From: Candidatus Pacebacteria bacterium RIFOXYA1_FULL_38_18
Lineage (GTDB): Bacteria; Patescibacteriota; Microgenomatia; UBA1400; PJMF01
Direction: 5' to 3'
Length of the DNA stretch: 62,056 bases
Assembly (NCBI GenBank): GCA_001787405.1
Contig: MFWV01000001.1
Span: 1 to 62,056, forward strand
The notes beneath the pieces were generated by a model that did not search any database, was not told the DNA's origin, and was given only the letters and a program-made list of their open reading frames with translations. This document shows, in pieces, positions 1 to 62,056 of the stretch (positions within the stretch are counted from its first letter, which is position 1; each line of letters starts with the position of its first letter). A program made the translations under genes and the position numbers.

Positions 1-874
1 TACCAGGAATTTGTAAATTCAATGGGTATTCTTGATCTTGATAGTTAAAACTAGCTTGAGTGTGACCGGCTTGAGATTGATATTTGGTGAGTTGAAAATC
101 AGCAGTTTCTGTTTCGCCGAAAGTGATAATTTGCGCTGATGATTTTTTGGCTAATCTCAAAAGTTGATCATCATCATTGTTCACGACCAAGGCCCCCCCG
201 CTATTAATTTGATCAAAAAATTTGCCAAAGATTTCTTTGGTATGATCAAAATCTTTATAGACATCGGGGTGATCAAAACGCAAGTTGGGAGTGACGATCA
301 TGAAGGGTTTGAGATAAGCAAAACGAGGGGTGATATCTCGATTGGGGTTGATGATGGTGGGGTCTTCCACGTACTCATCAGCTTCTGCTACAAAATATTT
401 GGCATCAGTCCAAGCCCCGGTTCTATCTATGCCAGGAATATTGCCTACCCCTACAGAAAAAGAAGGATTCATTTTGAGTGAACTTAAAATCCAAGTAATC
501 ATGGCGGAGATAGTAGATTTTCCTCCCACTCCACAGACAGCAATGCCTTGTTTTTGATTGAAAAAGAAAGCCAAGGCTTGCGCATGAGTAATGGTGGGCA
601 AATTATTTTCTTTGGCCCAGATGACTTGCGGATTAGTTTGGCCACCGTGAGCACCAGTGTGAATGACACAGTCGATTCCGGCGGGCAATGGGGTGGAAAA
701 GGTGGTATCGATTGCTAAACCCAGCCTATCTAATTGAAATTTGGTAGGAAAATCTTCCGCTACGTCGCTACCTCTAACTTGTTTTCCAGCATCAAGTAAA
801 AGTTGAGCTAGCGAGCTCATGGCGACTCCTTTGATGCCTACGAGATAAAAAGAATCGTACTGTAAAAGGTCCAT
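1..874 (-). CDS. murC: UDP-N-acetylmuramate--L-alanine ligase (runs off window start)
   Basis: Not in ORF track. Manual translation from ATG at 874 gives MDLLQYDSFYLVGIKGVAMSSLAQLLLDAGKQVRGSDV, the MurC N-terminal glycine-rich motif; a GKSTIS P-loop follows; adjacent to another Mur ligase. Confidence 0.9.
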   Translation of the reverse strand, partial: MDLLQYDSFYLVGIKGVAMSSLAQLLLDAGKQVRGSDVAEDFPTKFQLDRLGLAIDTTFSTPLPAGIDCVIHTGAHGGQTNPQVIWAKENNLPTITHAQALAFFFNQKQGIAVCGVGGKSTISAMITWILSSLKMNPSFSVGVGNIPGIDRTGAWTDAKYFVAEADEYVEDPTIINPNRDITPRFAYLKPFMIVTPNLRFDHPDVYKDFDHTKEIFGKFFDQINSGGALVVNNDDDQLLRLAKKSSAQIITFGETETADFQLTKYQSQAGHTQASFNYQDQEYPLNLQIPG

Positions 875-875
875 A

Positions 876-2096
876 TTATTTTTTCTTATTTAGAGCTTGT
901 TTTATTACGGCCTCTTCACTCCAAGGATATTCTATCTTGCCATATGCCATGCTTTTTTCTGGTCCTTTGCCAAAGAAAGCAACCAAATCACCTCGGCGAG
1001 CCAAATGATTAATGGCAAAATCAATGGCCTGTTCACGATTGGCAATAGAAATGATGCGATTGTGACCGTTGGTGAGTTGTTCTTTCATTTGACGGATGAT
1101 AGACCAAACATCTTCGGTGCGCGGGTCTTCTGCGGTAAAGACGACTAGGTCAGCTAGATTTATTCCGATTTGGCCCATCATGGGACGTTTGGCGTAGTCA
1201 CGCAGACCCGCGCACCCATAAACAGCAATGAGACGACCAGTCAGTTTTTCTTGACGCATATATTTTTTGAGTGCTTCCAAAGCCTCTGTCAAAGCATTGG
1301 GAGTGTGAGCAAAATCAACCACTACTTTGAAACCGCGTTTGTTGGGAATAAAATCCATTCGCCCCTCTACTCCAGCAAAAGCTTCAATTCCTTGAGCTAT
1401 TTGTTCAGTACTTAATTTGAGTTGATCGGCAATAGTAATCACCAAACGAGCATTCATTTGATTGTAGGATTCTGGTAGTTTTTTTTCTAAAGCATCTCGT
1501 ATTTTTTTGGGTAAATGAAGGGCGGTGTTATAGCTGACAACTTTATTTTTACTACTCAAATATTTTTTTAATTTGGAGAAAGATTGGTCGTCTTCATTCA
1601 AGACCACTGTTTTAGCTTTAATTAAGAGCATCGCTTTGGCTTCCAAATAATTTGAGTAATTGAGATGATAATCAAAATGTTCATGAGTAATATTTGTCAC
1701 TCCAGCAATTAAAGGTTTAATTCCCCACAAACGATTTTGGTAGGCTCCGTGAGAAGTGAATTCCAGAACCAAATAATCCATGCCGGCTCCAACCATACGA
1801 TTCATGATTTTTTGTAAATCATGAGCATCGGGAGTGGTGACATGGAACCCAGTCTCGATTTTTTCATCACCAATATAAGCAGCTACGGTAGATAATAAAG
1901 CCACTTTTTTGCCGGCAGATTTAAGGATTTGATAAAGTAGCGTGGAGGAAGTGGTTTTGCCGTCTGTGCCGGTAATGGCAATGATTTTTAGTTTTCTGGC
2001 TGGCAAACCATAGCGAATAGAGGCCGGCAATCCCTTAAATAAACCAGTTTTCAAAAAGTGATACCAAAATTTGAAAAGATAGATCAATTCTTTCAT
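876..2096 (-). CDS. murE: MurE-like UDP-MurNAc-tripeptide synthetase
   Basis: ITGTDGKTT P-loop, TNITHEHFDYH, VDFAHTP, GCAGLRD..KRP.MG and EDPRTED motifs. Confidence 0.85.
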   Translation of the reverse strand: MKELIYLFKFWYHFLKTGLFKGLPASIRYGLPARKLKIIAITGTDGKTTSSTLLYQILKSAGKKVALLSTVAAYIGDEKIETGFHVTTPDAHDLQKIMNRMVGAGMDYLVLEFTSHGAYQNRLWGIKPLIAGVTNITHEHFDYHLNYSNYLEAKAMLLIKAKTVVLNEDDQSFSKLKKYLSSKNKVVSYNTALHLPKKIRDALEKKLPESYNQMNARLVITIADQLKLSTEQIAQGIEAFAGVEGRMDFIPNKRGFKVVVDFAHTPNALTEALEALKKYMRQEKLTGRLIAVYGCAGLRDYAKRPMMGQIGINLADLVVFTAEDPRTEDVWSIIRQMKEQLTNGHNRIISIANREQAIDFAINHLARRGDLVAFFGKGPEKSMAYGKIEYPWSEEAVIKQALNKKK

Positions 2097-2154
2097 GATT
2101 TTTCATTATACCAGTGTTACACCTGCTGTCAGAAATCAAGTTTAAACTGATTTT

Positions 2155-3639
2155 ATGTTTGCCAAATGTTCCTCAATGGTCATGACTGGCCTGCAGGCTA
2201 TTCCGGTTGAAGTAGAAGTAGATGGTACCAGAGGTCAGCCGAGTTTAATTATGATTGGTCTACCAAACAAAACCGTAGATGAAGCCAAAGAACGTATCTC
2301 TTCTGCCCTGCAAAACTGTGGCATAAGAATTCGAAGCATCAGAACGGTGGTAAATCTGGCTCCGGCTGAGGTGCGCAAAACTGGTAGTGCTTTAGAACTG
2401 GCTATTGCGGTGGGTTTACTCAAAATGTATGGAGAGATTGATTGGGACACCACCCAAACTATGTTTTTTGGCGAGCTATCACTGGACGGTAGTTTAAAAT
2501 CAGTCAAGGGTTTGTTCCCGATGGTTTTGGCAGCTCAAGAACTAGGGGTAAAGCGAGTCTTTTTTCCTCAGGGGAATGCCAAGGAAATCTCGATGATTGA
2601 AGATTTGGCTCTTTATCCAATCAATCATTTGCGAGAATTATTGTTTTTTAAAAATCAATCACCCAAGCCGTTGATTAATTCGCTCTCTAGTAAGCCCCAA
2701 GAACCCAAGATTGATGTTTTGTCACAAATGGTAGGTCAAGAACAAGCCAAGCGAGCCATTCAGATTGCGGCGGCAGGTCGACACAATATTTTGTTAATTG
2801 GTTCTCCTGGTGCCGGTAAAAGCATGTTGGCCAAAGCCATGCGCAGCATCCTGCCGCCGCTCACCAAAACAGAATCAGTGGAGGTAACCAAGCTTTATTC
2901 ATTGAAGGGTTTGGCGCAAACAGGATTGATTAAAGAGCGCCCTTTTCGAGAACCACATCACTCAACTTCTACAGTAGGTTTATTGGGTGGTGGACATTTA
3001 CTTCAACCAGGAGAAATCTCTTTAGCCCATCAAGGAGTATTATTTTTAGATGAATTTACTGAATATCAAAGTTCTGTTCAAGAAGCACTTCGCCAGCCAC
3101 TAGAGGATGGTCGCATCGTTATCACCAGAGCAATAGGTAGTGTGGAATATCCAGCTCGTTTTATGTTGATAGCTGCAGCCAATCCTTGTCCCTGTGGCTA
3201 TCAATATCACGAAGCAAAAGTTTGTAAATGTACTCCCAGAGAAATTGCTAATTATCAAAAACGTTTATCAGGACCTATTTTGGATAGAATTGATTTGCAG
3301 TTGAAGATTCAATCGATTGATCCTCAGCGCTTTATTGAGCCAAAACCAAAAATCAATCAAACAGCGCTCGCCAATCAAGCCGCGAGTGTTGCTCAAATCG
3401 TTCAGCTTGAACGACAACAAAAAGCCAATGCTTTTTTGAGCTATAAAGAATTACAAAAATTTGCTCAAATAAAACTTGTTTCTTGGCAATTTTTATCTCA
3501 AGCTGCCAAGAAGTTTTTATTATCTAGTCGTGGTTATTTAAAGGTTCTACGAGTGGCTAGAACAATCGCCGATCTAGAACAGAGTGAAGAGGTTGACAAA
3601 AAACACGTCATAGAAGCTTTGGCTTATCGGATTAATTGA
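2155..3639 (+). CDS. comM: ComM/YifB Mg-chelatase-like AAA+ helicase
   Basis: NLAPA, GSPGAGKS Walker A, RPFREPHH, PGEISLAHQGVLFLDE, NPCPCG and LSGPILDRID motifs. Confidence 0.92.
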   Translation: MFAKCSSMVMTGLQAIPVEVEVDGTRGQPSLIMIGLPNKTVDEAKERISSALQNCGIRIRSIRTVVNLAPAEVRKTGSALELAIAVGLLKMYGEIDWDTTQTMFFGELSLDGSLKSVKGLFPMVLAAQELGVKRVFFPQGNAKEISMIEDLALYPINHLRELLFFKNQSPKPLINSLSSKPQEPKIDVLSQMVGQEQAKRAIQIAAAGRHNILLIGSPGAGKSMLAKAMRSILPPLTKTESVEVTKLYSLKGLAQTGLIKERPFREPHHSTSTVGLLGGGHLLQPGEISLAHQGVLFLDEFTEYQSSVQEALRQPLEDGRIVITRAIGSVEYPARFMLIAAANPCPCGYQYHEAKVCKCTPREIANYQKRLSGPILDRIDLQLKIQSIDPQRFIEPKPKINQTALANQAASVAQIVQLERQQKANAFLSYKELQKFAQIKLVSWQFLSQAAKKFLLSSRGYLKVLRVARTIADLEQSEEVDKKHVIEALAYRIN

Positions 3640-4388
3640 AATAGGATTACTCCCCCACCCAATAAAAAGCAGTACCAGCTAAAAACAGTAAATCTAGCTT
3701 GAGAGATCAATTTTTTTAGTATTTTGAGACTCAACAAACTAGTGACCAAGGTTCCCAAACTGCCTGCCAATAAAATTGATCCCCCCGGAATAGGAATTTG
3801 CTCAGTAAAAAGTTCGAGCATTTGCCAGGCGCTAGCTCCCAAAATAGCAGGAATGGCCAGCAAAAAAGTAAAAGCAAAAGCTTTTTGTCTGGTAAGTCCT
3901 TGAGAAAAACTACCCAACAAAGTAGCTCCAGATCTAGAAATGCCGGGAAGAATTGCCACCGCCTGAAACAAACCAATCATCAAGCTTTTTGAAAACGTCA
4001 GCTTCTCGGTTGAGGCCAGTGGTTTGTCCATGGCTTTCTGAATAAATAAATTAATAAAACCAGTGATTAATAATAAAATCCCGACTAAGATTGGTACGGC
4101 CACTACCAAATCAACTATTTCTTGGCTTAACAAACCGGCAATAATGGCCGGAATAGTTGCCAGACCCAGCCACTGATAATCTTTAAATTTCAATTTTTTG
4201 ATGTTTGGCCAGAAAAAAATAACAATAGCAATCAAGCTAGCTGCATGAAGAAAAACCTCAAAAAACAAACCAGGTTCTTGTAATCCCAACCAATATTGAG
4301 CCAGAGCCAAATGACCAGAACTAGAAACAGGTAAAAACTCAGTTAAGCCCTGGACTATTCCCAGTATTAGGGCTTGATTGATGTTCAT
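3624..4388 (-). CDS. uppP: undecaprenyl-diphosphate phosphatase
   Basis: QGLTEFLPVSSSGH and PGISRSGAT signatures. Confidence 0.95.
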   Translation of the reverse strand: MNINQALILGIVQGLTEFLPVSSSGHLALAQYWLGLQEPGLFFEVFLHAASLIAIVIFFWPNIKKLKFKDYQWLGLATIPAIIAGLLSQEIVDLVVAVPILVGILLLITGFINLFIQKAMDKPLASTEKLTFSKSLMIGLFQAVAILPGISRSGATLLGSFSQGLTRQKAFAFTFLLAIPAILGASAWQMLELFTEQIPIPGGSILLAGSLGTLVTSLLSLKILKKLISQARFTVFSWYCFLLGGGVILFQLIR

Positions 4389-4391
4389 AAA

Positions 4392-5099
4392 TTATTTTTT
4401 CTTTTTATTTTTGTTGGAAAAATCTTCGTACCAATCCTCTAGTACTTTTTCCACCAATTTTTTGCCGCCCAAACCCAGGGCCAAACCAAAGCCCAGTGTT
4501 AAAGTGGCGACCAGTCCAATGAACATCACTGTCAAAAACTGTTCAGCAATCCCCAATTCAGAGAAAGCTGACATGGCAGCTAATGTCACTACAAAGTAAC
4601 CAGAAATTTTGCCCATCACTCGACTAGTTTTTTGATCGATGGCTCTGACACTATTTTTAACCAAACTTTCCACCCAACCAGCTACCAGTACTCCAAACAG
4701 CAAAATAAAGATGGCAGAAATCACACTGGGAATGTAACCCAAGATATTTTCCAAAACTACGGTTACGGAACTCAAGCCCAAGATAGCTACCATGATGTAG
4801 ATGACAACTACCACACTCACCCAATAAAAGAGATTGGCGATACTTGCTTGGATTTTTTGACCAATTTTTTCGTCTTGGAAAGCTAATTGTAATGGAGTTT
4901 TATCGATCATTTTACTAAAGCCTACGGCTTGTAAAACTTTTTGAACTAAACTGCGCACAGCTTTTGCCAACAAAACACCCACTACTAAAGCAGTAAAAGC
5001 TCCCAAAACTTTTGGCAACAAAAGTGCCAAACTATTGAGAGTCGTAACAGCCAAATAATTCCAGGAATTTTGTAAAGCTTCGTTCATCGTGCCTTTCAT
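4392..5099 (-). CDS. CmpX/MscS TM-helix-repeat membrane protein
   Basis: Repeated 'LPKVLGAF/YIPSVISAI' TM units and a C-terminal ALGLGGK motif. Confidence 0.7.
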   Translation of the reverse strand: MKGTMNEALQNSWNYLAVTTLNSLALLLPKVLGAFTALVVGVLLAKAVRSLVQKVLQAVGFSKMIDKTPLQLAFQDEKIGQKIQASIANLFYWVSVVVVIYIMVAILGLSSVTVVLENILGYIPSVISAIFILLFGVLVAGWVESLVKNSVRAIDQKTSRVMGKISGYFVVTLAAMSAFSELGIAEQFLTVMFIGLVATLTLGFGLALGLGGKKLVEKVLEDWYEDFSNKNKKKK

Positions 5100-5116
5100 T
5101 ATAATTTATTTTATTT

Positions 5117-5475
5117 GCGCACAACTCGTAAGCCGGATTCTGTTTAAGCAAGATTTATCTATGCCGAAGCCTGATGACCTTGTGCCGCCGAGGCGGAACG
5201 ATAGGGAGTAGGTCCATTAAGGTCAAGGTCGTTCGTTGCAGCCGGGAGGATTGCCATCTCGCCGAGGCGGGATACCCAGAAGCTTGGTCGTTTCACTCGG
5301 CGCCACCCGATTCGTCACTGTTGCTCTAACTGGCTCTCATCTGGCCGAAACCTGATGAGATCTCCGCTTTTCAACGGACACCGTCTACTCTGCTGTCCGG
5401 ACTTTCCTCTTTTAGTCTTTTTTTTTCGATTGTGTCGAAAGCCAAAGTTTTCGAAGTGCTTGCCCGGTTGTGCGC
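5117..5475 (-). ncRNA. rnpB: RNase P RNA
   Basis: Minus strand carries GAGGAAAGTCCGG and AACAGAATCCGGCTTA (the two P4 strands), with P1 formed by GCGCACAAC/GTTGTGCGC. Confidence 0.95.
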
Positions 5476-5523
5476 TCCTCTATTATAGCTTTTTAGCGTC
5501 AGGAAAGCAATTTAAATTCAGTC

Positions 5524-6492
5524 TTATTTTAGCCTGGGAACAATGATTTTCCAAGCTTTTTCCTCTAGATTCTCTTGATCGGTTTTGAACCACTCGATTT
5601 GAGTTTGTTTTTTCCACCAAGTTTGTTGACGCTTGGCATATTTAAATTCAGCCAAAACCCAAGCTTCTTTGAGTTTTTCCAAGGGTAGTTCTCCATTTAG
5701 ATAATGATTGATTTCTGAGTAGCCCAAACTAGCTTTGGCTTGCAAATCTGGTTTGGGATGATGAAATTCAAACTGTTTTACCTGAGCCATCACTCCCTGT
5801 TCAATGCGATCATCAACTCGTTTGGCAATTTTTGCTTGAAGAACTTTGAGCGGTAATTGTAAACCAAATTGGACCACTGGCCGACAAATAATTGGCGATC
5901 TAGTGGGTAGTTTGGCTCGAGCCAGTTCAAGAGCTCTAATTAATCGCCGAGGATTATTTCTGTCAGAATGATTCATTTTTTCCCAGCGAGCAGTCCAAGC
6001 TTTTTTGAGTTTGGTTTGCAACTCTGCCAATGATCTCAGTTCTAGTTTTTTTCTTAATTGTTTATTTGGCTCAATCATCACGGTGGTGGCTGGATTGAAG
6101 ATTTGTTGATGATAGAGTCCGGTACCACCTACCACGATTAATGCTGTTTTTTCATCAATAGTTTGCCAAAGAAGCTGAAAAAGTTTTTGAAAATGAGCCA
6201 CTGACCACTCTGCTTCCCCAGGCACACAAGCAATACCATGCAACTCTATTGATCGATTGGTTTTTTGAAAATAAGGATAAGGAAAATGATCATTTTTGAG
6301 TTGTTGAAAGCCAGTGGGAATATCAGCTCCGGTAAGAATTTCCAAACCTGCAAAGACTTGTTTGGAATCAGCAGAAAGCAATAAAACTTTTTTAAAGCCC
6401 TGATCAATCAATTTTTCTGCCAATTGCAGTGCCAGATTGGTTTTTCCAGTGGCGGTTTGACCGACAACAGTTAACAACAGTTTTTTTTCCAT
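5524..6492 (-). CDS. miaA: tRNA dimethylallyltransferase
   Basis: GQTATGKT, SADSKQVF, VGGTGLY, NPRRLIRALE and YAKRQQTW motifs. Confidence 0.93.
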   Translation of the reverse strand: MEKKLLLTVVGQTATGKTNLALQLAEKLIDQGFKKVLLLSADSKQVFAGLEILTGADIPTGFQQLKNDHFPYPYFQKTNRSIELHGIACVPGEAEWSVAHFQKLFQLLWQTIDEKTALIVVGGTGLYHQQIFNPATTVMIEPNKQLRKKLELRSLAELQTKLKKAWTARWEKMNHSDRNNPRRLIRALELARAKLPTRSPIICRPVVQFGLQLPLKVLQAKIAKRVDDRIEQGVMAQVKQFEFHHPKPDLQAKASLGYSEINHYLNGELPLEKLKEAWVLAEFKYAKRQQTWWKKQTQIEWFKTDQENLEEKAWKIIVPRLK

Positions 6493-6516
6493 AATTAAAC
6501 TACTTTTATTTCCAAC

Positions 6517-7671
6517 TTAAACTACTTTGGGTCGGACAGACAAATTATCTTTATTGATAATTTGATCCAAAATATCCCAACGTTTCTTTTTGACAGTATA
6601 CGGGATATCGTCTTGGTAAAGTCGATCAGCTGCTGTTCCAGGACGAGGTGAGTACATGGCCACAAAACCCACTTTCCAGTTGACACTTTTGGCAATCTCT
6701 ACTGTTTCAGCAAATTCAGCCTCTGTTTCGCCAGGAAAACCAACAATAATATCTGTGCCCAGCACGATGGTAGAATCACCGTCTGTCAGTTTTTTGGCAA
6801 TTTTAAGATAATCAGTTTTGGTGTAACCGCGATTCATGCGTTTTAACACACTGTCACTGCCAGATTGAATCGGTAAATGCACATAACGATCAATTTTTTT
6901 ATTTTTGATGATTTCCTCGATCAACTCATCATGAAAATCCCAGGGGTTGCTACTCATAAAACGGATTTTTTTGATTTTTTTAAACTCACTGATAGCTCTT
7001 AACAACTCAACAAAGGGGGGTGTGCCTTTGGGTTTTAAATATTGTGAAGCATTGGAGGGCAAATCTTTTCTAGTCAGTTTTTTATCACTTATCAGCATTT
7101 TGCGCAAACCAATACCAACCTTCTCCAGTCCCCAAGAATTAACATTTTGACCCAATAAAGTTATTTCCGAATAGCCCCGAGCTACCAAGTCTCTAACTTC
7201 AGTAAGAATTTCCTCCATTCCTCGTGATTGTTCACGGCCACGCGAATAAGGCACGATGCAATAAGTGCAAAAAGAATTACAACCAGCAGAAATGGGAATC
7301 CAAGCATGTTTTTTATCCCTGCGTATAGCTGTTTGATTAAAACCAACCTCGTTAACCGGTAAAATTTCATCAATGGCGGGAATCATTTCCATGATTTTAT
7401 TTTTGCCATGATGCAACATACAACCAGTGAAGATGATTTTGGGGCGTGGTTTTTTTTGTTTTGCAAAGTAAGCCACGATGCTATTGATATAAGCGCGTGC
7501 ACGATGTTCGGCGCGTTGACGAATAGCACAAGTATTGATCACTACCTCATCGGCTGATTTCCAACTATCAGCCAATTTATAGCCCCTTGCCTCGTAATCT
7601 CCGGCAATACGCTCTGAATCACTCTTGTTGGATTGGCAACCAAAAGTATGAATAAAATAAGTATTTTTCAC
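6517..7671 (-). CDS. miaB: tRNA methylthiotransferase MiaB (no C-terminal TRAM domain)
   Basis: TFGCQSN, NTCAIR and GC N-terminal cluster ligands; CNSFCTYC radical-SAM motif; GQNVNSWG; DIIVGFPGET. Start placed at GTG 7671 because the longer ORF overlaps tRNA-Cys. Confidence 0.85.
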   Translation of the reverse strand: MKNTYFIHTFGCQSNKSDSERIAGDYEARGYKLADSWKSADEVVINTCAIRQRAEHRARAYINSIVAYFAKQKKPRPKIIFTGCMLHHGKNKIMEMIPAIDEILPVNEVGFNQTAIRRDKKHAWIPISAGCNSFCTYCIVPYSRGREQSRGMEEILTEVRDLVARGYSEITLLGQNVNSWGLEKVGIGLRKMLISDKKLTRKDLPSNASQYLKPKGTPPFVELLRAISEFKKIKKIRFMSSNPWDFHDELIEEIIKNKKIDRYVHLPIQSGSDSVLKRMNRGYTKTDYLKIAKKLTDGDSTIVLGTDIIVGFPGETEAEFAETVEIAKSVNWKVGFVAMYSPRPGTAADRLYQDDIPYTVKKKRWDILDQIINKDNLSVRPKVV

Positions 7672-7673
7672 TG

Positions 7674-7747
7674 AGGCACGGATGGGATTCGAACCCACGA
7701 ACGAAGGTTTTGCAGACCTTGCCATTAGACCACTCTGGTACCGTGCC
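7674..7747 (-). tRNA. tRNA-Cys(GCA)
   Basis: GGCACGG/CCGTGCC acceptor stem, AAGGT-CTGCAAA-ACCTT anticodon arm, GGTTCGAATCC T-arm; no encoded CCA. Confidence 0.95.
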
Positions 7748-7929
7748 AGTGAGTGAATTATAGCTGGCAGTGGCAAAAAGCGCGAGGGAAGGGTTCGGTC
7801 TTAATTATTTTATGCTTTTTCTTAAATGTTTATTTTTAAAATAATCTTAACAACGAATGCTTATTAAATAATTATTTTTTCAATCTCTGCTATATATTTT
7901 GGAAAATTAACCTACAATTAAAAAAATAA

Positions 7930-9222
7930 ATGAAAAAAAACTTTTTATTTGTTTCATTTGATGCTCTTATTACTGATACCGCTTGGCAGGTAGTTAAAGA
8001 GGGTCACAATGTCAAGTTTTCTATTGACGACAAAAGCTGCCAAGATATCGGCAATGGTTTTATTCCCAAAACTAAAAATTGGCGCGCAGAATTGGATTGG
8101 GCAGATATTGTCATCTTTGATGATGTTTTGGGACATGGAAAATTGGCAGAAAAATTGCGCAAGACTGGCAAATTGGTAGTGGGTGGCACCAAATACACAG
8201 ATCGATTGGAAGATGATCGCTCATTTGGTCAGAAAGAGCTACTTCGTCATGGTATTAAAGTACTCCCCTATCAAGAATTTAATTACTTTGATGATGCCAT
8301 CAAATTTGTTAAAGATCATCCAGGTGCTTATGTGATTAAACCCAGTGGTGAGGCTCAAAACATTAAAAAATTATTATTTGTTGGTCAAGATGATAATGGT
8401 GAAGATATTCTGCGAGTTTTGGAAGCTTATCGCAAAACTTGGAGTGAAGAAATTAAAGAATTTCAATTACAGAAAAAAGTTAGTTCTGGAGTAGAAGTTG
8501 CCGTGGGTGCTTTTTTTAATGGTCATAGATTTATTTTGCCTATCAACATCAATTTTGAACATAAAAAACTTTTTCCTGGAGATTTGGGAGTGGCAACCGG
8601 TGAAATGGGTACTAGTATGTTTTGGAGTAAGCCTAATCGTCTCTTCAATGAAACGCTCAAAAAAATGGAGCCAACCTTGAAAAAAGAAAAATATGTTGGT
8701 TATATCGACATTAACTGTATTGTTAACGGTCAAGGGATTTATCCTTTGGAGTTTACGGCTCGCTTTGGTTATCCCACTATTCACATTCAATCAGAATCAA
8801 TGTTGACACCCATTAGTGAGTTTTTATTGAAGCTGGCTAGTGGTGAGGATTTTGAGTTCAAAACTAAAGCAGGTTTTCATTTGGGCACTAGAATTGTTGT
8901 ACCACCCTTTCCTTACAACGATAAAAAGACTTACAATTCTTTTTCCAAAAACAATGCCATTATTTTTAAAAAGCCACACTTGGAAGGTGTTCATTTGGAA
9001 GATGTTAAACTCAAAAAAGGTGAATGGACAATTGCCGGCAATTCTGGAGTAATTTTGGTAATTGCTGCTTCTGGAACAACTATGAAGCAGGCACAAACTC
9101 AAATGCGCAACCGCATCAAAAACATCGTGATTCCCAATATGTACTATAGAATTGATATTGGCAATCGTTGGTATGAAGATAGTGATAAGCTTCATTCGTG
9201 GGGTTATTTGCGAGAAATTTAA
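7930..9222 (+). CDS. PurD-like ATP-grasp ligase (phosphoribosylamine-glycine ligase family)
   Basis: RLEDDRSFG, VIKPSG, TGEMG and LEFTARFGYP motifs; canonical PurD N-terminal GGREHA absent. Confidence 0.75.
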   Translation: MKKNFLFVSFDALITDTAWQVVKEGHNVKFSIDDKSCQDIGNGFIPKTKNWRAELDWADIVIFDDVLGHGKLAEKLRKTGKLVVGGTKYTDRLEDDRSFGQKELLRHGIKVLPYQEFNYFDDAIKFVKDHPGAYVIKPSGEAQNIKKLLFVGQDDNGEDILRVLEAYRKTWSEEIKEFQLQKKVSSGVEVAVGAFFNGHRFILPININFEHKKLFPGDLGVATGEMGTSMFWSKPNRLFNETLKKMEPTLKKEKYVGYIDINCIVNGQGIYPLEFTARFGYPTIHIQSESMLTPISEFLLKLASGEDFEFKTKAGFHLGTRIVVPPFPYNDKKTYNSFSKNNAIIFKKPHLEGVHLEDVKLKKGEWTIAGNSGVILVIAASGTTMKQAQTQMRNRIKNIVIPNMYYRIDIGNRWYEDSDKLHSWGYLREI

Positions 9223-9226
9223 TAAT

Positions 9227-10447
9227 ATGATAAAAAACATCGCCAAAATTTTATTGGTTTTGTTGTTTTTGTTGATAACAGTCAATCCTATTTTTGCTCA
9301 GGAGCAAAAAGCCAATATCTATTTTTTTTGGGGCGAAGGTTGTCCGCATTGTGAGCGAGAAAAACCATTTTTAGAAACACTGGAAGAACAATATACTGGA
9401 GTTAAGGTTTATGATTTTGAAGTTTGGCACAATGCTGATAATCGAAAATTAATGATTGAAGTTGGTCAAAAACTAAACACCAATATCAATGGAGTTCCTT
9501 TTACAGTAGTGGGAGAAGAGTATTTTGTTGGTTGGCTGGATGAACAAACTACTGGTACAGCCATTGAAAATGCCGTGCAGGATTTTTTGGAAAATGATGG
9601 ACACGATTTGGTGGGAGAAATTCTAACTGCTAGTTTACAACCGACTGAAACAAAAGAAACTCAGCGTGAATCAGAGAATCAAACAAGATCGGCGGTACTT
9701 GAAGAAATTGATTTGCCAATTGTTGGCAAGATCGATACCAGCAATCTTTCTTTGCCTATTTTAACGATTATTCTGGGTGGTTTGGATGGATTCAATCCCT
9801 GTGCTATGTGGACACTCATCTTTTTAATCGGTTTACTACTGGGCATGGAAAATAAAAAAAGACGTTGGATTCTAGGAATAACTTTTATTGTTGCCTCTGC
9901 TTTTGTTTACTTCTTATTTATGGCAGCTTGGCTGAATTTACTTTTATTTGTTGGTTTTATTATTTGGGTAAGAGCCTTGATAGGTTTATTGGCTTTGGTG
10001 GGTGGTGGTTATAATTTGAAAGAGTTCTTTGTTAATAAGGATGATGGTTGTAAGGTAACGGGCAATGAAAAGCGTCAAGCTGTTTTTGAAAAATTGAAAA
10101 ACATCACTCATCGCAAACAATTTTTACTGGCTATGGGTGGTATTATTCTTTTGGCTTTTGCAGTCAACTTGGTTGAATTGATTTGTTCAGCTGGCTTGCC
10201 GGTAGTTTTTACTCAAATTTTGGTTTTGAGTAATTTAGCCCCGTGGCAGCATTATGCCTATATGTTGCTCTATATTTTTATTTTCATGCTAGATGATTTA
10301 TTGATCTTTTTTATGGCTATGTTTACTTTGAAAATGACTGGTATCAGTACCAAGTACAGTCGATTCTCTCACCTTGTTGGCGGTTTGCTGATGCTAATTA
10401 TTGGTTTGTTATTGATTTTCAAACCTGAATTATTAATGTTTGGTTGA
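9227..10447 (+). CDS. thioredoxin/glutaredoxin domain fused to CcdA/DsbD-like membrane domain
   Basis: Signal peptide, CPHC, GVP cis-Pro loop, DGFNPC and ELIC membrane cysteines, multiple TMs; start at ATG 9227. Confidence 0.8.
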   Translation: MIKNIAKILLVLLFLLITVNPIFAQEQKANIYFFWGEGCPHCEREKPFLETLEEQYTGVKVYDFEVWHNADNRKLMIEVGQKLNTNINGVPFTVVGEEYFVGWLDEQTTGTAIENAVQDFLENDGHDLVGEILTASLQPTETKETQRESENQTRSAVLEEIDLPIVGKIDTSNLSLPILTIILGGLDGFNPCAMWTLIFLIGLLLGMENKKRRWILGITFIVASAFVYFLFMAAWLNLLLFVGFIIWVRALIGLLALVGGGYNLKEFFVNKDDGCKVTGNEKRQAVFEKLKNITHRKQFLLAMGGIILLAFAVNLVELICSAGLPVVFTQILVLSNLAPWQHYAYMLLYIFIFMLDDLLIFFMAMFTLKMTGISTKYSRFSHLVGGLLMLIIGLLLIFKPELLMFG

Positions 10448-10513
10448 GTTTAAATGATCAATGCGATTTTTATTTTTTAGAATTCAAACTAAATCGTGCG
10501 GTAGAATAAAAGT

Positions 10514-11500
10514 ATGAATAGCATTTTTCCCAAAAAATTAAAACCAGGAGATCATCTTCGAGTAATAGCTCCATCAAGATCTTTGGGTTTACTAGGTCAA
10601 GAAACTATTTCAATTGCCAATAAACGTTTGCAAAAAATGGGTTTTGAGTTAAGTTTTGGTAAATACGTCAAAGAAATGGATGATTTTGCTTCAACAACTA
10701 TTGAACATAGATTGGCAGATTTACACGAAGCATTTGCGGATCAATCAGTAGACGGAATTTTGACTGTCATTGGTGGCTTCAACAGCAATCAACTGCTCCA
10801 ACATCTTGATTGGGCAATTATCAAAAACAACCCCAAAGTTTTTTGTGGATATTCTGATATTACGGCTCTCAATAATAGTATCTATACCAAAACTGGCTTG
10901 GTAACTTACTCGGGCCCCCACTACTCTACTTTTGGTCAAAAACTCAACTTTGAGTACACTCAAGAATATTTTGAAAAAATACTGATGAGTGACCAACCAA
11001 TTGAAATCAAACCTAGTTCGCATTGGTTTGATGATATGTGGTGGTTAAATCAAGATGAACGCCAAGCAGAAAAAAATACTGGTTATACAGTGATCAATCC
11101 TGGCACAACTAACGGAACTATTCTGGGAGCCAATTTATGCACCCTGAATTTACTTCAAGGCACCGAGTTTATGCCTGATTTGACTGGAGCAGTGGTGTTT
11201 GTGGAAGACGACGACCAAACATTCCCCGCTCTATTTGATCGTGATTTGCAATCATTGATTCACTTGCCAAATTTTAAAAATGTAAAGGGTTTGGTGATTG
11301 GTCGTTTTCAGAAAAAAAGCCAAATGACCGCCGAACTACTCCGTCAAATCATCAAGTCCAAAAAAGAGCTAGCTCATATTCCGGTAATTGCTGAAGCCGA
11401 TTTTGGTCATACTGATCCCAAAATTACACTCCCAATCGGCGGAAAAGTGGCATTATCTGCTGATCAGAATGGAGCTAAAATAACTTTTCTTGAGCATTGA
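10514..11500 (+). CDS. S66 family LD-carboxypeptidase / MccF-like
   Basis: IAPS, IGGFNSN, GYSDIT, FVED and FGHTDP motifs. Confidence 0.92.
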   Translation: MNSIFPKKLKPGDHLRVIAPSRSLGLLGQETISIANKRLQKMGFELSFGKYVKEMDDFASTTIEHRLADLHEAFADQSVDGILTVIGGFNSNQLLQHLDWAIIKNNPKVFCGYSDITALNNSIYTKTGLVTYSGPHYSTFGQKLNFEYTQEYFEKILMSDQPIEIKPSSHWFDDMWWLNQDERQAEKNTGYTVINPGTTNGTILGANLCTLNLLQGTEFMPDLTGAVVFVEDDDQTFPALFDRDLQSLIHLPNFKNVKGLVIGRFQKKSQMTAELLRQIIKSKKELAHIPVIAEADFGHTDPKITLPIGGKVALSADQNGAKITFLEH

Positions 11501-11562
11501 TAATTGAGCCATTTAATCAATCACGAAAGAAAACTGATTCAAAATGATACAATGCTGTTATT

Positions 11563-11958
11563 ATGAAATATCCAGAGCAAAAAGAACCATGGATTCAAAG
11601 AATTGATGGCATTCCTAATCCTACTGGTCAGGCCGCAAAAGAGTTTGTAAAAAGAAAAGGAAGAGCAATTGGAGCTGGAATTCATACGGTAGAAGAAAAA
11701 GTTATTACTGGTTGGGGTGATGAATTTAATTATGACGAATTAAGTCCAGAAAATAAGCAATTAATTGATTGGTTGTTTGATACAGATTTAGACCTTGAGA
11801 TTGAATTTCAGGGTTTGAAAGCAGGTGAAGTCTGCGCTGATTTATTAAATGGCTATTATCCGCAGAATATGAATTTAGAGAGCTCTATGACGTGGATTGA
11901 GAATCTTAGAAAAAAAATCCTTATTAAAAAAATAATCAAAAAAAGACGCCCAAAATAG
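11563..11958 (+). CDS. hypothetical protein
   Basis: 131-aa ORF with a TACAAT box 9 nt upstream. Confidence 0.6.
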   Translation: MKYPEQKEPWIQRIDGIPNPTGQAAKEFVKRKGRAIGAGIHTVEEKVITGWGDEFNYDELSPENKQLIDWLFDTDLDLEIEFQGLKAGEVCADLLNGYYPQNMNLESSMTWIENLRKKILIKKIIKKRRPK

Positions 11959-12190
11959 TTTTTTTTGTGTTTGTGACCATCCTAGAACTTCCTAATATAA
12001 ACTCAATAATTACTGACCTAGTTGTTAAACTCGAGCAAGACTTTCTTGCTTGATGTCTAGACTGCTCACCGCCATAGCGAATTTATGAAGTGTGCGATGA
12101 GTGTAAAACCTTTTGGAGTCCTTCATAGTGTCAGAGAGTGAGTAAAGGTTGTGCCGTACTCAAAATGAACATATCGGAAGTAATAATATA

Positions 12191-12245
12191 AAAAAACCTG
12201 GTGGTTATCGATGAGTGGTTACTCAAAGATAATTATTCCACCAGG
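12191..12245 (-). terminator. long-stem intrinsic terminator
   Basis: CCTGGTGG...CCACCAGG with nested TTATC/GATAA and GAGT/ACTC pairs, followed by a T-tract on the minus strand, downstream of 12288-12797. Confidence 0.7.
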
Positions 12246-12287
12246 CTTATTGTTGCACTTCTCGCGAAGTTCAATTCGCCTTTGCTT

Positions 12288-12797
12288 TTAGTTTCGGTTA
12301 CGCCAGTGGTGGGGCTTCTTGCCCCTCCAGCACTGCCTTGAAATGTCCGCTTCGTTGTGCTGTTTCTGACGGGCACGCTTCTGCTTTACGTGCTGTTTTT
12401 GAAGGGCGCGCTTCTGCTTTGCGTGTAATTTCTCATAGGCACGCTCCTGCTTTATGCGCTGTTTCTGACGGGCACGCTCTCGCTTTGCTTCTCTGCGAGC
12501 CTCAATCTTTTTTTCCCTGTCGAATGGAATTTCGTTGGGATAGGGCCCAATATCAGATATTCTGCTGTCGGTAAGCGCTCGCTTCCACCAATAAAAAATG
12601 AGGTTTGGTTTCGAGAACCTAGTCACGGTTATCTTGACCTCGTTGAACATGAAAGTGATTGGTCGACCTTCACGTTTCGACAGCGTAATGGCTTCCGCGA
12701 TAGTATTACTTATTCTCGACCCCGCCATTACATCAAAAACACCATCCACTTCTTCATAAAGGTTCATTATATCCTCCAGATTCAGATTGTTTGACAT
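12288..12797 (-). CDS. hypothetical protein with basic 11-aa repeat C-terminus
   Basis: 169-aa ORF with its own promoter and terminator; four K-x-x-RA-x-x-K repeats. Confidence 0.7.
   Translation of the reverse strand: MSNNLNLEDIMNLYEEVDGVFDVMAGSRISNTIAEAITLSKREGRPITFMFNEVKITVTRFSKPNLIFYWWKRALTDSRISDIGPYPNEIPFDREKKIEARREAKRERARQKQRIKQERAYEKLHAKQKRALQKQHVKQKRARQKQHNEADISRQCWRGKKPHHWRNRN
12358..12489. repeat. 4 x 33-bp degenerate coding tandem repeat
   Basis: Units resemble tgctgtttctgacgggcacgcttctgctttacg and encode KRERARQKQRI / KQERAYEKLHA / KQKRALQKQHV / KQKRARQKQHN. Confidence 0.85.
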
Positions 12798-12978
12798 GCT
12801 TTCGCATGGCTATCCGAATGGTATAGCACTTTAGGAACCAGTAAGTGTTTCCCAAGGTGCTATCCACTCGGTAAGGAGGATAAACTTTCCGCAATTTTTT
12901 AAAGTGCAAGATTCCAGAAGGTAAGCCGCTACCAAGCAACAATTGCTAGGCTTAAACCTGCCCTCTTTCGTCTGGGGG

Positions 12979-13006
12979 AGAATACACAATCCCGGCAAAA
13001 AGTCAA
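12979..13006 (-). promoter_or_regulatory. sigma70-like promoter
   Basis: TTGACT-N16-TATTCT on the minus strand, about 180 nt upstream of ATG 12797. Confidence 0.5.
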
Positions 13007-13526
13007 TATTATAGGGTAGTATTTTAAAGTAAATTGGTATACGAAGACACAAATTATCACTTAGTTATTTATACTACAAGTATGGAGCCTCAGCCTGGAC
13101 GCTGACGATCAACAAAATACAGCATAAGGTTATTGAAATATGTAAACAATTACACGGCCAACTGCCTCTTAGGGGTATATTCCCTACAATTGAGGGGTTG
13201 GTGGCGGTTTTAGGTAAAGGATAGCGAACAATATATGATAGGGAGTTGTGGTGCACGCACCCAACGTCGTGCGGGCGATCACTTCTCCACGGGATCAATT
13301 TTCACTATTTGTGAACCAACTGTCTCTGGGGTGGAACACCTTAGTTGATTATATGAGGAAAGTTGAGTTAATTATACCCAGGTTCATTTCTCCGGAGAAA
13401 ATAGGAATCCAGACGTTAGCAACTGACTACTTACCCACTGGGTAATGGAATAAAATGATCGAATCAATAGATGAACATTGAATTCTCGGAAAAATTCTTC
13501 AAATCAATGCTAGAATCATTAATTAT

Positions 13527-14093
13527 ATGAAGAAAATTCTAATTTTTTTGGGGTTAGTTTTTTTACTTTTCTTAGTACTTAAGACATTTAAGAACAACTC
13601 AGGAGAACCTGTTTCACAACCAATGGATGAAAACGAGAAATTGCAAGAAGTAGTGGATAGCAGTGTTGAAGTTGTCGAAAAAGCCAAGAAAGCTATCTTG
13701 GACGAAGATATAGATTTTTTAGTAGAAGAAACTACAACATTTGATTTTGAATGTGAACAAGAACTTATGGGAAATAAACCAGGAGAAAACGTTGAAGAGT
13801 GTAAAACACAAGATTATTTTGTTGCCTACCCAATAGGAATAATTGAAGCCAATGGCACTGTTGTTCCCGAAAGACAGTACAGAGAGTTTTTAAAAAGTTT
13901 ATTTGATCAGAACAACTTTGAGTTCTCCAAGGAGTATAAAGAGGGAGATTTTCTCTATCTTGGGGAGGGCTACAGTCTAGGATTTTTAGATAAAGAACAG
14001 GGAGTATTTCTTTTGGTTGAAATTAATCAGGATGGAAAAATAGTATTGGCTTATCAAACTAATCAGGATCTTTTTGAAGATTATTTAAGGTAA
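13527..14093 (+). CDS. hypothetical membrane-anchored/secreted acidic protein
   Basis: N-terminal hydrophobic anchor; TAGAAT box upstream. Confidence 0.7.
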   Translation: MKKILIFLGLVFLLFLVLKTFKNNSGEPVSQPMDENEKLQEVVDSSVEVVEKAKKAILDEDIDFLVEETTTFDFECEQELMGNKPGENVEECKTQDYFVAYPIGIIEANGTVVPERQYREFLKSLFDQNNFEFSKEYKEGDFLYLGEGYSLGFLDKEQGVFLLVEINQDGKIVLAYQTNQDLFEDYLR

Positions 14094-14100
14094 TTTAGCT

Positions 14101-14349
14101 ATGAAAAAGAATAAAATTCTATCTTTAAACTCACTAATTTTTCTACTCATCGGAATAGCACTGGGTTTTCTCCTCTCACCCAATGACTCAAACTCTAAGT
14201 TAGAATATGGGGAAACAGGGCTTCCCAAGAACTGCAGAGCTATAATTAGATCTAATTATGTGGGCTATAGGTTGGGAGAGTTTGATGCCGATGGAGCTTT
14301 AGATTCTATTAATAGGAACTGCGGTGAGTTTGGTTATTCTTGGAATTAG
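14101..14349 (+). CDS. small membrane-anchored protein with two Cys
   Basis: N-terminal TM; TGLPKNCRA...RNCG. Confidence 0.65.
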   Translation: MKKNKILSLNSLIFLLIGIALGFLLSPNDSNSKLEYGETGLPKNCRAIIRSNYVGYRLGEFDADGALDSINRNCGEFGYSWN

Positions 14350-14377
14350 ACTTATTATTTTGGGGAAAACATTTTCT

Positions 14378-14698
14378 TTAACTTTCAAAACTCTTGAAAA
14401 TCACATCATTCTCATAATCGTTCATCAGCCTGATTGGGATTGGAACTTGTTTATCAACTAGAGTTGGTTTCATTTGTTGCTTCGCTTTGCCATCTATCCT
14501 ATCGCCAATTTCCTTAATAGCTGTAATATCTCCGCTTATCGCCCTGTTGAACAACGCCTCAGCTACCAATTGCTTGTAATTCTTGCCAGATTTATCATCC
14601 ACTCTCTCAGACACCTCCTCAATTACTTCAGACCAAGCTCTGCCCTTATGAGGTCTGCCAGCTCTGTTAATATTTGGGTCGTTTTTAGTAAAAGGCAT
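14378..14698 (-). CDS. terminase small-subunit-like protein (DUF5681-type)
   Basis: MPFTKNDPNINRAGRP N-terminus and A..GD..AIKEI.DRIDGK helix motif, recalled from phage TerS-like proteins. Confidence 0.6.
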   Translation of the reverse strand: MPFTKNDPNINRAGRPHKGRAWSEVIEEVSERVDDKSGKNYKQLVAEALFNRAISGDITAIKEIGDRIDGKAKQQMKPTLVDKQVPIPIRLMNDYENDVIFKSFES

Positions 14699-14859
14699 TG
14701 TTTAACTATGGAATAACAATAACTACTAACTCTATTTTACCCGTTAGTTCGCATAGCCTTTACATTTTTGAGCAATTTAGCCAAGTAGTGATCTGAGGTG
14801 TAAAGTAGTTGCTCCAACTTTGAAATAATACTTATAGGGCTAGATTTAGCCAACGTATT

Positions 14860-15018
14860 ATGACAATTGGAAAAGCTAGAAAACTACTAGGGAGAAAAGC
14901 AAATCATCTTACTGATGAAGAGGTAAGAATAATATTGAATTCAATGAAGATGTTTGCAGAAGTTTGCTATATCAAGTTACTCGATAATAGAAGCACGTTA
15001 GCAAATCAAGTAGAATAA
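14860..15018 (+). CDS. 52-aa helical protein immediately upstream of the recombinase
   Basis: Below ORF-track cutoff: MTIGKARKLLGRKANHLTDEEVRIILNSMKMFAEVCYIKLLDNRSTLANQVE; stop codon 4 nt before the recombinase ATG. Confidence 0.7.
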   Translation: MTIGKARKLLGRKANHLTDEEVRIILNSMKMFAEVCYIKLLDNRSTLANQVE

Positions 15019-15022
15019 CAAT

Positions 15023-16720
15023 ATGAAACCCCAAGCAGTAATTGTCGCACGTGTATCTTCTTCGAAACAAGCCAATGAGAACGATTCGCCTAATCAACAA
15101 ATGAGAGATGGTATAGATTTTGTTGGAAAACAAGGATGGGTAGTTGACAGGACAATGAGTTTTGTAGAATCAGGAAGAAAATCAGAAAGAGAGTTTTTTA
15201 ATGAGGTTATTGACTATTGTGTTGATAGAAAAAACAATATTTCTTATTTAGTTGCAAGGGATATTAGTCGCTTTACTCGTGGAGGCGGCGTTGAGTACAG
15301 GCAGTTGAAAGATAGATTAAAAAAAGCAGGCGTCCAACTTCAAGATACGCAAGGGACGATACAATCAGACAAGAACTCAATGGAAAAGTATGGGCTTGAG
15401 TATTCCTGGAGTCGTTATTCTCCATCTGAAGCAGAGGAAATAAAACAAGCTGACCAAGCAAAAGATCAAGTTAGGCAATCTTTAACACTAATGTTGGGTG
15501 CAGAAATTGAATATGTTAGAGAGGGATATTGGAACAGGAGACCTCCATATGGGTTTGCAAATAAAAAGATTCAGACTGAGGAGCACGGCATAAGAACCAT
15601 TCTGGTTGAAAAACCCAGCGAAGGTATATTTATAAAGAAATTGTTTAGTATGCGATCAAAAGGGATTCATTCTGATGAAGAAATAGTAAGAGAAGTAAAT
15701 GCGTTGGGTTATAAAAGTAGGAAGTATTTCAGAAGAGATAAAAGAACCAAAAAGCCTATTGGTGCGGGAGGAGAAAAACCTCTTACAATCAAACAACTTC
15801 AAAAATATGTTAAAAATCCTATCTATGCAGGGGTAATCTGTGAAAAATGGACTCACTACAAGCTCGTTAAGGGCAGATTTAATGGTTTGGTTGACGTAGA
15901 TACCTTTAATCAGGCAAATGTCGGAAAGGTGATGATTAATGAAGACGAGACGGGAGTCTTCTTCTTAAAGCACGGAAAGCAAAATGAGGATGGGAGAATA
16001 ATAAAAAGAAGAACTAACAACAACCCTTTTTACCCTTATAAAAATGTTGTTTTATGCCCTATCTGCAAAAATCCACTTAAAGCGAGTGCGTCTACAGGAA
16101 AACTGGGTAAAAAATATCCTGCCTACCATTGCAATAGGAATCACGAATATTGGAGGAAATCGAGAGAAGATCTCCACGAAGTTGTTTATTCTTTTATCAA
16201 GAAGATACGTTTTAGCGATGAGTACATTACGTTATTTGAAGCCTCTTTTCTTGAGGTATGGAAAAATAAAAGAGATGAGACTCTGATGGAAAGTGAACAA
16301 GCAGAGAGAAATGTTGTTGATCTATTAGTAGAGCAAAAAAGTATTCGAGATGCAATCAAGATAACTACGAACAAGGCTATGATTCGTGCTTATGAAGATG
16401 ATTATGAAAATATTGAATTAAAAATACAGTCTGCCAGAGAGTTCAGAGCAGGCAAAGAAAAAAGGGAGCTTGACGCCAAGCTCGCAGTTAAAAGTGCAGT
16501 TTACTTAATGGAACACCTAGAAGAATTACTGATAGATCAGGAAAATCCCCTACAACAACAACAGTTGTTCGGACTGATGTTTGAGGAATTCCCTAATTAC
16601 AACGATTTACTTAGTGGAACACCAAAATTATCCCTTGCTTTCAAGCTAAATCAACAAAATGTTTTGTTAAAATCCGATATGGTGACCCCACGGGGAATCG
16701 AACCCCGGTTGCCGGGATGA
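15023..16720 (+). CDS. large serine recombinase (integrase)
   Basis: ARVSSSKQ catalytic Ser, ESG, DISRFTR, PPYG, NPIYAG, CPIC..YHC Zn ribbon and a coiled coil. Confidence 0.93.
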   Translation: MKPQAVIVARVSSSKQANENDSPNQQMRDGIDFVGKQGWVVDRTMSFVESGRKSEREFFNEVIDYCVDRKNNISYLVARDISRFTRGGGVEYRQLKDRLKKAGVQLQDTQGTIQSDKNSMEKYGLEYSWSRYSPSEAEEIKQADQAKDQVRQSLTLMLGAEIEYVREGYWNRRPPYGFANKKIQTEEHGIRTILVEKPSEGIFIKKLFSMRSKGIHSDEEIVREVNALGYKSRKYFRRDKRTKKPIGAGGEKPLTIKQLQKYVKNPIYAGVICEKWTHYKLVKGRFNGLVDVDTFNQANVGKVMINEDETGVFFLKHGKQNEDGRIIKRRTNNNPFYPYKNVVLCPICKNPLKASASTGKLGKKYPAYHCNRNHEYWRKSREDLHEVVYSFIKKIRFSDEYITLFEASFLEVWKNKRDETLMESEQAERNVVDLLVEQKSIRDAIKITTNKAMIRAYEDDYENIELKIQSAREFRAGKEKRELDAKLAVKSAVYLMEHLEELLIDQENPLQQQQLFGLMFEEFPNYNDLLSGTPKLSLAFKLNQQNVLLKSDMVTPRGIEPRLPG

Positions 16721-16754
16721 AAACCCGATGTCCTAACCGCTAGACGATGGGGCC
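16680..16754 (-). tRNA. tRNA-Glu(TTC)
   Basis: GGCCCCA/TGGGGTC acceptor stem, TCGGG-TTTTCAT-CCCGG anticodon arm, GGTTCGATTCC T-arm, CCA end. Confidence 0.95.
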
Positions 16755-16790
16755 GAAACTTCAACTTGAAAGTTGAGTTATGGCTGGCCG

Positions 16791-17204
16791 TTATGGCCAA
16801 GTGACATTTTCAAAGTGCTCTACTCCGCCAGGAGTAACTGCTATGATATCAAACCGATAGAGATTTCGTAAGTCTGTGGTTCGTAAATATTGCTGAGCCA
16901 CATATTGCAATGATTTGAGTTTAGTTTTTCCCACTGCATTGCTAGGATTGCCAAATTGTCCGGTTTGACGTGTTTTTACTTCTACAAAGACCAATTCTTG
17001 ATGCCGTTTGTCCAGGGCTATCAAGTCAATCTCATGTTTTTTAAAGACCAAGTTTCTGTCCAAGATTTGATAACCATTTTTAACTAAGAAATCACAAGCA
17101 ATTTGTTCTCCGATCGCTCCAGTGATGAAATGACTAAATTTATTTTGCTTTGGTGAAAGTATTCTCTTCTTTAACTCTGGTAGCAGCTTTACCGATTTTG
17201 TCAC
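16791..17204 (-). CDS. yraN: YraN family nuclease
   Basis: [21 protein letters not shown] and RFDII motifs; start uncertain. Confidence 0.88.
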
Positions 17205-17484
17205 GCAGATAATATAACTTATTTCTTCTGACGTTTCCCTGACTTTTTATCTCGATTTTTTTCAAAGAAGGTAAGAGAACGGGAAAGATTTTTTCAACAC
17301 CAATGGCGTTGGCGCCGATTTTTCTGACAGTAAAAGATTTACCAGTGCCACGATTTTTAATAGCGATAACTAGTCCTTCAAAAACCTGAACACGTTTTTT
17401 ATCACCTTCGATGATTTCTTGATGAACACGCACCGTATCACCGGAACTGATTTGCTGGTTTTGATAAGTAAAGTATTGAGCCAT
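17140..17484 (-). CDS. rplS: 50S ribosomal protein L19
   Basis: [29 protein letters not shown] and [10 protein letters not shown] motifs. Confidence 0.97.
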
Positions 17485-17549
17485 AATTTTTCTTGATTAG
17501 GCGAGCATTGTACCACCCAGAGGGTTGCTAGACAAGAAATGAACTAAAT

Positions 17550-19274
17550 TTATTTCTGTTTTTTAGTTTTTGCTTGGGCGTGTTTTTGCACGGCTTTAAG
17601 ATATTCTACATAAATGGGATGTGGGTTTAATGGCTTTGATTTGTATTCTGGATGAGCTTGAGTGGCAAGAAAGAAAGGATGATCTTGACGTGGAAGCTCA
17701 ATCATTTCTACAAAAAAATCATCGGGACTGGTGCCGGAAAAAACAAAGCCTTTTTCGGCTAATACCTTGCGATATTCGTTGTTGAATTCATAACGATGGC
17801 GATGGCGTTCAGAAATAAGGTTTTGTTTTTTATTTTTGAAAGCTTTGTGTTTACTGTAAATTTCATGAGCAAGGGTACCTGGTTTGAGAACACAGTCATA
17901 AGCACCTAGACGCATGCTAGCCCCCACTCCCTTGATGCGTTGATATTTTTTCTCAAAGGGAATGTCATGAATGATGGGATATGGAGTTTTCTCATCTACT
18001 TCTTTGGTATGAGCGCCCTCCAAACCAACTATGTTTCTAGCAAATTCAACAGAGGCCAACTGCATTCCGTAACAAAGTCCTAAATAGGGTATTTTATTTT
18101 CTCTGGCGTATTGAATGGCATCTATTTTGCCTTCCACCCCTCGTTTGCCCCAACCAATAGGAACAATGATGCCGTCAACTCGTCGCAGATCCTTGAGGGC
18201 TTGACTGTTTTTGTTTTGTAGTGCCTCGGCATTAATAAAAACAATATCCAGTCCTACGTCTTCGGCCCAACTAGCATGTTTTAGAGATTCCAAAAGTGAA
18301 GTGTATGAATCTTGCAGTTCATAATCACCGGTGGCAATGTATTTGGCAATGATAGCGATCGAGATTTTATTCTTTTTTTCAGTCTTAATTTTTTTAACTA
18401 GTTCTTGCCAGGTTTTGAGCTGTGTTTTTTTGACAGGTAGTTTCAGTTTTTGCAAAATACGTTTATCAAAATTTTGTTGATGAAAAAGTAAGGGAATCTG
18501 GTAAATGCTTTTGACGTTTGGATTGGAGATGACATCCTCTTTATGCATGTTACAAAAATAAGCCACTTTTTCTTTACGCTTATCATCAATATCTGATTCT
18601 GCCCTGCCCACGATAAAATCTGGTTGAATACCCATGGCTTGTAAATTTTTGACCGATAATTGAGTGGGTTTGGATTTCATTTCACTGATGTGTGAAGGGG
18701 TGGGAAAGTAAGTGACATGCACCAAAATGACGTCATCAGGGAGAGTTTGCTTCATCAGGCGATAGGCTTCATAGTAAACAATGTTTTGATATTCACCAGC
18801 AGTGCCTCCCAGTTCGATCAAAATAATGTCGTAACCATCAATAGTTTCTCTGATGCGACGAATTATTTCTTCTGGTATGTAAGGAATAGCATCCACAGTA
18901 GCACCCTCGTACTCCAGGTTTTTGGCTTTTTCGATGACCGTAGAGTAGATTTGGCCCATAGTGACGAAGTTTTTGAAACCAACTTCTTGGTTTAAAAAAC
19001 GCTCATAAGTACCCAGATCCAAATCAGCTTCCAAACCATCTTCGCATAAAAAAACATCACCATGTTCTATTGGGTTGATGTTGCCTGAATCCAGGTTGAG
19101 ATAATTTTCGCACTTGAGATTGGTAACGGAATAGCCTTGTTCTTTGAGTAAGACACCAATAGAAGCAGCAGTTGCTCCTTTACCCAAACCAGACAATACG
19201 CCTCCAGAAACGAAGATGTATTTTTTTGGTTTTTTGCTAGAAAAGTGTAAAAGCCCGTCTAATCTCACGGGCAT
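17550..19274 (-). CDS. pyrG: CTP synthase
   Basis: SGGVLSGLGKG, EHGDVF, KSKPTQ, GLCYGMQ, ERHRHRYE and QAHPE motifs. Confidence 0.96.
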   Translation of the reverse strand: MPVRLDGLLHFSSKKPKKYIFVSGGVLSGLGKGATAASIGVLLKEQGYSVTNLKCENYLNLDSGNINPIEHGDVFLCEDGLEADLDLGTYERFLNQEVGFKNFVTMGQIYSTVIEKAKNLEYEGATVDAIPYIPEEIIRRIRETIDGYDIILIELGGTAGEYQNIVYYEAYRLMKQTLPDDVILVHVTYFPTPSHISEMKSKPTQLSVKNLQAMGIQPDFIVGRAESDIDDKRKEKVAYFCNMHKEDVISNPNVKSIYQIPLLFHQQNFDKRILQKLKLPVKKTQLKTWQELVKKIKTEKKNKISIAIIAKYIATGDYELQDSYTSLLESLKHASWAEDVGLDIVFINAEALQNKNSQALKDLRRVDGIIVPIGWGKRGVEGKIDAIQYARENKIPYLGLCYGMQLASVEFARNIVGLEGAHTKEVDEKTPYPIIHDIPFEKKYQRIKGVGASMRLGAYDCVLKPGTLAHEIYSKHKAFKNKKQNLISERHRHRYEFNNEYRKVLAEKGFVFSGTSPDDFFVEMIELPRQDHPFFLATQAHPEYKSKPLNPHPIYVEYLKAVQKHAQAKTKKQK

Positions 19275-19407
19275 AGATTTTACTTGGAATTGTAAGTGAC
19301 GGAAAGGGTCAATTTTCTTGACGAAATACTAGATGTTGTGTTTTTTGATGATCAATTTTGTCTATTTTGTAGTTAGGTTGATTGTCAATTGGTTTACAAT
19401 AACAAAG

Positions 19408-19974
19408 ATGCTCAATGTTTCAACCAAAACCGGTGATGATGGTCAATCTTCTTTGGCAGATGGTACGCGACTTAGTAAAGATCATTTGGTTTTTGAGGTG
19501 ATTGGCACGATTGATGAACTCAATTCTCATTTGGGATTGGCAGTGGCTTTGCTCAAGAAACTAAAAAGTAAAAAAATCATGACGCAAACAGATTTTTTGG
19601 AAACGATTCAACATGAATTATTTACACTGGGTGCGAAAGTAGCTGGAGCCAAATTAAAAATTTCCCAAGAGTTTTTGGACAAAATTGAAAAAACCTCAAC
19701 CGATTTACAGACATCGATGGCCCCCAATTGGCACCATCAATTTGTTTTACCAGGCGGACACGAAGCAGCAGCGCAAGTGGATATTGCTAGATCAGTGTGT
19801 AGAAAATTGGAGCGGAGAATAGTATCTTTAAGCAAAAAAAGAACAATTTCTGAACAGATTTTACAGACTATTAATCGATTATCTGATTATTTATATGTAT
19901 TGCGTTGTTTTATCAATCAAGCATTGGACCAAAAAGAAAAATATTTTATTCGGTCTGAGAAGGTTCATCATTGA
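19408..19974 (+). CDS. PduO-type cob(I)alamin adenosyltransferase
   Basis: TKTGDDGQS, GTIDELNS, FVLPGG, RSVCRKLER and NRLSDYLY motifs; ATG 19408. Confidence 0.9.
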   Translation: MLNVSTKTGDDGQSSLADGTRLSKDHLVFEVIGTIDELNSHLGLAVALLKKLKSKKIMTQTDFLETIQHELFTLGAKVAGAKLKISQEFLDKIEKTSTDLQTSMAPNWHHQFVLPGGHEAAAQVDIARSVCRKLERRIVSLSKKRTISEQILQTINRLSDYLYVLRCFINQALDQKEKYFIRSEKVHH

Positions 19975-20230
19975 TTAATGATGCTAATCCAATCAATAAA
20001 TCAACCATTTGAATATCATCTTCGGTAATTGGATTTTTCAAAACAGAGCCTAGTTCGTGGGAAACATCTTTTAAACTATCTTGAGGTCTTTCAGGATTTT
20101 TAAGGTAAGCTGTCCAAAAAAGAGTTAGATAAATATACAAATGTCTTCGTCCTTTTAATTCTTTGGACGGAAACTGAGCGTTGATAAATTTTTCCAACTC
20201 ATTGTATCGCCAGCGTTTTGCTTCACTCAT
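19946..20230 (-). CDS. hypothetical protein co-oriented downstream of lexA
   Basis: 94-aa ORF starting 5 nt after the lexA stop. Confidence 0.55.
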   Translation of the reverse strand: MSEAKRWRYNELEKFINAQFPSKELKGRRHLYIYLTLFWTAYLKNPERPQDSLKDVSHELGSVLKNPITEDDIQMVDLLIGLASLINDEPSQTE

Positions 20231-20235
20231 AGAAC

Positions 20236-20856
20236 TTAATAGCGAAACTTACGAATTAACCCTACTACTCTGCCCTGAATCTGAACATTGGTGGCATAGA
20301 TCGGACTCATGTTGGCATTGGCTGGTTCCAGGCGGACTCTAGTGACTTCTTTGTAAAAGCGTTTCAAGGTAGCCAAACCATTGTCTAGCAAAGCTACCAC
20401 GATGTCGCCATTATTTACTTCTTGAGTTTCTTCGATTACCACGTAATCGCCGTCATCAATATGATCCTCAATCATTGATTGGCCTTTTACTTGTAGAATA
20501 TAGGCGCGTTTTTTACTGGTTACCATCTCTGGTGAAACCTTAAAAGTTGCCTCTGGATCAGTATAAGGCTCGATGGGTGAACCGGCAGCGATAAAGCCCA
20601 AAATAGGCAGATCAATGCTGTCTGTAACCCTTAAAAAGGTGCGATCTACCATTTCAATACCTCTGACTGTTCCTTCGTGACGTTTAATCACGTTTTTGCG
20701 TTCCAAAGCTTGTAAATGTTCATGAACGGTAGCTAAAGAAGAGACACCGATTGCTCCAGCAATTTCTTTCAAAGTAGGAGAAAAACCATTTTTTTGAATG
20801 TATTGAACGATATAATCTACGATTTGTCGTTGACGTTTGTATAAAGTGACGGCCAT
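20236..20856 (-). CDS. lexA: SOS repressor LexA
   Basis: wHTH (PTLKEIA...TVHEHL), AAG cleavage site, GQSM catalytic Ser, TLKR catalytic Lys. Confidence 0.96.
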   Translation of the reverse strand: MAVTLYKRQRQIVDYIVQYIQKNGFSPTLKEIAGAIGVSSLATVHEHLQALERKNVIKRHEGTVRGIEMVDRTFLRVTDSIDLPILGFIAAGSPIEPYTDPEATFKVSPEMVTSKKRAYILQVKGQSMIEDHIDDGDYVVIEETQEVNNGDIVVALLDNGLATLKRFYKEVTRVRLEPANANMSPIYATNVQIQGRVVGLIRKFRY

Positions 20857-21030
20857 GGCAGTTCCTTTTTTTAATTTACTTATTTATTTTTAACCAAATA
20901 AATCCCAAAGATTACCCAGAGTATATGCAAGGAAAGCCCGAAGAGCAACATCATCTTTTAGTAAAATAATATATCAAAATATCTCAAAAACTGTTTGAGA
21001 GCTTTCGGGTAAAGATTTGTTGGATAAAAA

Positions 21031-21672
21031 TCAGCGACGGCGAAAAAAATTGACGATTTTGAACCACCAAGAGTTCTGACGCATAAATCGTTCTTGGAGA
21101 TAAGGCAATAATAATTTGTAAAAAGCTACTCCTGCCAGAAGAACGATGGTACCGATGAGAATGGTCAAATCAAATTTATTTTCTAGGAACCAAGCTACAC
21201 TTTCTCCAAAAATAGCAATAGAACCAGTGATGAGCATGTATCGTGTTCCCCTGCCCAAAATAGAGGCCAGTAAAAATCTGCGGAAATTCAGATCGAAGAC
21301 TCCAGCAGAAAGAGTGAATACTTTAAATGGAATAGGAGTGAAGGCAGCGATAAAAATTGCTTTTGAGTCATATTTTTGAAAAAGTTTTTGTACAGTAGTG
21401 ATATGGTCTTGTTTGAATAATTTATGCAAAATAGGCTTGCCTCCTTTTTTCCCCAACCAGTACCCAAACATGGCTCCCAAAACAGAAAAGAGTGTAATAA
21501 AAAGTCCATACCACAGTGAGAATTGGGGAGTGGCCAGACTCATGGGAATAACCATTACCTCTGGAGGAATGATAAAAAAAGCACTTTCTGAAAAAGAAAA
21601 CAATCCCAAGATTGCTAAAGCATAGGGACTAGTCATCCAAACCTGAACGGCTTCACTGGTAAAAAAACTCAT
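21031..21672 (-). CDS. YqaA/DedA family membrane protein
   Basis: ESAFFIIPPE, FTPIPFKVF and GRGTRY motifs. Confidence 0.88.
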   Translation of the reverse strand: MSFFTSEAVQVWMTSPYALAILGLFSFSESAFFIIPPEVMVIPMSLATPQFSLWYGLFITLFSVLGAMFGYWLGKKGGKPILHKLFKQDHITTVQKLFQKYDSKAIFIAAFTPIPFKVFTLSAGVFDLNFRRFLLASILGRGTRYMLITGSIAIFGESVAWFLENKFDLTILIGTIVLLAGVAFYKLLLPYLQERFMRQNSWWFKIVNFFRRR

Positions 21673-21739
21673 AATTTTAATTCTTTCTAACTAGCAATGA
21701 TACTCAAATACTTATAAAACGAAATAATGTTTTTTATTT

Positions 21740-23683
21740 TTAAGCTGTCGGTTCACTAGGATTTGGAACGGGAGTGCTGGTTGGCTCAGTGCTTCCAGTT
21801 GTTGGTGGTTGAGCAGCCCCGATTTCTTTTAGAGTGCTATCAATGGTTTGTTGTACCTCGGCTTCCAGTGGTTTCTCTGTTGCTGGCTGATCAATTGCTG
21901 GTTTTGGCTCTGCTGTTTGCTGTTCAGTTGGTTTTGGCTCAGTCGGCTTGGGAGTAGTCATGGGAGTTGCAATGGGAGGAGTGTTCATGGGTGCTTCTGT
22001 GGGAGCTGGCATTGGAGAGACCCCAGTATTGGTTGTAGAAGCAGGTGGAGTTGTTGATTCAGTTGGCTTGGGAGCAGTCACAGGCATTGGTTCGACTGCT
22101 GGATTTAAAGTAGGAACGGTTAGTGTTGGTTCCGGGGTTGCTGGTGTTGTTGAGCTAGGAGCTACTGGAGTTTGTCCCAAAGCTACTTCCTCTGTAATAC
22201 CTTGACTACCAGTCAATTCATTGGGTGCTGATGCGGGTTGTGGCATAGAGGGTGAGCTTGCTGGTATTGCTGGTGTTGGAGTTGGCTCAGATGTTAAAGT
22301 TGGCTTTGGTGTGGGTACTGTTTGACCACTTGATTCACTGGTAGGTTCAGTGGTGACTTGATTGTCATCAGTAGGCTCATTTGCCAAATTGGTTTGTTGA
22401 TTGAGTTGCATCTCAGTTCCTTCCCTAATAATTTTTTCTAAAGCTAAATAAATATCAGCTAGTCGATTATATTTAGCCACGGCCTCTCCGCGATTGGTGG
22501 GTCCAAATTTAACAAACTCGGCTCCAATTCCTACCGCAAAATCAGCTAGAAAATCATCATTGGTTTCACCAGTACGCTGGGAAACCACGATACTCCAACC
22601 AGCTGCTCTTGCTATTCTGACGGCTTCTAGCGTTTCTGTCAAAGTACCTATCTGGCTGGGTTTGACTACTAGAGTATTGCCGACCTGGTTTTGAGTGGCT
22701 TGCGCTACCAATTTGGGATCAGTGGCAGTCATGGCATCAACGGCTATCCGAGTGGTTTGACCTAAATCGGCAGTAAAGGTTTTCCAAGAATTGATGTCTT
22801 TGATCAGAAATGGATCTTCAAAATAGGTAAGACTATATTTCTTTTGTAAATCTTGGTAATACTCCAATAATTCTTTTTCTGTGTAACCAGTGTTTTTATC
22901 TTTGATGAGGTATTTATTTTTTTCTTGTAATTGTTCAGCTCCAGAGTCAACACCAAAGAAAAAATCTCTGGCCAAAATATAAGAAGTTTTACGAGCTGCT
23001 TCAATAATAAATTCAAAAACATCAGTATTTTTTTGTAAAGAGGGGGTGAAGCCACCCAATTCACCAGTAGAATAATTGGCTTTTTGATCTTTGAGGATTT
23101 TTTGCAAAGTAGCTCGCAGAGAACTCTCTATTTCCAAACTGACCCGATAATCAACGTGGCTGGCTGGAATGACCAAGAATTCTTGGAAATCAAGATTGCC
23201 AGAACCGTATTGCCCGCCATTGATCAAACCATAAAGACAAACCGGCAGAGCAAGATGGTCAGTAAGCTGATATTGATTGATTAAATATTGATAAAGAGGG
23301 AAATCGCTGGCTACTGCTCCAGCTTTCATCACTGCTTGGGAAACGGCACTCAGTGTATTAGCTCCCACCTGAGCTTTATTGGGGGTACTATCCAATTGTA
23401 AAAGTAATTGATCAATGCTGGTTTGATCTTGAGGATTTTGTCCAATCAGTTGGGGGGCAATGGTTTTATTTATTAAATTAACCGCTTTTTGCACTCCCCT
23501 GCCTGCCATATGTTCTGGATCTTGATCAAAAAGAGCCTTGGCAGCATGAGGATATTGAAGAACACTGTTGGGTACACTGGTATCTACTAGTTCACCACTA
23601 TCCAGTTCTAGATCAACCCAAATAGTGGGATTACCCATGGAATCAAGAATCTCTTTGGCCTGCAGACTTTTAATGGTAGCCAT
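21740..23683 (-). CDS. degenerate enolase-like protein with ~220-aa Pro/Thr-rich tail
   Basis: EILDSMGNPT, GRGVQKAV, QEF, KPSQIGTLTET and AKYNRL mark the enolase fold; several catalytic motifs are altered. Confidence 0.85.
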   Translation of the reverse strand: MATIKSLQAKEILDSMGNPTIWVDLELDSGELVDTSVPNSVLQYPHAAKALFDQDPEHMAGRGVQKAVNLINKTIAPQLIGQNPQDQTSIDQLLLQLDSTPNKAQVGANTLSAVSQAVMKAGAVASDFPLYQYLINQYQLTDHLALPVCLYGLINGGQYGSGNLDFQEFLVIPASHVDYRVSLEIESSLRATLQKILKDQKANYSTGELGGFTPSLQKNTDVFEFIIEAARKTSYILARDFFFGVDSGAEQLQEKNKYLIKDKNTGYTEKELLEYYQDLQKKYSLTYFEDPFLIKDINSWKTFTADLGQTTRIAVDAMTATDPKLVAQATQNQVGNTLVVKPSQIGTLTETLEAVRIARAAGWSIVVSQRTGETNDDFLADFAVGIGAEFVKFGPTNRGEAVAKYNRLADIYLALEKIIREGTEMQLNQQTNLANEPTDDNQVTTEPTSESSGQTVPTPKPTLTSEPTPTPAIPASSPSMPQPASAPNELTGSQGITEEVALGQTPVAPSSTTPATPEPTLTVPTLNPAVEPMPVTAPKPTESTTPPASTTNTGVSPMPAPTEAPMNTPPIATPMTTPKPTEPKPTEQQTAEPKPAIDQPATEKPLEAEVQQTIDSTLKEIGAAQPPTTGSTEPTSTPVPNPSEPTA

Positions 23684-23731
23684 ACCACTACTATAAAGGT
23701 TGGCTCAACAGATGTGAAGAGAGAGGGTTTT

Positions 23732-24817
23732 CTACTTCCCTAGCTCTTCTTTGAACTGATCCACAAATGGAACGGGGCAGGGATCGATACCCTCCAACAT
23801 GGCAGTATAAAAATTGGTATAAGACATGAGGGTAATGAGTTCAAAAACTTGGGTTAGTTTAGTATCGGCTTGCAACTCAACGGCCAAGGTATCAATCTGG
23901 TTTTGTTCGACAATTTCCTGAGTTAGCTTCATTCTTTTTTGATTTCTGGGTTGATAAAACTCGGAATTGAAAAACAAAAAGACATGACTACCGATATTGC
24001 TAGCTGGAAAACGCAAACCCTCCATCAAATGATGATTAAGCTCCGGCACCACTTTGAAGTCTGCAAAAAGCTTGGCGTTTTCATTAAACTGATTGGTAGC
24101 TACATGGGTAGCTCCTACCAGAAACTCACTCGCTACTAGGATTGGTCGGCGCTCAAGACAAGTGTAAGCCAAGATTTTGGCTTGGTTTTCTGCTTGTTTG
24201 GTTTCCGGTCCCAGTTTTTCTGCAGTGCGAATGATGGTGGTGATAACTTCTTCAATTTCCGCATCAGTGATCTTCACCAAACCTGCTTTGACCAATAAAC
24301 CAATCAAGCCGATGATGGCATAGCCAATAGCCATGCGTGGTTGATTAGAGGGGTTGTGGACAGGATCGATAAGATAGGTAGGGTAATTTTCTGTTTTAGC
24401 AATTTCTGCCAACTTGCCACCAGCAGTAATCACGGCTACTTGAGCGCCTTTGTCTTTGGCCTGCTTAGCGCAAAACAACACTTCCTCGGTAGAGCCAGAA
24501 TAACTCGATAAAATTACCAGCGTGTCTTCATCTACGTAAGCGGGCAAGTTATAGCCGTTATAGACCTCGAAAGGTTCTGGCAGTCGGTCGGCGTATAAAT
24601 GTTTAAAAACATCAGCGCCCAGAGCTGAACCCCCCATGCCTGCTACCACTACGTTATAGATGTTGCCTGAGGGGGAGAACTTAACTGACTGAGTACCTTC
24701 CCAAGCATGTCTAACCTGATCAGCCAATGCTTCGACAGAGCCTAAAACATTTGATTTATCTAGTTTGCTGATTTCTTCGCGAGAATCCAAAACAGAATTT
24801 TTTTTAGTATTTTCCAT
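23732..24817 (-). CDS. bifunctional phosphoglucose/phosphomannose isomerase (SIS)
   Basis: GMGGSA, SYSGSTEE, QPRMA, QFNENAK and PELNHH motifs. Confidence 0.92.
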   Translation of the reverse strand: MENTKKNSVLDSREEISKLDKSNVLGSVEALADQVRHAWEGTQSVKFSPSGNIYNVVVAGMGGSALGADVFKHLYADRLPEPFEVYNGYNLPAYVDEDTLVILSSYSGSTEEVLFCAKQAKDKGAQVAVITAGGKLAEIAKTENYPTYLIDPVHNPSNQPRMAIGYAIIGLIGLLVKAGLVKITDAEIEEVITTIIRTAEKLGPETKQAENQAKILAYTCLERRPILVASEFLVGATHVATNQFNENAKLFADFKVVPELNHHLMEGLRFPASNIGSHVFLFFNSEFYQPRNQKRMKLTQEIVEQNQIDTLAVELQADTKLTQVFELITLMSYTNFYTAMLEGIDPCPVPFVDQFKEELGK

Positions 24818-24841
24818 AATCCCTTTCTTTATTTTTTTAAT

Positions 24842-26263
24842 CTAGTCCAAGGCGTGAGTATTTACTCCTTTTGTCCAATCAATTTCCGGATGAGCACTCA
24901 AGATTTTTTTAAGAGTTTTCTTCATGTTCTCATATTGAGCTTGAGTTTTACCTTCAAACTTGACCGTGATGTATGGTCCGTTTTGGGAAGCACGCACGAT
25001 CGCCATCTCCTCAGCTGTATCCATGCGAATACCATCGATATCTACGTATTTGGCGTCAGGCCACTGTTTTTTAAACTCAGTGCGGATGACGGTATCGATG
25101 AATTTAAACTTAATTTCATCAGCCAAACCAAACTTAATTTCTGGACTACTGACATATTTAGCTAGTTGCTCAGCTGCTTGGCTCAGACTCATTTTTTTAC
25201 GTTCCAAATAAGCGAGTAAGCGCAAGCTGGCATAAGCTCCGTCATCGTGACCATAAAAATTATCCATGAAGAAAATGTGGCCAGATAATTCGCCACCAAA
25301 AGGTGAGCGCTCTTCTTTTACTTTAGCTTTAATAAAGGAGTGACCAGTCAGCCACATCACTGGCTTGCCACCAGCTTCCTCGATTGCTTCAGTCACTTGT
25401 CTAGAACAGAGGGTGTTGTAAACAATGGGTGCGCCAGGAAGGAATTCCAGTACATCTTTGGCAAACAAAGCCACGATGCTATCCATCCACAATACTTGCC
25501 CTTTTTCATCCACTACGGCCATGCGATCACCATCGGTGTCATAGGCAAAACCCAAATCAGCACCATGTTTTTTGACTCCTTCTGCTAAACGATTCAACAC
25601 TTTCTCTTCAGTCGGATCAGGTGCACCTAGAGGGAAGTTGCCGTCTGGCTCACAGTTTTGCTGGATCACTTCCAGACCAGCCTTTTCGAAAATCTGTGGA
25701 TAGAAAACTCCAGAACCAGTATTGCAAGCATCCACTACGATTTTCCATTTTTTTTGTAAATCAAAGTATTTAAGAATTTCATCACGATAGATGGGGAATA
25801 AATCGAAGTCACGATTCGAGCCCTGACCTTCAGAGAACTTCCCTTTTTCTACCAGCTTACGCATCATTTGAATTTCTTCAGTGATCATAGTGTCGGAATA
25901 TCCCACTCCCAGCTTCACGCCGTTAAATTCTTTAGGATTATGAGAAGCAGTAATCATGGCACTACCTTTAGTTTTAAATTCATAGGAAGAAAAATAAACA
26001 ATTTGGCTCATACTCAAGCCCAAGCTAATTGTATCGATTCCTCCATCATTTAAACCTTGAATGAAAGCCTTGGTGTATTGCTCGCTGGTGAGTCGGTTGT
26101 CATGACCGACTGCTGATTCAGCGATTCGTCTTTCAGCTAGAAAAGTGGCATAAGCTCTGCCCAAGGTGTAAAAAACATCCTCGTTGAGTTGTTCATCAAC
26201 CACTCCCCGAATGTCATAGCCGCGAAAAATGGTGGGGTCAATAGTTTTGATTAATTTGTACAT
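24842..26263 (-). CDS. phosphomannomutase/phosphoglucomutase
   Basis: YDIRG, ITASHNP, DTDGDR and GELSGH motifs. Confidence 0.95.
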   Translation of the reverse strand: MYKLIKTIDPTIFRGYDIRGVVDEQLNEDVFYTLGRAYATFLAERRIAESAVGHDNRLTSEQYTKAFIQGLNDGGIDTISLGLSMSQIVYFSSYEFKTKGSAMITASHNPKEFNGVKLGVGYSDTMITEEIQMMRKLVEKGKFSEGQGSNRDFDLFPIYRDEILKYFDLQKKWKIVVDACNTGSGVFYPQIFEKAGLEVIQQNCEPDGNFPLGAPDPTEEKVLNRLAEGVKKHGADLGFAYDTDGDRMAVVDEKGQVLWMDSIVALFAKDVLEFLPGAPIVYNTLCSRQVTEAIEEAGGKPVMWLTGHSFIKAKVKEERSPFGGELSGHIFFMDNFYGHDDGAYASLRLLAYLERKKMSLSQAAEQLAKYVSSPEIKFGLADEIKFKFIDTVIRTEFKKQWPDAKYVDIDGIRMDTAEEMAIVRASQNGPYITVKFEGKTQAQYENMKKTLKKILSAHPEIDWTKGVNTHALD

Positions 26264-26286
26264 GATTTCCTTTCGTGTGCTTCACT

Positions 26287-26967
26287 TTATAAGTTTGCTC
26301 CCAAGAGATCAAGCTCCTGACCCACTGACAAAAAACTGCCAGAAGTTTTGGCATTGATGTCAATGGTGTAGAGCTGATGGTGAATGCTGAGTAACTGAGC
26401 TAATGAAAAGCCTTGGGCTTGTTTTTTGAGTTTGGCAATGACGAAGGGCGGGCCACCGGGCGTGGTGCCGTCTTTAATTTGAATCAAGAGTCTGACTTGA
26501 CGAACCAACATGGCAAAACAAGTATGTTCTCCATCCGCACTTTGGGCTTTTTGAGAAAGCTCAAAGTATTTTTGCTTGGCCGTTTGTGGACTAAAAGCAT
26601 CCAGCCAAGCAAACAAAGTATTGGTCAATTTGAATTGTTCCACCTGAGCTTTGGGAAATTTTTTGAGCATGGTGGGAGTGAGATCTCTTTTTTCCCACAA
26701 AATAACCGTCACATTGGCTTTACTAACAATATCGATTAATTGGTTTTTTTTGGCACTGCGAGGTAAAGAATGCAGTTCTTCAATAATGACCATCTGTTCC
26801 GTACCAAATAATGAAGTTTTTTGCAATGCTGTTTCCAGCATGGCTGGACTGAGTTGTTTGGCAGTCAGTCGCTCAATTTCTTTGCCATTGAATTTGGCTT
26901 CCGTCAGCAACTTCACCAATCTTTCTCTAGATTTTATGACATTTTCGCCATGTAGAATAATTGTCAT
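26287..26967 (-). CDS. holA: short HolA-like DNA polymerase III delta subunit
   Basis: ILHGEN start, SLFG, and a C-terminal 'FVIAKLKKQA..FSL..L...D...KTSG' pattern. Confidence 0.65.
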   Translation of the reverse strand: MTIILHGENVIKSRERLVKLLTEAKFNGKEIERLTAKQLSPAMLETALQKTSLFGTEQMVIIEELHSLPRSAKKNQLIDIVSKANVTVILWEKRDLTPTMLKKFPKAQVEQFKLTNTLFAWLDAFSPQTAKQKYFELSQKAQSADGEHTCFAMLVRQVRLLIQIKDGTTPGGPPFVIAKLKKQAQGFSLAQLLSIHHQLYTIDINAKTSGSFLSVGQELDLLGANL

Positions 26968-27013
26968 ATAAAGATCATACTTATATTTAATTTAACTGTA
27001 AAGTAAGAATGAA

Positions 27014-27673
27014 TCAACTCACTCCTATTCCTTGACGTTTAAGCCAACCGCGTTGTAAACGATAATCTGGTGCAAACTGTTCCACAAATTGCCAAAAGGC
27101 TTTTGAGTGATCCATGTGTTGTAAATGTGCTAGTTCATGAACGATAACATAATCAATGACTGCAGGCGGAAAATGCACCAATCTCCAGTTAAAATTCAAG
27201 CTTCCCCTACTGCTACAACTTCCCCAGCGAGTAGTTTGGGCGCGCAGAGTAATTTTTTTAAAGCTCATCTTCATTTTTTTGGCCAACTGATGAATTTTGG
27301 GGACTAAATAATGAGAGGCGGTATCTTTGAGAAACTTGTTCAAAACAGTTTCTGCTGATTTGCGACTTTGCTCATGAAGAAAAATAAACACGGTTTTTGA
27401 GCGAATTTTGACAGTAGAGGCATCCTGGCTTGATTTAGTTTCCAATTTATATTGTTTGCCAAATAGCATCAAATTGGTTGCTGAAATAAACTTGGCTCTA
27501 CTTTCTTGTTGATGAGCTTGACGAGTCGCAATCCAATCTTGGTGCTCGGTCACGAATTTTTTAACCAAAAACCGAGGAGTAAAACGTGGCACGGTTACCA
27601 CTACCTGACCATTTTTAGCTAGGCGCAAAGTGAGGCGTTTGGCTTTGGGATGAGTGCGAAGTTGATAATCCAT
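27014..27673 (-). CDS. YgjP/DUF45 M48-like metallohydrolase
   Basis: RWGSCS, YVIVHELAHL and HSKAFW motifs. Confidence 0.9.
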   Translation of the reverse strand: MDYQLRTHPKAKRLTLRLAKNGQVVVTVPRFTPRFLVKKFVTEHQDWIATRQAHQQESRAKFISATNLMLFGKQYKLETKSSQDASTVKIRSKTVFIFLHEQSRKSAETVLNKFLKDTASHYLVPKIHQLAKKMKMSFKKITLRAQTTRWGSCSSRGSLNFNWRLVHFPPAVIDYVIVHELAHLQHMDHSKAFWQFVEQFAPDYRLQRGWLKRQGIGVS

Positions 27674-27677
27674 TACT

Positions 27678-28082
27678 TTAGATTAGCAGATCAATCAATG
27701 GTTGCACGAGAATGCCGGAGTCTTGATTTTTTAAATAAGCCCACAGCCAAGTATTAATTACAATTACACTCAAGCTAATAAGAATGGCCAAGGTTTTGGT
27801 GGCTTGAGTTTTGGAGCGAGTAAAAATACTGGCTAAAAGGAAACTAATCAATGCGGAGAGCACCATCAAAATAGCATCATTAATCAAAAAATTAACATCA
27901 ACTTGAGTTAACTGCCCCAAAGCTAGTTTGGCCTCGCTGGCTGGAATTTCTATGAGAATCAATTTGCTAGTTTGCCAAGTAGAACGCAAGGCTTGAAAAG
28001 TTAAGACCCAAATGACGATACGATGAAGCCAAAAACTCACTTTAGTCATTGTCTGAGAAAAACTAGGACTAGCAAATTGCAT
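27678..28082 (-). CDS. hypothetical membrane protein
   Basis: 134 aa with three hydrophobic segments. Confidence 0.6.
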   Translation of the reverse strand: MQFASPSFSQTMTKVSFWLHRIVIWVLTFQALRSTWQTSKLILIEIPASEAKLALGQLTQVDVNFLINDAILMVLSALISFLLASIFTRSKTQATKTLAILISLSVIVINTWLWAYLKNQDSGILVQPLIDLLI

Positions 28083-28200
28083 ATCATCATCCTACCCTAC
28101 TCTTTTTGGCACTGCCAATAGGGTTTTTGTTCCAAAAAGGTATAATTGGTTGATCTTGATCCAAATTAAAAATTAAAATATACAGAAACGTTGTATAAAC

Positions 28201-28281
28201 GCCGGAGTGGCGAAATGGTAGACGCGCACGGTTTAGGACCGTGTGGAGTAATCCTTGGAGGTTCAAGTCCTCTCTCCGGCA
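28201..28281 (+). tRNA. tRNA-Leu(TAG)
   Basis: GCCGGAG/CTCCGGC acceptor stem, CACGG-TTTAGGA-CCGTG anticodon arm, variable arm, GGTTCAAGTCC T-arm. Confidence 0.95.
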
Positions 28282-28305
28282 CTTTATTGTTGTTATAATC
28301 AGTCA

Positions 28306-29949
28306 ATGCGAGATTTTTTAAAAGCAAATTATTTTTCCAAATGGGTTTTTATTTTTTTAATCTTGGCAATTTTTGTTCGTTTTTATAATTTTCGGGAATT
28401 TTTATTTTTTACGGCTGATAATGGTAGGGATATCCAGCAAGTTCAGCAAATTGCTCAAGGCAACCTCACTTTGATCGGTCCCACCAGTGGTTTGCAAGGC
28501 TTTTATCTGGGTCCTTTTTGGTATTATCTAGGAGTGCCTGGCTATCTGCTGGCTCAAGGCAGTCCTTATGGGGAAGCGCTTTGGTTGATTGCTTTGGCTA
28601 GTTTGGCGGTGCCATTATTTTTGATGATTGGTAAATCATTATTTCCTGATCGGCCCAATTGGGCATGGCTTACTTTTTTATTACTAGCCTTTGTGCCAGG
28701 TAGTATTTGGGGAACTATTTTTGTTTTAAGTCCCATGGTAACTTTACCGCTGATGGCGGGAGTTTTGCTGTCATTTTGGCGAGCTCGTCACTCACGCTGG
28801 TGGCTCATGATTGGGTTTTTACTTTTGGGCTTGGTTTTACAAGCAGAGTTTGCTTATGGAATTTTTTTTGTACCTGTTATTTATGTCTTGATCGCTTGGA
28901 TTCGACAACGTTTTTCATTACTTGATTATGTCTTGGGTGGTTTGGCAATCTCGGTCACTTTATTGCCACAAATGATGTTTGAGTTGCGTCATCAATTTAT
29001 CATGACCAAATTTCTTTTCCAGGGTTTAACTACCACGGCTGATGAAAAGATGAACTGGCTGGAGTTTTTAGTACAAAGGATCGGGCAATTGTTTGGCAGC
29101 TTCAACTCATTGCTCTTGGGAAAAATTCAAGGAACATTTTTATTAGGTTTGGCACTGGCAATCTGTTTTGGTTTAGCACTACGTTATGTTTGGCGCAATC
29201 AAACGTTTTTAAAAAAGTCAGCCGAACAAGTCTATCGTTGGCAGTTATTGACAATCTTTGCCATTATTCCTTATGTGGGGTTTTTATTGTGGCGAGGCAA
29301 TCACAGTAATTTTTTTGATTATTATTTGACACCTCACTTCATTTTCTTAGTTCCTCTGGTGATACTGGGTATACAAAAATTGCCAAGCATCATCACTCAA
29401 TTCTTTCGTAATCATCAAAAAATAGATCAAGCAAGATTACAAATTATTCAAACAGTCTTGATTGCACTGATATTGAGTATTGCTTGGCTAAATTATCATT
29501 CCGCCATTATTTCTTTAGATAATCAAGCAGGCATGCAGTCTATTGAAACCGCTATTGTCAAAGTGCTTGCTTGGCAAGAAACTGATCGACAGCTAGTCGT
29601 TTCTCAAGAGGGTAGTTTTTCCAGTAGTATGATGACTTTTACACCCAATTATTTGACTGCCCAATATGACTACATGACGGCTTGGCAAACCGAAAAACAA
29701 GGTTTGCCTATCCCCTACACGCAGGTTTTGCCAGAGCAAGCGGTGGTTTATGCAGTTTTGGAACCAGATCGAGAATATCCAGAAATTCGTTTTACACCTT
29801 GGTATACAAAGATTACTACTGGCAGAATCTTGATTCGTCGAGAAAAAGTGGGTGTTTTGACACTGGAAACCTGGATGAAGCCTGATTTTGCCGAACAGTA
29901 TGGTTTTCAGGCGTATCAAGTTACTCCACAAGAGAGTTTTGGTTGGTAA
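28306..29949 (+). CDS. GT-C (ArnT/PMT-like) membrane glycosyltransferase
   Basis: F.AD.GRD, LIGP, GPFWYY N-terminal loop and many TMs; ATG 28306. Confidence 0.8.
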   Translation: MRDFLKANYFSKWVFIFLILAIFVRFYNFREFLFFTADNGRDIQQVQQIAQGNLTLIGPTSGLQGFYLGPFWYYLGVPGYLLAQGSPYGEALWLIALASLAVPLFLMIGKSLFPDRPNWAWLTFLLLAFVPGSIWGTIFVLSPMVTLPLMAGVLLSFWRARHSRWWLMIGFLLLGLVLQAEFAYGIFFVPVIYVLIAWIRQRFSLLDYVLGGLAISVTLLPQMMFELRHQFIMTKFLFQGLTTTADEKMNWLEFLVQRIGQLFGSFNSLLLGKIQGTFLLGLALAICFGLALRYVWRNQTFLKKSAEQVYRWQLLTIFAIIPYVGFLLWRGNHSNFFDYYLTPHFIFLVPLVILGIQKLPSIITQFFRNHQKIDQARLQIIQTVLIALILSIAWLNYHSAIISLDNQAGMQSIETAIVKVLAWQETDRQLVVSQEGSFSSSMMTFTPNYLTAQYDYMTAWQTEKQGLPIPYTQVLPEQAVVYAVLEPDREYPEIRFTPWYTKITTGRILIRREKVGVLTLETWMKPDFAEQYGFQAYQVTPQESFGW

Positions 29950-29979
29950 TTTGTTCAATAAAAAGCTTGAATTAAATAC

Positions 29980-30054
29980 AAAAAACCCCACTCAAGAGCG
30001 GGGGCCTTTTGTCTCAGAACGTACTTCCCGGTGAGAGAAAACCTTCTGAGTTAT
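29980..30054 (-). ncRNA. candidate small RNA
   Basis: CTCAGAA/TTCTGAG hairpin plus terminator hairpin and T-tract directly downstream of a near-consensus promoter; no start codon. Confidence 0.55.
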
Positions 30055-30059
30055 CCTCT

Positions 30060-30087
30060 AATATATCAAAATAGGTCACATTGTCAA
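30060..30087 (-). promoter_or_regulatory. sigma70 promoter with extended -10
   Basis: TTGACA-N16-TATATT, with TGn immediately before the -10. Confidence 0.7.
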
Positions 30088-30129
30088 CACTCAAAAGCCT
30101 ATAAGTAGTTTTTATGGCCTAAAACTAGT

Positions 30130-30201
30130 AAAAAAGGGGTTAAAAGGGATTAAAAAAGGGATTAAAAGGGATCAAAAAAGGGGTTAAAAGGGATCAAAAA
30201 A
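30130..30201. repeat. 3 x 22-bp tandem repeat (alternating 12/10-bp A-tract-GGG units)
   Basis: AAAAAAGGG(G/A)TT-AAAAGGGAT(T/C) three times, then A6. Confidence 0.9.
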
Positions 30202-30204
30202 TGA

Positions 30205-30885
30205 TTATTGGGCAAATTCTAGGACATTTGTGTCATCTTCTTTAAGCTCTCGGCCAAGGGCCCGATCGTCATAACGCATTTCTGCCATAAATTGATTGAC
30301 ACCGTCAGCCCAGGTTTCACTAGAAGCATATTTTTGACCAACCATTTCAGTGGTAATTCTGCCTTGATCTACATAGTAAGCTCGTAATTCTTTAGCTGCT
30401 CGTTCAAAACCCTCTTCATAACTAGCAAAATCCAGAGTGCCATCAGAATGAATGCCAAAGCCCAAGCAGTTATGTGGCGCTCCAGAGTGAGTTTTTTTAC
30501 ACAATTCACTCTCTCTCATGGCAATAGCCGGCAGTAAACGAAAATCCAGATTGTAATTATCTGCAATCTCTACCAAACGCTGGGCATAATAATCATAAGG
30601 AGTCATGGGCGAATTGTATCTTTTCAAAAAATTGGCCACGATTACGGTACGAGCGTCTTGGTTTTCTACAATGGTTTGTACTCCTCTCACATCAGGATTA
30701 TTCAAACCGGTACCTGCCAAGGTTTCGACTGGTTCTGATTCAAGTTCTTCTTGAAAAGCAAACATTTTTCTTTGTACTAGATCAGAGTAGTGCACGCCGG
30801 CAATACTGATCAAAATCATTCCAGCAGTGAGTAAGAGCCAAGCATAGGTCAAAAATAGTGATTGTAATCGTAATTTCTTAAACAT
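30205..30885 (-). CDS. membrane-anchored lysozyme-like (glucosaminidase/SLT-fold) protein
   Basis: N-terminal TM; YNLDFRLLPAIAMRES and NCLGFG motifs. Confidence 0.65.
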   Translation of the reverse strand: MFKKLRLQSLFLTYAWLLLTAGMILISIAGVHYSDLVQRKMFAFQEELESEPVETLAGTGLNNPDVRGVQTIVENQDARTVIVANFLKRYNSPMTPYDYYAQRLVEIADNYNLDFRLLPAIAMRESELCKKTHSGAPHNCLGFGIHSDGTLDFASYEEGFERAAKELRAYYVDQGRITTEMVGQKYASSETWADGVNQFMAEMRYDDRALGRELKEDDTNVLEFAQ

Positions 30886-30965
30886 TTTAGATTATTTTAG
30901 TATATCAGCTCTCGACAAAGTTAGTAAAAAATGTTATCCTATAATAATTGATATATCAGGTAAAT

Positions 30966-31955
30966 ATGAAAAGAATCTTTGTTAGCACTCTCTTAGCTTT
31001 TTTGCCAATCTTGACTTTGACTGCATCAACGGTCCAGGCTAGTGAATTTGGTATGCATATTTTACATCCGCAAGAAATTTCTCAAGCAAAAACTTTTCTG
31101 ACCGATGAAACAAATCAAGCTAATTGGCACTATATCACGATTCCTCTCACTCTGGATGATTTAGATAGAACTGCCCAGTGGCAAGAATTTTTTCGTATCG
31201 CCAGAAAAGAACAGTTAATTCCTCTCATTCGTTTGGCTACTCGCTTTGATACCAAGCTTGGTGCTTGGCAAATTCCCACCCATAAAGACATTGTTGATTT
31301 ATTTACTTTTCTCAATCAATTTGAATGGCCTACTGACGAGCGATATGTGATTGCTTTTAATGAAGTGAATCACGCGCCTGAATGGGGCAATCAACTTGAT
31401 CCGGCTTCTTATGCGCGTGTTTTGAAATTTACAGCCAGTTGGGCTCATACCGAGAACAAAAACTATCAAGTTTTACCGGCAGCTATGGACCTGGCCGCTC
31501 CCAATGGCGCTCAAACCAGAGAAGCCTTTGATTATCTAGCGCAAATGTATGCTACTGATCCCGAAATCTTTGATTATCTTGATGTTTGGAACTCTCACTC
31601 CTATCCCAATCCAGGTTTTAGTTCCTCCCCCACTCGCTCTACTCAAAACTCAGTGCGTGGTTTTATTCACGAATTAGCTTGGTTAAAAAGTAAAACTGGA
31701 CGTGATTTCGAAACTTTTATTACCGAAACCGGTTGGATTAACACCCCGCAAACTTCTCGTTGGTTGACTGATTATTATCTTTACTCTCTTCAACATGTTT
31801 GGTCTCATCCCCAAGTAAAGGGTGTCACTCCTTTTTTGCTCAAAGGAGATCCGGGTCCGTTCTCTGAATTTGGTTTCTTGGATTACGCCGATCAACCCAC
31901 GGCTCAATATGACGCCGTGAAGGAAGCGCTGAGACTTTTCAAAGAGAAATCTTAA
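30966..31955 (+). CDS. secreted clan GH-A glycoside hydrolase
   Basis: Signal peptide, FNEVN acid/base, HSYP and ITETGW nucleophile motifs. Confidence 0.75.
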   Translation: MKRIFVSTLLAFLPILTLTASTVQASEFGMHILHPQEISQAKTFLTDETNQANWHYITIPLTLDDLDRTAQWQEFFRIARKEQLIPLIRLATRFDTKLGAWQIPTHKDIVDLFTFLNQFEWPTDERYVIAFNEVNHAPEWGNQLDPASYARVLKFTASWAHTENKNYQVLPAAMDLAAPNGAQTREAFDYLAQMYATDPEIFDYLDVWNSHSYPNPGFSSSPTRSTQNSVRGFIHELAWLKSKTGRDFETFITETGWINTPQTSRWLTDYYLYSLQHVWSHPQVKGVTPFLLKGDPGPFSEFGFLDYADQPTAQYDAVKEALRLFKEKS

Positions 31956-32039
31956 GCTGGACGAACTATCCCCTATATTTTAGAATAACTTGGTTGTCTT
32001 ACTCAAGAATTATGGTACAGTTGGAGAGATCAACACTGT

Positions 32040-32114
32040 GCGGGTGTAGCTCAACGGTCAGAGCTTCAGTTTTCCAAACTGATGACGAGGGTTCGACTCC
32101 CTTCACCCGCTCCA
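32040..32114 (+). tRNA. tRNA-Gly(TCC)
   Basis: GCGGGTG/CACCCGC acceptor stem, TCAGT-TTTCCAA-ACTGA anticodon arm, GGTTCGACTCC T-arm, TCCA end. Confidence 0.96.
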
Positions 32115-32158
32115 AAAGTGACAATGAGATGTACATAAAATGACAAAAATCAACAAGC

Positions 32159-32383
32159 ATGAAAGAACAAGTTCAAAATTGTAATGTGGGTAAGACTTTT
32201 GAAGTAGTTATCAATAGTCCATTTTTTCCAGTAAATGGTTCTGGTGTTGTTTTTCAAGAATGGTGTAATAAAGAGACAAGTGAATTTCCTGACGGTTACG
32301 CGCATCTTTGTACTGATACTAATCGACAAAATTTACTCTGCCATAATACAAGGTGCGAAAATCAAAAAGCTGAAGGAAGCTAA
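32159..32383 (+). CDS. small Cys-rich hypothetical protein
   Basis: 74 aa with 5 Cys; ATG directly after the first phased repeat block. Confidence 0.55.
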   Translation: MKEQVQNCNVGKTFEVVINSPFFPVNGSGVVFQEWCNKETSEFPDGYAHLCTDTNRQNLLCHNTRCENQKAEGS

Positions 32384-32460
32384 ACGTCTTTTAGTATTTT
32401 ATAAAACTTGGAATATCCATACGGATTTTTAATTGATCAGGTTTTAAAATAAGCTCAGGA

Positions 32461-32514
32461 GAGTGAATAAGACGGAATAAGTTTTCGAAAAAGCAATGGG
32501 AACAGGCTCGAGCT
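32461..32514 (+). repeat. cassette right-end repeat copy 1
   Basis: gagtgaataagacggaataagttttcgaaaaagcaatgggaacaggctcgagct; near-identical copy at 35455-35509. Confidence 0.9.
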
Positions 32515-32587
32515 GTGTGCCGTCACCAACTCCAGACGTGACAGAAATATACATAAATTAACAATAAAGTTACAATAAATAACATCC

Positions 32588-33259
32588 ATGAATCCAATAG
32601 ACATATCAGCAATAACGTCAGAACAGCTTAGAGCTAAAGCATATTTAGCTTCATTTCCTGAATACTACGAATTGGCATCAGTGATAGAAAATAGTCTTTG
32701 GCATAATAATCAAAATGTTTTAGATCATATGATTGGAGTTTTTGAAGGATTGGAAAAAATACTTAAGTTTGAAAATGTTTCCAATTCACAAAAGAGCTTA
32801 ATAAAAAAGTATTTATCAGAGGTTATTGGCAACAAAACTAGACTGGAAATTCTCACTGTTGCAACTTTACTTCATGATATTGCCAAAATTGACGTGTTCG
32901 TTAAAAGACCAGATGGAACAGCTGGATGTCCAGGGCATGAGCTAATTGCAGCTGGAAGAGTAAAAAACTTTGCAGAAAGATTTGATCTCGATGATAAGGC
33001 AGAATCATATGTGGAACGGATAGTCAGATATCACGGTTTTATATCCGAAATACTCAACTTGATGATCGCTAGTGGAAATCGGGAAAAGTATTTGACTATA
33101 TTTACTAAAACAGTGGGAGATATTTCAATTGAACTGATATTACTAATGCACGCTGATTTATTAGGTTGTGACTTAGAGCAAGGCGATAAAAAGGGATACG
33201 ACGATAGAATTGATTTCTTAGGTTGGATGTTGCAGAAGCAACTTAAAGAAATGAAATAA
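32588..33259 (+). CDS. HD-domain hydrolase resembling the HD module of CCA-adding enzymes
   Basis: FPEYYEL..V.EN..WH...VLDH, LLHDIAK, GHELIAA, VRYH and AD motifs. Confidence 0.8.
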   Translation: MNPIDISAITSEQLRAKAYLASFPEYYELASVIENSLWHNNQNVLDHMIGVFEGLEKILKFENVSNSQKSLIKKYLSEVIGNKTRLEILTVATLLHDIAKIDVFVKRPDGTAGCPGHELIAAGRVKNFAERFDLDDKAESYVERIVRYHGFISEILNLMIASGNREKYLTIFTKTVGDISIELILLMHADLLGCDLEQGDKKGYDDRIDFLGWMLQKQLKEMK

Positions 33260-33383
33260 AATTCTGTCTCTGTGGCTAAAATGGATCACTTGTGCGCCAC
33301 CAGTTCCCTAAAAGTAAGGTATTTTTACCACGATGATCATTTGGTAGTCTAATTATATTTTCGACGAATGATTGGAATAATTT

Positions 33384-33749
33384 TCACAGACGATAACGGG
33401 GATCCATCAGAGATACAGATATAAAATATATTACAAGGAATAGAAGAGAGATCATTACATATTTTTCGAGTTTTGAGTTTTCTTTATTTTTCATAACTTT
33501 TGGTATTGCCACGATAAGAAAGACTTCAATCCCAAATGAAATAAATCCTAAAGCAATAATTATTTGTTGGATAAGTGGTGGAAATGCTGATAAATCTTCA
33601 TTTACATTTCCAAGCAAATCTAAAAAAGTAGGAATTTTAAGGACATCTTGAGTAATATCTTTCAAAAAATGAACAATAATAATCAAAAAAATAATGGGAA
33701 GGGAGAAATGCCAAATTCTATTTAAATATTTCTTCATAAAGCAAGCCAA
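33384..33749 (-). CDS. hypothetical 3-TM membrane protein
   Basis: Three hydrophobic segments, HFLKDITQD motif; likely starts at MKKYL. Confidence 0.65.
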   Translation of the reverse strand: MACFMKKYLNRIWHFSLPIIFLIIIVHFLKDITQDVLKIPTFLDLLGNVNEDLSAFPPLIQQIIIALGFISFGIEVFLIVAIPKVMKNKENSKLEKYVMISLLFLVIYFISVSLMDPRYRL

Positions 33750-34007
33750 TTTTACTCCATTTGTTAAGACCCCATCTTCAAATGTTTTTTAAAGCCTGAA
33801 GTTGTAAAATAAGGTCAGTTGTAATGTAATAGTGAAGACCGTTTTTTACTTTAGAAATAAGAGGTAAATCTGGGTCGAGTAGATATCCTTTGATATACTC
33901 GTCCTAGCTAAACAGGTTCGAGCCAATTACGGTTACCCGCTCCAATAGTGACAGAAATAAACAGAAAATTACTAGGAAATTACATAAATTTATAATGAAT
34001 TTACAAT

Positions 34008-34751
34008 ATGACTGCTGAAATGAAGAATATTACCTTTGATCAAATACAATTGGAGGCAGAATCTTTCGCAGTAAATTATAGAAAAACTCACGATGTTCCA
34101 CCTTTCCCATCAGATGTTCAATTACAAAAATATAAGAAAATATTAAATACAAAATATTCTCAAGTTGTTGAACTAGTTAAAAAACGGTTGTCGGAAGTAG
34201 AGTCCGAAGGCGGACATGGTTATGAGCATCTAGAGGATGTTGCAACTAGAGCTGGATTCATAGCCGAAACTGAATGCGATTTCAGGGGTATTAAAAACGA
34301 CCAGAGAAAAGAAATTATTAATGAGACAGTACTAGCTGGCCTGTTACACGATATTGAACGACACTTAGGATTTGGCGAAGACCACATGGTCAATGGGGCT
34401 GATACTGCAATAAGAATTCTTGCCGCAGTTGGGATTAAGGGTAATGTTGTTGCCACAGTTGTTAGAAATCACGACCATATGAATTTTAGCCCAACAGACC
34501 AACTTTTAGAAATAGTTTTTGGTTCAGTTTTTGACGCAGATCATTTTAGATATGGATTGGAAAGAGAAGATACTTTTTGGAGAATGGAAGAGAAAAAAGG
34601 AAAGGAAGCTTCAGAGGTAATTCATGATTATAAGTTTTTGCCAGCTTATATTCACGTTTGGAAAACTAACTACGGAAAAGAAGTGGGCCCGAAGTATATT
34701 GAATTTGGATTAGCTGTGGCGAAACATGTTGAAAAAACTTTTAGCGTGTAA
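34008..34751 (+). CDS. HD-domain phosphohydrolase
   Basis: GHGYEH, LLHDI, H...GA, NHD and FDAD motifs. Confidence 0.85.
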   Translation: MTAEMKNITFDQIQLEAESFAVNYRKTHDVPPFPSDVQLQKYKKILNTKYSQVVELVKKRLSEVESEGGHGYEHLEDVATRAGFIAETECDFRGIKNDQRKEIINETVLAGLLHDIERHLGFGEDHMVNGADTAIRILAAVGIKGNVVATVVRNHDHMNFSPTDQLLEIVFGSVFDADHFRYGLEREDTFWRMEEKKGKEASEVIHDYKFLPAYIHVWKTNYGKEVGPKYIEFGLAVAKHVEKTFSV

Positions 34752-34823
34752 AGTCGGTCCCTGCAGCTAAAATGAATTGCCAGCGCACCAATAGTGACAA
34801 TGGTCACTACAAATGTACATAAA

Positions 34824-35405
34824 ATGACAGAAAATAACATTAAAGCAATACTCTTCGATTTTATGGGCGTTTTATTATTCAAAAGAGGCAATTACGTTCC
34901 AGATCCCCTTGTTGACGAAATAGATAACATAATTGGAAGTGTTACTAATGATCAACTATTTGAAGAAGAAACTTGCAAAAAATTCCATTTAACTAAAAAT
35001 GAATTTGATGGTATTCTCGACAAAGTTATAAACAAGTATGAGCCTTATCAACCACTTTGGGACTCATTACCTAATTTACGAAAGAATTACAAATTGGCAA
35101 TCGTAAATAATGGCACTAGTTTGACTCTGTCAAAATTTAAATCCAAACTTGGTTTAGATATAAAATTTGATGCTTTTGTTTCATCAGCATTAAAAGGTAT
35201 GAAAAAACCTGAGCCAGAAATCTACTTATTCTCGGCTAAAAAACTTGGTGTTATTCCCAGTGAGTGTCTGTTTATGGATGATTCGTATGAAAACATAAAA
35301 GGCGCAAATCAAGTGGGAATGAAAACGTTGTGGTGGAACAAAGAGAAAGAGAGAGATGAAATGTTACAAGAGCTTATCTCTTTAGTTAATATTTCTCAAA
35401 GCTAG
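34824..35405 (+). CDS. HAD family phosphatase
   Basis: FDFMGVL, KKPEPEIY and FMDDS..NI.GA..VGM motifs. Confidence 0.88.
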   Translation: MTENNIKAILFDFMGVLLFKRGNYVPDPLVDEIDNIIGSVTNDQLFEEETCKKFHLTKNEFDGILDKVINKYEPYQPLWDSLPNLRKNYKLAIVNNGTSLTLSKFKSKLGLDIKFDAFVSSALKGMKKPEPEIYLFSAKKLGVIPSECLFMDDSYENIKGANQVGMKTLWWNKEKERDEMLQELISLVNISQS

Positions 35406-35454
35406 AAATACTCAGATGTTCTTTTTGCAAATTTAGTTTTAGGATAGGATCAAG

Positions 35455-35509
35455 AGTGATAAGACGAAATAAGTTTTGAAAAAGCCATAATGGGAACAGG
35501 CTCGAGCTA
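35455..35509 (+). repeat. cassette right-end repeat copy 2
   Basis: gagtgataagacgaaataagttttgaaaaagccataatgggaacaggctcgagct. Confidence 0.9.
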
Positions 35510-35588
35510 GTTAAAACATTTTTTTCACCTAGTTAAACTCTAGCGTTCCCCACTTTGCAATTTTTGCTAATTGATGTAATATTCTGAT

Positions 35589-36266
35589 ATGAATAGATTG
35601 GGAAAGATAGAAACTGCGGTATTAGATTTTGATGGAGTGATGGCTATTTTACCTCCTGAATTCTGGATTGATGTCAGGATAAAAGCGTTGGAAGAGATCG
35701 CCGGTAAGAAAGTAACTACAGATGACGAGCTTTATAGGAAATTTGTAAAGCTGGGTGAAGATCCTCAAATAGGTTGGAAAGAAGCATATCTTCGTTTGGG
35801 AGGTGATTTCTTATTCTTTTCAAGGATTGTAAATAGTGCAGAAAAAGCGGCATATCTCAAATTTGATTCCGAACTTTTGGAAACGATCAATGCTTTGCGA
35901 GAAATAGTAAAAAAGATAGTGGTTTTTTCTGGTTCCAATTATGGGTCGGTGGTGGATGGTTTGAACGTGCTTTTTAATGATATGGGTACATTGAAAATGA
36001 TTGATCGAATCGTTACATCAGATCTTTTGCAAGAAACGACCAAGCCAGATTTAACTGCTTATCAACAAATGTTAAAAAAATGCAGTATTAATCCCAAAAC
36101 AGCAATGATGGTGGATGATTCTCCTGCAGAAATTGCCAGTGCTAAAAAAGCAGGAATGAAAGGAGTGTTGGTAGGCAATCATCCAGAATCAGTTTTAAAG
36201 AAAATCAAACCAGACTTACAAATCCCCAATATTTATAGTTTAATATCGATTTTGGCTGGAAATTAA
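35589..36266 (+). CDS. HAD family hydrolase
   Basis: LDFDGV, KPD and MVDDS..EI.SAKKAGM motifs. Confidence 0.88.
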   Translation: MNRLGKIETAVLDFDGVMAILPPEFWIDVRIKALEEIAGKKVTTDDELYRKFVKLGEDPQIGWKEAYLRLGGDFLFFSRIVNSAEKAAYLKFDSELLETINALREIVKKIVVFSGSNYGSVVDGLNVLFNDMGTLKMIDRIVTSDLLQETTKPDLTAYQQMLKKCSINPKTAMMVDDSPAEIASAKKAGMKGVLVGNHPESVLKKIKPDLQIPNIYSLISILAGN

Positions 36267-36334
36267 AGATTGTAAAAACACACAGGTAAAAAATTGAGGA
36301 AGTGGGTTGAGTAAAGTATATAATTGCCAGTAAG

Positions 36335-36793
36335 ATGATTTTTTTTCAGAAAATATTTCTACTTTGTTTTGCTTTTTTCAATCTAATTGTTTTTTTTAAA
36401 GCTCTTCATGAATGCAAAGTCAAGAAAAATGCTTTTGGTTTGACTCCCCCACTCACTTTAATTGGTGCTTTTGTTTGGGCAGATGCGGTAGTATTTGGTT
36501 TGTTTTGGACATTAATTTCATTGGTTAGCTGGTGGCTTGATGATTGGTTGTTATTTTTATTGATAGTGTCACTGTTTTGGGTGGTACGCAGTGTTGGAGA
36601 AACGATTTATTGGTTTAATCAACAATTTTCGACTATTGATCGTAATCCACCAGAAAAACATTTATTTTATTTTATTTTTCAGAATGATTCTGTTTGGTTT
36701 GTTCATCAAATTATTTGGCAATCTATAACCGTAATTTCCTTAGTGGCTTCTCTTTATTTTGGCTGGGCTTGGTTACAGGCACTGCCCAAGTGA
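36335..36793 (+). CDS. hypothetical membrane protein
   Basis: Four TMs, Trp-rich, ETIYWFNQQF. Confidence 0.7.
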   Translation: MIFFQKIFLLCFAFFNLIVFFKALHECKVKKNAFGLTPPLTLIGAFVWADAVVFGLFWTLISLVSWWLDDWLLFLLIVSLFWVVRSVGETIYWFNQQFSTIDRNPPEKHLFYFIFQNDSVWFVHQIIWQSITVISLVASLYFGWAWLQALPK

Positions 36794-36817
36794 GTTTAAA
36801 TTTGCTTTAATAGTGAG

Positions 36818-37756
36818 GTGAATGAAATTATTATTTTTATCATTGGTCTAGTCGGTTTGTGGTTTGGTGCCGAGTTGGTGATCAAAGGAGCGCTGGGGCT
36901 GGCTCGTCAATTTGGTTTATCTGAAAGCTTTATTGGTTTGATTGTTTTGGCACTGGGTACTGATTTACCAGAAATTATGGTGTCAGTAACTGGAGCGATA
37001 GAACAACTTCATGGAGTCAATACTTCCGGAATTATTGTGGGTAATGTGATTGGTTCCAATATGAGCAATATGGTGTTTGTGCTGGGTGCAGTGGGTTTGT
37101 TGGGTGGCTCGATGGTGATTAAGAAAAAAGAAATGTGGAGACAGAGCCTGGTGGTGGTGGCGGCCACATTGTTATTTTTGGCATTCGCTTCTGATGGAGT
37201 ACTCAATCGTAGTGAAGGATTAATATTTTTGGTTGCCTATTTGCTTTATTTTATTTTTGTCAGCAAAACCCAAACCAAATCACCCAGGAAAAAACATCAA
37301 AAACAATCCTTGTGGAAATTAATAGGAATCTTAATGGTAGGTATTATTCTGTTGGGTGAGGCCTCCAATCGAGTGATTGGTTCGGGAATAGAGATTGCTA
37401 CTACTTTAGGAGTGAGCCAATTGGTAGTAGGAGCAATTTTGGTGGGTGTGGGCACTAGCCTGCCGGAATTGGTTGTGTCTACCAAAGCAGTTTTGCGTGG
37501 AGCAGATGATTTATCAGTTGCCAATTTAGTTGGTAGTAACATCATTAATATTTTATTGGCCTTGGGAATTCCGGCCGTAATTTCTGGTTTGACTATTGAA
37601 CGACACGTGGCTCAGTTTGATTTGCCGTTCTTATTATTTACCATGATCGTGGTGGCACTTTTTACTCTTTCGCGAGGCAAATTGGAACGCAAGGAATCGT
37701 TTTTACTATTGGGCTTGTATGCTGTCTATGTAGCTCTCAAATTATTGGGTTGGTAG
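36818..37756 (+). CDS. Ca2+/Na+ antiporter (YrbG/CaCA family)
   Basis: Two alpha repeats: GTDLPE..GNVIGSN and GTSLPE..NLVGSN. Confidence 0.92.
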   Translation: MNEIIIFIIGLVGLWFGAELVIKGALGLARQFGLSESFIGLIVLALGTDLPEIMVSVTGAIEQLHGVNTSGIIVGNVIGSNMSNMVFVLGAVGLLGGSMVIKKKEMWRQSLVVVAATLLFLAFASDGVLNRSEGLIFLVAYLLYFIFVSKTQTKSPRKKHQKQSLWKLIGILMVGIILLGEASNRVIGSGIEIATTLGVSQLVVGAILVGVGTSLPELVVSTKAVLRGADDLSVANLVGSNIINILLALGIPAVISGLTIERHVAQFDLPFLLFTMIVVALFTLSRGKLERKESFLLLGLYAVYVALKLLGW

Positions 37757-37799
37757 TTACTCATGACAATTTCAGTTTTCTCGGTTAAAATCTCTTCTT

Positions 37800-38366
37800 A
37801 TGACTAAAGTTAAAGCTGGCAATATCAAAAAAGGCATGTACATTGCTCATAATGGTAGACCGCATATAGTTACTTGGACGCACTTCGGATCAATGGGGCG
37901 TGGTTCTGCTTTTATGCGCACCAAACTCAAAGATCTCAAGTCTGGTTCTACTGTGGACTATACTTTTAAATCTCATGATATTGCGGAAGAACTAGACGTA
38001 GAACTCAAAGAATTACAATTTTTATATCGCACTGAAACAGAGGTAATTTTGATGGATCCTAGAAGTTTTGAACAAATGAGTATTGAAATAGAATTATTGG
38101 ATGGGAAAGAAGAATTTTTGGCACCAGAAATGAAGGTTTATGTGCAACTTTTTGAAGAAAAACCGATCGGTATTAGTTTGCCACCAAAAGTGGAAATGAT
38201 AGTAGAACAGGCAGAAGAAGCGGTAGCCGGAGATCGTCAAACAGCAGGTAAAAAATCCGTGACTATGGAGTCAGGTTTGATTATCCAGGCTCCATTATTT
38301 ATCAAAAAGGGTGATCGATTGGTAATTGATGTGGAAACTGGTCAATATATTTCTCGCAAAAATTAG
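37800..38366 (+). CDS. efp: elongation factor P
   Basis: Three-domain EF-P pattern with QFLY, GD, APLFI..GD...D..TG.Y..R; tip loop SMGRGSA. Confidence 0.93.
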   Translation: MTKVKAGNIKKGMYIAHNGRPHIVTWTHFGSMGRGSAFMRTKLKDLKSGSTVDYTFKSHDIAEELDVELKELQFLYRTETEVILMDPRSFEQMSIEIELLDGKEEFLAPEMKVYVQLFEEKPIGISLPPKVEMIVEQAEEAVAGDRQTAGKKSVTMESGLIIQAPLFIKKGDRLVIDVETGQYISRKN

Positions 38367-38410
38367 ACTGATGATGATGCTCTCTTGCGGTATAATGTGT
38401 CTTAACAAAT

Positions 38411-38487
38411 GGGTCCGTAGCTCAGTTGGTTAGAGCGACAGCCTTTTAAGCTGTGCGTCCCGGGTTCGAGTCCCGGCGGACTCACCA
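38411..38487 (+). tRNA. tRNA-Lys(TTT)
   Basis: ACAGC-CTTTTAA-GCTGT anticodon arm, GGTTCGAGTCC T-arm, CCA end. Confidence 0.96.
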
Positions 38488-38552
38488 TTTTTAACTAGTT
38501 GATCCTTGCCCTATTTTCCTCCATAATAAGCTTATTAGTTTTTTCATGATCT

Positions 38553-40307
38553 ATGGCTGATATCAAACACCTCCTCTATATTTTACCTGATGTAGCTTAT
38601 GCCGTAGAACTAGTGCCAGGCAAGGATGGTGGTGCCTATGCGATTCGCGATTATTTACAGGTCAATGGTGATTTTATGAACGAAGACGAGCTTTTGGAGA
38701 ATAATCTCAAAAAGCTGGTTGGAAAATTACAACCTCAAGCCTACGATCTTGTTTTGCCAGATTTTTTATTTACTAATACGATAGTCAATGTCAATGAAAC
38801 TGGTAGTGAGAAAGTTAAGAAATATTTGGAAAGTGAGTTAATCCCTAGCCTAGATATTTCCTCAGCCAGTCATGCTATTCAGACTTTTGTGTTAACCGAG
38901 TTAAAAGGCTCATCCAGAGTTCAATTATCTGCTCTAGAATTGAGTGTGTTGGAGCCACTGCAAACTACTTTTGTAGATGGTCCATCAATCAAAAATATCT
39001 ATCCTTTGAGCTGGACGCTGAAATCTCTAATCTCTCTAGAACCCTCGATAAGTTTGGTACAGATGGGAGCTAATTTATATTTGGTCCAACATTATATTGG
39101 AGTAGATCAGGCAATTTCTGCCAGCGCAGAAGATGCGGAAAAATTGGTAGAAACAATCAAGACTCTGAAAGGAGCCGAACCAAATATCCAAACTCTTTAT
39201 TTACTCTCTAGTGCTCTGGTAGAAAGCAAACTCAAAGAAGGTTTAAAGAATACTCTCCCCATTCAACAGTTGGCTGATGATAGTGAAGAATCAGAAATGC
39301 CTTCATACATCAAACAAGTGGCGGAAGCGAGCGCAAAGACTTTATCGGTTGCAGATTACAAAATTCCAGTGTTTACTATGAGTGTTGGTAAAAATAATAT
39401 GTCAGTGGCAGATTCAGCTACTGCGAAAGAAGTTATGCCGGATAAAACCCCAATTACGACAGACTTACCTGCTCCCAGTACAGCAGACGATGAAAAGGTA
39501 GAACCAGAATTAGAGTTTGCCGACAAAACTGAGCTGATTGATGATTCAGCAGATAATGAATCAGAATCTGAAGAAACTTCAGCTGAAAAGACCGAAGTAA
39601 ACGAACCCGAACTAGTCAAGCCTGAAGAAGTGGACTTGAGTCAGTTTTCCAGCAAAGAAGAAACAGAATCAAATGAAGAAATAGAGTCAAAAGAAATTGA
39701 ATCAAAAGAATCAGAAACCAAGTCAGAAACATCAAAAGGAAAAACTGCTGTTGAAAAAGCTAACGCCTCAGTAAAAGAAAAAACAAGTGAAGAAAAATCA
39801 TCCTCAAAACCAAAAGCAGTGATCAAGAATGATCGAGGAACTAATTATATGGTAAAAATGATTTTTATTGGTTTGACCAGTTTTTTTGTGACGGTTGGCA
39901 TTGGTTTGGGTATTGGTTTGGGACTGCTCACTTTTACCAAATCCGAAGAAGCAGAGCCAACTCCCACCGCAGAGGTTAGTCCTACTCCGGAACCGACACC
40001 TACTCCTGTTCCCGCTCCAGAACTCAATCGTGCTGATTATAAGGTCAAAGTAGTCAATGCGACTACCAAGGCTGGTTACGCCAGTGAAATTGCTGATCTT
40101 TTGGAAGCAGCAGGTTTTGCATCAGTAGCAGCTGGTAATGCACTGGGAGATTATGAGGCAGGCAATTATGTTTTAATGACGGAAGAGAATAAAAATTTGA
40201 TTGAGTTGTTGAGCAAAGATATTGATTTGGAATTAGTTTATGCTTCTGATAAAGAAGTGGAAGATGCCGCTGAAGCGTATACAGTAATAGTAGTTTTGGC
40301 AGAATAA
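38553..40307 (+). CDS. membrane protein with cytoplasmic N-domain, acidic linker, TM, PT linker and LytR_C domain
   Basis: C-terminal VKVVNATTKAGYA...L..AGF...GNA...VIVVL matches LytR_C. Confidence 0.75.
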   Translation: MADIKHLLYILPDVAYAVELVPGKDGGAYAIRDYLQVNGDFMNEDELLENNLKKLVGKLQPQAYDLVLPDFLFTNTIVNVNETGSEKVKKYLESELIPSLDISSASHAIQTFVLTELKGSSRVQLSALELSVLEPLQTTFVDGPSIKNIYPLSWTLKSLISLEPSISLVQMGANLYLVQHYIGVDQAISASAEDAEKLVETIKTLKGAEPNIQTLYLLSSALVESKLKEGLKNTLPIQQLADDSEESEMPSYIKQVAEASAKTLSVADYKIPVFTMSVGKNNMSVADSATAKEVMPDKTPITTDLPAPSTADDEKVEPELEFADKTELIDDSADNESESEETSAEKTEVNEPELVKPEEVDLSQFSSKEETESNEEIESKEIESKESETKSETSKGKTAVEKANASVKEKTSEEKSSSKPKAVIKNDRGTNYMVKMIFIGLTSFFVTVGIGLGIGLGLLTFTKSEEAEPTPTAEVSPTPEPTPTPVPAPELNRADYKVKVVNATTKAGYASEIADLLEAAGFASVAAGNALGDYEAGNYVLMTEENKNLIELLSKDIDLELVYASDKEVEDAAEAYTVIVVLAE

Positions 40308-40410
40308 CTCGAAAATATCCCTTGCATCAAGAAGAGTACAAGGTATAATCGGGACTGTTGTTTCGTTTTTTTGTCTGTCAAAATCAACTAAATAAATAGA
40401 AGAGGAAAAA

Positions 40411-41319
40411 ATGGCTACGGAATTACATATTTCTATTTCCGCAGAACGCGTATTTTCTTTTGGACGTCTCAATGTTTCTAATTCTATGTTGGCTAGCATA
40501 ATTGTTAGCAGTTTATTAATCTTATTTTTTGTGGCCGTCAATCGTAGTTTAAATACTAAGGATAAAAAAATTAGGCCTTTGCAAAACTTGGCAGAATATA
40601 TTGTGGAAGGTTTTTATGGTTTGGTACAGGAAGTAACGGGAAATCATCAAAAAACCCGTTTTTTTCTGCCTTTTTTCATTACTTTTTTTCTTTTTATTAT
40701 CATGAATAATTGGTTCGGTTTGTTGCCTGGCTTTGGTACGATTGGTTTTGTCGAATCAGAAACAGCTACTGAACACGCCGTTCTCTTACAGAAAGAGATT
40801 GATTCACCCGTTCAAACTGTTCAAGCGGCAACTGATCAACCAGCAGTAGCTACTGAAGAAGAAGTAATAGTGGCTGAGAATGCAGATGTGAAAGAAGAGA
40901 CAAGTGAACATGCTAAAAAATTATTTGTGCCTTATTTACGAGCTGGCACTGCTGATTTAAATACCACTTTGGCTCTTTCTTTATTTACTATGACCATGGT
41001 GCAAGTAGTGGGTATTAAATATTTAGGTTTTTCTTACTTCAAAAAATTCTTTAATTTTAAAACACCCATTACTATTTTTGTTTCTATTTTAGAAGCTGTT
41101 TCTGAGTTCGCCAAAATAATCTCTTTTTCTTTTCGGTTATTTGGTAATATTTTTGCCGGAGAAGTTTTGTTAATGGTGATTGGGGCATTGATTCCGTTAT
41201 TGGTACCTATGCCCTTTTATGGTCTGGAGATTTTTGTAGGCTTTATTCAAGCTTTAGTTTTTTCGATGTTGTCGGTAGTGTTTTATAATGTGGCCACGAT
41301 AGGCCATGATGAACACTAA
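40411..41319 (+). CDS. atpB: ATP synthase subunit a
   Basis: NWFGLLPG, TADLNTTLAL, SFRLFGNIFAGE and GFIQA motifs. Confidence 0.96.
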   Translation: MATELHISISAERVFSFGRLNVSNSMLASIIVSSLLILFFVAVNRSLNTKDKKIRPLQNLAEYIVEGFYGLVQEVTGNHQKTRFFLPFFITFFLFIIMNNWFGLLPGFGTIGFVESETATEHAVLLQKEIDSPVQTVQAATDQPAVATEEEVIVAENADVKEETSEHAKKLFVPYLRAGTADLNTTLALSLFTMTMVQVVGIKYLGFSYFKKFFNFKTPITIFVSILEAVSEFAKIISFSFRLFGNIFAGEVLLMVIGALIPLLVPMPFYGLEIFVGFIQALVFSMLSVVFYNVATIGHDEH

Positions 41320-41335
41320 TTTGAATAAAAAATAA

Positions 41336-41593
<258 letters not shown>

Positions 41594-41605
41594 AAAGGAG
41601 GTTTT

Positions 41606-42091
41606 ATGGATATTCAGTTACCACAAATTTTGTTTCAACTGGTAAATTTTTCAGTGGTGCTGGGCGCCTTGATTTACTTGTTGTATAAACCAGTACAAAA
41701 AATTCTTGATGAACGAGCTCAAAAAATAGCTGAGAGTCAAAAAGAAGTGGCTCGCATTGAAGAAGAAGGTAAAAAAATAGAGGCTCTAAAAGCAAAGATT
41801 AAACGTGAGGCAGAAAAAGAAGCCGCTGAAATTTTGGAAAATGCCAATAAAGCCGCTATCAAAAAAGAAGAAAAACTCATTGAACAGGCCAAAGCTAATC
41901 TTAAAGAAAATCTCAAAGAGGCCGAAACTCGTTGGCAAGAAGAGAAAAAACAACTAATCACCAACTCCAAATCTCAAATGGTAGATGCTGTGATTAAAGT
42001 GAGTGGATTGGTATTGGGCAAGAATCTAGATAAGAAAACCGATAAGAAAATAATCGAAAAAAGATTGGCTGAAGTTTTACAAAATCTTTAA
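41606..42091 (+). CDS. atpF: ATP synthase subunit b
   Basis: QLVNF..L...LYKP...LDER followed by a coiled coil. Confidence 0.93.
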   Translation: MDIQLPQILFQLVNFSVVLGALIYLLYKPVQKILDERAQKIAESQKEVARIEEEGKKIEALKAKIKREAEKEAAEILENANKAAIKKEEKLIEQAKANLKENLKEAETRWQEEKKQLITNSKSQMVDAVIKVSGLVLGKNLDKKTDKKIIEKRLAEVLQNL

Positions 42092-42101
42092 AAAAACAAT
42101 T

Positions 42102-42326
42102 ATGCTAAAGGTTATTATCACTACTGCTACTACTGTTAGCGAAAAAGAACTAGGTGCTTTCAAGAAAGCTTTGGTCAAAAAATATGATCAACCAATTGAG
42201 TTGGAACTCAAAACCGATCCTCAAGTAATTGGTGGAGTTAAGGTAATGGTTGGTTCAGATGTAGTTGATTTGACGATAGCCAATCAATTGGAACAACTTA
42301 AAAAACAATTATTGAAACAACTGTAA
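42102..42326 (+). CDS. atpH: truncated ATP synthase delta (C-terminal domain only)
   Basis: ITTA, DPQVIGG...VG..VVDLTI; operon position. Confidence 0.85.
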   Translation: MLKVIITTATTVSEKELGAFKKALVKKYDQPIELELKTDPQVIGGVKVMVGSDVVDLTIANQLEQLKKQLLKQL

Positions 42327-42336
42327 TTAAGTTTAT

Positions 42337-43902
42337 ATGCCTACAAAAAAAACCACTGCAAAAACCACCAAAAAAACAAAAATCCCTCAACAAATGTTTG
42401 ATTTAACTGCTCTTTTGGACAAAGTAGAGTTTGTGCCCACTGCCGAATCAGTAGGAGAAGTGATTGCCTATGCAGACGGTGTGGTACGCGCATCAGGACT
42501 AGATGACGTTCAGGCTGGTGAAATTGTGGAGATTAGTGGTAAGAAATTTGGTTTAGCGCTGAATTTGGAAGAAAACTCAGTCGGTATTGTAGTAATGGGT
42601 GACTCCATGGGTATTAAAGTGGGTGATTTGGTAACCAGAACTGGCAGAATTTTGTCGATTGGTGTCTCAGATTCCATTATAGGCAGAGTTATCAACAGTC
42701 TAGGTCAACCGCAAGATGGCAAGGGTTTTTTTCCGATTACTCAATATATGCCTTTGGAAAAAATTGCTCCAGGAGTGATGGCCAGACAATCAGTTTCAGT
42801 GCCTCTGCAAACGGGTATAAAAGCCATTGATGCAATGATTCCTATCGGTCGTGGTCAGCGCGAATTGATCATTGGTGATCGCTCTACAGGCAAAACAGCT
42901 ATTGGTTTGGGTGCGATCATCAATCAACATGATCAAGATGTAATCTGTGTTTATGTAGCTATTGGTCAAAAAAGAGCTGCAGTAGCTCAAACCATGAAGA
43001 TTTTTGAGGATCATGGCGCTCTGGATTACACCATTATTGTGTCTGCTAGCGCTTCTGATAGTGCTGCCGAACAATTTTTAGCTCCCTACACTGGTTTGGC
43101 TGTTGCGGAATATTTTTTGGAACAGGGGAAAGATGTCTTGATTATTTATGACGATCTTTCCAAACACGCTCAAGCCTATCGGGAGATTTCTTTGCTACTT
43201 CGTCGTCCTAGTGGTCGTGAGGCTTATCCAGGAGACGTTTTCTATCTCCACTCTCGTTTATTGGAACGAGCTTGTCGTCTGAACAAAGAACATGGCGGAG
43301 GTTCTATTACTGCACTGCCCATTATTGAAACTCAAGCCAATGATGTTTCTGCCTATATTCCCACCAATGTAATCTCTATTACCGATGGTCAAATTTATTT
43401 GGAAGCTGATTTGTTTAATGCCGGCATGAAGCCAGCCATCAATGTAGGTTTATCAGTATCGCGGGTAGGTAGCGCTGCTCAGGTAAAAGCGATCAAACAA
43501 GTAGCCGGTACTATGAAATTAGATCTAGCTCAGTTTAGAGAATTACAAGCTTTTGCTCAATTTAGCTCTGACTTGGACGAACGCACCAAAAAAACTCTGG
43601 ACAGGGGCATTAGAGTAAATGGAGTTTTGAGACAAGGTTGGGATGATCCATTGAGTATGGCAGAACAAGTGACCGTGATTTTTGCAGCAGTTAAAGGTTT
43701 GCTAGATACTGTCCGTGAAGAAATGATTCAAAAATGGGAAGCAAGCTATGTGGAATACCTACACGCCTCTCATCAAACTTTATTGGATAAAATTACTGCT
43801 GAACAAAAGTTAGATGATGATTTGAATAAAAAACTTCAAGAAGCAATCGAAGTTTTCAATAATTTACATCCAGAATTTATGATCGAAAAAGAAGTGAAGT
43901 AG
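42337..43902 (+). CDS. atpA: ATP synthase alpha
   Basis: GDRSTGKT and [19 protein letters not shown] motifs. Confidence 0.98.
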
Positions 43903-43903
43903 C

Positions 43904-46257
<2,354 letters not shown>

Positions 46258-46259
46258 AA

Positions 46260-46679
46260 ATGAAAACCTTTCCGCTTCATATTGTTTCTCAAGAAAGAAA
46301 GCTTGTCTCGGTAGAAGTCGAGTCAGTTTCGATTCCTACTTCAGAAGGAGAAATCACGATTTTGGCAGATCACATCCCCCTTTTTACCAAAGTAAAAACT
46401 GGTGAACTAGTCTATCGTCAGGGATCAGAAATTGTTTCGGTAGTGGTTTCAAATGGATTTATGAATGTTTCGCCTGAAGGTGAAGTAAAAGTGATGGTGG
46501 ATAGTGGAGTATTGGACAGAAACATCAGTTTGGAAAAAGCCCAAACAGCGATCAAAGCAGCTCAAGAAACCATGGAAAAAACTCAAGATCAAAGAGAATT
46601 AATGATGGCTGAGGCCTCTCTTCGTCAAGCAATGATGGAAGTCAAGGTAGCTCAAAAAACCAAAAAAACCAAAATTTAA
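46260..46679 (+). CDS. atpC: ATP synthase epsilon
   Basis: GEITILADHIP motif; operon position. Confidence 0.95.
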   Translation: MKTFPLHIVSQERKLVSVEVESVSIPTSEGEITILADHIPLFTKVKTGELVYRQGSEIVSVVVSNGFMNVSPEGEVKVMVDSGVLDRNISLEKAQTAIKAAQETMEKTQDQRELMMAEASLRQAMMEVKVAQKTKKTKI

Positions 46680-46778
46680 TTTTCACTTTAATTGATTTTT
46701 TTACTTTTTAATTTGGCAAAATAATTTGTTTAGGATTACGCTTGCTTCAATAAAAAAACCCTTTATACTATCTCCATT

Positions 46779-47255
46779 ATGGTAATAGACAAAGTACAAC
46801 TTACTCAAGAAGGCCTAGAAGATCTCAAGGCAGAACTTCTTCAGCTTAAAGAGGAAAAACTCCCTCAAATCATCAGTCGAGTATCTTCGGCTCGTGATCA
46901 GGGTGATCTTTCAGAAAATGCTGATTATCATAGTGCCAAAGAAGAACAAAGTTTTGTAGAAACCAGAATCAGTGAAATTGAAGATATTTTAGCCAACTCA
47001 ACAGTAGTTAAAAAATCAACCAATAATCAGAATCAAGTAGGCATTGGTTCCAAAGTAGAGGTTAATATTAGTGGTAAAGCGAATAAGACTTTTACTTTTG
47101 AGATTGTGGGTGAGTTTGAAGCAGATCCAGAAGAGGGTAAGATTTCCTCTGTTTCTCCATTGGGTAAAGTCTTGATTGGCAAGAAAAAGGGGGAAGAAGC
47201 AACTGTTATTACCCCAGCGGGAGAAGTAATCTACACAATCAAAAATATTAAGTAA
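46779..47255 (+). CDS. greA: transcription elongation factor GreA
   Basis: GDLSENADY and ISSVSPLG motifs. Confidence 0.96.
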   Translation: MVIDKVQLTQEGLEDLKAELLQLKEEKLPQIISRVSSARDQGDLSENADYHSAKEEQSFVETRISEIEDILANSTVVKKSTNNQNQVGIGSKVEVNISGKANKTFTFEIVGEFEADPEEGKISSVSPLGKVLIGKKKGEEATVITPAGEVIYTIKNIK

Positions 47256-47275
47256 TATTTTATAAAAAAAAGACT

Positions 47276-47305
47276 TAAAACCCCCGCTTTTGACGGGGGT
47301 TTTTA
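47276..47305. terminator. intrinsic terminator after greA (possibly bidirectional)
   Basis: AAAACCCCCG-cttttga-CGGGGGTTTT. Confidence 0.85.
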
Positions 47306-47329
47306 CGTTTATAATAATAGGTATACAAA

Positions 47330-48985
47330 ATGACAATCATTCAAGCTAAACACTGGGCGGATAAAATAGTCGAAGAGATTTTTGAGTGGCAAACCAACCA
47401 ACCTCAAAAAATTACTTTGCATGTGGATGATATGAAAACTCCCTCTGGTAGAGTGCATACTGGTTCATTGCGTGGAGCGGTTTTACATGATGTGATTGCT
47501 CAAGTATTGATGATTAAATCAGCTGAAAAAATAGTAAGCACCTATGTTTTCAACGATATGGATCCCATGGATGGTTTGCCAAGTTATTTGGATCAATCAG
47601 AATACGCCCCACACATGGGGAAGCCTTTATATCAAATTCCCGCTCCCCCCTTGAATCAATCAGGGCTCAATTTGGACTTAATCACTGCTGAAGAAAAAAA
47701 ACGCTTTCAAGGCGCCAAGACCTTTAGTGAGTTTTATGCCTTGGATTTTATTGATGCTTTTAGAAGAATTGGTTGCCAGCAAGAAATTGTTTGGAGTCAT
47801 GAGCTTTATGAATCAGGCAAAATGGATAAAATAATTCGTCTCAGTTTGGATAATGTTGAGAAAATCAAAGAGATTTATAAACAGGTAGCTGACTATAATT
47901 TACCTGATAAATGGTATCCTTTCCAAGTTATTTGTCCAAAATGTGGCAAAGTGGGCACTACCCTAGTGACTGATTGGGATGGCAATGAGGTTAGTTTTGA
48001 GTGTCAATCCGACAAAGTTGAGTGGGCTCAGGGCTGTGGATATATTGGTAAAATTAGTCCTTTTGGCGGAACAGGTAAATTGTTGTGGAAAGTTGATTGG
48101 CCGGCTCATTGGGCAGTTTTGGGGGTGACCGTAGAGGGAGCAGGTAAAGATCATACTTCAGCTGGTGGTTCACGAGACATGGGTAAGGCAATCGTTGAAG
48201 AAGTTTTTGCTTGGCAAAATCCTTTTGATATTCCTTACGAATGGATTTTGGTGCGAGGGGCCAAGATGAGCTCCAGTAAAGGAATTGGTACTTCGGCTAG
48301 AGAGTTTGTTCGACTTTTTCCAGCAGCCATTGGTCGCTTTTTATTTGTCAACAAACACTACAACCAAGTCATCGATTTTGATCCGAAAGGAATGGCTATC
48401 CCTGATTTATTTGATGAATATGATCAAGCAGCCAGGATTTTTTGGGGAGAAGAAAAAGGTGATCAGCGCTTGAGTAGAGCTTTTGAATTATCACAAATTG
48501 ATCAAGTACCTCAACCTCATTTTTTACCTCGTTTTCGTGATCTTGCCATTTGGATGCAACATCCAGAACTTGACCTAGAAGAAGAATTTGGCAAAATTAA
48601 AGGTTCAACCTTGACCAAAACAGAGTTGGCGGTTCTGGCGGATCGTCAAACATATGCTCAAATTTGGATAGATCAATATGCGCCTGAAGAATTTCAATTT
48701 ACTTTTCGATCAAATAACTCCCCTACTCTAGAGCTAACTACTGCAGAACGGGAATTTTTGCAAACAGTGGGAGAATTAATCGAGAGCAAGGCTTGGCAAC
48801 CGGCAGATTTTCAGCAAGCACTTTTTGACTCAGCCAAGCAAACCATCGGTGCCAAACAGGGTTTTCAAGCTATTTACAAGGCTTTTTTGGGTAAAAAATC
48901 AGGACCCAGAGCAGGTTGGTTTTTATTAAATATTCCAGCGGAACAACGCCAGCAACACTTTCTTCAAGTGATAGAAGGAAAATAA
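47330..48985 (+). CDS. lysS: class I lysyl-tRNA synthetase
   Basis: HWAD, TPSGRVHTG (HIGH-like), CPKCG, KL.WKVDWP, GKDH, KMSSSKG and GPR motifs. Confidence 0.95.
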   Translation: MTIIQAKHWADKIVEEIFEWQTNQPQKITLHVDDMKTPSGRVHTGSLRGAVLHDVIAQVLMIKSAEKIVSTYVFNDMDPMDGLPSYLDQSEYAPHMGKPLYQIPAPPLNQSGLNLDLITAEEKKRFQGAKTFSEFYALDFIDAFRRIGCQQEIVWSHELYESGKMDKIIRLSLDNVEKIKEIYKQVADYNLPDKWYPFQVICPKCGKVGTTLVTDWDGNEVSFECQSDKVEWAQGCGYIGKISPFGGTGKLLWKVDWPAHWAVLGVTVEGAGKDHTSAGGSRDMGKAIVEEVFAWQNPFDIPYEWILVRGAKMSSSKGIGTSAREFVRLFPAAIGRFLFVNKHYNQVIDFDPKGMAIPDLFDEYDQAARIFWGEEKGDQRLSRAFELSQIDQVPQPHFLPRFRDLAIWMQHPELDLEEEFGKIKGSTLTKTELAVLADRQTYAQIWIDQYAPEEFQFTFRSNNSPTLELTTAEREFLQTVGELIESKAWQPADFQQALFDSAKQTIGAKQGFQAIYKAFLGKKSGPRAGWFLLNIPAEQRQQHFLQVIEGK

Positions 48986-48989
48986 TTTT

Positions 48990-49526
48990 ATGAAATTTCC
49001 TGATTTAAAAGAATCAACGGCAGTTTTGGCAAAATACGTCAAAAATAAAGCCTTGCGCCAACATTGCCGATTGGTAGCCTTGGCCATGGAGGCTTATGCC
49101 GAAAGCCTGGGTGAAGACAAAGAGCTTTGGTATCAAACAGGTTTATTGCATGATTTGGATTGGGAAATGTATCCAGACGAGCATCCCAAAAGGGCAGTTG
49201 AGGAAATTCTGATCAACTACCCCGCCGAACTGACTGCAGCAATCAGCGCGCACGCACCTGAAAGAACCGGTAAAGAGCCAAAAACATTGATCGAGCGCTA
49301 TCTTTTTGCTTGTGATGAGTTGTCTGGCCTGATGTATGCCGTATCACTGATGCGACCGAATGGCTTTGCTGATATGAGTCCCAAATCAGTCAAAAAAAAG
49401 CTGAAGGATAAATCTTTTGCAGCCAATGTAAATAGAGCAGATATCAAGAAAGGGTTCGAATTGATTGGCAAAAACCCCGATGAACATATATCATTCTTAA
49501 TTGAGGTATTTAAAAAAGAAAAGTAA
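48990..49526 (+). CDS. HDIG-type HD hydrolase
   Basis: H...V, GLLHDLD, ACDELSG, RP and KKKLKDKSFAA motifs. Confidence 0.88.
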   Translation: MKFPDLKESTAVLAKYVKNKALRQHCRLVALAMEAYAESLGEDKELWYQTGLLHDLDWEMYPDEHPKRAVEEILINYPAELTAAISAHAPERTGKEPKTLIERYLFACDELSGLMYAVSLMRPNGFADMSPKSVKKKLKDKSFAANVNRADIKKGFELIGKNPDEHISFLIEVFKKEK

Positions 49527-49528
49527 AT

Positions 49529-50800
49529 ATGTTGGATATTAATTATATTCGTAAAAATGCTGAAGTTGTCAGAAAAGCTTGTCAAAACAAACAGCTCGAT
49601 TCTTCAGTGGTAGATCAAGTATTAGCAGTTGATGAACATCGTCGAGAATTAATGGTTGAGGTGCAGACTCTGCGTCAGCAAGCAAATGAAAACGCCAAGA
49701 CGGTTAAACAACAAGTCGCCGATGGCCAGCGACCGACCGAGGAAGCAATTGCCAAAGGAAAAGAGATTAAAGAACAACTAAAAGCAATTGAACCACAGCT
49801 CAAAGAAATAGAAGAGAAATTTGATGAATTGATGCTGGCTGTGCCCAATGTGCCAGCAGAAGATGTGCCGGTGGGTAAAGATGAAACAGGCAATCAGGTT
49901 TTACGTCAAGAAGGAGAGCTTCCGCAATTTGATTTTAAACCCAAACAGCATCAGGAATTGATGGAAAAGCTAGATATGTTGGATACAAAGCGAGCAGTGC
50001 GCATTGCTGGTTTTAGGGCTTACTTTTTGAAAAATAATGGCTTATTGCTAGAACAGGCCTTGCTGGCTTATGCATTAGATTTGATGGCTAAACATGGTTT
50101 TACTCTCATGAATGCTCCTGTACTGGTTAATAAAGAAGCCTTGATTGGTACTGGCTATTTTCCTTGGGGAGAGGAAGATCATTACGTAACTCAAGATGGC
50201 TCAATTTTGACTGGTACTTCAGAAGTAGCTTTGACGGCTTATTATGCTGGAGAAACTTTAACCGAAAAAGATTTACCTATCAAACTGACTGGCATTTCAC
50301 CTTGTTTCAGACGCGAAGTGGGCTCATACGGTAAAGATACCCAAGGCATTATTAGAGTTCATCAGTTTAATAAAGTAGAACAAATGGTCTATACGGTGGC
50401 AAATGAAGCAGAAACCAGAGTTTGGCACGATAAAATGTTGGGATTTTCAGAAGAATTATTAAAGAACTTGGAGTTGCCTTATCAAGTTTTATTGATGTGT
50501 ACGGGAGACATGGGAGCTGGGCAGTGTAAAAAGTATGATCTGGAAACTTGGTTTCCGGCTCAAAATAAGTATCGCGAAACTCACTCAGCTAGTTATTTCA
50601 AGGATTTTCAATCAAGACGATTAAACATTCGCTACCAGGCTCAAGATGGCAGTTTGCAGTATGTTTACACACTCAATAATACCGTGGCTGCTTCACCTCG
50701 TTTATTGGCAGCAATTATAGAAAATTATCAACAAGCAGATGGTACGATTGGTGTGCCCAAAGTTCTTCAACCTTATTTGAACAAAACCAAGCTTGATTGA
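49529..50800 (+). CDS. serS: seryl-tRNA synthetase
   Basis: MLDI, GTSE, FRREVG, RVHQFNKVE and TLNNT motifs. Confidence 0.97.
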   Translation: MLDINYIRKNAEVVRKACQNKQLDSSVVDQVLAVDEHRRELMVEVQTLRQQANENAKTVKQQVADGQRPTEEAIAKGKEIKEQLKAIEPQLKEIEEKFDELMLAVPNVPAEDVPVGKDETGNQVLRQEGELPQFDFKPKQHQELMEKLDMLDTKRAVRIAGFRAYFLKNNGLLLEQALLAYALDLMAKHGFTLMNAPVLVNKEALIGTGYFPWGEEDHYVTQDGSILTGTSEVALTAYYAGETLTEKDLPIKLTGISPCFRREVGSYGKDTQGIIRVHQFNKVEQMVYTVANEAETRVWHDKMLGFSEELLKNLELPYQVLLMCTGDMGAGQCKKYDLETWFPAQNKYRETHSASYFKDFQSRRLNIRYQAQDGSLQYVYTLNNTVAASPRLLAAIIENYQQADGTIGVPKVLQPYLNKTKLD

Positions 50801-50855
50801 GATTTTGTGAGATTTGTCTCAAAAAATACACCAAGTTACTTTATAATAAACCCCT

Positions 50856-53816
50856 ATGTTGAAGTTTTTATCCAAAATTTTTGACGAAAATCAGCGCAAA
50901 CTAAATTCCTATCAAAAAATGGTTGATGAGATTAATGATTGGGAACCCAAGATTAAGAAATTAAGTGATACCCAGTTGGCTGCTCAGACAGATAAATTTC
51001 GTCGCGAGATAGAAACAATCCGTACCAAAGTTACCCCGGGAGATGTCGAAGCTCTAGCTATAGCCGAACAAAATATATTGGATGAATTATTGCCAGAAGT
51101 TTTTGCTACGGTGAGAGAGACTGCTCGCAGAGTATTGGGCATGCGCCACTATGATGTTCAGCTTTTGGCTGGTATTGCTTTACACAAAAAAAACATTACG
51201 GAACAAAAAACAGGTGAGGGCAAAACTCTTACGGTGAGTGCCCCTCTCTATCTCAATGCTCTACTGGGCAAGGGTGCTCATTTGGTAACGGTCAATGATT
51301 ATTTGGCCGAAGTAGGTGTGGGTTGGATGGGACCTATCTATCATTTTCTAGGCTTGAAAACAGCGGTTATAGTTCACGATCATGCCAAACTTTACGACCC
51401 CAGTGTAGATAGTGAAGACAGAGGCGATGAACGCTTGGAGCATTTTCTAGAAATTTCCCGGCAAGATGCTTATTTAGCTGATATTACCTATGGCACTAAC
51501 AATGAGTTTGGTTTTGATTATTTGCGCGATAATATGGTGCAAACTTTGGATCGCATGGTTCAGCGTCAAAACTATGCTCATCATTTTGCTATCGTTGACG
51601 AAGCCGACTCAATTTTGATAGATGAAGCTCGTACGCCATTGATTATTTCCGCTCCCGATACCGAGCCCACCCAAAAATATCATGAAACCGCTCATATGGT
51701 GAAATCTCTGGTCAAAGATCAGGATTATTCGATTGATGAAAAATCAAAATCAGCTACCCTGACGGACTTAGGTGTCAAGCGAATTGAGCAAAAATTGGGT
51801 GTAAAAAATCTTTATGAAGAAAGTTTTGAAACCATTCATCACATTGAATCAGCTCTTAAAGCCATGACTCTCTATCATCGTGATAAAGAATATATTGTTC
51901 GTGATGGACAAGTGGTGATTGTTGATGAACACACTGGTCGGCTCATGTATGGCAGACGTTATTCGGACGGACTTCACCAAGCTATCGAAGCCAAAGAAGC
52001 AGTCAATATTCAACAAGAATCTCGTACTTTGGCCACTATTTCCATTCAAAATTATTTTAGAATGTATCAAAAATTGGCAGGTATGACCGGTACTGCTGCC
52101 ACCGAAGCCGAAGAGTTTAATAAAATTTATGAAGTGGATGTTTTGGTTATTCCTACCAATAAGCCGATTGTTCGCAATGATCGCTCTGACATAGTTTATA
52201 AAACTACTACTGCCAAATATTCAGCAATCATCAAGGAAATAGAAACTTTGCACGCCAAAGGCAGGCCAATTTTGCTTGGAACAAGATCAATCGACAATAA
52301 CCAAATTATTGCTAGTTTTCTGACCAGAAAAAAAATTCCTCATCAAATTTTGAATGCCAAAAATAATGAAAAAGAAGCCTTCATTATTGCTGATGCTGGT
52401 AAAAAAGGTGCCATTACGGTAGCTACCAATATTGCTGGTCGCGGAGTAGATATTGTTTTGGGAGGGGCTCAGCCAGAATTGAAAGAATATCGTAAAAAAA
52501 CCACCACCAAAAAAAGAACAACTCTTCCCAAAAAATATGAGAGCTTGAGACTGCCAACCAATATCAATCCTGCCAATTACAAATTGGCCGAATATGCGCA
52601 AGCGATGGATAAATGGCAAAAAGCTCATGATGAAGTAGTCTCTTTGGGTGGTCTGCATATTTTGGGTACGGAAAGACATGAATCACGACGAATTGATAAT
52701 CAGCTAAGGGGTCGGGCTGGCAGACAAGGAGATCCTGGTTCTTCACAGTTTTTTGTGAGTTTGGAAGATGAAATTATGCGCATTTTTGGTGGAGAACAAA
52801 TTGCCAAAATCATGGATTTTCTAAAAATTGACGAGAATCAACCGATTGAACATTCAATGGTGGGCAAATCAATCGAATCAGCTCAAGTAAAAGTAGAAGG
52901 CTTTTTCTTTGATCAGCGCAAACGCTTGGTGGAGTTTGATGATGTGATGAATAAACATCGGGAAATTATTTACAAACGCCGTCGTCGTTTATTGGAACAA
53001 GCAGAGGCAGAAGTTCGTCAGGAAACAGTTGGCGAGCCATTGGAAGAGCAAATCAAGGGATTTTTAGAAAAAGAAATTCACGCTTTGGTGGGCAAACATC
53101 TCTCTCATGATTTTGCTGATGAAGAGCTTGATGCGCTAGTAAAAGAATTTATTACGATTATTCCTTTCGATAATGAGTCACAAAAAAGACTTTTTAAAGA
53201 TTTGAAAAATCTTGGTAACGAAGATGATATAGCAGATCGATTGTTGAAAATTGTGGATGACACTTATAGTTCGCGAGAGCGGGTGCTGGGCAAAGATCAG
53301 TTGCGCAATTTAGAAAAAATGGTGGTTTTATCTACTATTGATGAGAAATGGATGGATCATTTGGACGAAGTAGAAAGTTTGCGTGAAGGGATTTGGCTCA
53401 GAGGTGATAAACAAACAGTTATTTCAGAGTATAAAAAAGAAGCTTTTGGATTATTTGAAGAATTGATTGACAGCATTGACGTTACTATTGCCAAACGTAT
53501 TTTCCGAGTGCATCCCATCTCGCAACCCATTCAACCAGTCATGCCGACTGATATTGAACTGAGAAAAGAAGACATTCATGAAAGCATTGCCAAAGAAGTA
53601 GCTGATGCCACTCCCCCCTCTGCCAGCAAAACCCCGCAAAAACAAGCTGGTTCATTGGGAGATTTGGCGGCTGCACTGGGATCTGCCAAGGCAACTCCAT
53701 CCAGAAAACCTGGCTCCAAGCGGGCCAAAATCGGTCGTAATGATCCTTGTCCTTGTGGTAGTGGCCTGAAATACAAAAAGTGTGGCTTGATCAATGCTCC
53801 AGAACATAAAGGATAG
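50856..53816 (+). CDS. secA: preprotein translocase SecA
   Basis: KTGEGKT, DEAD, AGRGVDI, NQLRGRAGRQGDPG and SEC-C GRNDPCPCGSG motifs. Confidence 0.98.
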   Translation: MLKFLSKIFDENQRKLNSYQKMVDEINDWEPKIKKLSDTQLAAQTDKFRREIETIRTKVTPGDVEALAIAEQNILDELLPEVFATVRETARRVLGMRHYDVQLLAGIALHKKNITEQKTGEGKTLTVSAPLYLNALLGKGAHLVTVNDYLAEVGVGWMGPIYHFLGLKTAVIVHDHAKLYDPSVDSEDRGDERLEHFLEISRQDAYLADITYGTNNEFGFDYLRDNMVQTLDRMVQRQNYAHHFAIVDEADSILIDEARTPLIISAPDTEPTQKYHETAHMVKSLVKDQDYSIDEKSKSATLTDLGVKRIEQKLGVKNLYEESFETIHHIESALKAMTLYHRDKEYIVRDGQVVIVDEHTGRLMYGRRYSDGLHQAIEAKEAVNIQQESRTLATISIQNYFRMYQKLAGMTGTAATEAEEFNKIYEVDVLVIPTNKPIVRNDRSDIVYKTTTAKYSAIIKEIETLHAKGRPILLGTRSIDNNQIIASFLTRKKIPHQILNAKNNEKEAFIIADAGKKGAITVATNIAGRGVDIVLGGAQPELKEYRKKTTTKKRTTLPKKYESLRLPTNINPANYKLAEYAQAMDKWQKAHDEVVSLGGLHILGTERHESRRIDNQLRGRAGRQGDPGSSQFFVSLEDEIMRIFGGEQIAKIMDFLKIDENQPIEHSMVGKSIESAQVKVEGFFFDQRKRLVEFDDVMNKHREIIYKRRRRLLEQAEAEVRQETVGEPLEEQIKGFLEKEIHALVGKHLSHDFADEELDALVKEFITIIPFDNESQKRLFKDLKNLGNEDDIADRLLKIVDDTYSSRERVLGKDQLRNLEKMVVLSTIDEKWMDHLDEVESLREGIWLRGDKQTVISEYKKEAFGLFEELIDSIDVTIAKRIFRVHPISQPIQPVMPTDIELRKEDIHESIAKEVADATPPSASKTPQKQAGSLGDLAAALGSAKATPSRKPGSKRAKIGRNDPCPCGSGLKYKKCGLINAPEHKG

Positions 53817-53835
53817 TTAGTTTAAATTAAATATC

Positions 53836-54684
53836 ATGCCGGAACTTCCAGAAGTTGAAACAGTAGTACGCCGTTTGGCTAAGGTTTTACCAGGTAAGGT
53901 AATTAAATCAATTGAAGTGTTGCGTGATAAAAGTTTTCAAGGAAAATCAAATCAACTCAAGGCTCGTCAAATTATTAGAGTTAACCGGCGGGCTAAAATG
54001 ATTCATTTGGAAATTGAAGGTGATCATGATTTATTAATTCACCTCAAAATGACTGGCCAGTTAGTTTTTGTTGGCAATGGTCAAAAAATTGGAGGTGGTC
54101 ACCCCACTGGAGATTGGGTGAATGAATTACCCAGCAATCATACGAGAGCAATCATCAATTTTCAGGATGGATCGATTTTGTATTTTAATGATATGCGTGT
54201 TTTTGGGTGGATGAGAATGTTGGATCAGCCAGCACTTGAAAAAGAATTTAATCGTTATGGACCAGATGCCAATAGTGATGAATTAACTGTTGATTATTTT
54301 AAAAAAGTATTTGCCCATCGCAGTATTCCTATTAAACAGGCAATCATGGATAATGTTCTACTTTCTGGTATTGGCAACATTTACGCTAGTGAAGCTTTGT
54401 TTTATGCGGGTATTCATCCTCAGCGGTCAGCAAAATCTCTAATTCATGCTGAATGGAAAAAACTACATCAAGCAATTAGAATGGTATTGGATGAGGGAAT
54501 TAAAGCTGGTGGAACGACTTTTGATGGTAAATATGTCAATGCAGATGGATTAGCCGGTCATTATCAAGATAAATTGATGGTTTATGGACGAGCCGGAGAA
54601 CTTTGTCTAAATTGTCAAACAAAAATCGGAAAAATTAAGCTAGCTGGTCGTGGTAGTTATTTTTGCCCTCGGTGTCAAACTTGA
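53836..54684 (+). CDS. mutM: formamidopyrimidine-DNA glycosylase
   Basis: MPELPEVET, HLKMTG, GIGNIY and a C-terminal Zn finger. Confidence 0.97.
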   Translation: MPELPEVETVVRRLAKVLPGKVIKSIEVLRDKSFQGKSNQLKARQIIRVNRRAKMIHLEIEGDHDLLIHLKMTGQLVFVGNGQKIGGGHPTGDWVNELPSNHTRAIINFQDGSILYFNDMRVFGWMRMLDQPALEKEFNRYGPDANSDELTVDYFKKVFAHRSIPIKQAIMDNVLLSGIGNIYASEALFYAGIHPQRSAKSLIHAEWKKLHQAIRMVLDEGIKAGGTTFDGKYVNADGLAGHYQDKLMVYGRAGELCLNCQTKIGKIKLAGRGSYFCPRCQT

Positions 54685-54691
54685 TTGGTTT

Positions 54692-55189
54692 ATGAAAAAA
54701 ATTATTTATTCAGTTACCAACTTCGTGCATTGTGGGGATGATTATTTATTTATTCATCGAACCAAAAAAACTGATTATAAAGTGGATAGCGGTCGTTTAA
54801 ATGGCATTGGTGGCAAGTTAGAACCAAATGAAAATTTTTTACAAGCAGCGATTAGAGAGACCAAAGAAGAAACTGGTTTAGTAGTTGAGGCTAAAGATAT
54901 TAAGCTAGCCGGCATAGTGCGCATGCAGGGTGGTTATGAACAGGATTGGTTGATGTGTTTTTTCAAGATTTCCGTACCGGACAAATCAATTCCAGCCGGG
55001 ATGGAAAATCCAGAGGGTCAGTTAGTATGGTTACCCAAAGATCAAGTATTGAAGAGCGATTTTGAATTAGTTGATGATCTTAATTATTGTTTTACTGATA
55101 TTACTGAAGAAAGAATCCCCTTTTTTGTTCATGCTGAAATGAATGAAGATGAGACGGTAAAAAAATGGAACGCAGATTATTTAAAATAA
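54692..55189 (+). CDS. NUDIX hydrolase (MutT-like)
   Basis: GGKLEPNE....AAIRETKEETGL Nudix box; ATG 54692. Confidence 0.9.
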   Translation: MKKIIYSVTNFVHCGDDYLFIHRTKKTDYKVDSGRLNGIGGKLEPNENFLQAAIRETKEETGLVVEAKDIKLAGIVRMQGGYEQDWLMCFFKISVPDKSIPAGMENPEGQLVWLPKDQVLKSDFELVDDLNYCFTDITEERIPFFVHAEMNEDETVKKWNADYLK

Positions 55190-55225
55190 TTATTTTAATT
55201 TTAAAATAAAATAATTAAAACAAAA

Positions 55226-56158
55226 TTATAAATATTTTTTCAAAGTATTAACAGATTTTTCAAAAAGTTGTTTTTCATCCCAGGAAAGTTTGATTTCAAT
55301 TGCCTGCTCTACTCCACCTCTGCCGATAACACATGGTACGCTCAGGGCCACTCCGCTGTGTCCTTGGTAATTGTGAAGCGGTATGGAAACTGGAAAAACT
55401 TGCTTGCTATCACGCAGAACAGTCTCTACAAGTTTGGCAGTTGCCACGGCAATAGCATAATAAGTAGATCCTTTGGTAGCAATAATTTTATAAGCAGCAT
55501 CTCTAGTTTTTTGATAGGCAGCCTGAGCTTTTTCAATGGTCATGTTTGGTAGAGATAACAAATTTTGACCACCGACTAGAGCGCTAGCTAGTGCTGGAAA
55601 AGAAGTGTCGCCATGCTCGCCTAGAATATAGGCATGAATACTTTTAGGATTGATTTTCAGACTTTCTGATAGGTGAAAGCGGAAACGAGAACTGTCCAAA
55701 GTAGTTCCAGTGCCAAAGATTTGTCCTTTTGGTAGATTGGCAATTTTGTAAGCCTCATAGGTGAGGACATCAACAGGATTGCTGATGATGATAATGATTG
55801 CTCCAGGTGCATATTTAACAACTTTGGGAATTATTTCTCTGATAATTTCTTTATTTTTGGTTGTCAGGTCCAGTCTAGTATCTCCTGGTTTTTGTGCGCA
55901 ACCAGCAGCAATTACCACCACATCAGTATTCTTCAGATCTTCGTAATTGGCAGAGGAGTGAACTTGGGCAGAGTTCATGAATAGCGAACCATGCTCTAGG
56001 TCAAGTTCCTCACCCTTTATTTTATCTTCGGAACGGCTGATGAGCAGTAATTCGTTGGGAATGTTTTTCAAAAGTAAAGCAAAAGCCACCGACATACCCA
56101 CACGACCACAACCAATGATGGCGACTTTATTATTATCGTATTTGGGCAGTGTAGTCAC
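55226..56158 (-). CDS. ldh: L-lactate dehydrogenase
   Basis: GCGRVG, AQKPGDTRLDL (Gln specificity residue), SNPVD, LDSSR and GEHGD motifs. Confidence 0.93.
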   Translation of the reverse strand: MTTLPKYDNNKVAIIGCGRVGMSVAFALLLKNIPNELLLISRSEDKIKGEELDLEHGSLFMNSAQVHSSANYEDLKNTDVVVIAAGCAQKPGDTRLDLTTKNKEIIREIIPKVVKYAPGAIIIIISNPVDVLTYEAYKIANLPKGQIFGTGTTLDSSRFRFHLSESLKINPKSIHAYILGEHGDTSFPALASALVGGQNLLSLPNMTIEKAQAAYQKTRDAAYKIIATKGSTYYAIAVATAKLVETVLRDSKQVFPVSIPLHNYQGHSGVALSVPCVIGRGGVEQAIEIKLSWDEKQLFEKSVNTLKKYL

Positions 56159-56216
56159 AGATTTATTCTATTACTTTTATATTGATGAAAGCAAACTCGA
56201 TTAATTATTTGCCAAA

Positions 56217-59200
56217 TTAACTCAAGATGTTTTGAATTTCTTTTTCTAGATCCTCACTCCATTTCACGCCATAAGGTAGCATGATGCGTTCTGGTTTACC
56301 ACCATTGGGAATCAAGACGGCAACTCTCATTTTTCCAGGATATTTTTTTAAAAGATTGCCTAGATTTTGTAAGGTTTTTTTCTCGGTTTTACGAGGAATG
56401 AAGATTTCTTTGGCATTATCTCTATGATTGTTATTGGTATTTTCTGCGGGAGTGCTGATTTTTTCTGCTACCAACTTTAATTCATCTTCACGATATTGCA
56501 CGGTAGCTTTGATGAGAACAACTTTATTTTCTTGGATGATATCTTTTTCTTGTTGATAAAGTTTGGGAAAGAAAACTATTTCTATACTTCCCGTAGAATC
56601 TTGCAAAACACCAAAAGCCATTTCAGAACCGTTTTTTTTGGTTCTGGTAACCTTGACTCGATTCAAGATTCCACCAAAAATAAAAACTTTATCTTTATGA
56701 ATGTGATGATCTAGTTCATTAATATTTTTATTTGACTGACCGCTAACCATTTCCAGCTGATCTGCCAATGGATTATCGGTTAGATACATACCCAATAATT
56801 CTTTTTCGAAAGATAATAATTCTTTCACAGAATACTCTTTGAGTTTGGGAAAACTATCTTGAATAGTGGTGCTATCAGTAGAGACTTTGGCAAAAAGATT
56901 GTCTTGACCATCCACATCAGATTGAAATTGAGCAGCTGTTTGACGAATATCTTCTAGATTTTCCAACATGCTGGATCTAGTGCCAAAACTATCCATTGCT
57001 CCTACTTTGATCAAACTCTCAATCACTTTTTTATTAACTTTTCTACCATCAGTTTTATGAATGAATTGAGTGAGTGAATGAAATTTACCTTTCAATTCTT
57101 GTCTGGTTTGCAAAATATTTTCAATAGCTGCAATGCCAACATTTTTGATAGCAGAAAGACTAAAGCGAATCGCCTTTTTTTCCAAAGATTGCTGGTTTTT
57201 TTCAATAGTGAAAGTATCATCCGATGAATTAATATCCGGTGGTAAGATTTTAATACCCATTTCTCTACTAGCTTCAACTGCCACGGAAACTTTTTCATCT
57301 CTGCTCAAAGAAGTGGCATTTGATTCAACGCTCAAAAGAGCAGCCATATATTCCACTGGATAATTGGCCTTAAGATAGGCAGTTTGATAAGCAATCATGG
57401 CATAACTGGCTGCGTGAGCTTTATTAAAACCGTAATTGGCAAAGGCTTCAATAAAGCCCCAAACTTTTTCTGAAACATTTTTTTTGTAACCTTTTTTAAC
57501 AGAATCTCTGATAAATCGCTCCCGATTTTTATCCAACATTTTGCGTTGTTTTTTACCAATTGCACGTCGCAAAACATCAGCTTCACCCATGGTGTAGCCA
57601 GCCATATGGTGCACAATTTCCAAAACTTGCTCTTGGTAAACCATGATTCCATAAGTTTCTTCCAAGATAGGCTTGAGTGAATCATGAGGATAAGTAACAC
57701 TTTTGGGATTATGCTTGCCCTCAATAAAACGAGGAATAAGATCCATTGGTCCTGGTCGATAAAGGGCCAGCATAGCGGTAATATCAGAAAATTGAGTGGG
57801 TTGTAAAGATTTGGCTACTCGGCGCATACCGCCAGACTCCAACTGGAAAATGCCGACGGTTTCTCCAGAAGCCAATAATTGATAGGTCTTTTTGTCATCA
57901 ATGGCAATCTTGTCGATATCCAATTTTTTATTTTGGTATTTTTCAATTAAATTAACAGCAGTCTGAATAGTGGATAAGTTGCGTAATCCCAAAAAATCAA
58001 ATTTTAGCAAACCAATGGCTTGATCATCAATATTGCAGTCCAGTGAATACATATCATATTGAGTAATCATTTTGCCGGTACGGCTATCTTTTTGAATCGG
58101 AGTGTATTCAGGCAGTGGTTTATCAGCAATGATGACGGCGGCGGCGTGAACGCTACTGTGGCGAATAGTTCCTTCAACTTGTTGGGCTAAATCTAGTAAT
58201 TTTTTGAAACGAGGTTGTTTATAGTATTCTCCTAGTTCTGGTACATTTCTCAAAGCAGAAGCGATACTGGTTTTTTTGCCAGGTACATTGGGAATGAGTT
58301 TGGCGATTCGATCAGGTTCTTCATAGGGCATGCCCAACACTCGGCCAATATCTCGCACAGCCACTCTTGCCTCCATTCGACCAAAAGTAATCACATGAGC
58401 TAAATGATCGCGACCATATTTTTTGGCTGCATATTCAATCACTTCCTCGCGCCGATCATCAGCAAAATCAATATCAATATCAGGGGGTGTGGGACGCTCT
58501 GGATTCAAAAAACGTTCAAAAGGCAAACCATGTTCTAAAGGATTGAGGGTGGTAATATCCAAACCATAAGATACCAGTGAGCCGGCAACAGAACCTCTAC
58601 CCGGACCAACACCAATACCCTGTTTTTTTGCCCAGGTAACAAAATCTTGAGTAATTAAAAAATAAGTGGCATAGCCTTTATTGTTAATAATATTTAATTC
58701 ATATTCCACGCGATCTTTGACTTCCTTGGTTATTTTGTCAAATTTATGCTTCAAACCTTCATAAGTTTTTTTGCTCAGCCACGATTCGGTAGTTTCATTT
58801 TTGGGTAATTTAAATTCAGGAAAAATAAGTTGGCCGGTAGGAATTTCCAAATTGCACTGTTTGGCAATTTTGACAGTATTTTCAATTGCTTCTGGATAAT
58901 CACTAAACAAATCCTTCATTTCTTCAGTAGATTTCAAATAAAAAGAAGGCATGTCAACCATGCTCATACGTTTTTTATCGGAAATTAATTTTCTGGTTTG
59001 TACACAAAGTAGAGCATCCTGAGCTTCTACCTCTGTGGCTTCTACATAGTGAACGTCATTGGTGGCGACCAAAGGAATATCCAAATCTCTAGAAATCTTG
59101 ATTAATTTTTTATTAAGCTCTTTTAACTCGGTTGCTCCTGGGTGATTTTGTAATTCAATATAAAATCGATCGCCAAAGATTTCTTTATATTTTTGAAATT

Positions 59201-59672
59201 TTTTGAGAGCAGTTTTGTCTTTTTTACTACGCAACAACTTATTAAAAACACTATTCATACAACCGCTCAATACAATTAAACCTTCATTGAGTGCAAAAAG
59301 TATTTCATCATCGATTCTGGGTTTATAAGAAAAACCCTCCAAATTGGCAATAGAAATTAACTTCATCAGATTTTTATAGCCGGCAAGATTTTGAGTGATG
59401 ACAGTCAGGTGAGCTTGATCGCCACCCATCTTGGTTTGTTTATCAAAGCGAGATTTTTGAGCTATATATAGTTCACAGCCAATAATGGGTTTAATACCTT
59501 GATTGCGACAAGCATTATAAAAAGCAATTGCACCATACATACCGCCATGATCGGTCAGACCAATGGCGGTTTGGTGATGATCTTTAACTTTGGCCAAAAG
59601 CTTGGGAATTTTGGAAAGTCCATCCAACATGGAGTATTCAGAGTGAACATGGAGGTGGACAAAGTCGGACAT
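56217..59672 (-). CDS. dnaE: DNA polymerase III alpha
   Basis: HLHVHSEYS PHP domain, GPGRGS, PDIDIDF and YGFNKAH motifs. Confidence 0.98.
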   Translation of the reverse strand: MSDFVHLHVHSEYSMLDGLSKIPKLLAKVKDHHQTAIGLTDHGGMYGAIAFYNACRNQGIKPIIGCELYIAQKSRFDKQTKMGGDQAHLTVITQNLAGYKNLMKLISIANLEGFSYKPRIDDEILFALNEGLIVLSGCMNSVFNKLLRSKKDKTALKKFQKYKEIFGDRFYIELQNHPGATELKELNKKLIKISRDLDIPLVATNDVHYVEATEVEAQDALLCVQTRKLISDKKRMSMVDMPSFYLKSTEEMKDLFSDYPEAIENTVKIAKQCNLEIPTGQLIFPEFKLPKNETTESWLSKKTYEGLKHKFDKITKEVKDRVEYELNIINNKGYATYFLITQDFVTWAKKQGIGVGPGRGSVAGSLVSYGLDITTLNPLEHGLPFERFLNPERPTPPDIDIDFADDRREEVIEYAAKKYGRDHLAHVITFGRMEARVAVRDIGRVLGMPYEEPDRIAKLIPNVPGKKTSIASALRNVPELGEYYKQPRFKKLLDLAQQVEGTIRHSSVHAAAVIIADKPLPEYTPIQKDSRTGKMITQYDMYSLDCNIDDQAIGLLKFDFLGLRNLSTIQTAVNLIEKYQNKKLDIDKIAIDDKKTYQLLASGETVGIFQLESGGMRRVAKSLQPTQFSDITAMLALYRPGPMDLIPRFIEGKHNPKSVTYPHDSLKPILEETYGIMVYQEQVLEIVHHMAGYTMGEADVLRRAIGKKQRKMLDKNRERFIRDSVKKGYKKNVSEKVWGFIEAFANYGFNKAHAASYAMIAYQTAYLKANYPVEYMAALLSVESNATSLSRDEKVSVAVEASREMGIKILPPDINSSDDTFTIEKNQQSLEKKAIRFSLSAIKNVGIAAIENILQTRQELKGKFHSLTQFIHKTDGRKVNKKVIESLIKVGAMDSFGTRSSMLENLEDIRQTAAQFQSDVDGQDNLFAKVSTDSTTIQDSFPKLKEYSVKELLSFEKELLGMYLTDNPLADQLEMVSGQSNKNINELDHHIHKDKVFIFGGILNRVKVTRTKKNGSEMAFGVLQDSTGSIEIVFFPKLYQQEKDIIQENKVVLIKATVQYREDELKLVAEKISTPAENTNNNHRDNAKEIFIPRKTEKKTLQNLGNLLKKYPGKMRVAVLIPNGGKPERIMLPYGVKWSEDLEKEIQNILS

Positions 59673-59697
59673 ATTTTATCTCAGAATGGCACAGATA

Positions 59698-61047
59698 CTA
59701 GTCAGCTTCAAGAGCAGTTTGCAATGTTTGTCGTACTATTTTGGGATCTATTTTTTTATTGATGTTTTTCATTACTTGACCAATCAAGAAACCCATCACC
59801 TGAGTTTGTCCGGCTTGATATTTTATTACGGCATCTTGATTATTTTTTAACACAGTTTGCATAATATTATTTAGCTCTGTTTGATCGATTGTCTCAGTGT
59901 CGTGAAGTTTTCTAAACTCCAGAATAGTTTGTTTAGCGTCTTTTTGAATAGAAACCTTGATTTTTTTATTAACCAAATCATTAAAAAAATTGATCAAGTT
60001 TAAATCTTGACTCTTTAGTTCTGCCAAGATTTCATTTAACCGGTCAAGTTTGACTTGAGAATTATGAATGATTAATACCCGATTGATTAAATCGAGAGGT
60101 AAGTCAAGTTCTGCCTGCCATTTTTCTGCTTGTGCTTCTGGTAATTTTGGCAGAGTTTCTCTGAGTTTTTCCAGATATGATTTTTCAAAAGTAAAAGGCG
60201 GAATATCTGGTTCTGGAAAATAACGATAATCTTCTGCCTCTTCTTTACTGCGCTGAGCAAAAGTTTTGTTTTTAACTGAATCCCAACCGCGAGTTTCTTG
60301 AGTGGGAACTTGGCCCGCTTCAAGTAAAGTGGCTTGTCGTTCTAACTCAAAATCAATGGCTTGTTCCATGAAACGAAAAGAGTTAATGTTTTTGACCTCT
60401 ACTTTATAGGGTGGCAAGTCGGTTTCGCCTATTTTTCGAAGAGAAATATTGGCTTCTAGACGCATTCCACCTTGTTCCATATCGCAATCGGCCACTTCCA
60501 GAAAGCGAAGCAATTGACGAAGTTTCTTGCCAAATTCTTTGGCTTGAGCTCCACTAGTAATATTTGGTTCAGTAACGATTTCTACCAAAGGCACACCACT
60601 GCGATTGAAATCAATGAGGGTTATTTTTTTATCTTGAATTGTTTTGTGTAGTAATTTTCCGGTGTCTTCTTCCAGATGAATTCTAGTGATGTCCACGATA
60701 CCTTCACTAGTTGACAAATGGCCGTTATAACAAAAGGGTAGATCGTGCTGACTAATTTGATAGCCTTTGGCTAGATCGGGATAAAAATAATGTTTACGGT
60801 CAAATTTGGAAAAATTATTGATTTGGCAATCAGTAGCTAGACCAATTTTGAGCGTCCATTCAATGGCTTTTTTATTTGGTACAGGTAATCCCCCCGGCAT
60901 GCCCAAACAAACAGGACAAGTATAGCTGTTTGGTTTCTCCGCACCAAAAGGATCATTTACGCAACCACAAAACATTTTAGAGTCAGTTTTGAGTTCTGCA
61001 TGTACTTCCAAACCAATCACCGGTGTATATTTATCTTGCCATTTCAT
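59698..61047 (-). CDS. gatB: Asp/Glu-tRNA amidotransferase subunit B
   Basis: IGLEVHAEL, FDRKHYFYPDL and YRYFPEPD motifs; ATG overlaps the gatA stop (ATGA). Confidence 0.96.
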   Translation of the reverse strand: MKWQDKYTPVIGLEVHAELKTDSKMFCGCVNDPFGAEKPNSYTCPVCLGMPGGLPVPNKKAIEWTLKIGLATDCQINNFSKFDRKHYFYPDLAKGYQISQHDLPFCYNGHLSTSEGIVDITRIHLEEDTGKLLHKTIQDKKITLIDFNRSGVPLVEIVTEPNITSGAQAKEFGKKLRQLLRFLEVADCDMEQGGMRLEANISLRKIGETDLPPYKVEVKNINSFRFMEQAIDFELERQATLLEAGQVPTQETRGWDSVKNKTFAQRSKEEAEDYRYFPEPDIPPFTFEKSYLEKLRETLPKLPEAQAEKWQAELDLPLDLINRVLIIHNSQVKLDRLNEILAELKSQDLNLINFFNDLVNKKIKVSIQKDAKQTILEFRKLHDTETIDQTELNNIMQTVLKNNQDAVIKYQAGQTQVMGFLIGQVMKNINKKIDPKIVRQTLQTALEAD

Positions 61048-62054
61048 GATTTTGATCTCCAAGTGTTCCAGTTGGTATTTTTTTCAAAAGCATCAGCTAC
61101 CTGAACAGCCAAGGCTTCTTGCCACATGGGAGTAATAAAATTCAACCCCAAAAATAGGTTGGTTTCTGGATCGCGATAATAAGGCACGTTTATTCCTGGT
61201 AAACCGGCCAAAGAACTGGGTTCCAAAAGCATGTCTTCCAGCTCACCAAACATGGCTGCTCTTTTTGTAACACCGATTTTTTTTGCAAAACCTGGAGAGG
61301 TAGGTGCAATTAATACATCATATTTTTCAAATAAATGATTGAGATCTTCTATAAAAAGAGTTCTGATTCTTTGAGCTAATTCATAATATTTTCCGGCATA
61401 GCCAGCACTCAAGGTGTAAGTACCCAGCATTTGGCGACGTTTGGCCTCCGCTCCAAAATGCGAGCGATTTGATCCATAACGAATTCCATCATAGCGAGCT
61501 AGATTGCTACTCACCTCTCCTCTTTGGACAACGGTATAAACGCTGATGGCGTAGCGAGGATTGAGGGCAGGAGTTTTTTCCACGATTGCGCCTAGGTCTT
61601 TGAAGACACTCAGTTGTTTCTCCAGTTGTTCATTTACCATTTCCAGTCCTGCAATATCTTGATAGAGCACGCCAATTTTTATGCCTTTCAAGCTTTTTCC
61701 TAACTGGGCAGTAAAATCTGGTACTGGTTGGCTGGAAGTAGTAGCGTCATTGGAGTCAAATCCGGCTAAAAAGTTGAGCATGATGGCCGCGTCTTCTACG
61801 GTTTTGGCGATTGGTCCTGGACTATCAGTGGATGAAGCCATAGCAGCTACTCCGTAACGGCTGACGCGGCCATAGGTTGGCTTCAGTGCGACTGCGCCAC
61901 ACCACGCAGCTGGTTGGCGCAAAGAGCCGGCGGTTTCACTACCAATCGCAATAGTGCAGAAATCAGCTGCTACAGCAGCAGCACTGCCACCGGAAGAGCC
62001 ACCCGGCAGATGATCAGTGTTTCTGGGATTGAGGGTGCGACCATAATCACTGGT
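61044..62054 (-). CDS. gatA: Asp/Glu-tRNA amidotransferase subunit A (5' part outside window)
   Basis: PGGSSGGSAAAV, GSETAGSLRQPAAWCG, KPTYGRVSRYG and SSNLARYDG motifs. Confidence 0.95.
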   Translation of the reverse strand, partial: TSDYGRTLNPRNTDHLPGGSSGGSAAAVAADFCTIAIGSETAGSLRQPAAWCGAVALKPTYGRVSRYGVAAMASSTDSPGPIAKTVEDAAIMLNFLAGFDSNDATTSSQPVPDFTAQLGKSLKGIKIGVLYQDIAGLEMVNEQLEKQLSVFKDLGAIVEKTPALNPRYAISVYTVVQRGEVSSNLARYDGIRYGSNRSHFGAEAKRRQMLGTYTLSAGYAGKYYELAQRIRTLFIEDLNHLFEKYDVLIAPTSPGFAKKIGVTKRAAMFGELEDMLLEPSSLAGLPGINVPYYRDPETNLFLGLNFITPMWQEALAVQVADAFEKNTNWNTWRSKS

Positions 62055-62056
62055 TT

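Follow-up and report, generated by a model that had tools for sequence, protein, structure and literature searches.

In streptococci, CIMEs and ICEs accrete: att-flanked non-autonomous elements stand in tandem with an autonomous element and are mobilised by its recombinase. The ccr genes of staphylococcal SCC elements encode large serine recombinases (LSRs). "Tandem GI arrays" at tRNA genes are treated by the Islander/TIGER software, in the portion of that work used here (PMC9580842), and the composite SCC islands of staphylococci comprise, in the sections of the sources used here, SCCmec and pseudo-SCC elements without ccr (10.1101/336396; PMC13739063). An attachment site inside the integrase gene is, in the part of the source cited here, called exclusive to archaea and is a matter of tyrosine integrases (PMC8371274).

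We analyzed a 62,056-nucleotide stretch of a Candidatus Pacebacteria genome (the window), in which an array of small genes follows a tRNA-Gly(TCC) gene. A sequence-only reading had taken it for an integron-like cassette array unlike any described system; however, tandem arrays of islands behind tRNA genes are known, as are composite SCC islands in which units lack a recombinase. In the literature searched (main texts), we found no report of serine recombinase genes spanning attP at tRNA genes and no report of such arrays in CPR bacteria. We think it likely that LSR-integrating temperate phages deposited the modules now piled up in tandem at the tRNA-Gly 3' end, and the small genes between the scars are best read as stranded or hitch-hiking cargo, not as a new kind of integron.

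Structure of the array

The pattern CCA-N3-GTGACA occurs on the + strand behind tRNA-Gly(TCC) at positions 32112, 32532, 33942, and 34788, and a fifth, unrelated match lies at position 2731; these five matches in the window compare with 0.38 expected by chance, and at least five were reached in none of 100 shuffles. The whole 832-kb genome (13 contigs, 831,884 bases) has six matches, four in the array and two unrelated, and an nhmmer profile built from the junctions and scanned over the genome matches the tRNA-Gly locus only. An ordinary genome-wide promoter or operator is thus rejected, in agreement with the earlier expectation, as motif and profile are restricted to one locus. Rfam, at E values up to 10, returned the tRNA itself as the sole match in 31900-36400, which rejects a known RNA family for the junctions.

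A 19-nt repeat family recurs at successive spacings of 420, 1410, and 846 nt, and the repeats extend 65-270 nt leftward from the core and ~45 nt rightward, much longer than the sequence-only reading had them. Copies of the tRNA 3' end lie in direct orientation downstream of the intact tRNA-Gly, with the exception of junction J4. A tRNA-Gly-like left arm is present at three of the four junctions and in one truncated arm; at J4, the left half (34779-34798) had been taken for such an arm but resembles another repeat, type B. To this separate repeat also belongs the supposed half site at 33296, and therefore the second unit is 1.41 kb long and holds an HD gene and a membrane-protein gene on the - strand. 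A fifth arm at 35389-35514, which ends before the core, had been missed. The parts of the array are as follows.

32040..32114, +: tRNA-Gly(TCC); attB left half (ARAGORN; Rfam tRNA, 72 bits; repeat family D3)
32105-32114, +: core common to the junctions, the last 10 nt of tRNA-Gly
32115..32158, +: right arm copy 1, GTGACA...ACATAAAATG type, extending to where the first cargo ORF starts (repeat families D4, D6)
32159..32383, +: cargo 1, 74-aa Cys-rich ORF, no family (ORF list, Pfam)
32382..32534, -: left (P) arm J2, decayed remnant of an LSR tail ORF, core 32525-32534 (peptide profile A3, 32382-32495, E=4.7e-4, 1 stop; nhmmer, 32477-32575, E=4.9e-13)
32535..32587, +: right arm copy 2, GTGACAGAAAT type (repeat families D1, D2)
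32588..33259, +: cargo 2a, 223-aa HD-domain protein (Pfam HD, E=5.3e-8)
33262..33360, +: type B repeat, with its own distribution (12 of 140 family genomes), also found inside tRNA-Gly LSR prophages of relatives
33384..33749, -: cargo 2b, 117-121 aa membrane protein (ORF list)
33784..33944, -: left (P) arm J3, LSR tail ORF in its long form, interrupted by in-frame stops, core 33935-33944 (A3, E=6.8e-16; tblastn, 1 TGA and 1 TAG; nhmmer, 33881-33987, E=3.6e-24)
33945..34007, +: right arm copy 3 (repeat comparison)
34008..34751, +: cargo 3, 247-aa protein, weak HD match (Pfam HD, E=0.06, below cutoff)
34752..34823, +: junction J4, left part type B-like, then CCA-N3-GTGACA core and a copy-1-type right arm (repeat families D3, D4, D6)
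34824..35405, +: cargo 4, 193-aa HAD hydrolase (Pfam Hydrolase, E=8e-18)
35389..35514, -: left (P) arm J5, ending before the core; right end of the array (A3, E=1.6e-10; repeats D8, D10)

No array ORF matches a recombinase in Pfam (the matches are HD, HAD, and a weak HD, and two ORFs have no family), so the units lack one, as had been claimed. Homology with the relative G002 picks up within ~40-70 nt of J5 in the alignment with L014. The host genome (G000) and three relatives (G001, G002, and G003) keep the flanking genes and carry different genes behind tRNA-Gly, with 6297, 6214, 3410, and 3092 nt, respectively, between tRNA-Gly and tRNA-Lys; the variable cargo that the sequence-only reading anticipated was found in each same-genus relative compared. 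The window's five cargo proteins had no tblastn match at E≤1e-5 in the other array loci compared. Units measure 0.4-4.8 kb, and in relatives their genes lie on either strand.

Origin of the left arm

The P arm, antisense to the tRNA, encodes a conserved peptide of 38-90 aa that shows in-frame indels across 25 copies and pairwise differences by codon position of 0.23, 0.17, and 0.31. Searching 1.84 billion proteins with a profile of this peptide, we retrieved 115 protein clusters, among them the metagenome proteins P0115, P0101, and P0035, LSRs that have the peptide as their C-terminal tail. The 369-aa P0115, which matches Pfam Recombinase and Zn_ribbon_recom, shares 57% identity across 312 aa with the tRNA-Gly LSR of the relative G024. 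As for the DNA behind P0115, the viral scan returned nothing, the genome scan one unrelated LSR, and the metagenome scan four distant LSRs, one of which ends in an unannotated tRNA-like 3' end. The peptide has no Pfam family and no conserved start codon, and a free-standing small gene was rejected in favor of the LSR-fused forms, which explain it better. When the A3 profile was run against 140 family genomes, it gave 58 matches, 21 of them without a stop in the matched stretch; the peptide never lies in an ORF of more than 137 aa, barring one spurious 368-aa match. Tallies over the 140 genomes include one unpublished genome, G093, which matched the tRNA-Gly antisense query only and on which no claim rests.

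The P arm also mimics the T-loop and acceptor end of tRNA-Gly. In the left half, GGTTCGA and GCTC are 12 nt apart in 11 of 11 tRNA-Gly genes and 17 nt apart in 31 of 31 P arms. The attP half-site of serine integrases is longer than the attB half-site, with the outer motif shifted by ~5 bp, and the +5-nt offset of the P arms relative to tRNA-Gly fits this rule for the left half; the right half, compared by eye, showed no clear pattern. Judged by its coding content, the left arm of the junctions is the displaced 3' end of an LSR gene; P arm plus core is an attR-type scar. The earlier view of the junctions as site-specific recombination sites akin to the tRNA 3' end is borne out, while the tyrosine recombinase that it invoked fits neither this arm nor the surroundings of the arrays (see below).

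LSR prophages at tRNA-Gly in relatives

At the locus syntenic with the window, G024 has a 553-aa LSR (Resolvase, Recombinase, and Zn ribbon by Pfam) that runs antisense through tRNA-Gly(TCC); the next contig holds a P arm whose tail ORF is intact, followed by the conserved genes for a Na/Ca exchanger, EF-P, and tRNA-Lys. Two proviruses from IMG/VR, 54 and 59 kb long, likewise show an LSR-tRNA-Gly fusion at one end and a P arm at the opposite end. In G137, the LSR-bearing end of a prophage is seen at tRNA-Gly (Resolvase, Recombinase, and Zn ribbon by Pfam), and in G074 an LSR is fused to antisense tRNA-Gly at a contig end. Among the relatives and proviruses, the LSRs of G156 and G157 were recognized by a PF00239 match and identity to the tRNA-Gly clade. 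Each of the 12 LSR genes that we examined in the family terminates within a tRNA gene, in antisense to it; the integrated genes remain open through the tRNA antisense and encode 529-590 aa. Decayed LSR 3' ends follow some junctions. Because the LSR lies at the tRNA end and a tail-coding arm at the far prophage end in G024 and both proviruses, we conclude that the LSR gene spans attP and that integration swaps its tail.

In the proposed mechanism, the phage LSR gene would span attP with its last 38-90 codons in the left (P) arm; upon integration into the tRNA, the tail would be replaced by tRNA antisense, and the native tail would persist as a P-arm-core scar (attR) at the opposite prophage end. 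In the window, four such sites and one arm short of the core would then bound small cargo genes. LSRs recombine at a central dinucleotide. The core GCTC is where homology stops in one shared unit and at prophage ends, and the LSR would cut there; the shared unit, 1361 nt long and common to two genera at 80% identity, loses homology exactly at the core. Arrays sit behind tRNA-Gly genes with TCC, GCC, and CCC anticodons, and LSRs 97% identical to one another use TCC and CCC tRNA-Gly genes.

The host genome, 96% complete, has no LSR of the tRNA-Gly clade. Its two LSRs, located at tRNA-Glu and tRNA-Asn, share 21-27% identity with that clade; for the tRNA-Glu element, which is in the window, a motif scan of 9000-15100 found no displaced tail. 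With no cognate recombinase found in this genome, the array may be a fossil. The integron-like capture proposed earlier is not supported, nor is integron-like expression. The missing cognate LSR and the broken tail ORFs suggest that the window units are probably LSR-less remnants or hitch-hikers of the phage system, immobile and presumably inactive at present.

Alternative explanations

Canonical LSR chemistry joins attP to attB only and does not by itself account for several tandem sites; the route by which the units came to stand in tandem is one that we infer. Against the phage pile-up there are further observations: the host has no tRNA-Gly-clade LSR, J4 lacks a tRNA-Gly-like left arm, the right arm is not a decayed LSR end, the window cargo is unmatched in the other arrays compared, and the strict right-arm pattern is limited to 15 of 140 family genomes. 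A rival explanation, to which we give limited credence, is that the units are active non-autonomous mini-cassettes with a complete attP-like site (P arm, core, and right arm), moved in trans by a phage LSR or gained and left by phages through the choice among attR sites; either variant would amount to an LSR-based, integron-like platform for gene shuffling. The right arm is central to it. Of 31 P-arm junctions, 11 are followed by this conserved arm (GTGACAGAAAT...) and so have the full P-core-right-arm form; both arms are conserved across genera, and cargo ORFs begin 0-25 nt past the right one. The right arm also lies beyond the attR of a whole provirus. A strict right-arm pattern was found in 15 of 140 family genomes (20 matches, ~12 of them junction-like, with 6 matches for the reversed control), and the arm, being so rare in the family, is not the native flank of the tRNA. 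The tail ORFs that stay open in many LSR-less copies and the inter-genus unit bounded at the core also speak for mini-cassettes. However, none of the window's cassettes recurs in the other arrays compared, the host's arms are decayed and its cognate LSR is absent, and units of 0.4-4.8 kb whose genes lie on either strand suit remnants equally well. At a similarly low level of confidence, tRNA-Gly genes may be docking points for LSR-driven cassette exchange, at which modules are gained or left via alternative attR sites and the chosen P arm becomes the tail of the phage LSR. If so, tail ORFs would be kept under selection even in recombinase-less modules, and the tail swap could double as an inherent switch that sets the activity or direction of the recombinase.

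ACAGAAA-like boxes phased at 11 nt occur in the right arm, which stops at the start codon of the cargo, and a related double box stands near an AbrB-like gene in phages; a regulatory role is possible besides the junction role. A sigma-70 promoter was rejected for want of consistent -35/-10 spacing, judged by eye only. That the repeats are regulatory DNA and nothing else, promoter or operator unlinked to gene gain and loss, is very unlikely, however: the motif keeps to one locus in the genome and in relatives goes together with tRNA-Gly and LSR tail arms, and every same-genus relative has other genes behind the tRNA. We regard as extremely improbable an integron-like or Xer-exploiting system in which a tyrosine recombinase from elsewhere acts on the inverted GTCAC-N11-GTGAC core. 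The imperfect inverted repeat around CCA, for which a relative shows one apparent compensatory pair, would agree with it, as would the one or two Xer-sized tyrosine recombinases in each genome searched. Yet no tyrosine recombinase adjoins the arrays in the host, where PF00589 matches only at C7:29240 and C11:157645 (both Xer-sized and on contigs other than that of the array), or in five array-bearing relatives, in all of which these enzymes are on other contigs or >30 kb away. Moreover, the left arm is LSR coding sequence, prophages bounded by such sites carry an LSR at the tRNA, and the 11-nt spacer exceeds the overlap regions of tyrosine recombinases, which are 6-8 bp.

Significance and comparison with known systems

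An apparent new integron-like system thus obtains a concrete, testable origin in the att sites of phages that use serine integrases in CPR bacteria, a group with poorly known phages and mobile elements. The locus goes beyond routine island scars in that the LSR gene spans attP, so that its C-terminus is exchanged on integration, and in that recombinase-less modules, down to the size of one gene, keep both conserved arms across genera and at all three tRNA-Gly anticodons. Were the modules mobile, they would be a serine-recombinase counterpart of cassette capture, and the tRNA-Gly LSR clade would offer ready-made natural attP/attB pairs for study.

Tandem genomic-island arrays, as far as the cited portion describes them, resemble this locus in their successive elements behind one tRNA, bounds made of tRNA 3'-end copies, and decayed integrase-less units. 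They differ in that the repeat here is a +5-nt offset mimic joined to recombinase coding sequence instead of a plain duplicate, the units go down to 0.42 kb, and a serine recombinase is involved. With SCC, in the sections cited, the array shares LSR insertion at the 3' end of a conserved gene and tandem repeat-bounded elements, some of them recombinase-less; here, however, the target is tRNA-Gly and not rlmH, the partners are 54-59 kb prophages, the recombinase gene spans the attachment site, and the host is a groundwater CPR bacterium. Like CIME/ICE accretions, it has non-autonomous att-flanked units in tandem with an autonomous element, but tyrosine integrases and conjugative elements act there, and an LSR and phages here.

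The archaeal SSV-type "suicidal" tyrosine integrases, in the part of the literature cited above, also have the att site within the recombinase gene, which integration splits; here the recombinase is a bacterial serine enzyme, integration exchanges just the final 38-90 codons and leaves the gene open. Integrons and CALINs also consist of mostly single-gene units with recombination sites at the junctions and contain no recombinase within the array. An integron has an IntI-type tyrosine recombinase next to it, and a CALIN has one elsewhere in the genome together with attC sites; here no such enzyme is nearby, and cargo lies on either strand in relatives. Whereas attC sites are imperfect hairpins with R''/L''-L'/R' boxes, kept in structure and not in sequence, the junctions here show conservation of the primary sequence itself and are remnants of coding DNA, and they appear not to be attC-like.

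Junction repeats behind tRNA-Gly

In the window, we found the motif CCA-N3-GTGACA repeated at four junctions that start at the 3' end of a tRNA gene.
32040-32114, tRNA-Gly(TCC)
32112, + strand, CCA-N3-GTGACA
32532, + strand, CCA-N3-GTGACA
33942, + strand, CCA-N3-GTGACA
34788, + strand, CCA-N3-GTGACA

With one unrelated site, the window has five matches where 0.38 are expected; five or more were reached in 0 of 100 shuffles, which confirms the repeated junctions proposed by the sequence-only reading. The whole genome (831,884 bases, 96% complete) has six matches, the four junctions and two unrelated sites, and a junction profile gave no match in it elsewhere than at the tRNA-Gly locus. The repeats reach far past the core, the tRNA-Gly 3'-end segment common to the junctions, on both sides. 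The left arm is 65 to 270 nt long and contains AACAGGYTCGAGC (copies at 32501, 33911, and 35495); the right arm is about 45 nt long. The array carries a 74-aa ORF without family, an HD protein, a membrane protein on the - strand, a weak-HD protein, and a HAD hydrolase, and no recombinase is among these ORFs. The core of the junction at 34788 (J4; 34781-34790, ..AGCGCACCA) is closer to the 3' ends of tRNA-Arg genes in this genome than to tRNA-Gly and may be left over from an element that had a different target.

The left arm encodes a recombinase tail

Read from the core on the strand opposite the tRNA, the left arm (P arm) encodes a conserved peptide of 38 to 90 aa that starts with E-R/L-V-T and ends near ...LK.HL.I.SF. 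The copies have in-frame indels between them and no conserved start codon, and their differences by codon position are 0.23, 0.17, and 0.31, with position 3 highest. In the 140 family genomes no ORF longer than 137 aa holds the peptide, one spurious hit aside, and a profile search against 1.84 billion proteins returned 115 clusters, nearly all small ORFs. In the metagenome protein clusters P0115, P0101, and P0035, a large serine recombinase (LSR) carries the peptide as its C-terminal tail. P0115 has the Pfam domains Recombinase and Zn_ribbon_recom; it is 57% identical over 312 aa to an LSR encoded at tRNA-Gly in a relative, G024, and then runs on into the tail peptide.

The G024 LSR (553 aa; Resolvase, Recombinase, and Zn-ribbon domains) runs antisense through tRNA-Gly(TCC), which encodes its last residues, at a locus syntenic with the window. 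The next G024 contig starts with a P arm containing an intact tail ORF, followed by conserved host genes. In two IMG/VR proviruses (54 and 59 kb), both ends lie on one contig: at one end the LSR is fused to tRNA-Gly (TCC or CCC), and at the opposite end there are tail fibre, lysis, and AbrB-like genes and a P arm. The LSR end is also present in G137, and G074 has, at the end of a contig, an LSR fused to tRNA-Gly in antisense. Four tRNA-Gly LSRs are 67 to 97% identical to one another, and the 97% pair sits at tRNA-Gly(CCC) in one genome and at tRNA-Gly(TCC) in the other. In several arrays a decayed LSR 3' end directly follows the core, which indicates that whole elements once stood in tandem and later decayed.

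The spacing between GGTTCGA and GCTC is 12 nt in all 11 tRNA-Gly genes and 17 nt in all 31 P arms, and the segment aligns without gaps. In serine integrases, the outer motif of the attP half-site lies about 5 bp further out than that of the attB half-site, a difference that the observed offset fits. We conclude from sequence comparison that the LSR gene of the tRNA-Gly phages spans attP and that, at integration, antisense tRNA sequence takes the place of its C-terminal tail. P arm plus core is an attR-type site.

Each of the 12 LSR genes examined in the family has its 3' end within a tRNA gene, in antisense orientation (Gln, Glu, Asn, His, Pro, Leu, Val twice, Lys, and Gly three times), and LSR elements in this CPR family seem generally to have an att site within the 3' end of the recombinase gene. 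Such antisense ends were seen in the fetched loci L032, L057-L064, and L020. In the genome G092 (L059), a C-terminal peptide stretch of the LSR (...ASAAPNDFAISQMV...) lies at 5911-6186 (+), as an inverted copy just upstream of the same LSR gene (4399-5985, -). On a metagenome contig (L053, 2230-2330), the LSR ends in an antisense T-arm and acceptor-like sequence with no ARAGORN tRNA call, which may be a tmRNA or an intron-containing tRNA.

Decayed arms and the genome's own recombinases

The P-arm peptide profile matched three places in the genome, all in the window, and the genome encodes two LSRs.
32382-32495, P-arm match, E=4.7e-4, one stop
33784-33942, P-arm match, E=6.8e-16, with stops
35389-35514, P-arm match, E=1.6e-10, arm cut before the core
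15023-16720, + strand, 565-aa LSR, its last 13 codons antisense to tRNA-Glu(TTC) (16680-16754, -)
contig C3, 77205-78794, - strand, 529-aa LSR, ending inside tRNA-Asn (77145-77219, +)

Both LSRs are 21 to 27% identical to the tRNA-Gly clade, and a search of the genome with P0101 gave no match. The only tyrosine recombinases, two in number, are Xer-sized and lie on contigs other than the window's. The tRNA-Glu LSR is probably part of a small integrated element (small genes at 12288-14698); a motif scan for its other end gave no match. The tRNA-Asn LSR shares 60% identity with the tRNA-Gln LSR of another genome, G144, and has a neighbour gene resembling one beside the latter.

Cargo varies between relatives

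Three same-genus genomes retain the upstream gene, the tRNA, the downstream membrane protein, the Na/Ca exchanger, EF-P, and tRNA-Lys, while the genes directly after tRNA-Gly differ in each. The distance from tRNA-Gly to tRNA-Lys is 6297, 6214, 3410, and 3092 nt in the window genome and these three. BLAST with the third junction matched 30 of 140 family genomes and 19 of 57 genera, often in multiple copies 0.5 to 1.7 kb apart. The arrays in the fetched loci sit behind tRNA-Gly of anticodons TCC, GCC, and CCC, with units of 0.4 to 4.8 kb. Their cargo includes an APH-type kinase, an M19 dipeptidase, a ceramidase, an MBL-fold protein, an SDH protease with an HTH protein, and a sugar-nucleotide operon; no recombinase was found in any mapped LSR-less array of relatives, and the window's cargo genes have no relatives in the other arrays fetched. 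In the window's genome the junction motif is confined to one locus, and the cargo differs between relatives. Neither a genome-wide operator nor an identical gene order, either of which would have spoken against the cassettes of the sequence-only reading, was found.

Type B repeat and right arm

The half site described earlier at 33296 is part of a separate repeat, type B, with its own distribution. Type B is also what the left half of the 34779-34798 junction resembles. Type B is about 95 nt long, occurs in 12 of 140 family genomes, and has no Rfam match.
33262-33360 of the window, type B copy
L020, 9148-9241, type B copy
L063, 14014-14107, type B copy
L064, 5892-5985, type B copy

Copies in tRNA-Gly prophages are upstream of the LSR gene and share its strand; copies in LSR-less arrays have the reverse orientation relative to the tRNA, and the window copy is inverted. 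Because type B also occurs inside the tRNA-Gly prophages of relatives (G137 and G074), we read the window copy as another phage-derived relic.

The right arm has the pattern GTGACAGAAAT..ACAGAAA..TTACATAAA. Of 31 junctions, 11 have it after tRNA-Gly or a P arm. It runs up to the start codon of the following gene and also borders the attR of one whole provirus. The strict pattern gave 20 matches in 15 of 140 genomes, about 12 of them junction-like, against 6 for the reversed control. Being present in only these 15 genomes, it is not the native sequence that generally flanks tRNA-Gly; it could represent a host-side half-site that travels along with modules, or else a mobile cassette's left end. 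At phage right ends (L068 at about 370-400, L070, L065, and L067), a double ACAGAAA box about 100 nt inside the end adjoins the AbrB-like gene. It looks like the right-arm boxes, and a phage protein may bind there.

Origin of the array

We think it likely that serine-integrase phages targeting tRNA-Gly left the array behind, as piled-up attachment-site scars and stranded cargo. Tandem units could arise when a phage excises using one of several attR sites, so that modules are left or taken, for which canonical reactions would suffice; they could also arise by integration beside a resident unit, which would be non-canonical. A 1361-nt unit (an AAA_14/DUF4143 ATPase gene and a P arm) is common to two genera at 80% identity, and its homology ends exactly at the core. 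An active LSR-driven cassette system at tRNA-Gly is, in our view, unlikely. The window's units are decayed and LSR-less, and the genome has no cognate enzyme for them.

The sequence-only reading had proposed an integron-like array of cassettes stacked by a recombinase acting in trans. Its variable cargo behind the tRNA, and a motif that is no genome-wide operator, held up. Its integron-like identity did not, and the left arm proved to be LSR coding sequence. We rejected an integron because no IntI lies close to the array and because its junctions, which share primary sequence, are coding remnants; neither an attI nor a common promoter was seen.

Comparison with known systems

SCC composite islands are tandem elements at the rlmH 3' end, some without recombinase genes. 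The products of their ccr genes are serine recombinases. Arrays of islands in tandem at tRNA genes are an established kind (PMC9580842), and passages of another article mention a Roizmanbacteria prophage with "a phage integrase", without details of its site (PMC6509639). The literature searched contained no paper on a serine recombinase gene spanning attP at a tRNA gene. Archaeal "suicidal" tyrosine integrases have att inside the integrase gene, an arrangement termed exclusive to archaea in sections of PMC8371274. Here the enzyme is a bacterial serine recombinase and the arrangement a milder form, with the tail alone exchanged.

Follow-up and report, generated by a model that had tools for sequence, protein, structure and literature searches.

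Integrons, including the integrase-less CALINs, collect cassettes, mostly with a single gene each and all in one orientation, at a single fixed site, and every cassette brings its own recombination site. Their platform is attI, located next to intI, their core is GTTRRRY, their attC sites fold by R''-L''/L'-R' pairing, and their cassettes are promoterless; attI1 in addition carries accessory direct repeats of the recombinase half-site (DR1/DR2) beside its simple site. In attP of phage lambda, the arm-type Int sites (P'1-P'3) and the Xis micro-filament sites are direct repeats about one helical turn apart, which are thought to be bound cooperatively on one face and to shape the recombination complex. 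CIMEs (deletion derivatives of larger ICEs) and other non-autonomous att-flanked elements have sites without a recombinase gene, are mobilised in trans and can lie in tandem with their relatives. Tycheposons form islands that grow beside a full-length tRNA gene by repeated site-specific insertion, with partial tRNA copies between tandem elements and small accessory functions as cargo; by definition, they encode their own site-specific integrase and hallmark genes for mobility and replication (Hackl et al., bioRxiv 10.1101/2020.12.28.424599).

The genomes of CPR bacteria (Patescibacteria) are tiny, and the gain and shuffling of their accessory genes are poorly understood. Here, we describe phased ACA repeats that form the front end of small, integrase-less, single-gene cassettes stacked behind tRNA-Gly genes in ultra-small groundwater bacteria, a cassette arrangement for which a full-text literature search found no description. 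These islands resemble integrons in the co-orientation of mostly single-gene cassettes at one fixed site and in the recombination site that every cassette brings along, and resemble attI1 in the direct half-site repeats beside a simple site. Unlike in integrons, the repeats are on the cassette side, the platform is the tRNA-Gly 3′ end, the core is GCTCCA flanked by GGTCAC/GTGACA, and many cassettes seem to bring a promoter-like leader. Direct repeats at ~10–11 bp in an arm beside the core recall lambda attP, although here the array begins directly with the core half-site and extends into the cargo start codon. The growth of the islands beside a full-length tRNA gene, the partial tRNA copies and the small accessory cargo are shared with tycheposons; in contrast to the elements that the preprint defines, the cassettes here measure 0.4–2 kb, hold one or two genes and contain no recombinase or hallmark mobility genes. 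As with CIMEs, the sites come without a recombinase gene, in tandem with relatives and presumably mobilised in trans, but the cassettes here are a diverse family of minimal elements, with no autonomous relative found among junction ORFs or viral contigs.

The window, i.e., the whole 62,056-nt stretch analysed, contains an island of four small cassettes (~0.4–1.4 kb each) located 3′ of a tRNA-Gly(UCC) gene at 32040–32114 (ARAGORN; Rfam tRNA, 72 bits), whose 3′ end, closing in ACCCGCTCCA, is the attB-like insertion site; the cassette borders are decayed copies of this tRNA 3′ end. The four cassettes are co-oriented and mostly single-ORF, with one site each, and all features lie on the forward strand unless noted. 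The repeat arm of cassette 1 (32118–32158) comprises GTGACA and three more ACA (32121, 32133, 32143 and 32153; steps of 12, 10 and 10 nt) and stops 6 nt upstream of the ATG of a 74-a.a. cargo ORF without a Pfam family (32159–32383). Its right end (32426–32537), which we term type A, runs through TTTTAAAATAAG, CAGGAG, GGCTCGAGC and CCGTCACCAACTCCA; it derives from the tRNA 3′ end as a decayed copy and contains repeat families D1, D3, D5, D8 and D10. Cassette 2 opens with an arm of five ACA (32538–32587; ACA at 32541, 32551, 32561, 32572 and 32582; steps of 10, 10, 11 and 10 nt), followed by a 223-a.a. HD-domain cargo (32588–33259; PF01966, E 5.3e-08) and a second ORF on the reverse strand, antiparallel to the cargo (33384–33749; 121 a.a., membrane-like), whose product shares 32% identity with that of a forward-strand gene of the relative G003, likewise located between tRNA-Gly and tRNA-Lys. 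The right end of cassette 2 is of a second type (33786–33947, with GTAGATATCCTTTGATATACTCGTCC and CAGGTTCGAGCCAATTACGGTTACCCGCTCCA; families D1, D3 and D5).

Six units at a 10–11 nt pitch make up the arm of cassette 3 (33948–34007), with ACA at 33951, 33961, 33982 and 34003 and with ACT (33971) and ATA (33992) in the two others; it includes TTACTA-16-TATAAT, with 11 nt between the end of this pair and the ATG. The cargo (34008–34751, 247 a.a.) has no Pfam family at E ≤ 0.01, and the right end (34752–34793) is short and decayed, belongs to repeat family D3 (74% to the tRNA end) and ends in CAGCGCACCA. In cassette 4, the arm spans 34794–34839 (ACA at 34797, 34809, 34817, 34827 and 34837), and the start codon of the cargo, a HAD hydrolase of 193 a.a. 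(34824–35405; PF00702, E 8e-18), sits within the array itself. A truncated type-A right end follows (35459–35510; families D8 and D10), and the host backbone is back by ~35553, given that 35553–35590 matches the relative G002.

The repeats had been noticed in a first-pass annotation, and a hand check on the sequence reproduced every position in its list for the four blocks, including ACT and ATA in block 3, and the cargo ATGs at 32159, 32588, 34008 and 34824; the list had omitted only ACA 34809, which splits the 20-nt gap of block 4 into 12 + 8. The strings it reported as common to blocks 1 and 4 (AGTGACAATG and ATGTACATAAAATGACA) and to blocks 2 and 3 (GTGACAGAAATA) are present (families D3, D4, D6 and D1/D2), and Tandem Repeats Finder places period-11 arrays at 32553–32584 and 33976–34007. 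The units are, as it had proposed, degenerate direct copies of the junction hexamer at a pitch of about one helical turn. Its statement that an array follows every GTGACA applies to the four junction copies, not to the remaining GTGACA of the window, which have none; the total of 15 (seven on the forward strand) is not above chance (21.2 ± 4.4). The unit itself, described there as ACA, is better captured as a conserved AC with T at −3 and an A-tract after it (nTnACAnAAA).

Homologous junctions were collected from metagenomes with a pattern that ended upstream of the repeats, so that the repeats were no part of the selection. The scan yielded 81 AT-rich junctions, 65 of them non-redundant, all with a common build of GCTCCA, three variable bases, GTGACAGAA(A/G)T and 10–11 bp units up to the cargo ATG; the array begins 3 nt past GCTCCA in 4/4 window junctions and 81/81 metagenome junctions. 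Across the 65 junctions, distances between ACA pairs peak at 10, 20–21 and 30–31 nt, and 178 of 343 pairs are in phase; 500 dinucleotide shuffles gave 67.0 ± 6.9 such pairs, with a maximum of 88. Chains of three or more AC steps without a break occur in 38/65 junctions (3.8 in 1000 shuffles, maximum 14) and chains of four or more in 27/65 (0.86, maximum 5). Given that the junctions share descent, these counts describe conservation of a pattern, which could be partly inheritance, and not independent events. ACA chains of at least four at 10–12 nt steps are not rare in the 832-kb genome as a whole (6 on both strands vs. 8.5 ± 2.2 after block shuffling), with two of the six falling within ~200 nt after the four junctions. 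The periodicity that the first-pass annotation had claimed thus exceeds shuffled controls, and homologous junctions keep the phasing in other genera, in a second family and across many metagenomes.

When the junctions are anchored on GTGACA, the C of the AC step falls at index 4, 14 (65%), 24 (68%), 34/35 (43% + 34%) and 45 (45%), and AAA occupancy peaks in phase with it at index 7, 17, 27–29 and 38–39, while anchoring on the ATG leaves an information content of ~0–0.3 bit per position. The register is tied to the crossover core rather than to the ATG, and conservation of the arm is highest beside the core, falling off towards the ATG. The in-phase AAA peaks, together with a period that stays while unit sequences drift, would also be expected if the arrays acted purely by intrinsic bending, where phased A-tracts (AAA, AAATT or AAAGTT every 10–11 nt) curve the DNA by the core in place of an IHF-type bending protein and the AC steps are read by no protein. 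We regard this as improbable, with the T(−3)/AC positions being conserved as well as the A-tracts. A neutral origin, in which slippage at the end of an ancestral cassette multiplied a 10–11 nt unit that has since been inherited without function, is in keeping with a unit number that varies from 1 to 8 across junctions and differs between homologous cassettes (L200 vs. L249), and with the relative G001, where the homologous arm behind tRNA-Gly has lost most AC steps, so the pattern can be lost. This origin also merits little credence, however, since the period and the AC/A-tract pattern persist over two genome families, 65 diverged junctions and unrelated cargo, even as the unit sequences themselves diverge.

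Each cassette of the window's island starts with three variable bases, a GTGACAGAAA-type unit 0 and three to five further nTnACAnAAA copies at 10–11 bp, followed by co-oriented cargo, and finishes with a conserved right end closing in a GGTTCGAGC box and a tRNA 3′-end copy (CC[A/C]GCTCCA). The metagenome loci have their right ends 360–1935 nt past the junction, with an inverted partner (GGTCAC/GGTTAC/CGTCCC) 11 nt left of GTGACA. The crossover lies in or just left of GCTCCA, so the repeats always travel with the cargo, and the same leader and cargo are found downstream of tRNA-Gly genes for different isoacceptors. Homologous cargo whose leaders are almost identical, down to the variable triplet, follows both UCC and GCC genes (L198/L238 vs. 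L199/L267) and both CCC and UCC genes (L226 vs. L280; L185 vs. L186). The cassettes move between tRNA-Gly genes of different isoacceptors and lineages without a recombinase of their own. Past the last GCTCCA, the terminal junctions L187 and L215 continue into repeat-free host flank (CCA[A/T]AGCGAAATGGTTTTG), as does that of G115. Among the cargo genes are those of the HD, NUDIX, HIT, HAD, nucleoside phosphorylase, deaminase, Fic, GNAT, kinase-like and methyltransferase types.

For the right ends, a fold of the attC or tRNA kind was considered and rejected: RNAalifold on 33 right ends gave only an invariant 4-bp GAGC/GCTC pair with no covariation, and Rfam shows only the tRNA, which sets these ends apart from the folded attC sites of integrons. 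No excision product was seen in four partial DNA data sets, which offered fragments of low depth and a single weak joint (side 28); in two runs, loose ends at 33942 reflect other cassettes with a common right end as far as GCTC.

We tentatively read the arrays, at a little short of even odds, as a cassette-side accessory arm in which the core half-site recurs as degenerate direct copies; the arm would serve a protein provided in trans, whose binding we infer. GTGACA would form the right half of an inverted half-site pair (GGTCAC/GGTTAC, 11 nt, GTGACA) around a GCTCCA overlap, and the phased copies would load several molecules of a protein encoded elsewhere onto one helix face or, alternatively, hold a phased A-tract bend. 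The loaded protein may be either the recombinase or a small factor, Xis-like or architectural. In effect, the cassette side of the site would be labelled, and the synapse and its direction set up. Several findings argue for an accessory arm, namely the constant position of the array 3 nt past GCTCCA, the core-anchored register with conservation decaying towards the ATG, the periodicity above shuffles, the movement of the arm with its cargo between tRNA-Gly genes, the inverted partner in the right end, the absence of a −10-like hexamer from the proximal units, and the repeat-free terminal host flanks. The tRNA-Gly genes of array-free relatives point the same way: 8/9 relatives with a detectable orthologous tRNA-Gly gene have no array behind it, and the ninth is G001 with its decayed arm. 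Weighing against it, one of two strict pattern searches run in relatives was no better than its reversed control (5 matches vs. 5 in 140 genomes; four of the five real matches are tRNA-Gly junctions).

The search for a partner protein also counts against an accessory arm. The window's island contains no recombinase gene and no PF00589 match, and none of the 124 non-redundant ORFs of at least 150 a.a. within 2 kb of the 81 junctions is a tyrosine or serine recombinase, a further difference from integrons with their adjacent intI. Tyrosine recombinases were sought in this genome and four others, and all are Xer-like and lack an arm-binding N-terminal domain; the two PF00589 genes of this genome, on other contigs than the island (C7, ~28880–29818, and C11, ~157297–158166), encode only SAM-like and catalytic domains. 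The enzymes at hand are thus of the Xer/integron type, and neither an integrase with an arm-binding domain nor a Xis-like gene, both part of the lambda system, was found here. Three of the four other genomes carry cassettes, G001 has a decayed arm, and the cassette-free G002 has the same Xer-like pair. A dedicated integrase was considered and dismissed, with none in the genome, the junction neighbourhoods or the viral contigs scanned; one viral scan gave a single related junction on a 59-kb record without PF00589 and the other 12 chance coding matches. Moreover, judging from Cre/Xer footprints, clamps of full-size tyrosine recombinases spaced 10 bp apart would probably collide.

The first-pass annotation had envisaged a protein filament on one helix face, by analogy with IS607-family ends, and neither part was borne out: no such protein was identified, no recombinase lies in or near any array, and the genome has no IS607-type transposase at cut-off. 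A serine-recombinase end, on which a small IS607-type or other serine transposase polymerises along direct repeats, could draw on two large serine recombinases in this genome (the one covered by the serine recombinase search), both of which adjoin tRNA genes. Neither is near tRNA-Gly, however, and they are the best matches to the IS607 model NF033518, scoring 38.8 and 20.3 bits where the cut-off is 110; Resolvase-domain proteins are absent from the 124 ORFs around the 81 junctions, and the insertions, all at the tRNA 3′ end, show strict site specificity and share a long core. We therefore hold this origin to be highly improbable. No direct repeat of tRNA-Glu was found at the far end of the serine-recombinase island.

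Turning to the leaders, the cargo is always co-oriented and in most cassettes begins at a distance of 40–63 nt from GTGACA; the array frequently runs up to or across the ATG. A strict GGAG/GAGG precedes 7% of 523 long ORFs, which equals background, and the host hardly uses Shine-Dalgarno sites; a missing Shine-Dalgarno site was accordingly rejected as a special trait of the leaders because the whole genome is without such sites. Host genes have a −10 box 5–10 nt upstream of the ATG (e.g., at 37800 and 36335). For a sigma-70-type promoter, whose −35 and −10 hexamers stand 16–18 nt apart, we scored −35/−10 pairs out of 12, with the −10 ending 4–13 nt before the ATG. Of 52 cassettes, 48% scored at least 8, compared with 27% of the 523 host ORFs, 12% of the shuffled leaders and 7% of positions taken at random; a score of at least 9 was reached by 21%, 11%, 3% and 1%, respectively. 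Part of the excess over mononucleotide shuffles follows from the likeness of the unit to a −35 box. Window junctions 2 (TATACA-17-TACAAT) and 3 (TTACTA-16-TATAAT) score 9, and junctions 1 and 4 only 5 and 4.

These data bear on a reading in which the repeats are a cassette-borne promoter with a (near-)leaderless start region. TTGACA-like (GTGACA, TGTACA, TTTACA) and TAnAAT-like (TAAAAT, TACAAT, TATAAT) hexamers recur every 10–11 nt, so a usable −35/−10 pair would stand just before the ATG whatever lies upstream; the lack of Shine-Dalgarno use, the position of the host −10 box, the excess of scoring pairs over host ORFs, the scores of junctions 2 and 3, and an ATG that often belongs to a unit all agree with it. 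Co-oriented cargo and an array reaching the ATG fit an expression role at least as well as an accessory arm, against which the promoter-like pairs enriched just upstream of the ATG also speak. On the other hand, about half of the cassettes, like window junctions 1 and 4, have no such pair, a generic promoter scan of the island returned 13 sites (14.3 ± 3.5 in shuffles), and the excess over mononucleotide shuffles is in part a property of the unit. Conservation follows the recombination core and vanishes when measured from the ATG, and the best conserved, proximal units show by inspection no −10-like hexamer. As a full account of the arrays, this reading is possible but rather doubtful.

Returning to the accessory arm, we consider it probable that its distal part also serves as promoter and start region: the distal units, which are less conserved, would overlap the cargo promoter and start and, in many cassettes, supply the ATG itself (ACATAAAATGACA). 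The coupling with cargo expression proposed in the first-pass annotation is thus plausible, and its interpretation stands in part, the phased copies and the expression link being upheld and the filament and IS607 partner not. If the arm couples recombination with expression, the cassettes would be a compact natural device for gene capture and expression. That CPR bacteria possess a new integron-like gene-capture platform, in which the tRNA-Gly 3′ end is the dock, a Xer-like or other enzyme acts in trans, and the array both directs recombination and supplies promoter and start, is a more speculative and on balance unlikely extension; the composite site of each cassette would then consist of the T-loop-like box, the tRNA 3′-end copy and the phased half-site array.

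The ACATAA form of the unit, limited to a subset of units, resembles the conserved arm of dif sites, and Xer/dif mimicry may be a lead. Candidate dif-like sites, sought genome-wide with short inverted-arm motifs and beside both Xer-like genes, were unlike the cassette core or unit when judged by eye.

A simple signature of GCTCCA, three variable bases, GTGACAGAAAT and phased units identifies these minimal cassettes, a widespread family; it makes the system searchable in any metagenome and defines a 100–150 bp substrate for hunting the missing recombinase. As a search tool, the loose pattern CCANNNGTGACA was discarded as uninformative, matching everywhere in 61 genomes. A scan of genome contigs with ACCCGCTCCANNNGTGACA gave at least 120 matches, mostly by chance and in unrelated phyla, and two homologous loci, L105 and L079, are among the matches listed.

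The genome comprises 13 contigs (832 kb) with 44 tRNA genes, including a tRNA-Gly(UCC) at 32040-32114 (+ strand) in the window. Directly 3′ of this gene, the last bases of the tRNA, three variable bases and the hexamer GTGACA occur in four copies (repeat family D3), referred to here as junctions: ..ACCCGCTCCA AAA GTGACA (32118), ..ACCAACTCCA GAC GTGACA (32538), ..ACCCGCTCCA ATA GTGACA (33948), and ..CAGCGCACCA ATA GTGACA (34794). A leader, or arm, of phased repeats runs from each GTGACA towards the start codon of a cargo gene. The ACA positions that the first-pass annotation listed in these arms are all exact on the sequence, with one further ACA at 34809 absent from its list, and in blocks 2 and 3 Tandem Repeats Finder recovered arrays with a period of 11.

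The cargo ORFs sit between successive junctions and encode products of 74 a.a (no family), 223 a.a (HD-domain protein), 247 a.a (no family), and 193 a.a (HAD hydrolase). The HD-domain gene in cassette 2 is accompanied by a membrane-like ORF of 121 a.a on the other strand (33384-33749, −), which shares 32% identity (pair E 9e-09) with a + strand gene (L045:8886-9212) of the relative G003 that lies in the corresponding interval between tRNA-Gly and tRNA-Lys; by eye, a similar gene is also present in the relative G001. Two explanations fit this ORF: capture of a backbone segment in reversed orientation, or mobility of the gene itself.

Junctions 2 and 3 are each preceded by a conserved non-coding right end, and another occupies 35459-35510 (repeat families D1, D5, D8 and D10); these right ends fall into two types, and each terminates in GG(T/C)TCGAGC and a tRNA-like end. 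Right ends of one type, type A, open with a hairpin of 3-4 bp and then a run of T (for example at 32413-32432 in the window and in the loci L230, L207, L214 and L220). By eye, the hairpin stem shows compensatory changes between cassettes (ATCC..GGAT, ACCA..TGGT, CCA..TGG); the structure could be a weak terminator insulating the cassettes.

Within the genus, the tRNA-Gly to tRNA-Lys interval measures ~6.3 kb here, 6.2 kb in G001 (with other genes), 3.4 kb in G002, and 3.1 kb in G003. As nt. 35553-35590 match the G002 backbone immediately 5′ of the shared HAD gene, the island spans ~32115-35550. Eight of the nine relatives with a detectable orthologous tRNA-Gly lack such an array behind the tRNA, and the ninth, G001, retains a recognizably homologous arm with most AC steps gone. 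Judged from these comparisons, the 3′ region of tRNA-Gly(UCC) is an insertion hotspot rather than host backbone.

Homologous junctions were sought with two strict patterns. The first, CCANNNGTGACAN{6,9}ACAN{6,9}ACA, gave five matches in 140 genomes of the family, as did its reversed control; four of the five real matches are junctions (two in this genome, plus G115 and G150). The second, GTGACAN{7,9}ACATAAANNNACA, gave six matches in 286 genomes of the order versus none for the control, five of them being junctions 3′ of tRNA-Gly(UCC), including one in G194 from another family. The sixth, in G027, was taken as chance, lying in a tRNA-free stretch that is coding-like by eye. The single cassette of G115 is complete: the same left arm leads into a cargo ORF and then a type-A right end, and a further exact 18-nt tRNA end lies 3′ of it. 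G150 carries the second right-end type. The first and last ~80 nt of the G115 contig (C7; L053, 2344 nt) are mutually reverse complementary, which looks like a fold-back assembly artefact that makes the context past the cassette there untrustworthy.

Metagenome contigs were scanned with CCCGCTCCANNNGTGACAGAA, which ends before the first downstream unit, so selection was independent of the repeats. Of the 102 stretches returned, 100 extend 70 nt or more downstream. These comprise 81 AT-rich junctions and 19 GC-rich chance matches; by eye, most of the 81 share the build. A scan of genome contigs added, among the matches listed, two named MAGs, one of Candidatus Woesebacteria and one of Candidatus Shapirobacteria. 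At five loci (L208, L248, L214, L246 and L261), ARAGORN detected no tRNA 5′ of the junction; the sequence ~90 nt before it nevertheless resembles the 3′ half of a tRNA-Gly that is longer by 20-40 bases in or beside the T-loop. Such loci could represent tRNA-Gly genes that are interrupted or carry an intron, or else decayed junctions of greater age. The usual neighbor 5′ of the targeted tRNA-Gly is a gene for a LysM-domain protein (~20 of the 124 ORFs scanned at the 81 metagenome loci), and the matching position in the window is held by a glucosaminidase-like gene (30205-30885, −) and a 335-a.a ORF of no family.

Three observations place the crossover in or just left of GCTCCA. First, arrays terminate in a right end, GCTCCA and then a repeat-free host flank that recurs across loci, as in L187 and L215 (..CCA[A/T]AGCGAAATGGTTTTG) and in G115. 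Second, homologous cargo with near-identical leaders, variable triplet included, stands behind different tRNA-Gly genes (UCC versus GCC in L198/L238 versus L199/L267; CCC versus UCC in L226 versus L280 and in L185 versus L186). Third, the upstream partner of the 81 junctions is tRNA-Gly(CCC) in 19, UCC in 18, GCC in 13 and a cassette right end in five, the remainder being other or undetected (20) or too short to tell (six). The variable triplet, GTGACA and the repeats thus form part of the cassette. The right end carries GGTCAC, GGTTAC or CGTCCC 11 nt left of GTGACA, and by inspection, this hexamer and GTGACA form an inverted pair flanking the shared GCTCCA, an arrangement that we infer to match the usual core plan of tyrosine recombinases.

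No recombinase gene lies inside the island, and none was found in a non-redundant set of 124 ORFs (150 a.a or longer) located up to 2 kb from the 81 junctions, a set that included one DDE transposase. Elsewhere, this genome encodes a pair of Xer-like tyrosine recombinases that lack an arm-binding domain, together with two large serine recombinases adjoining tRNA-Asn and tRNA-Glu. Candidate dif-like sites beside the Xer-like genes bear, by eye, no likeness to the cassette core. Since the same Xer-like pair occurs in G001, G115, G194 and the cassette-free G002 (one of the two was found in G150), nothing dedicated co-occurs with the cassettes. No autonomous relative of the cassettes was found in viral contigs. 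The serine recombinase gene in the window (565 a.a, +, Resolvase domain; 15023-16754 region) overlaps the 3′ end of tRNA-Glu(UUC) (16680-16754, −) by 41 nt, the two marking a second, separate tRNA-linked island; no long direct tRNA repeat was found at its far side.

Like an integron, the system stacks co-oriented cassettes at a single location, every cassette carrying a recombination site of its own. Its tandem accretion with partial tRNA copies resembles tRNA-targeting islands such as tycheposons. Unlike integrons and tycheposons (the latter by their published definition), the cassettes have no adjacent or element-borne integrase; they also lack the attC fold of integrons, and their core is a different one. 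Full-text searches of articles outside subscription journals turned up no account of cassettes of this kind from CPR bacteria. The repeat arm itself rates as a variant of the accessory direct repeats of an att site, and the surrounding cassette system is the more interesting object.

After removal of near-duplicates, 65 of the 81 junctions remained for analysis of the spacing. Distances between ACA copies show maxima at 10 (66 pairs), 20-21 (53) and 30-31 nt (52), and 178 of 343 pairs are in phase versus 67.0 ± 6.9 (maximum 88) in 500 dinucleotide shuffles, which bears out the proposed phasing. Counted from GTGACA, runs of AC spaced 9-12 nt apart without interruption reach at least three in 38 of the 65 junctions versus 3.8 (maximum 14) in 1000 shuffles, and at least four in 27 versus 0.86 (maximum 5); window junctions 1-4 score 4, 5, 4 and 5. 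As metagenome junctions share ancestry, these counts reflect how well the pattern is conserved rather than how often it arose independently. Across the genome, chains of four or more ACA are not commoner than in shuffled sequence (six versus 8.5 ± 2.2) and two of the six lie directly 3′ of junctions; position, not number, sets them apart.

Anchored on GTGACA, the consensus reads GTGACAGAAAT aaACAnAAA kkTACwwrAAA tTTAC.., with the C of AC at index 4, 14 (65%), 24 (68%), 34/35 and 45, and AAA runs in phase with it at index 7, 17, 27-29 and 38-39. The mean of 270 units is A-n-T-T-A-C-A-(A/T)-A-A-A, so GTGACAGAAA is simply the first and best-kept member of the array, and the earlier term "ACA half-site" is fair yet describes the unit incompletely. 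Alignment on the ATG holds almost no information; among 50 leaders inspected, 24 have their last ACA 3-7 nt 5′ of this codon.

From this anatomy, we tentatively take the repeats, at slightly under even likelihood, for an accessory arm belonging to the recombination site of each cassette, with putative binding units, because the proximal units are the best conserved, are fixed in register to the recombination core, have no −10-like hexamers, travel with the cassette, and have decayed in G001, where the junction looks fixed. A small protein supplied in trans, or the recombinase itself, would bind the proximal units, aided by the phased A-tract bend, and the distal units, whose number varies, probably also serve as promoter and start region. 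The main rival, a pure expression module, is less likely. A −35/−10 pair scoring at least 8 directly precedes the ATG in 48% of cassette leaders, 27% of host genes and 12% of shuffled leaders (21%, 11% and 3% at a score of at least 9); half of the cassette leaders have no such pair, scores are low at window junctions 1 and 4, and a generic promoter scan of the island found sites not above chance. Strict Shine-Dalgarno motifs precede 7% of 523 long ORFs in the whole genome, which equals background, so leaders lacking them are normal here. Several host genes have −10 boxes 5-10 nt 5′ of the ATG (window examples at 35589, 36335 and 37800), suggesting that leaderless or near-leaderless mRNAs are widespread in this organism.
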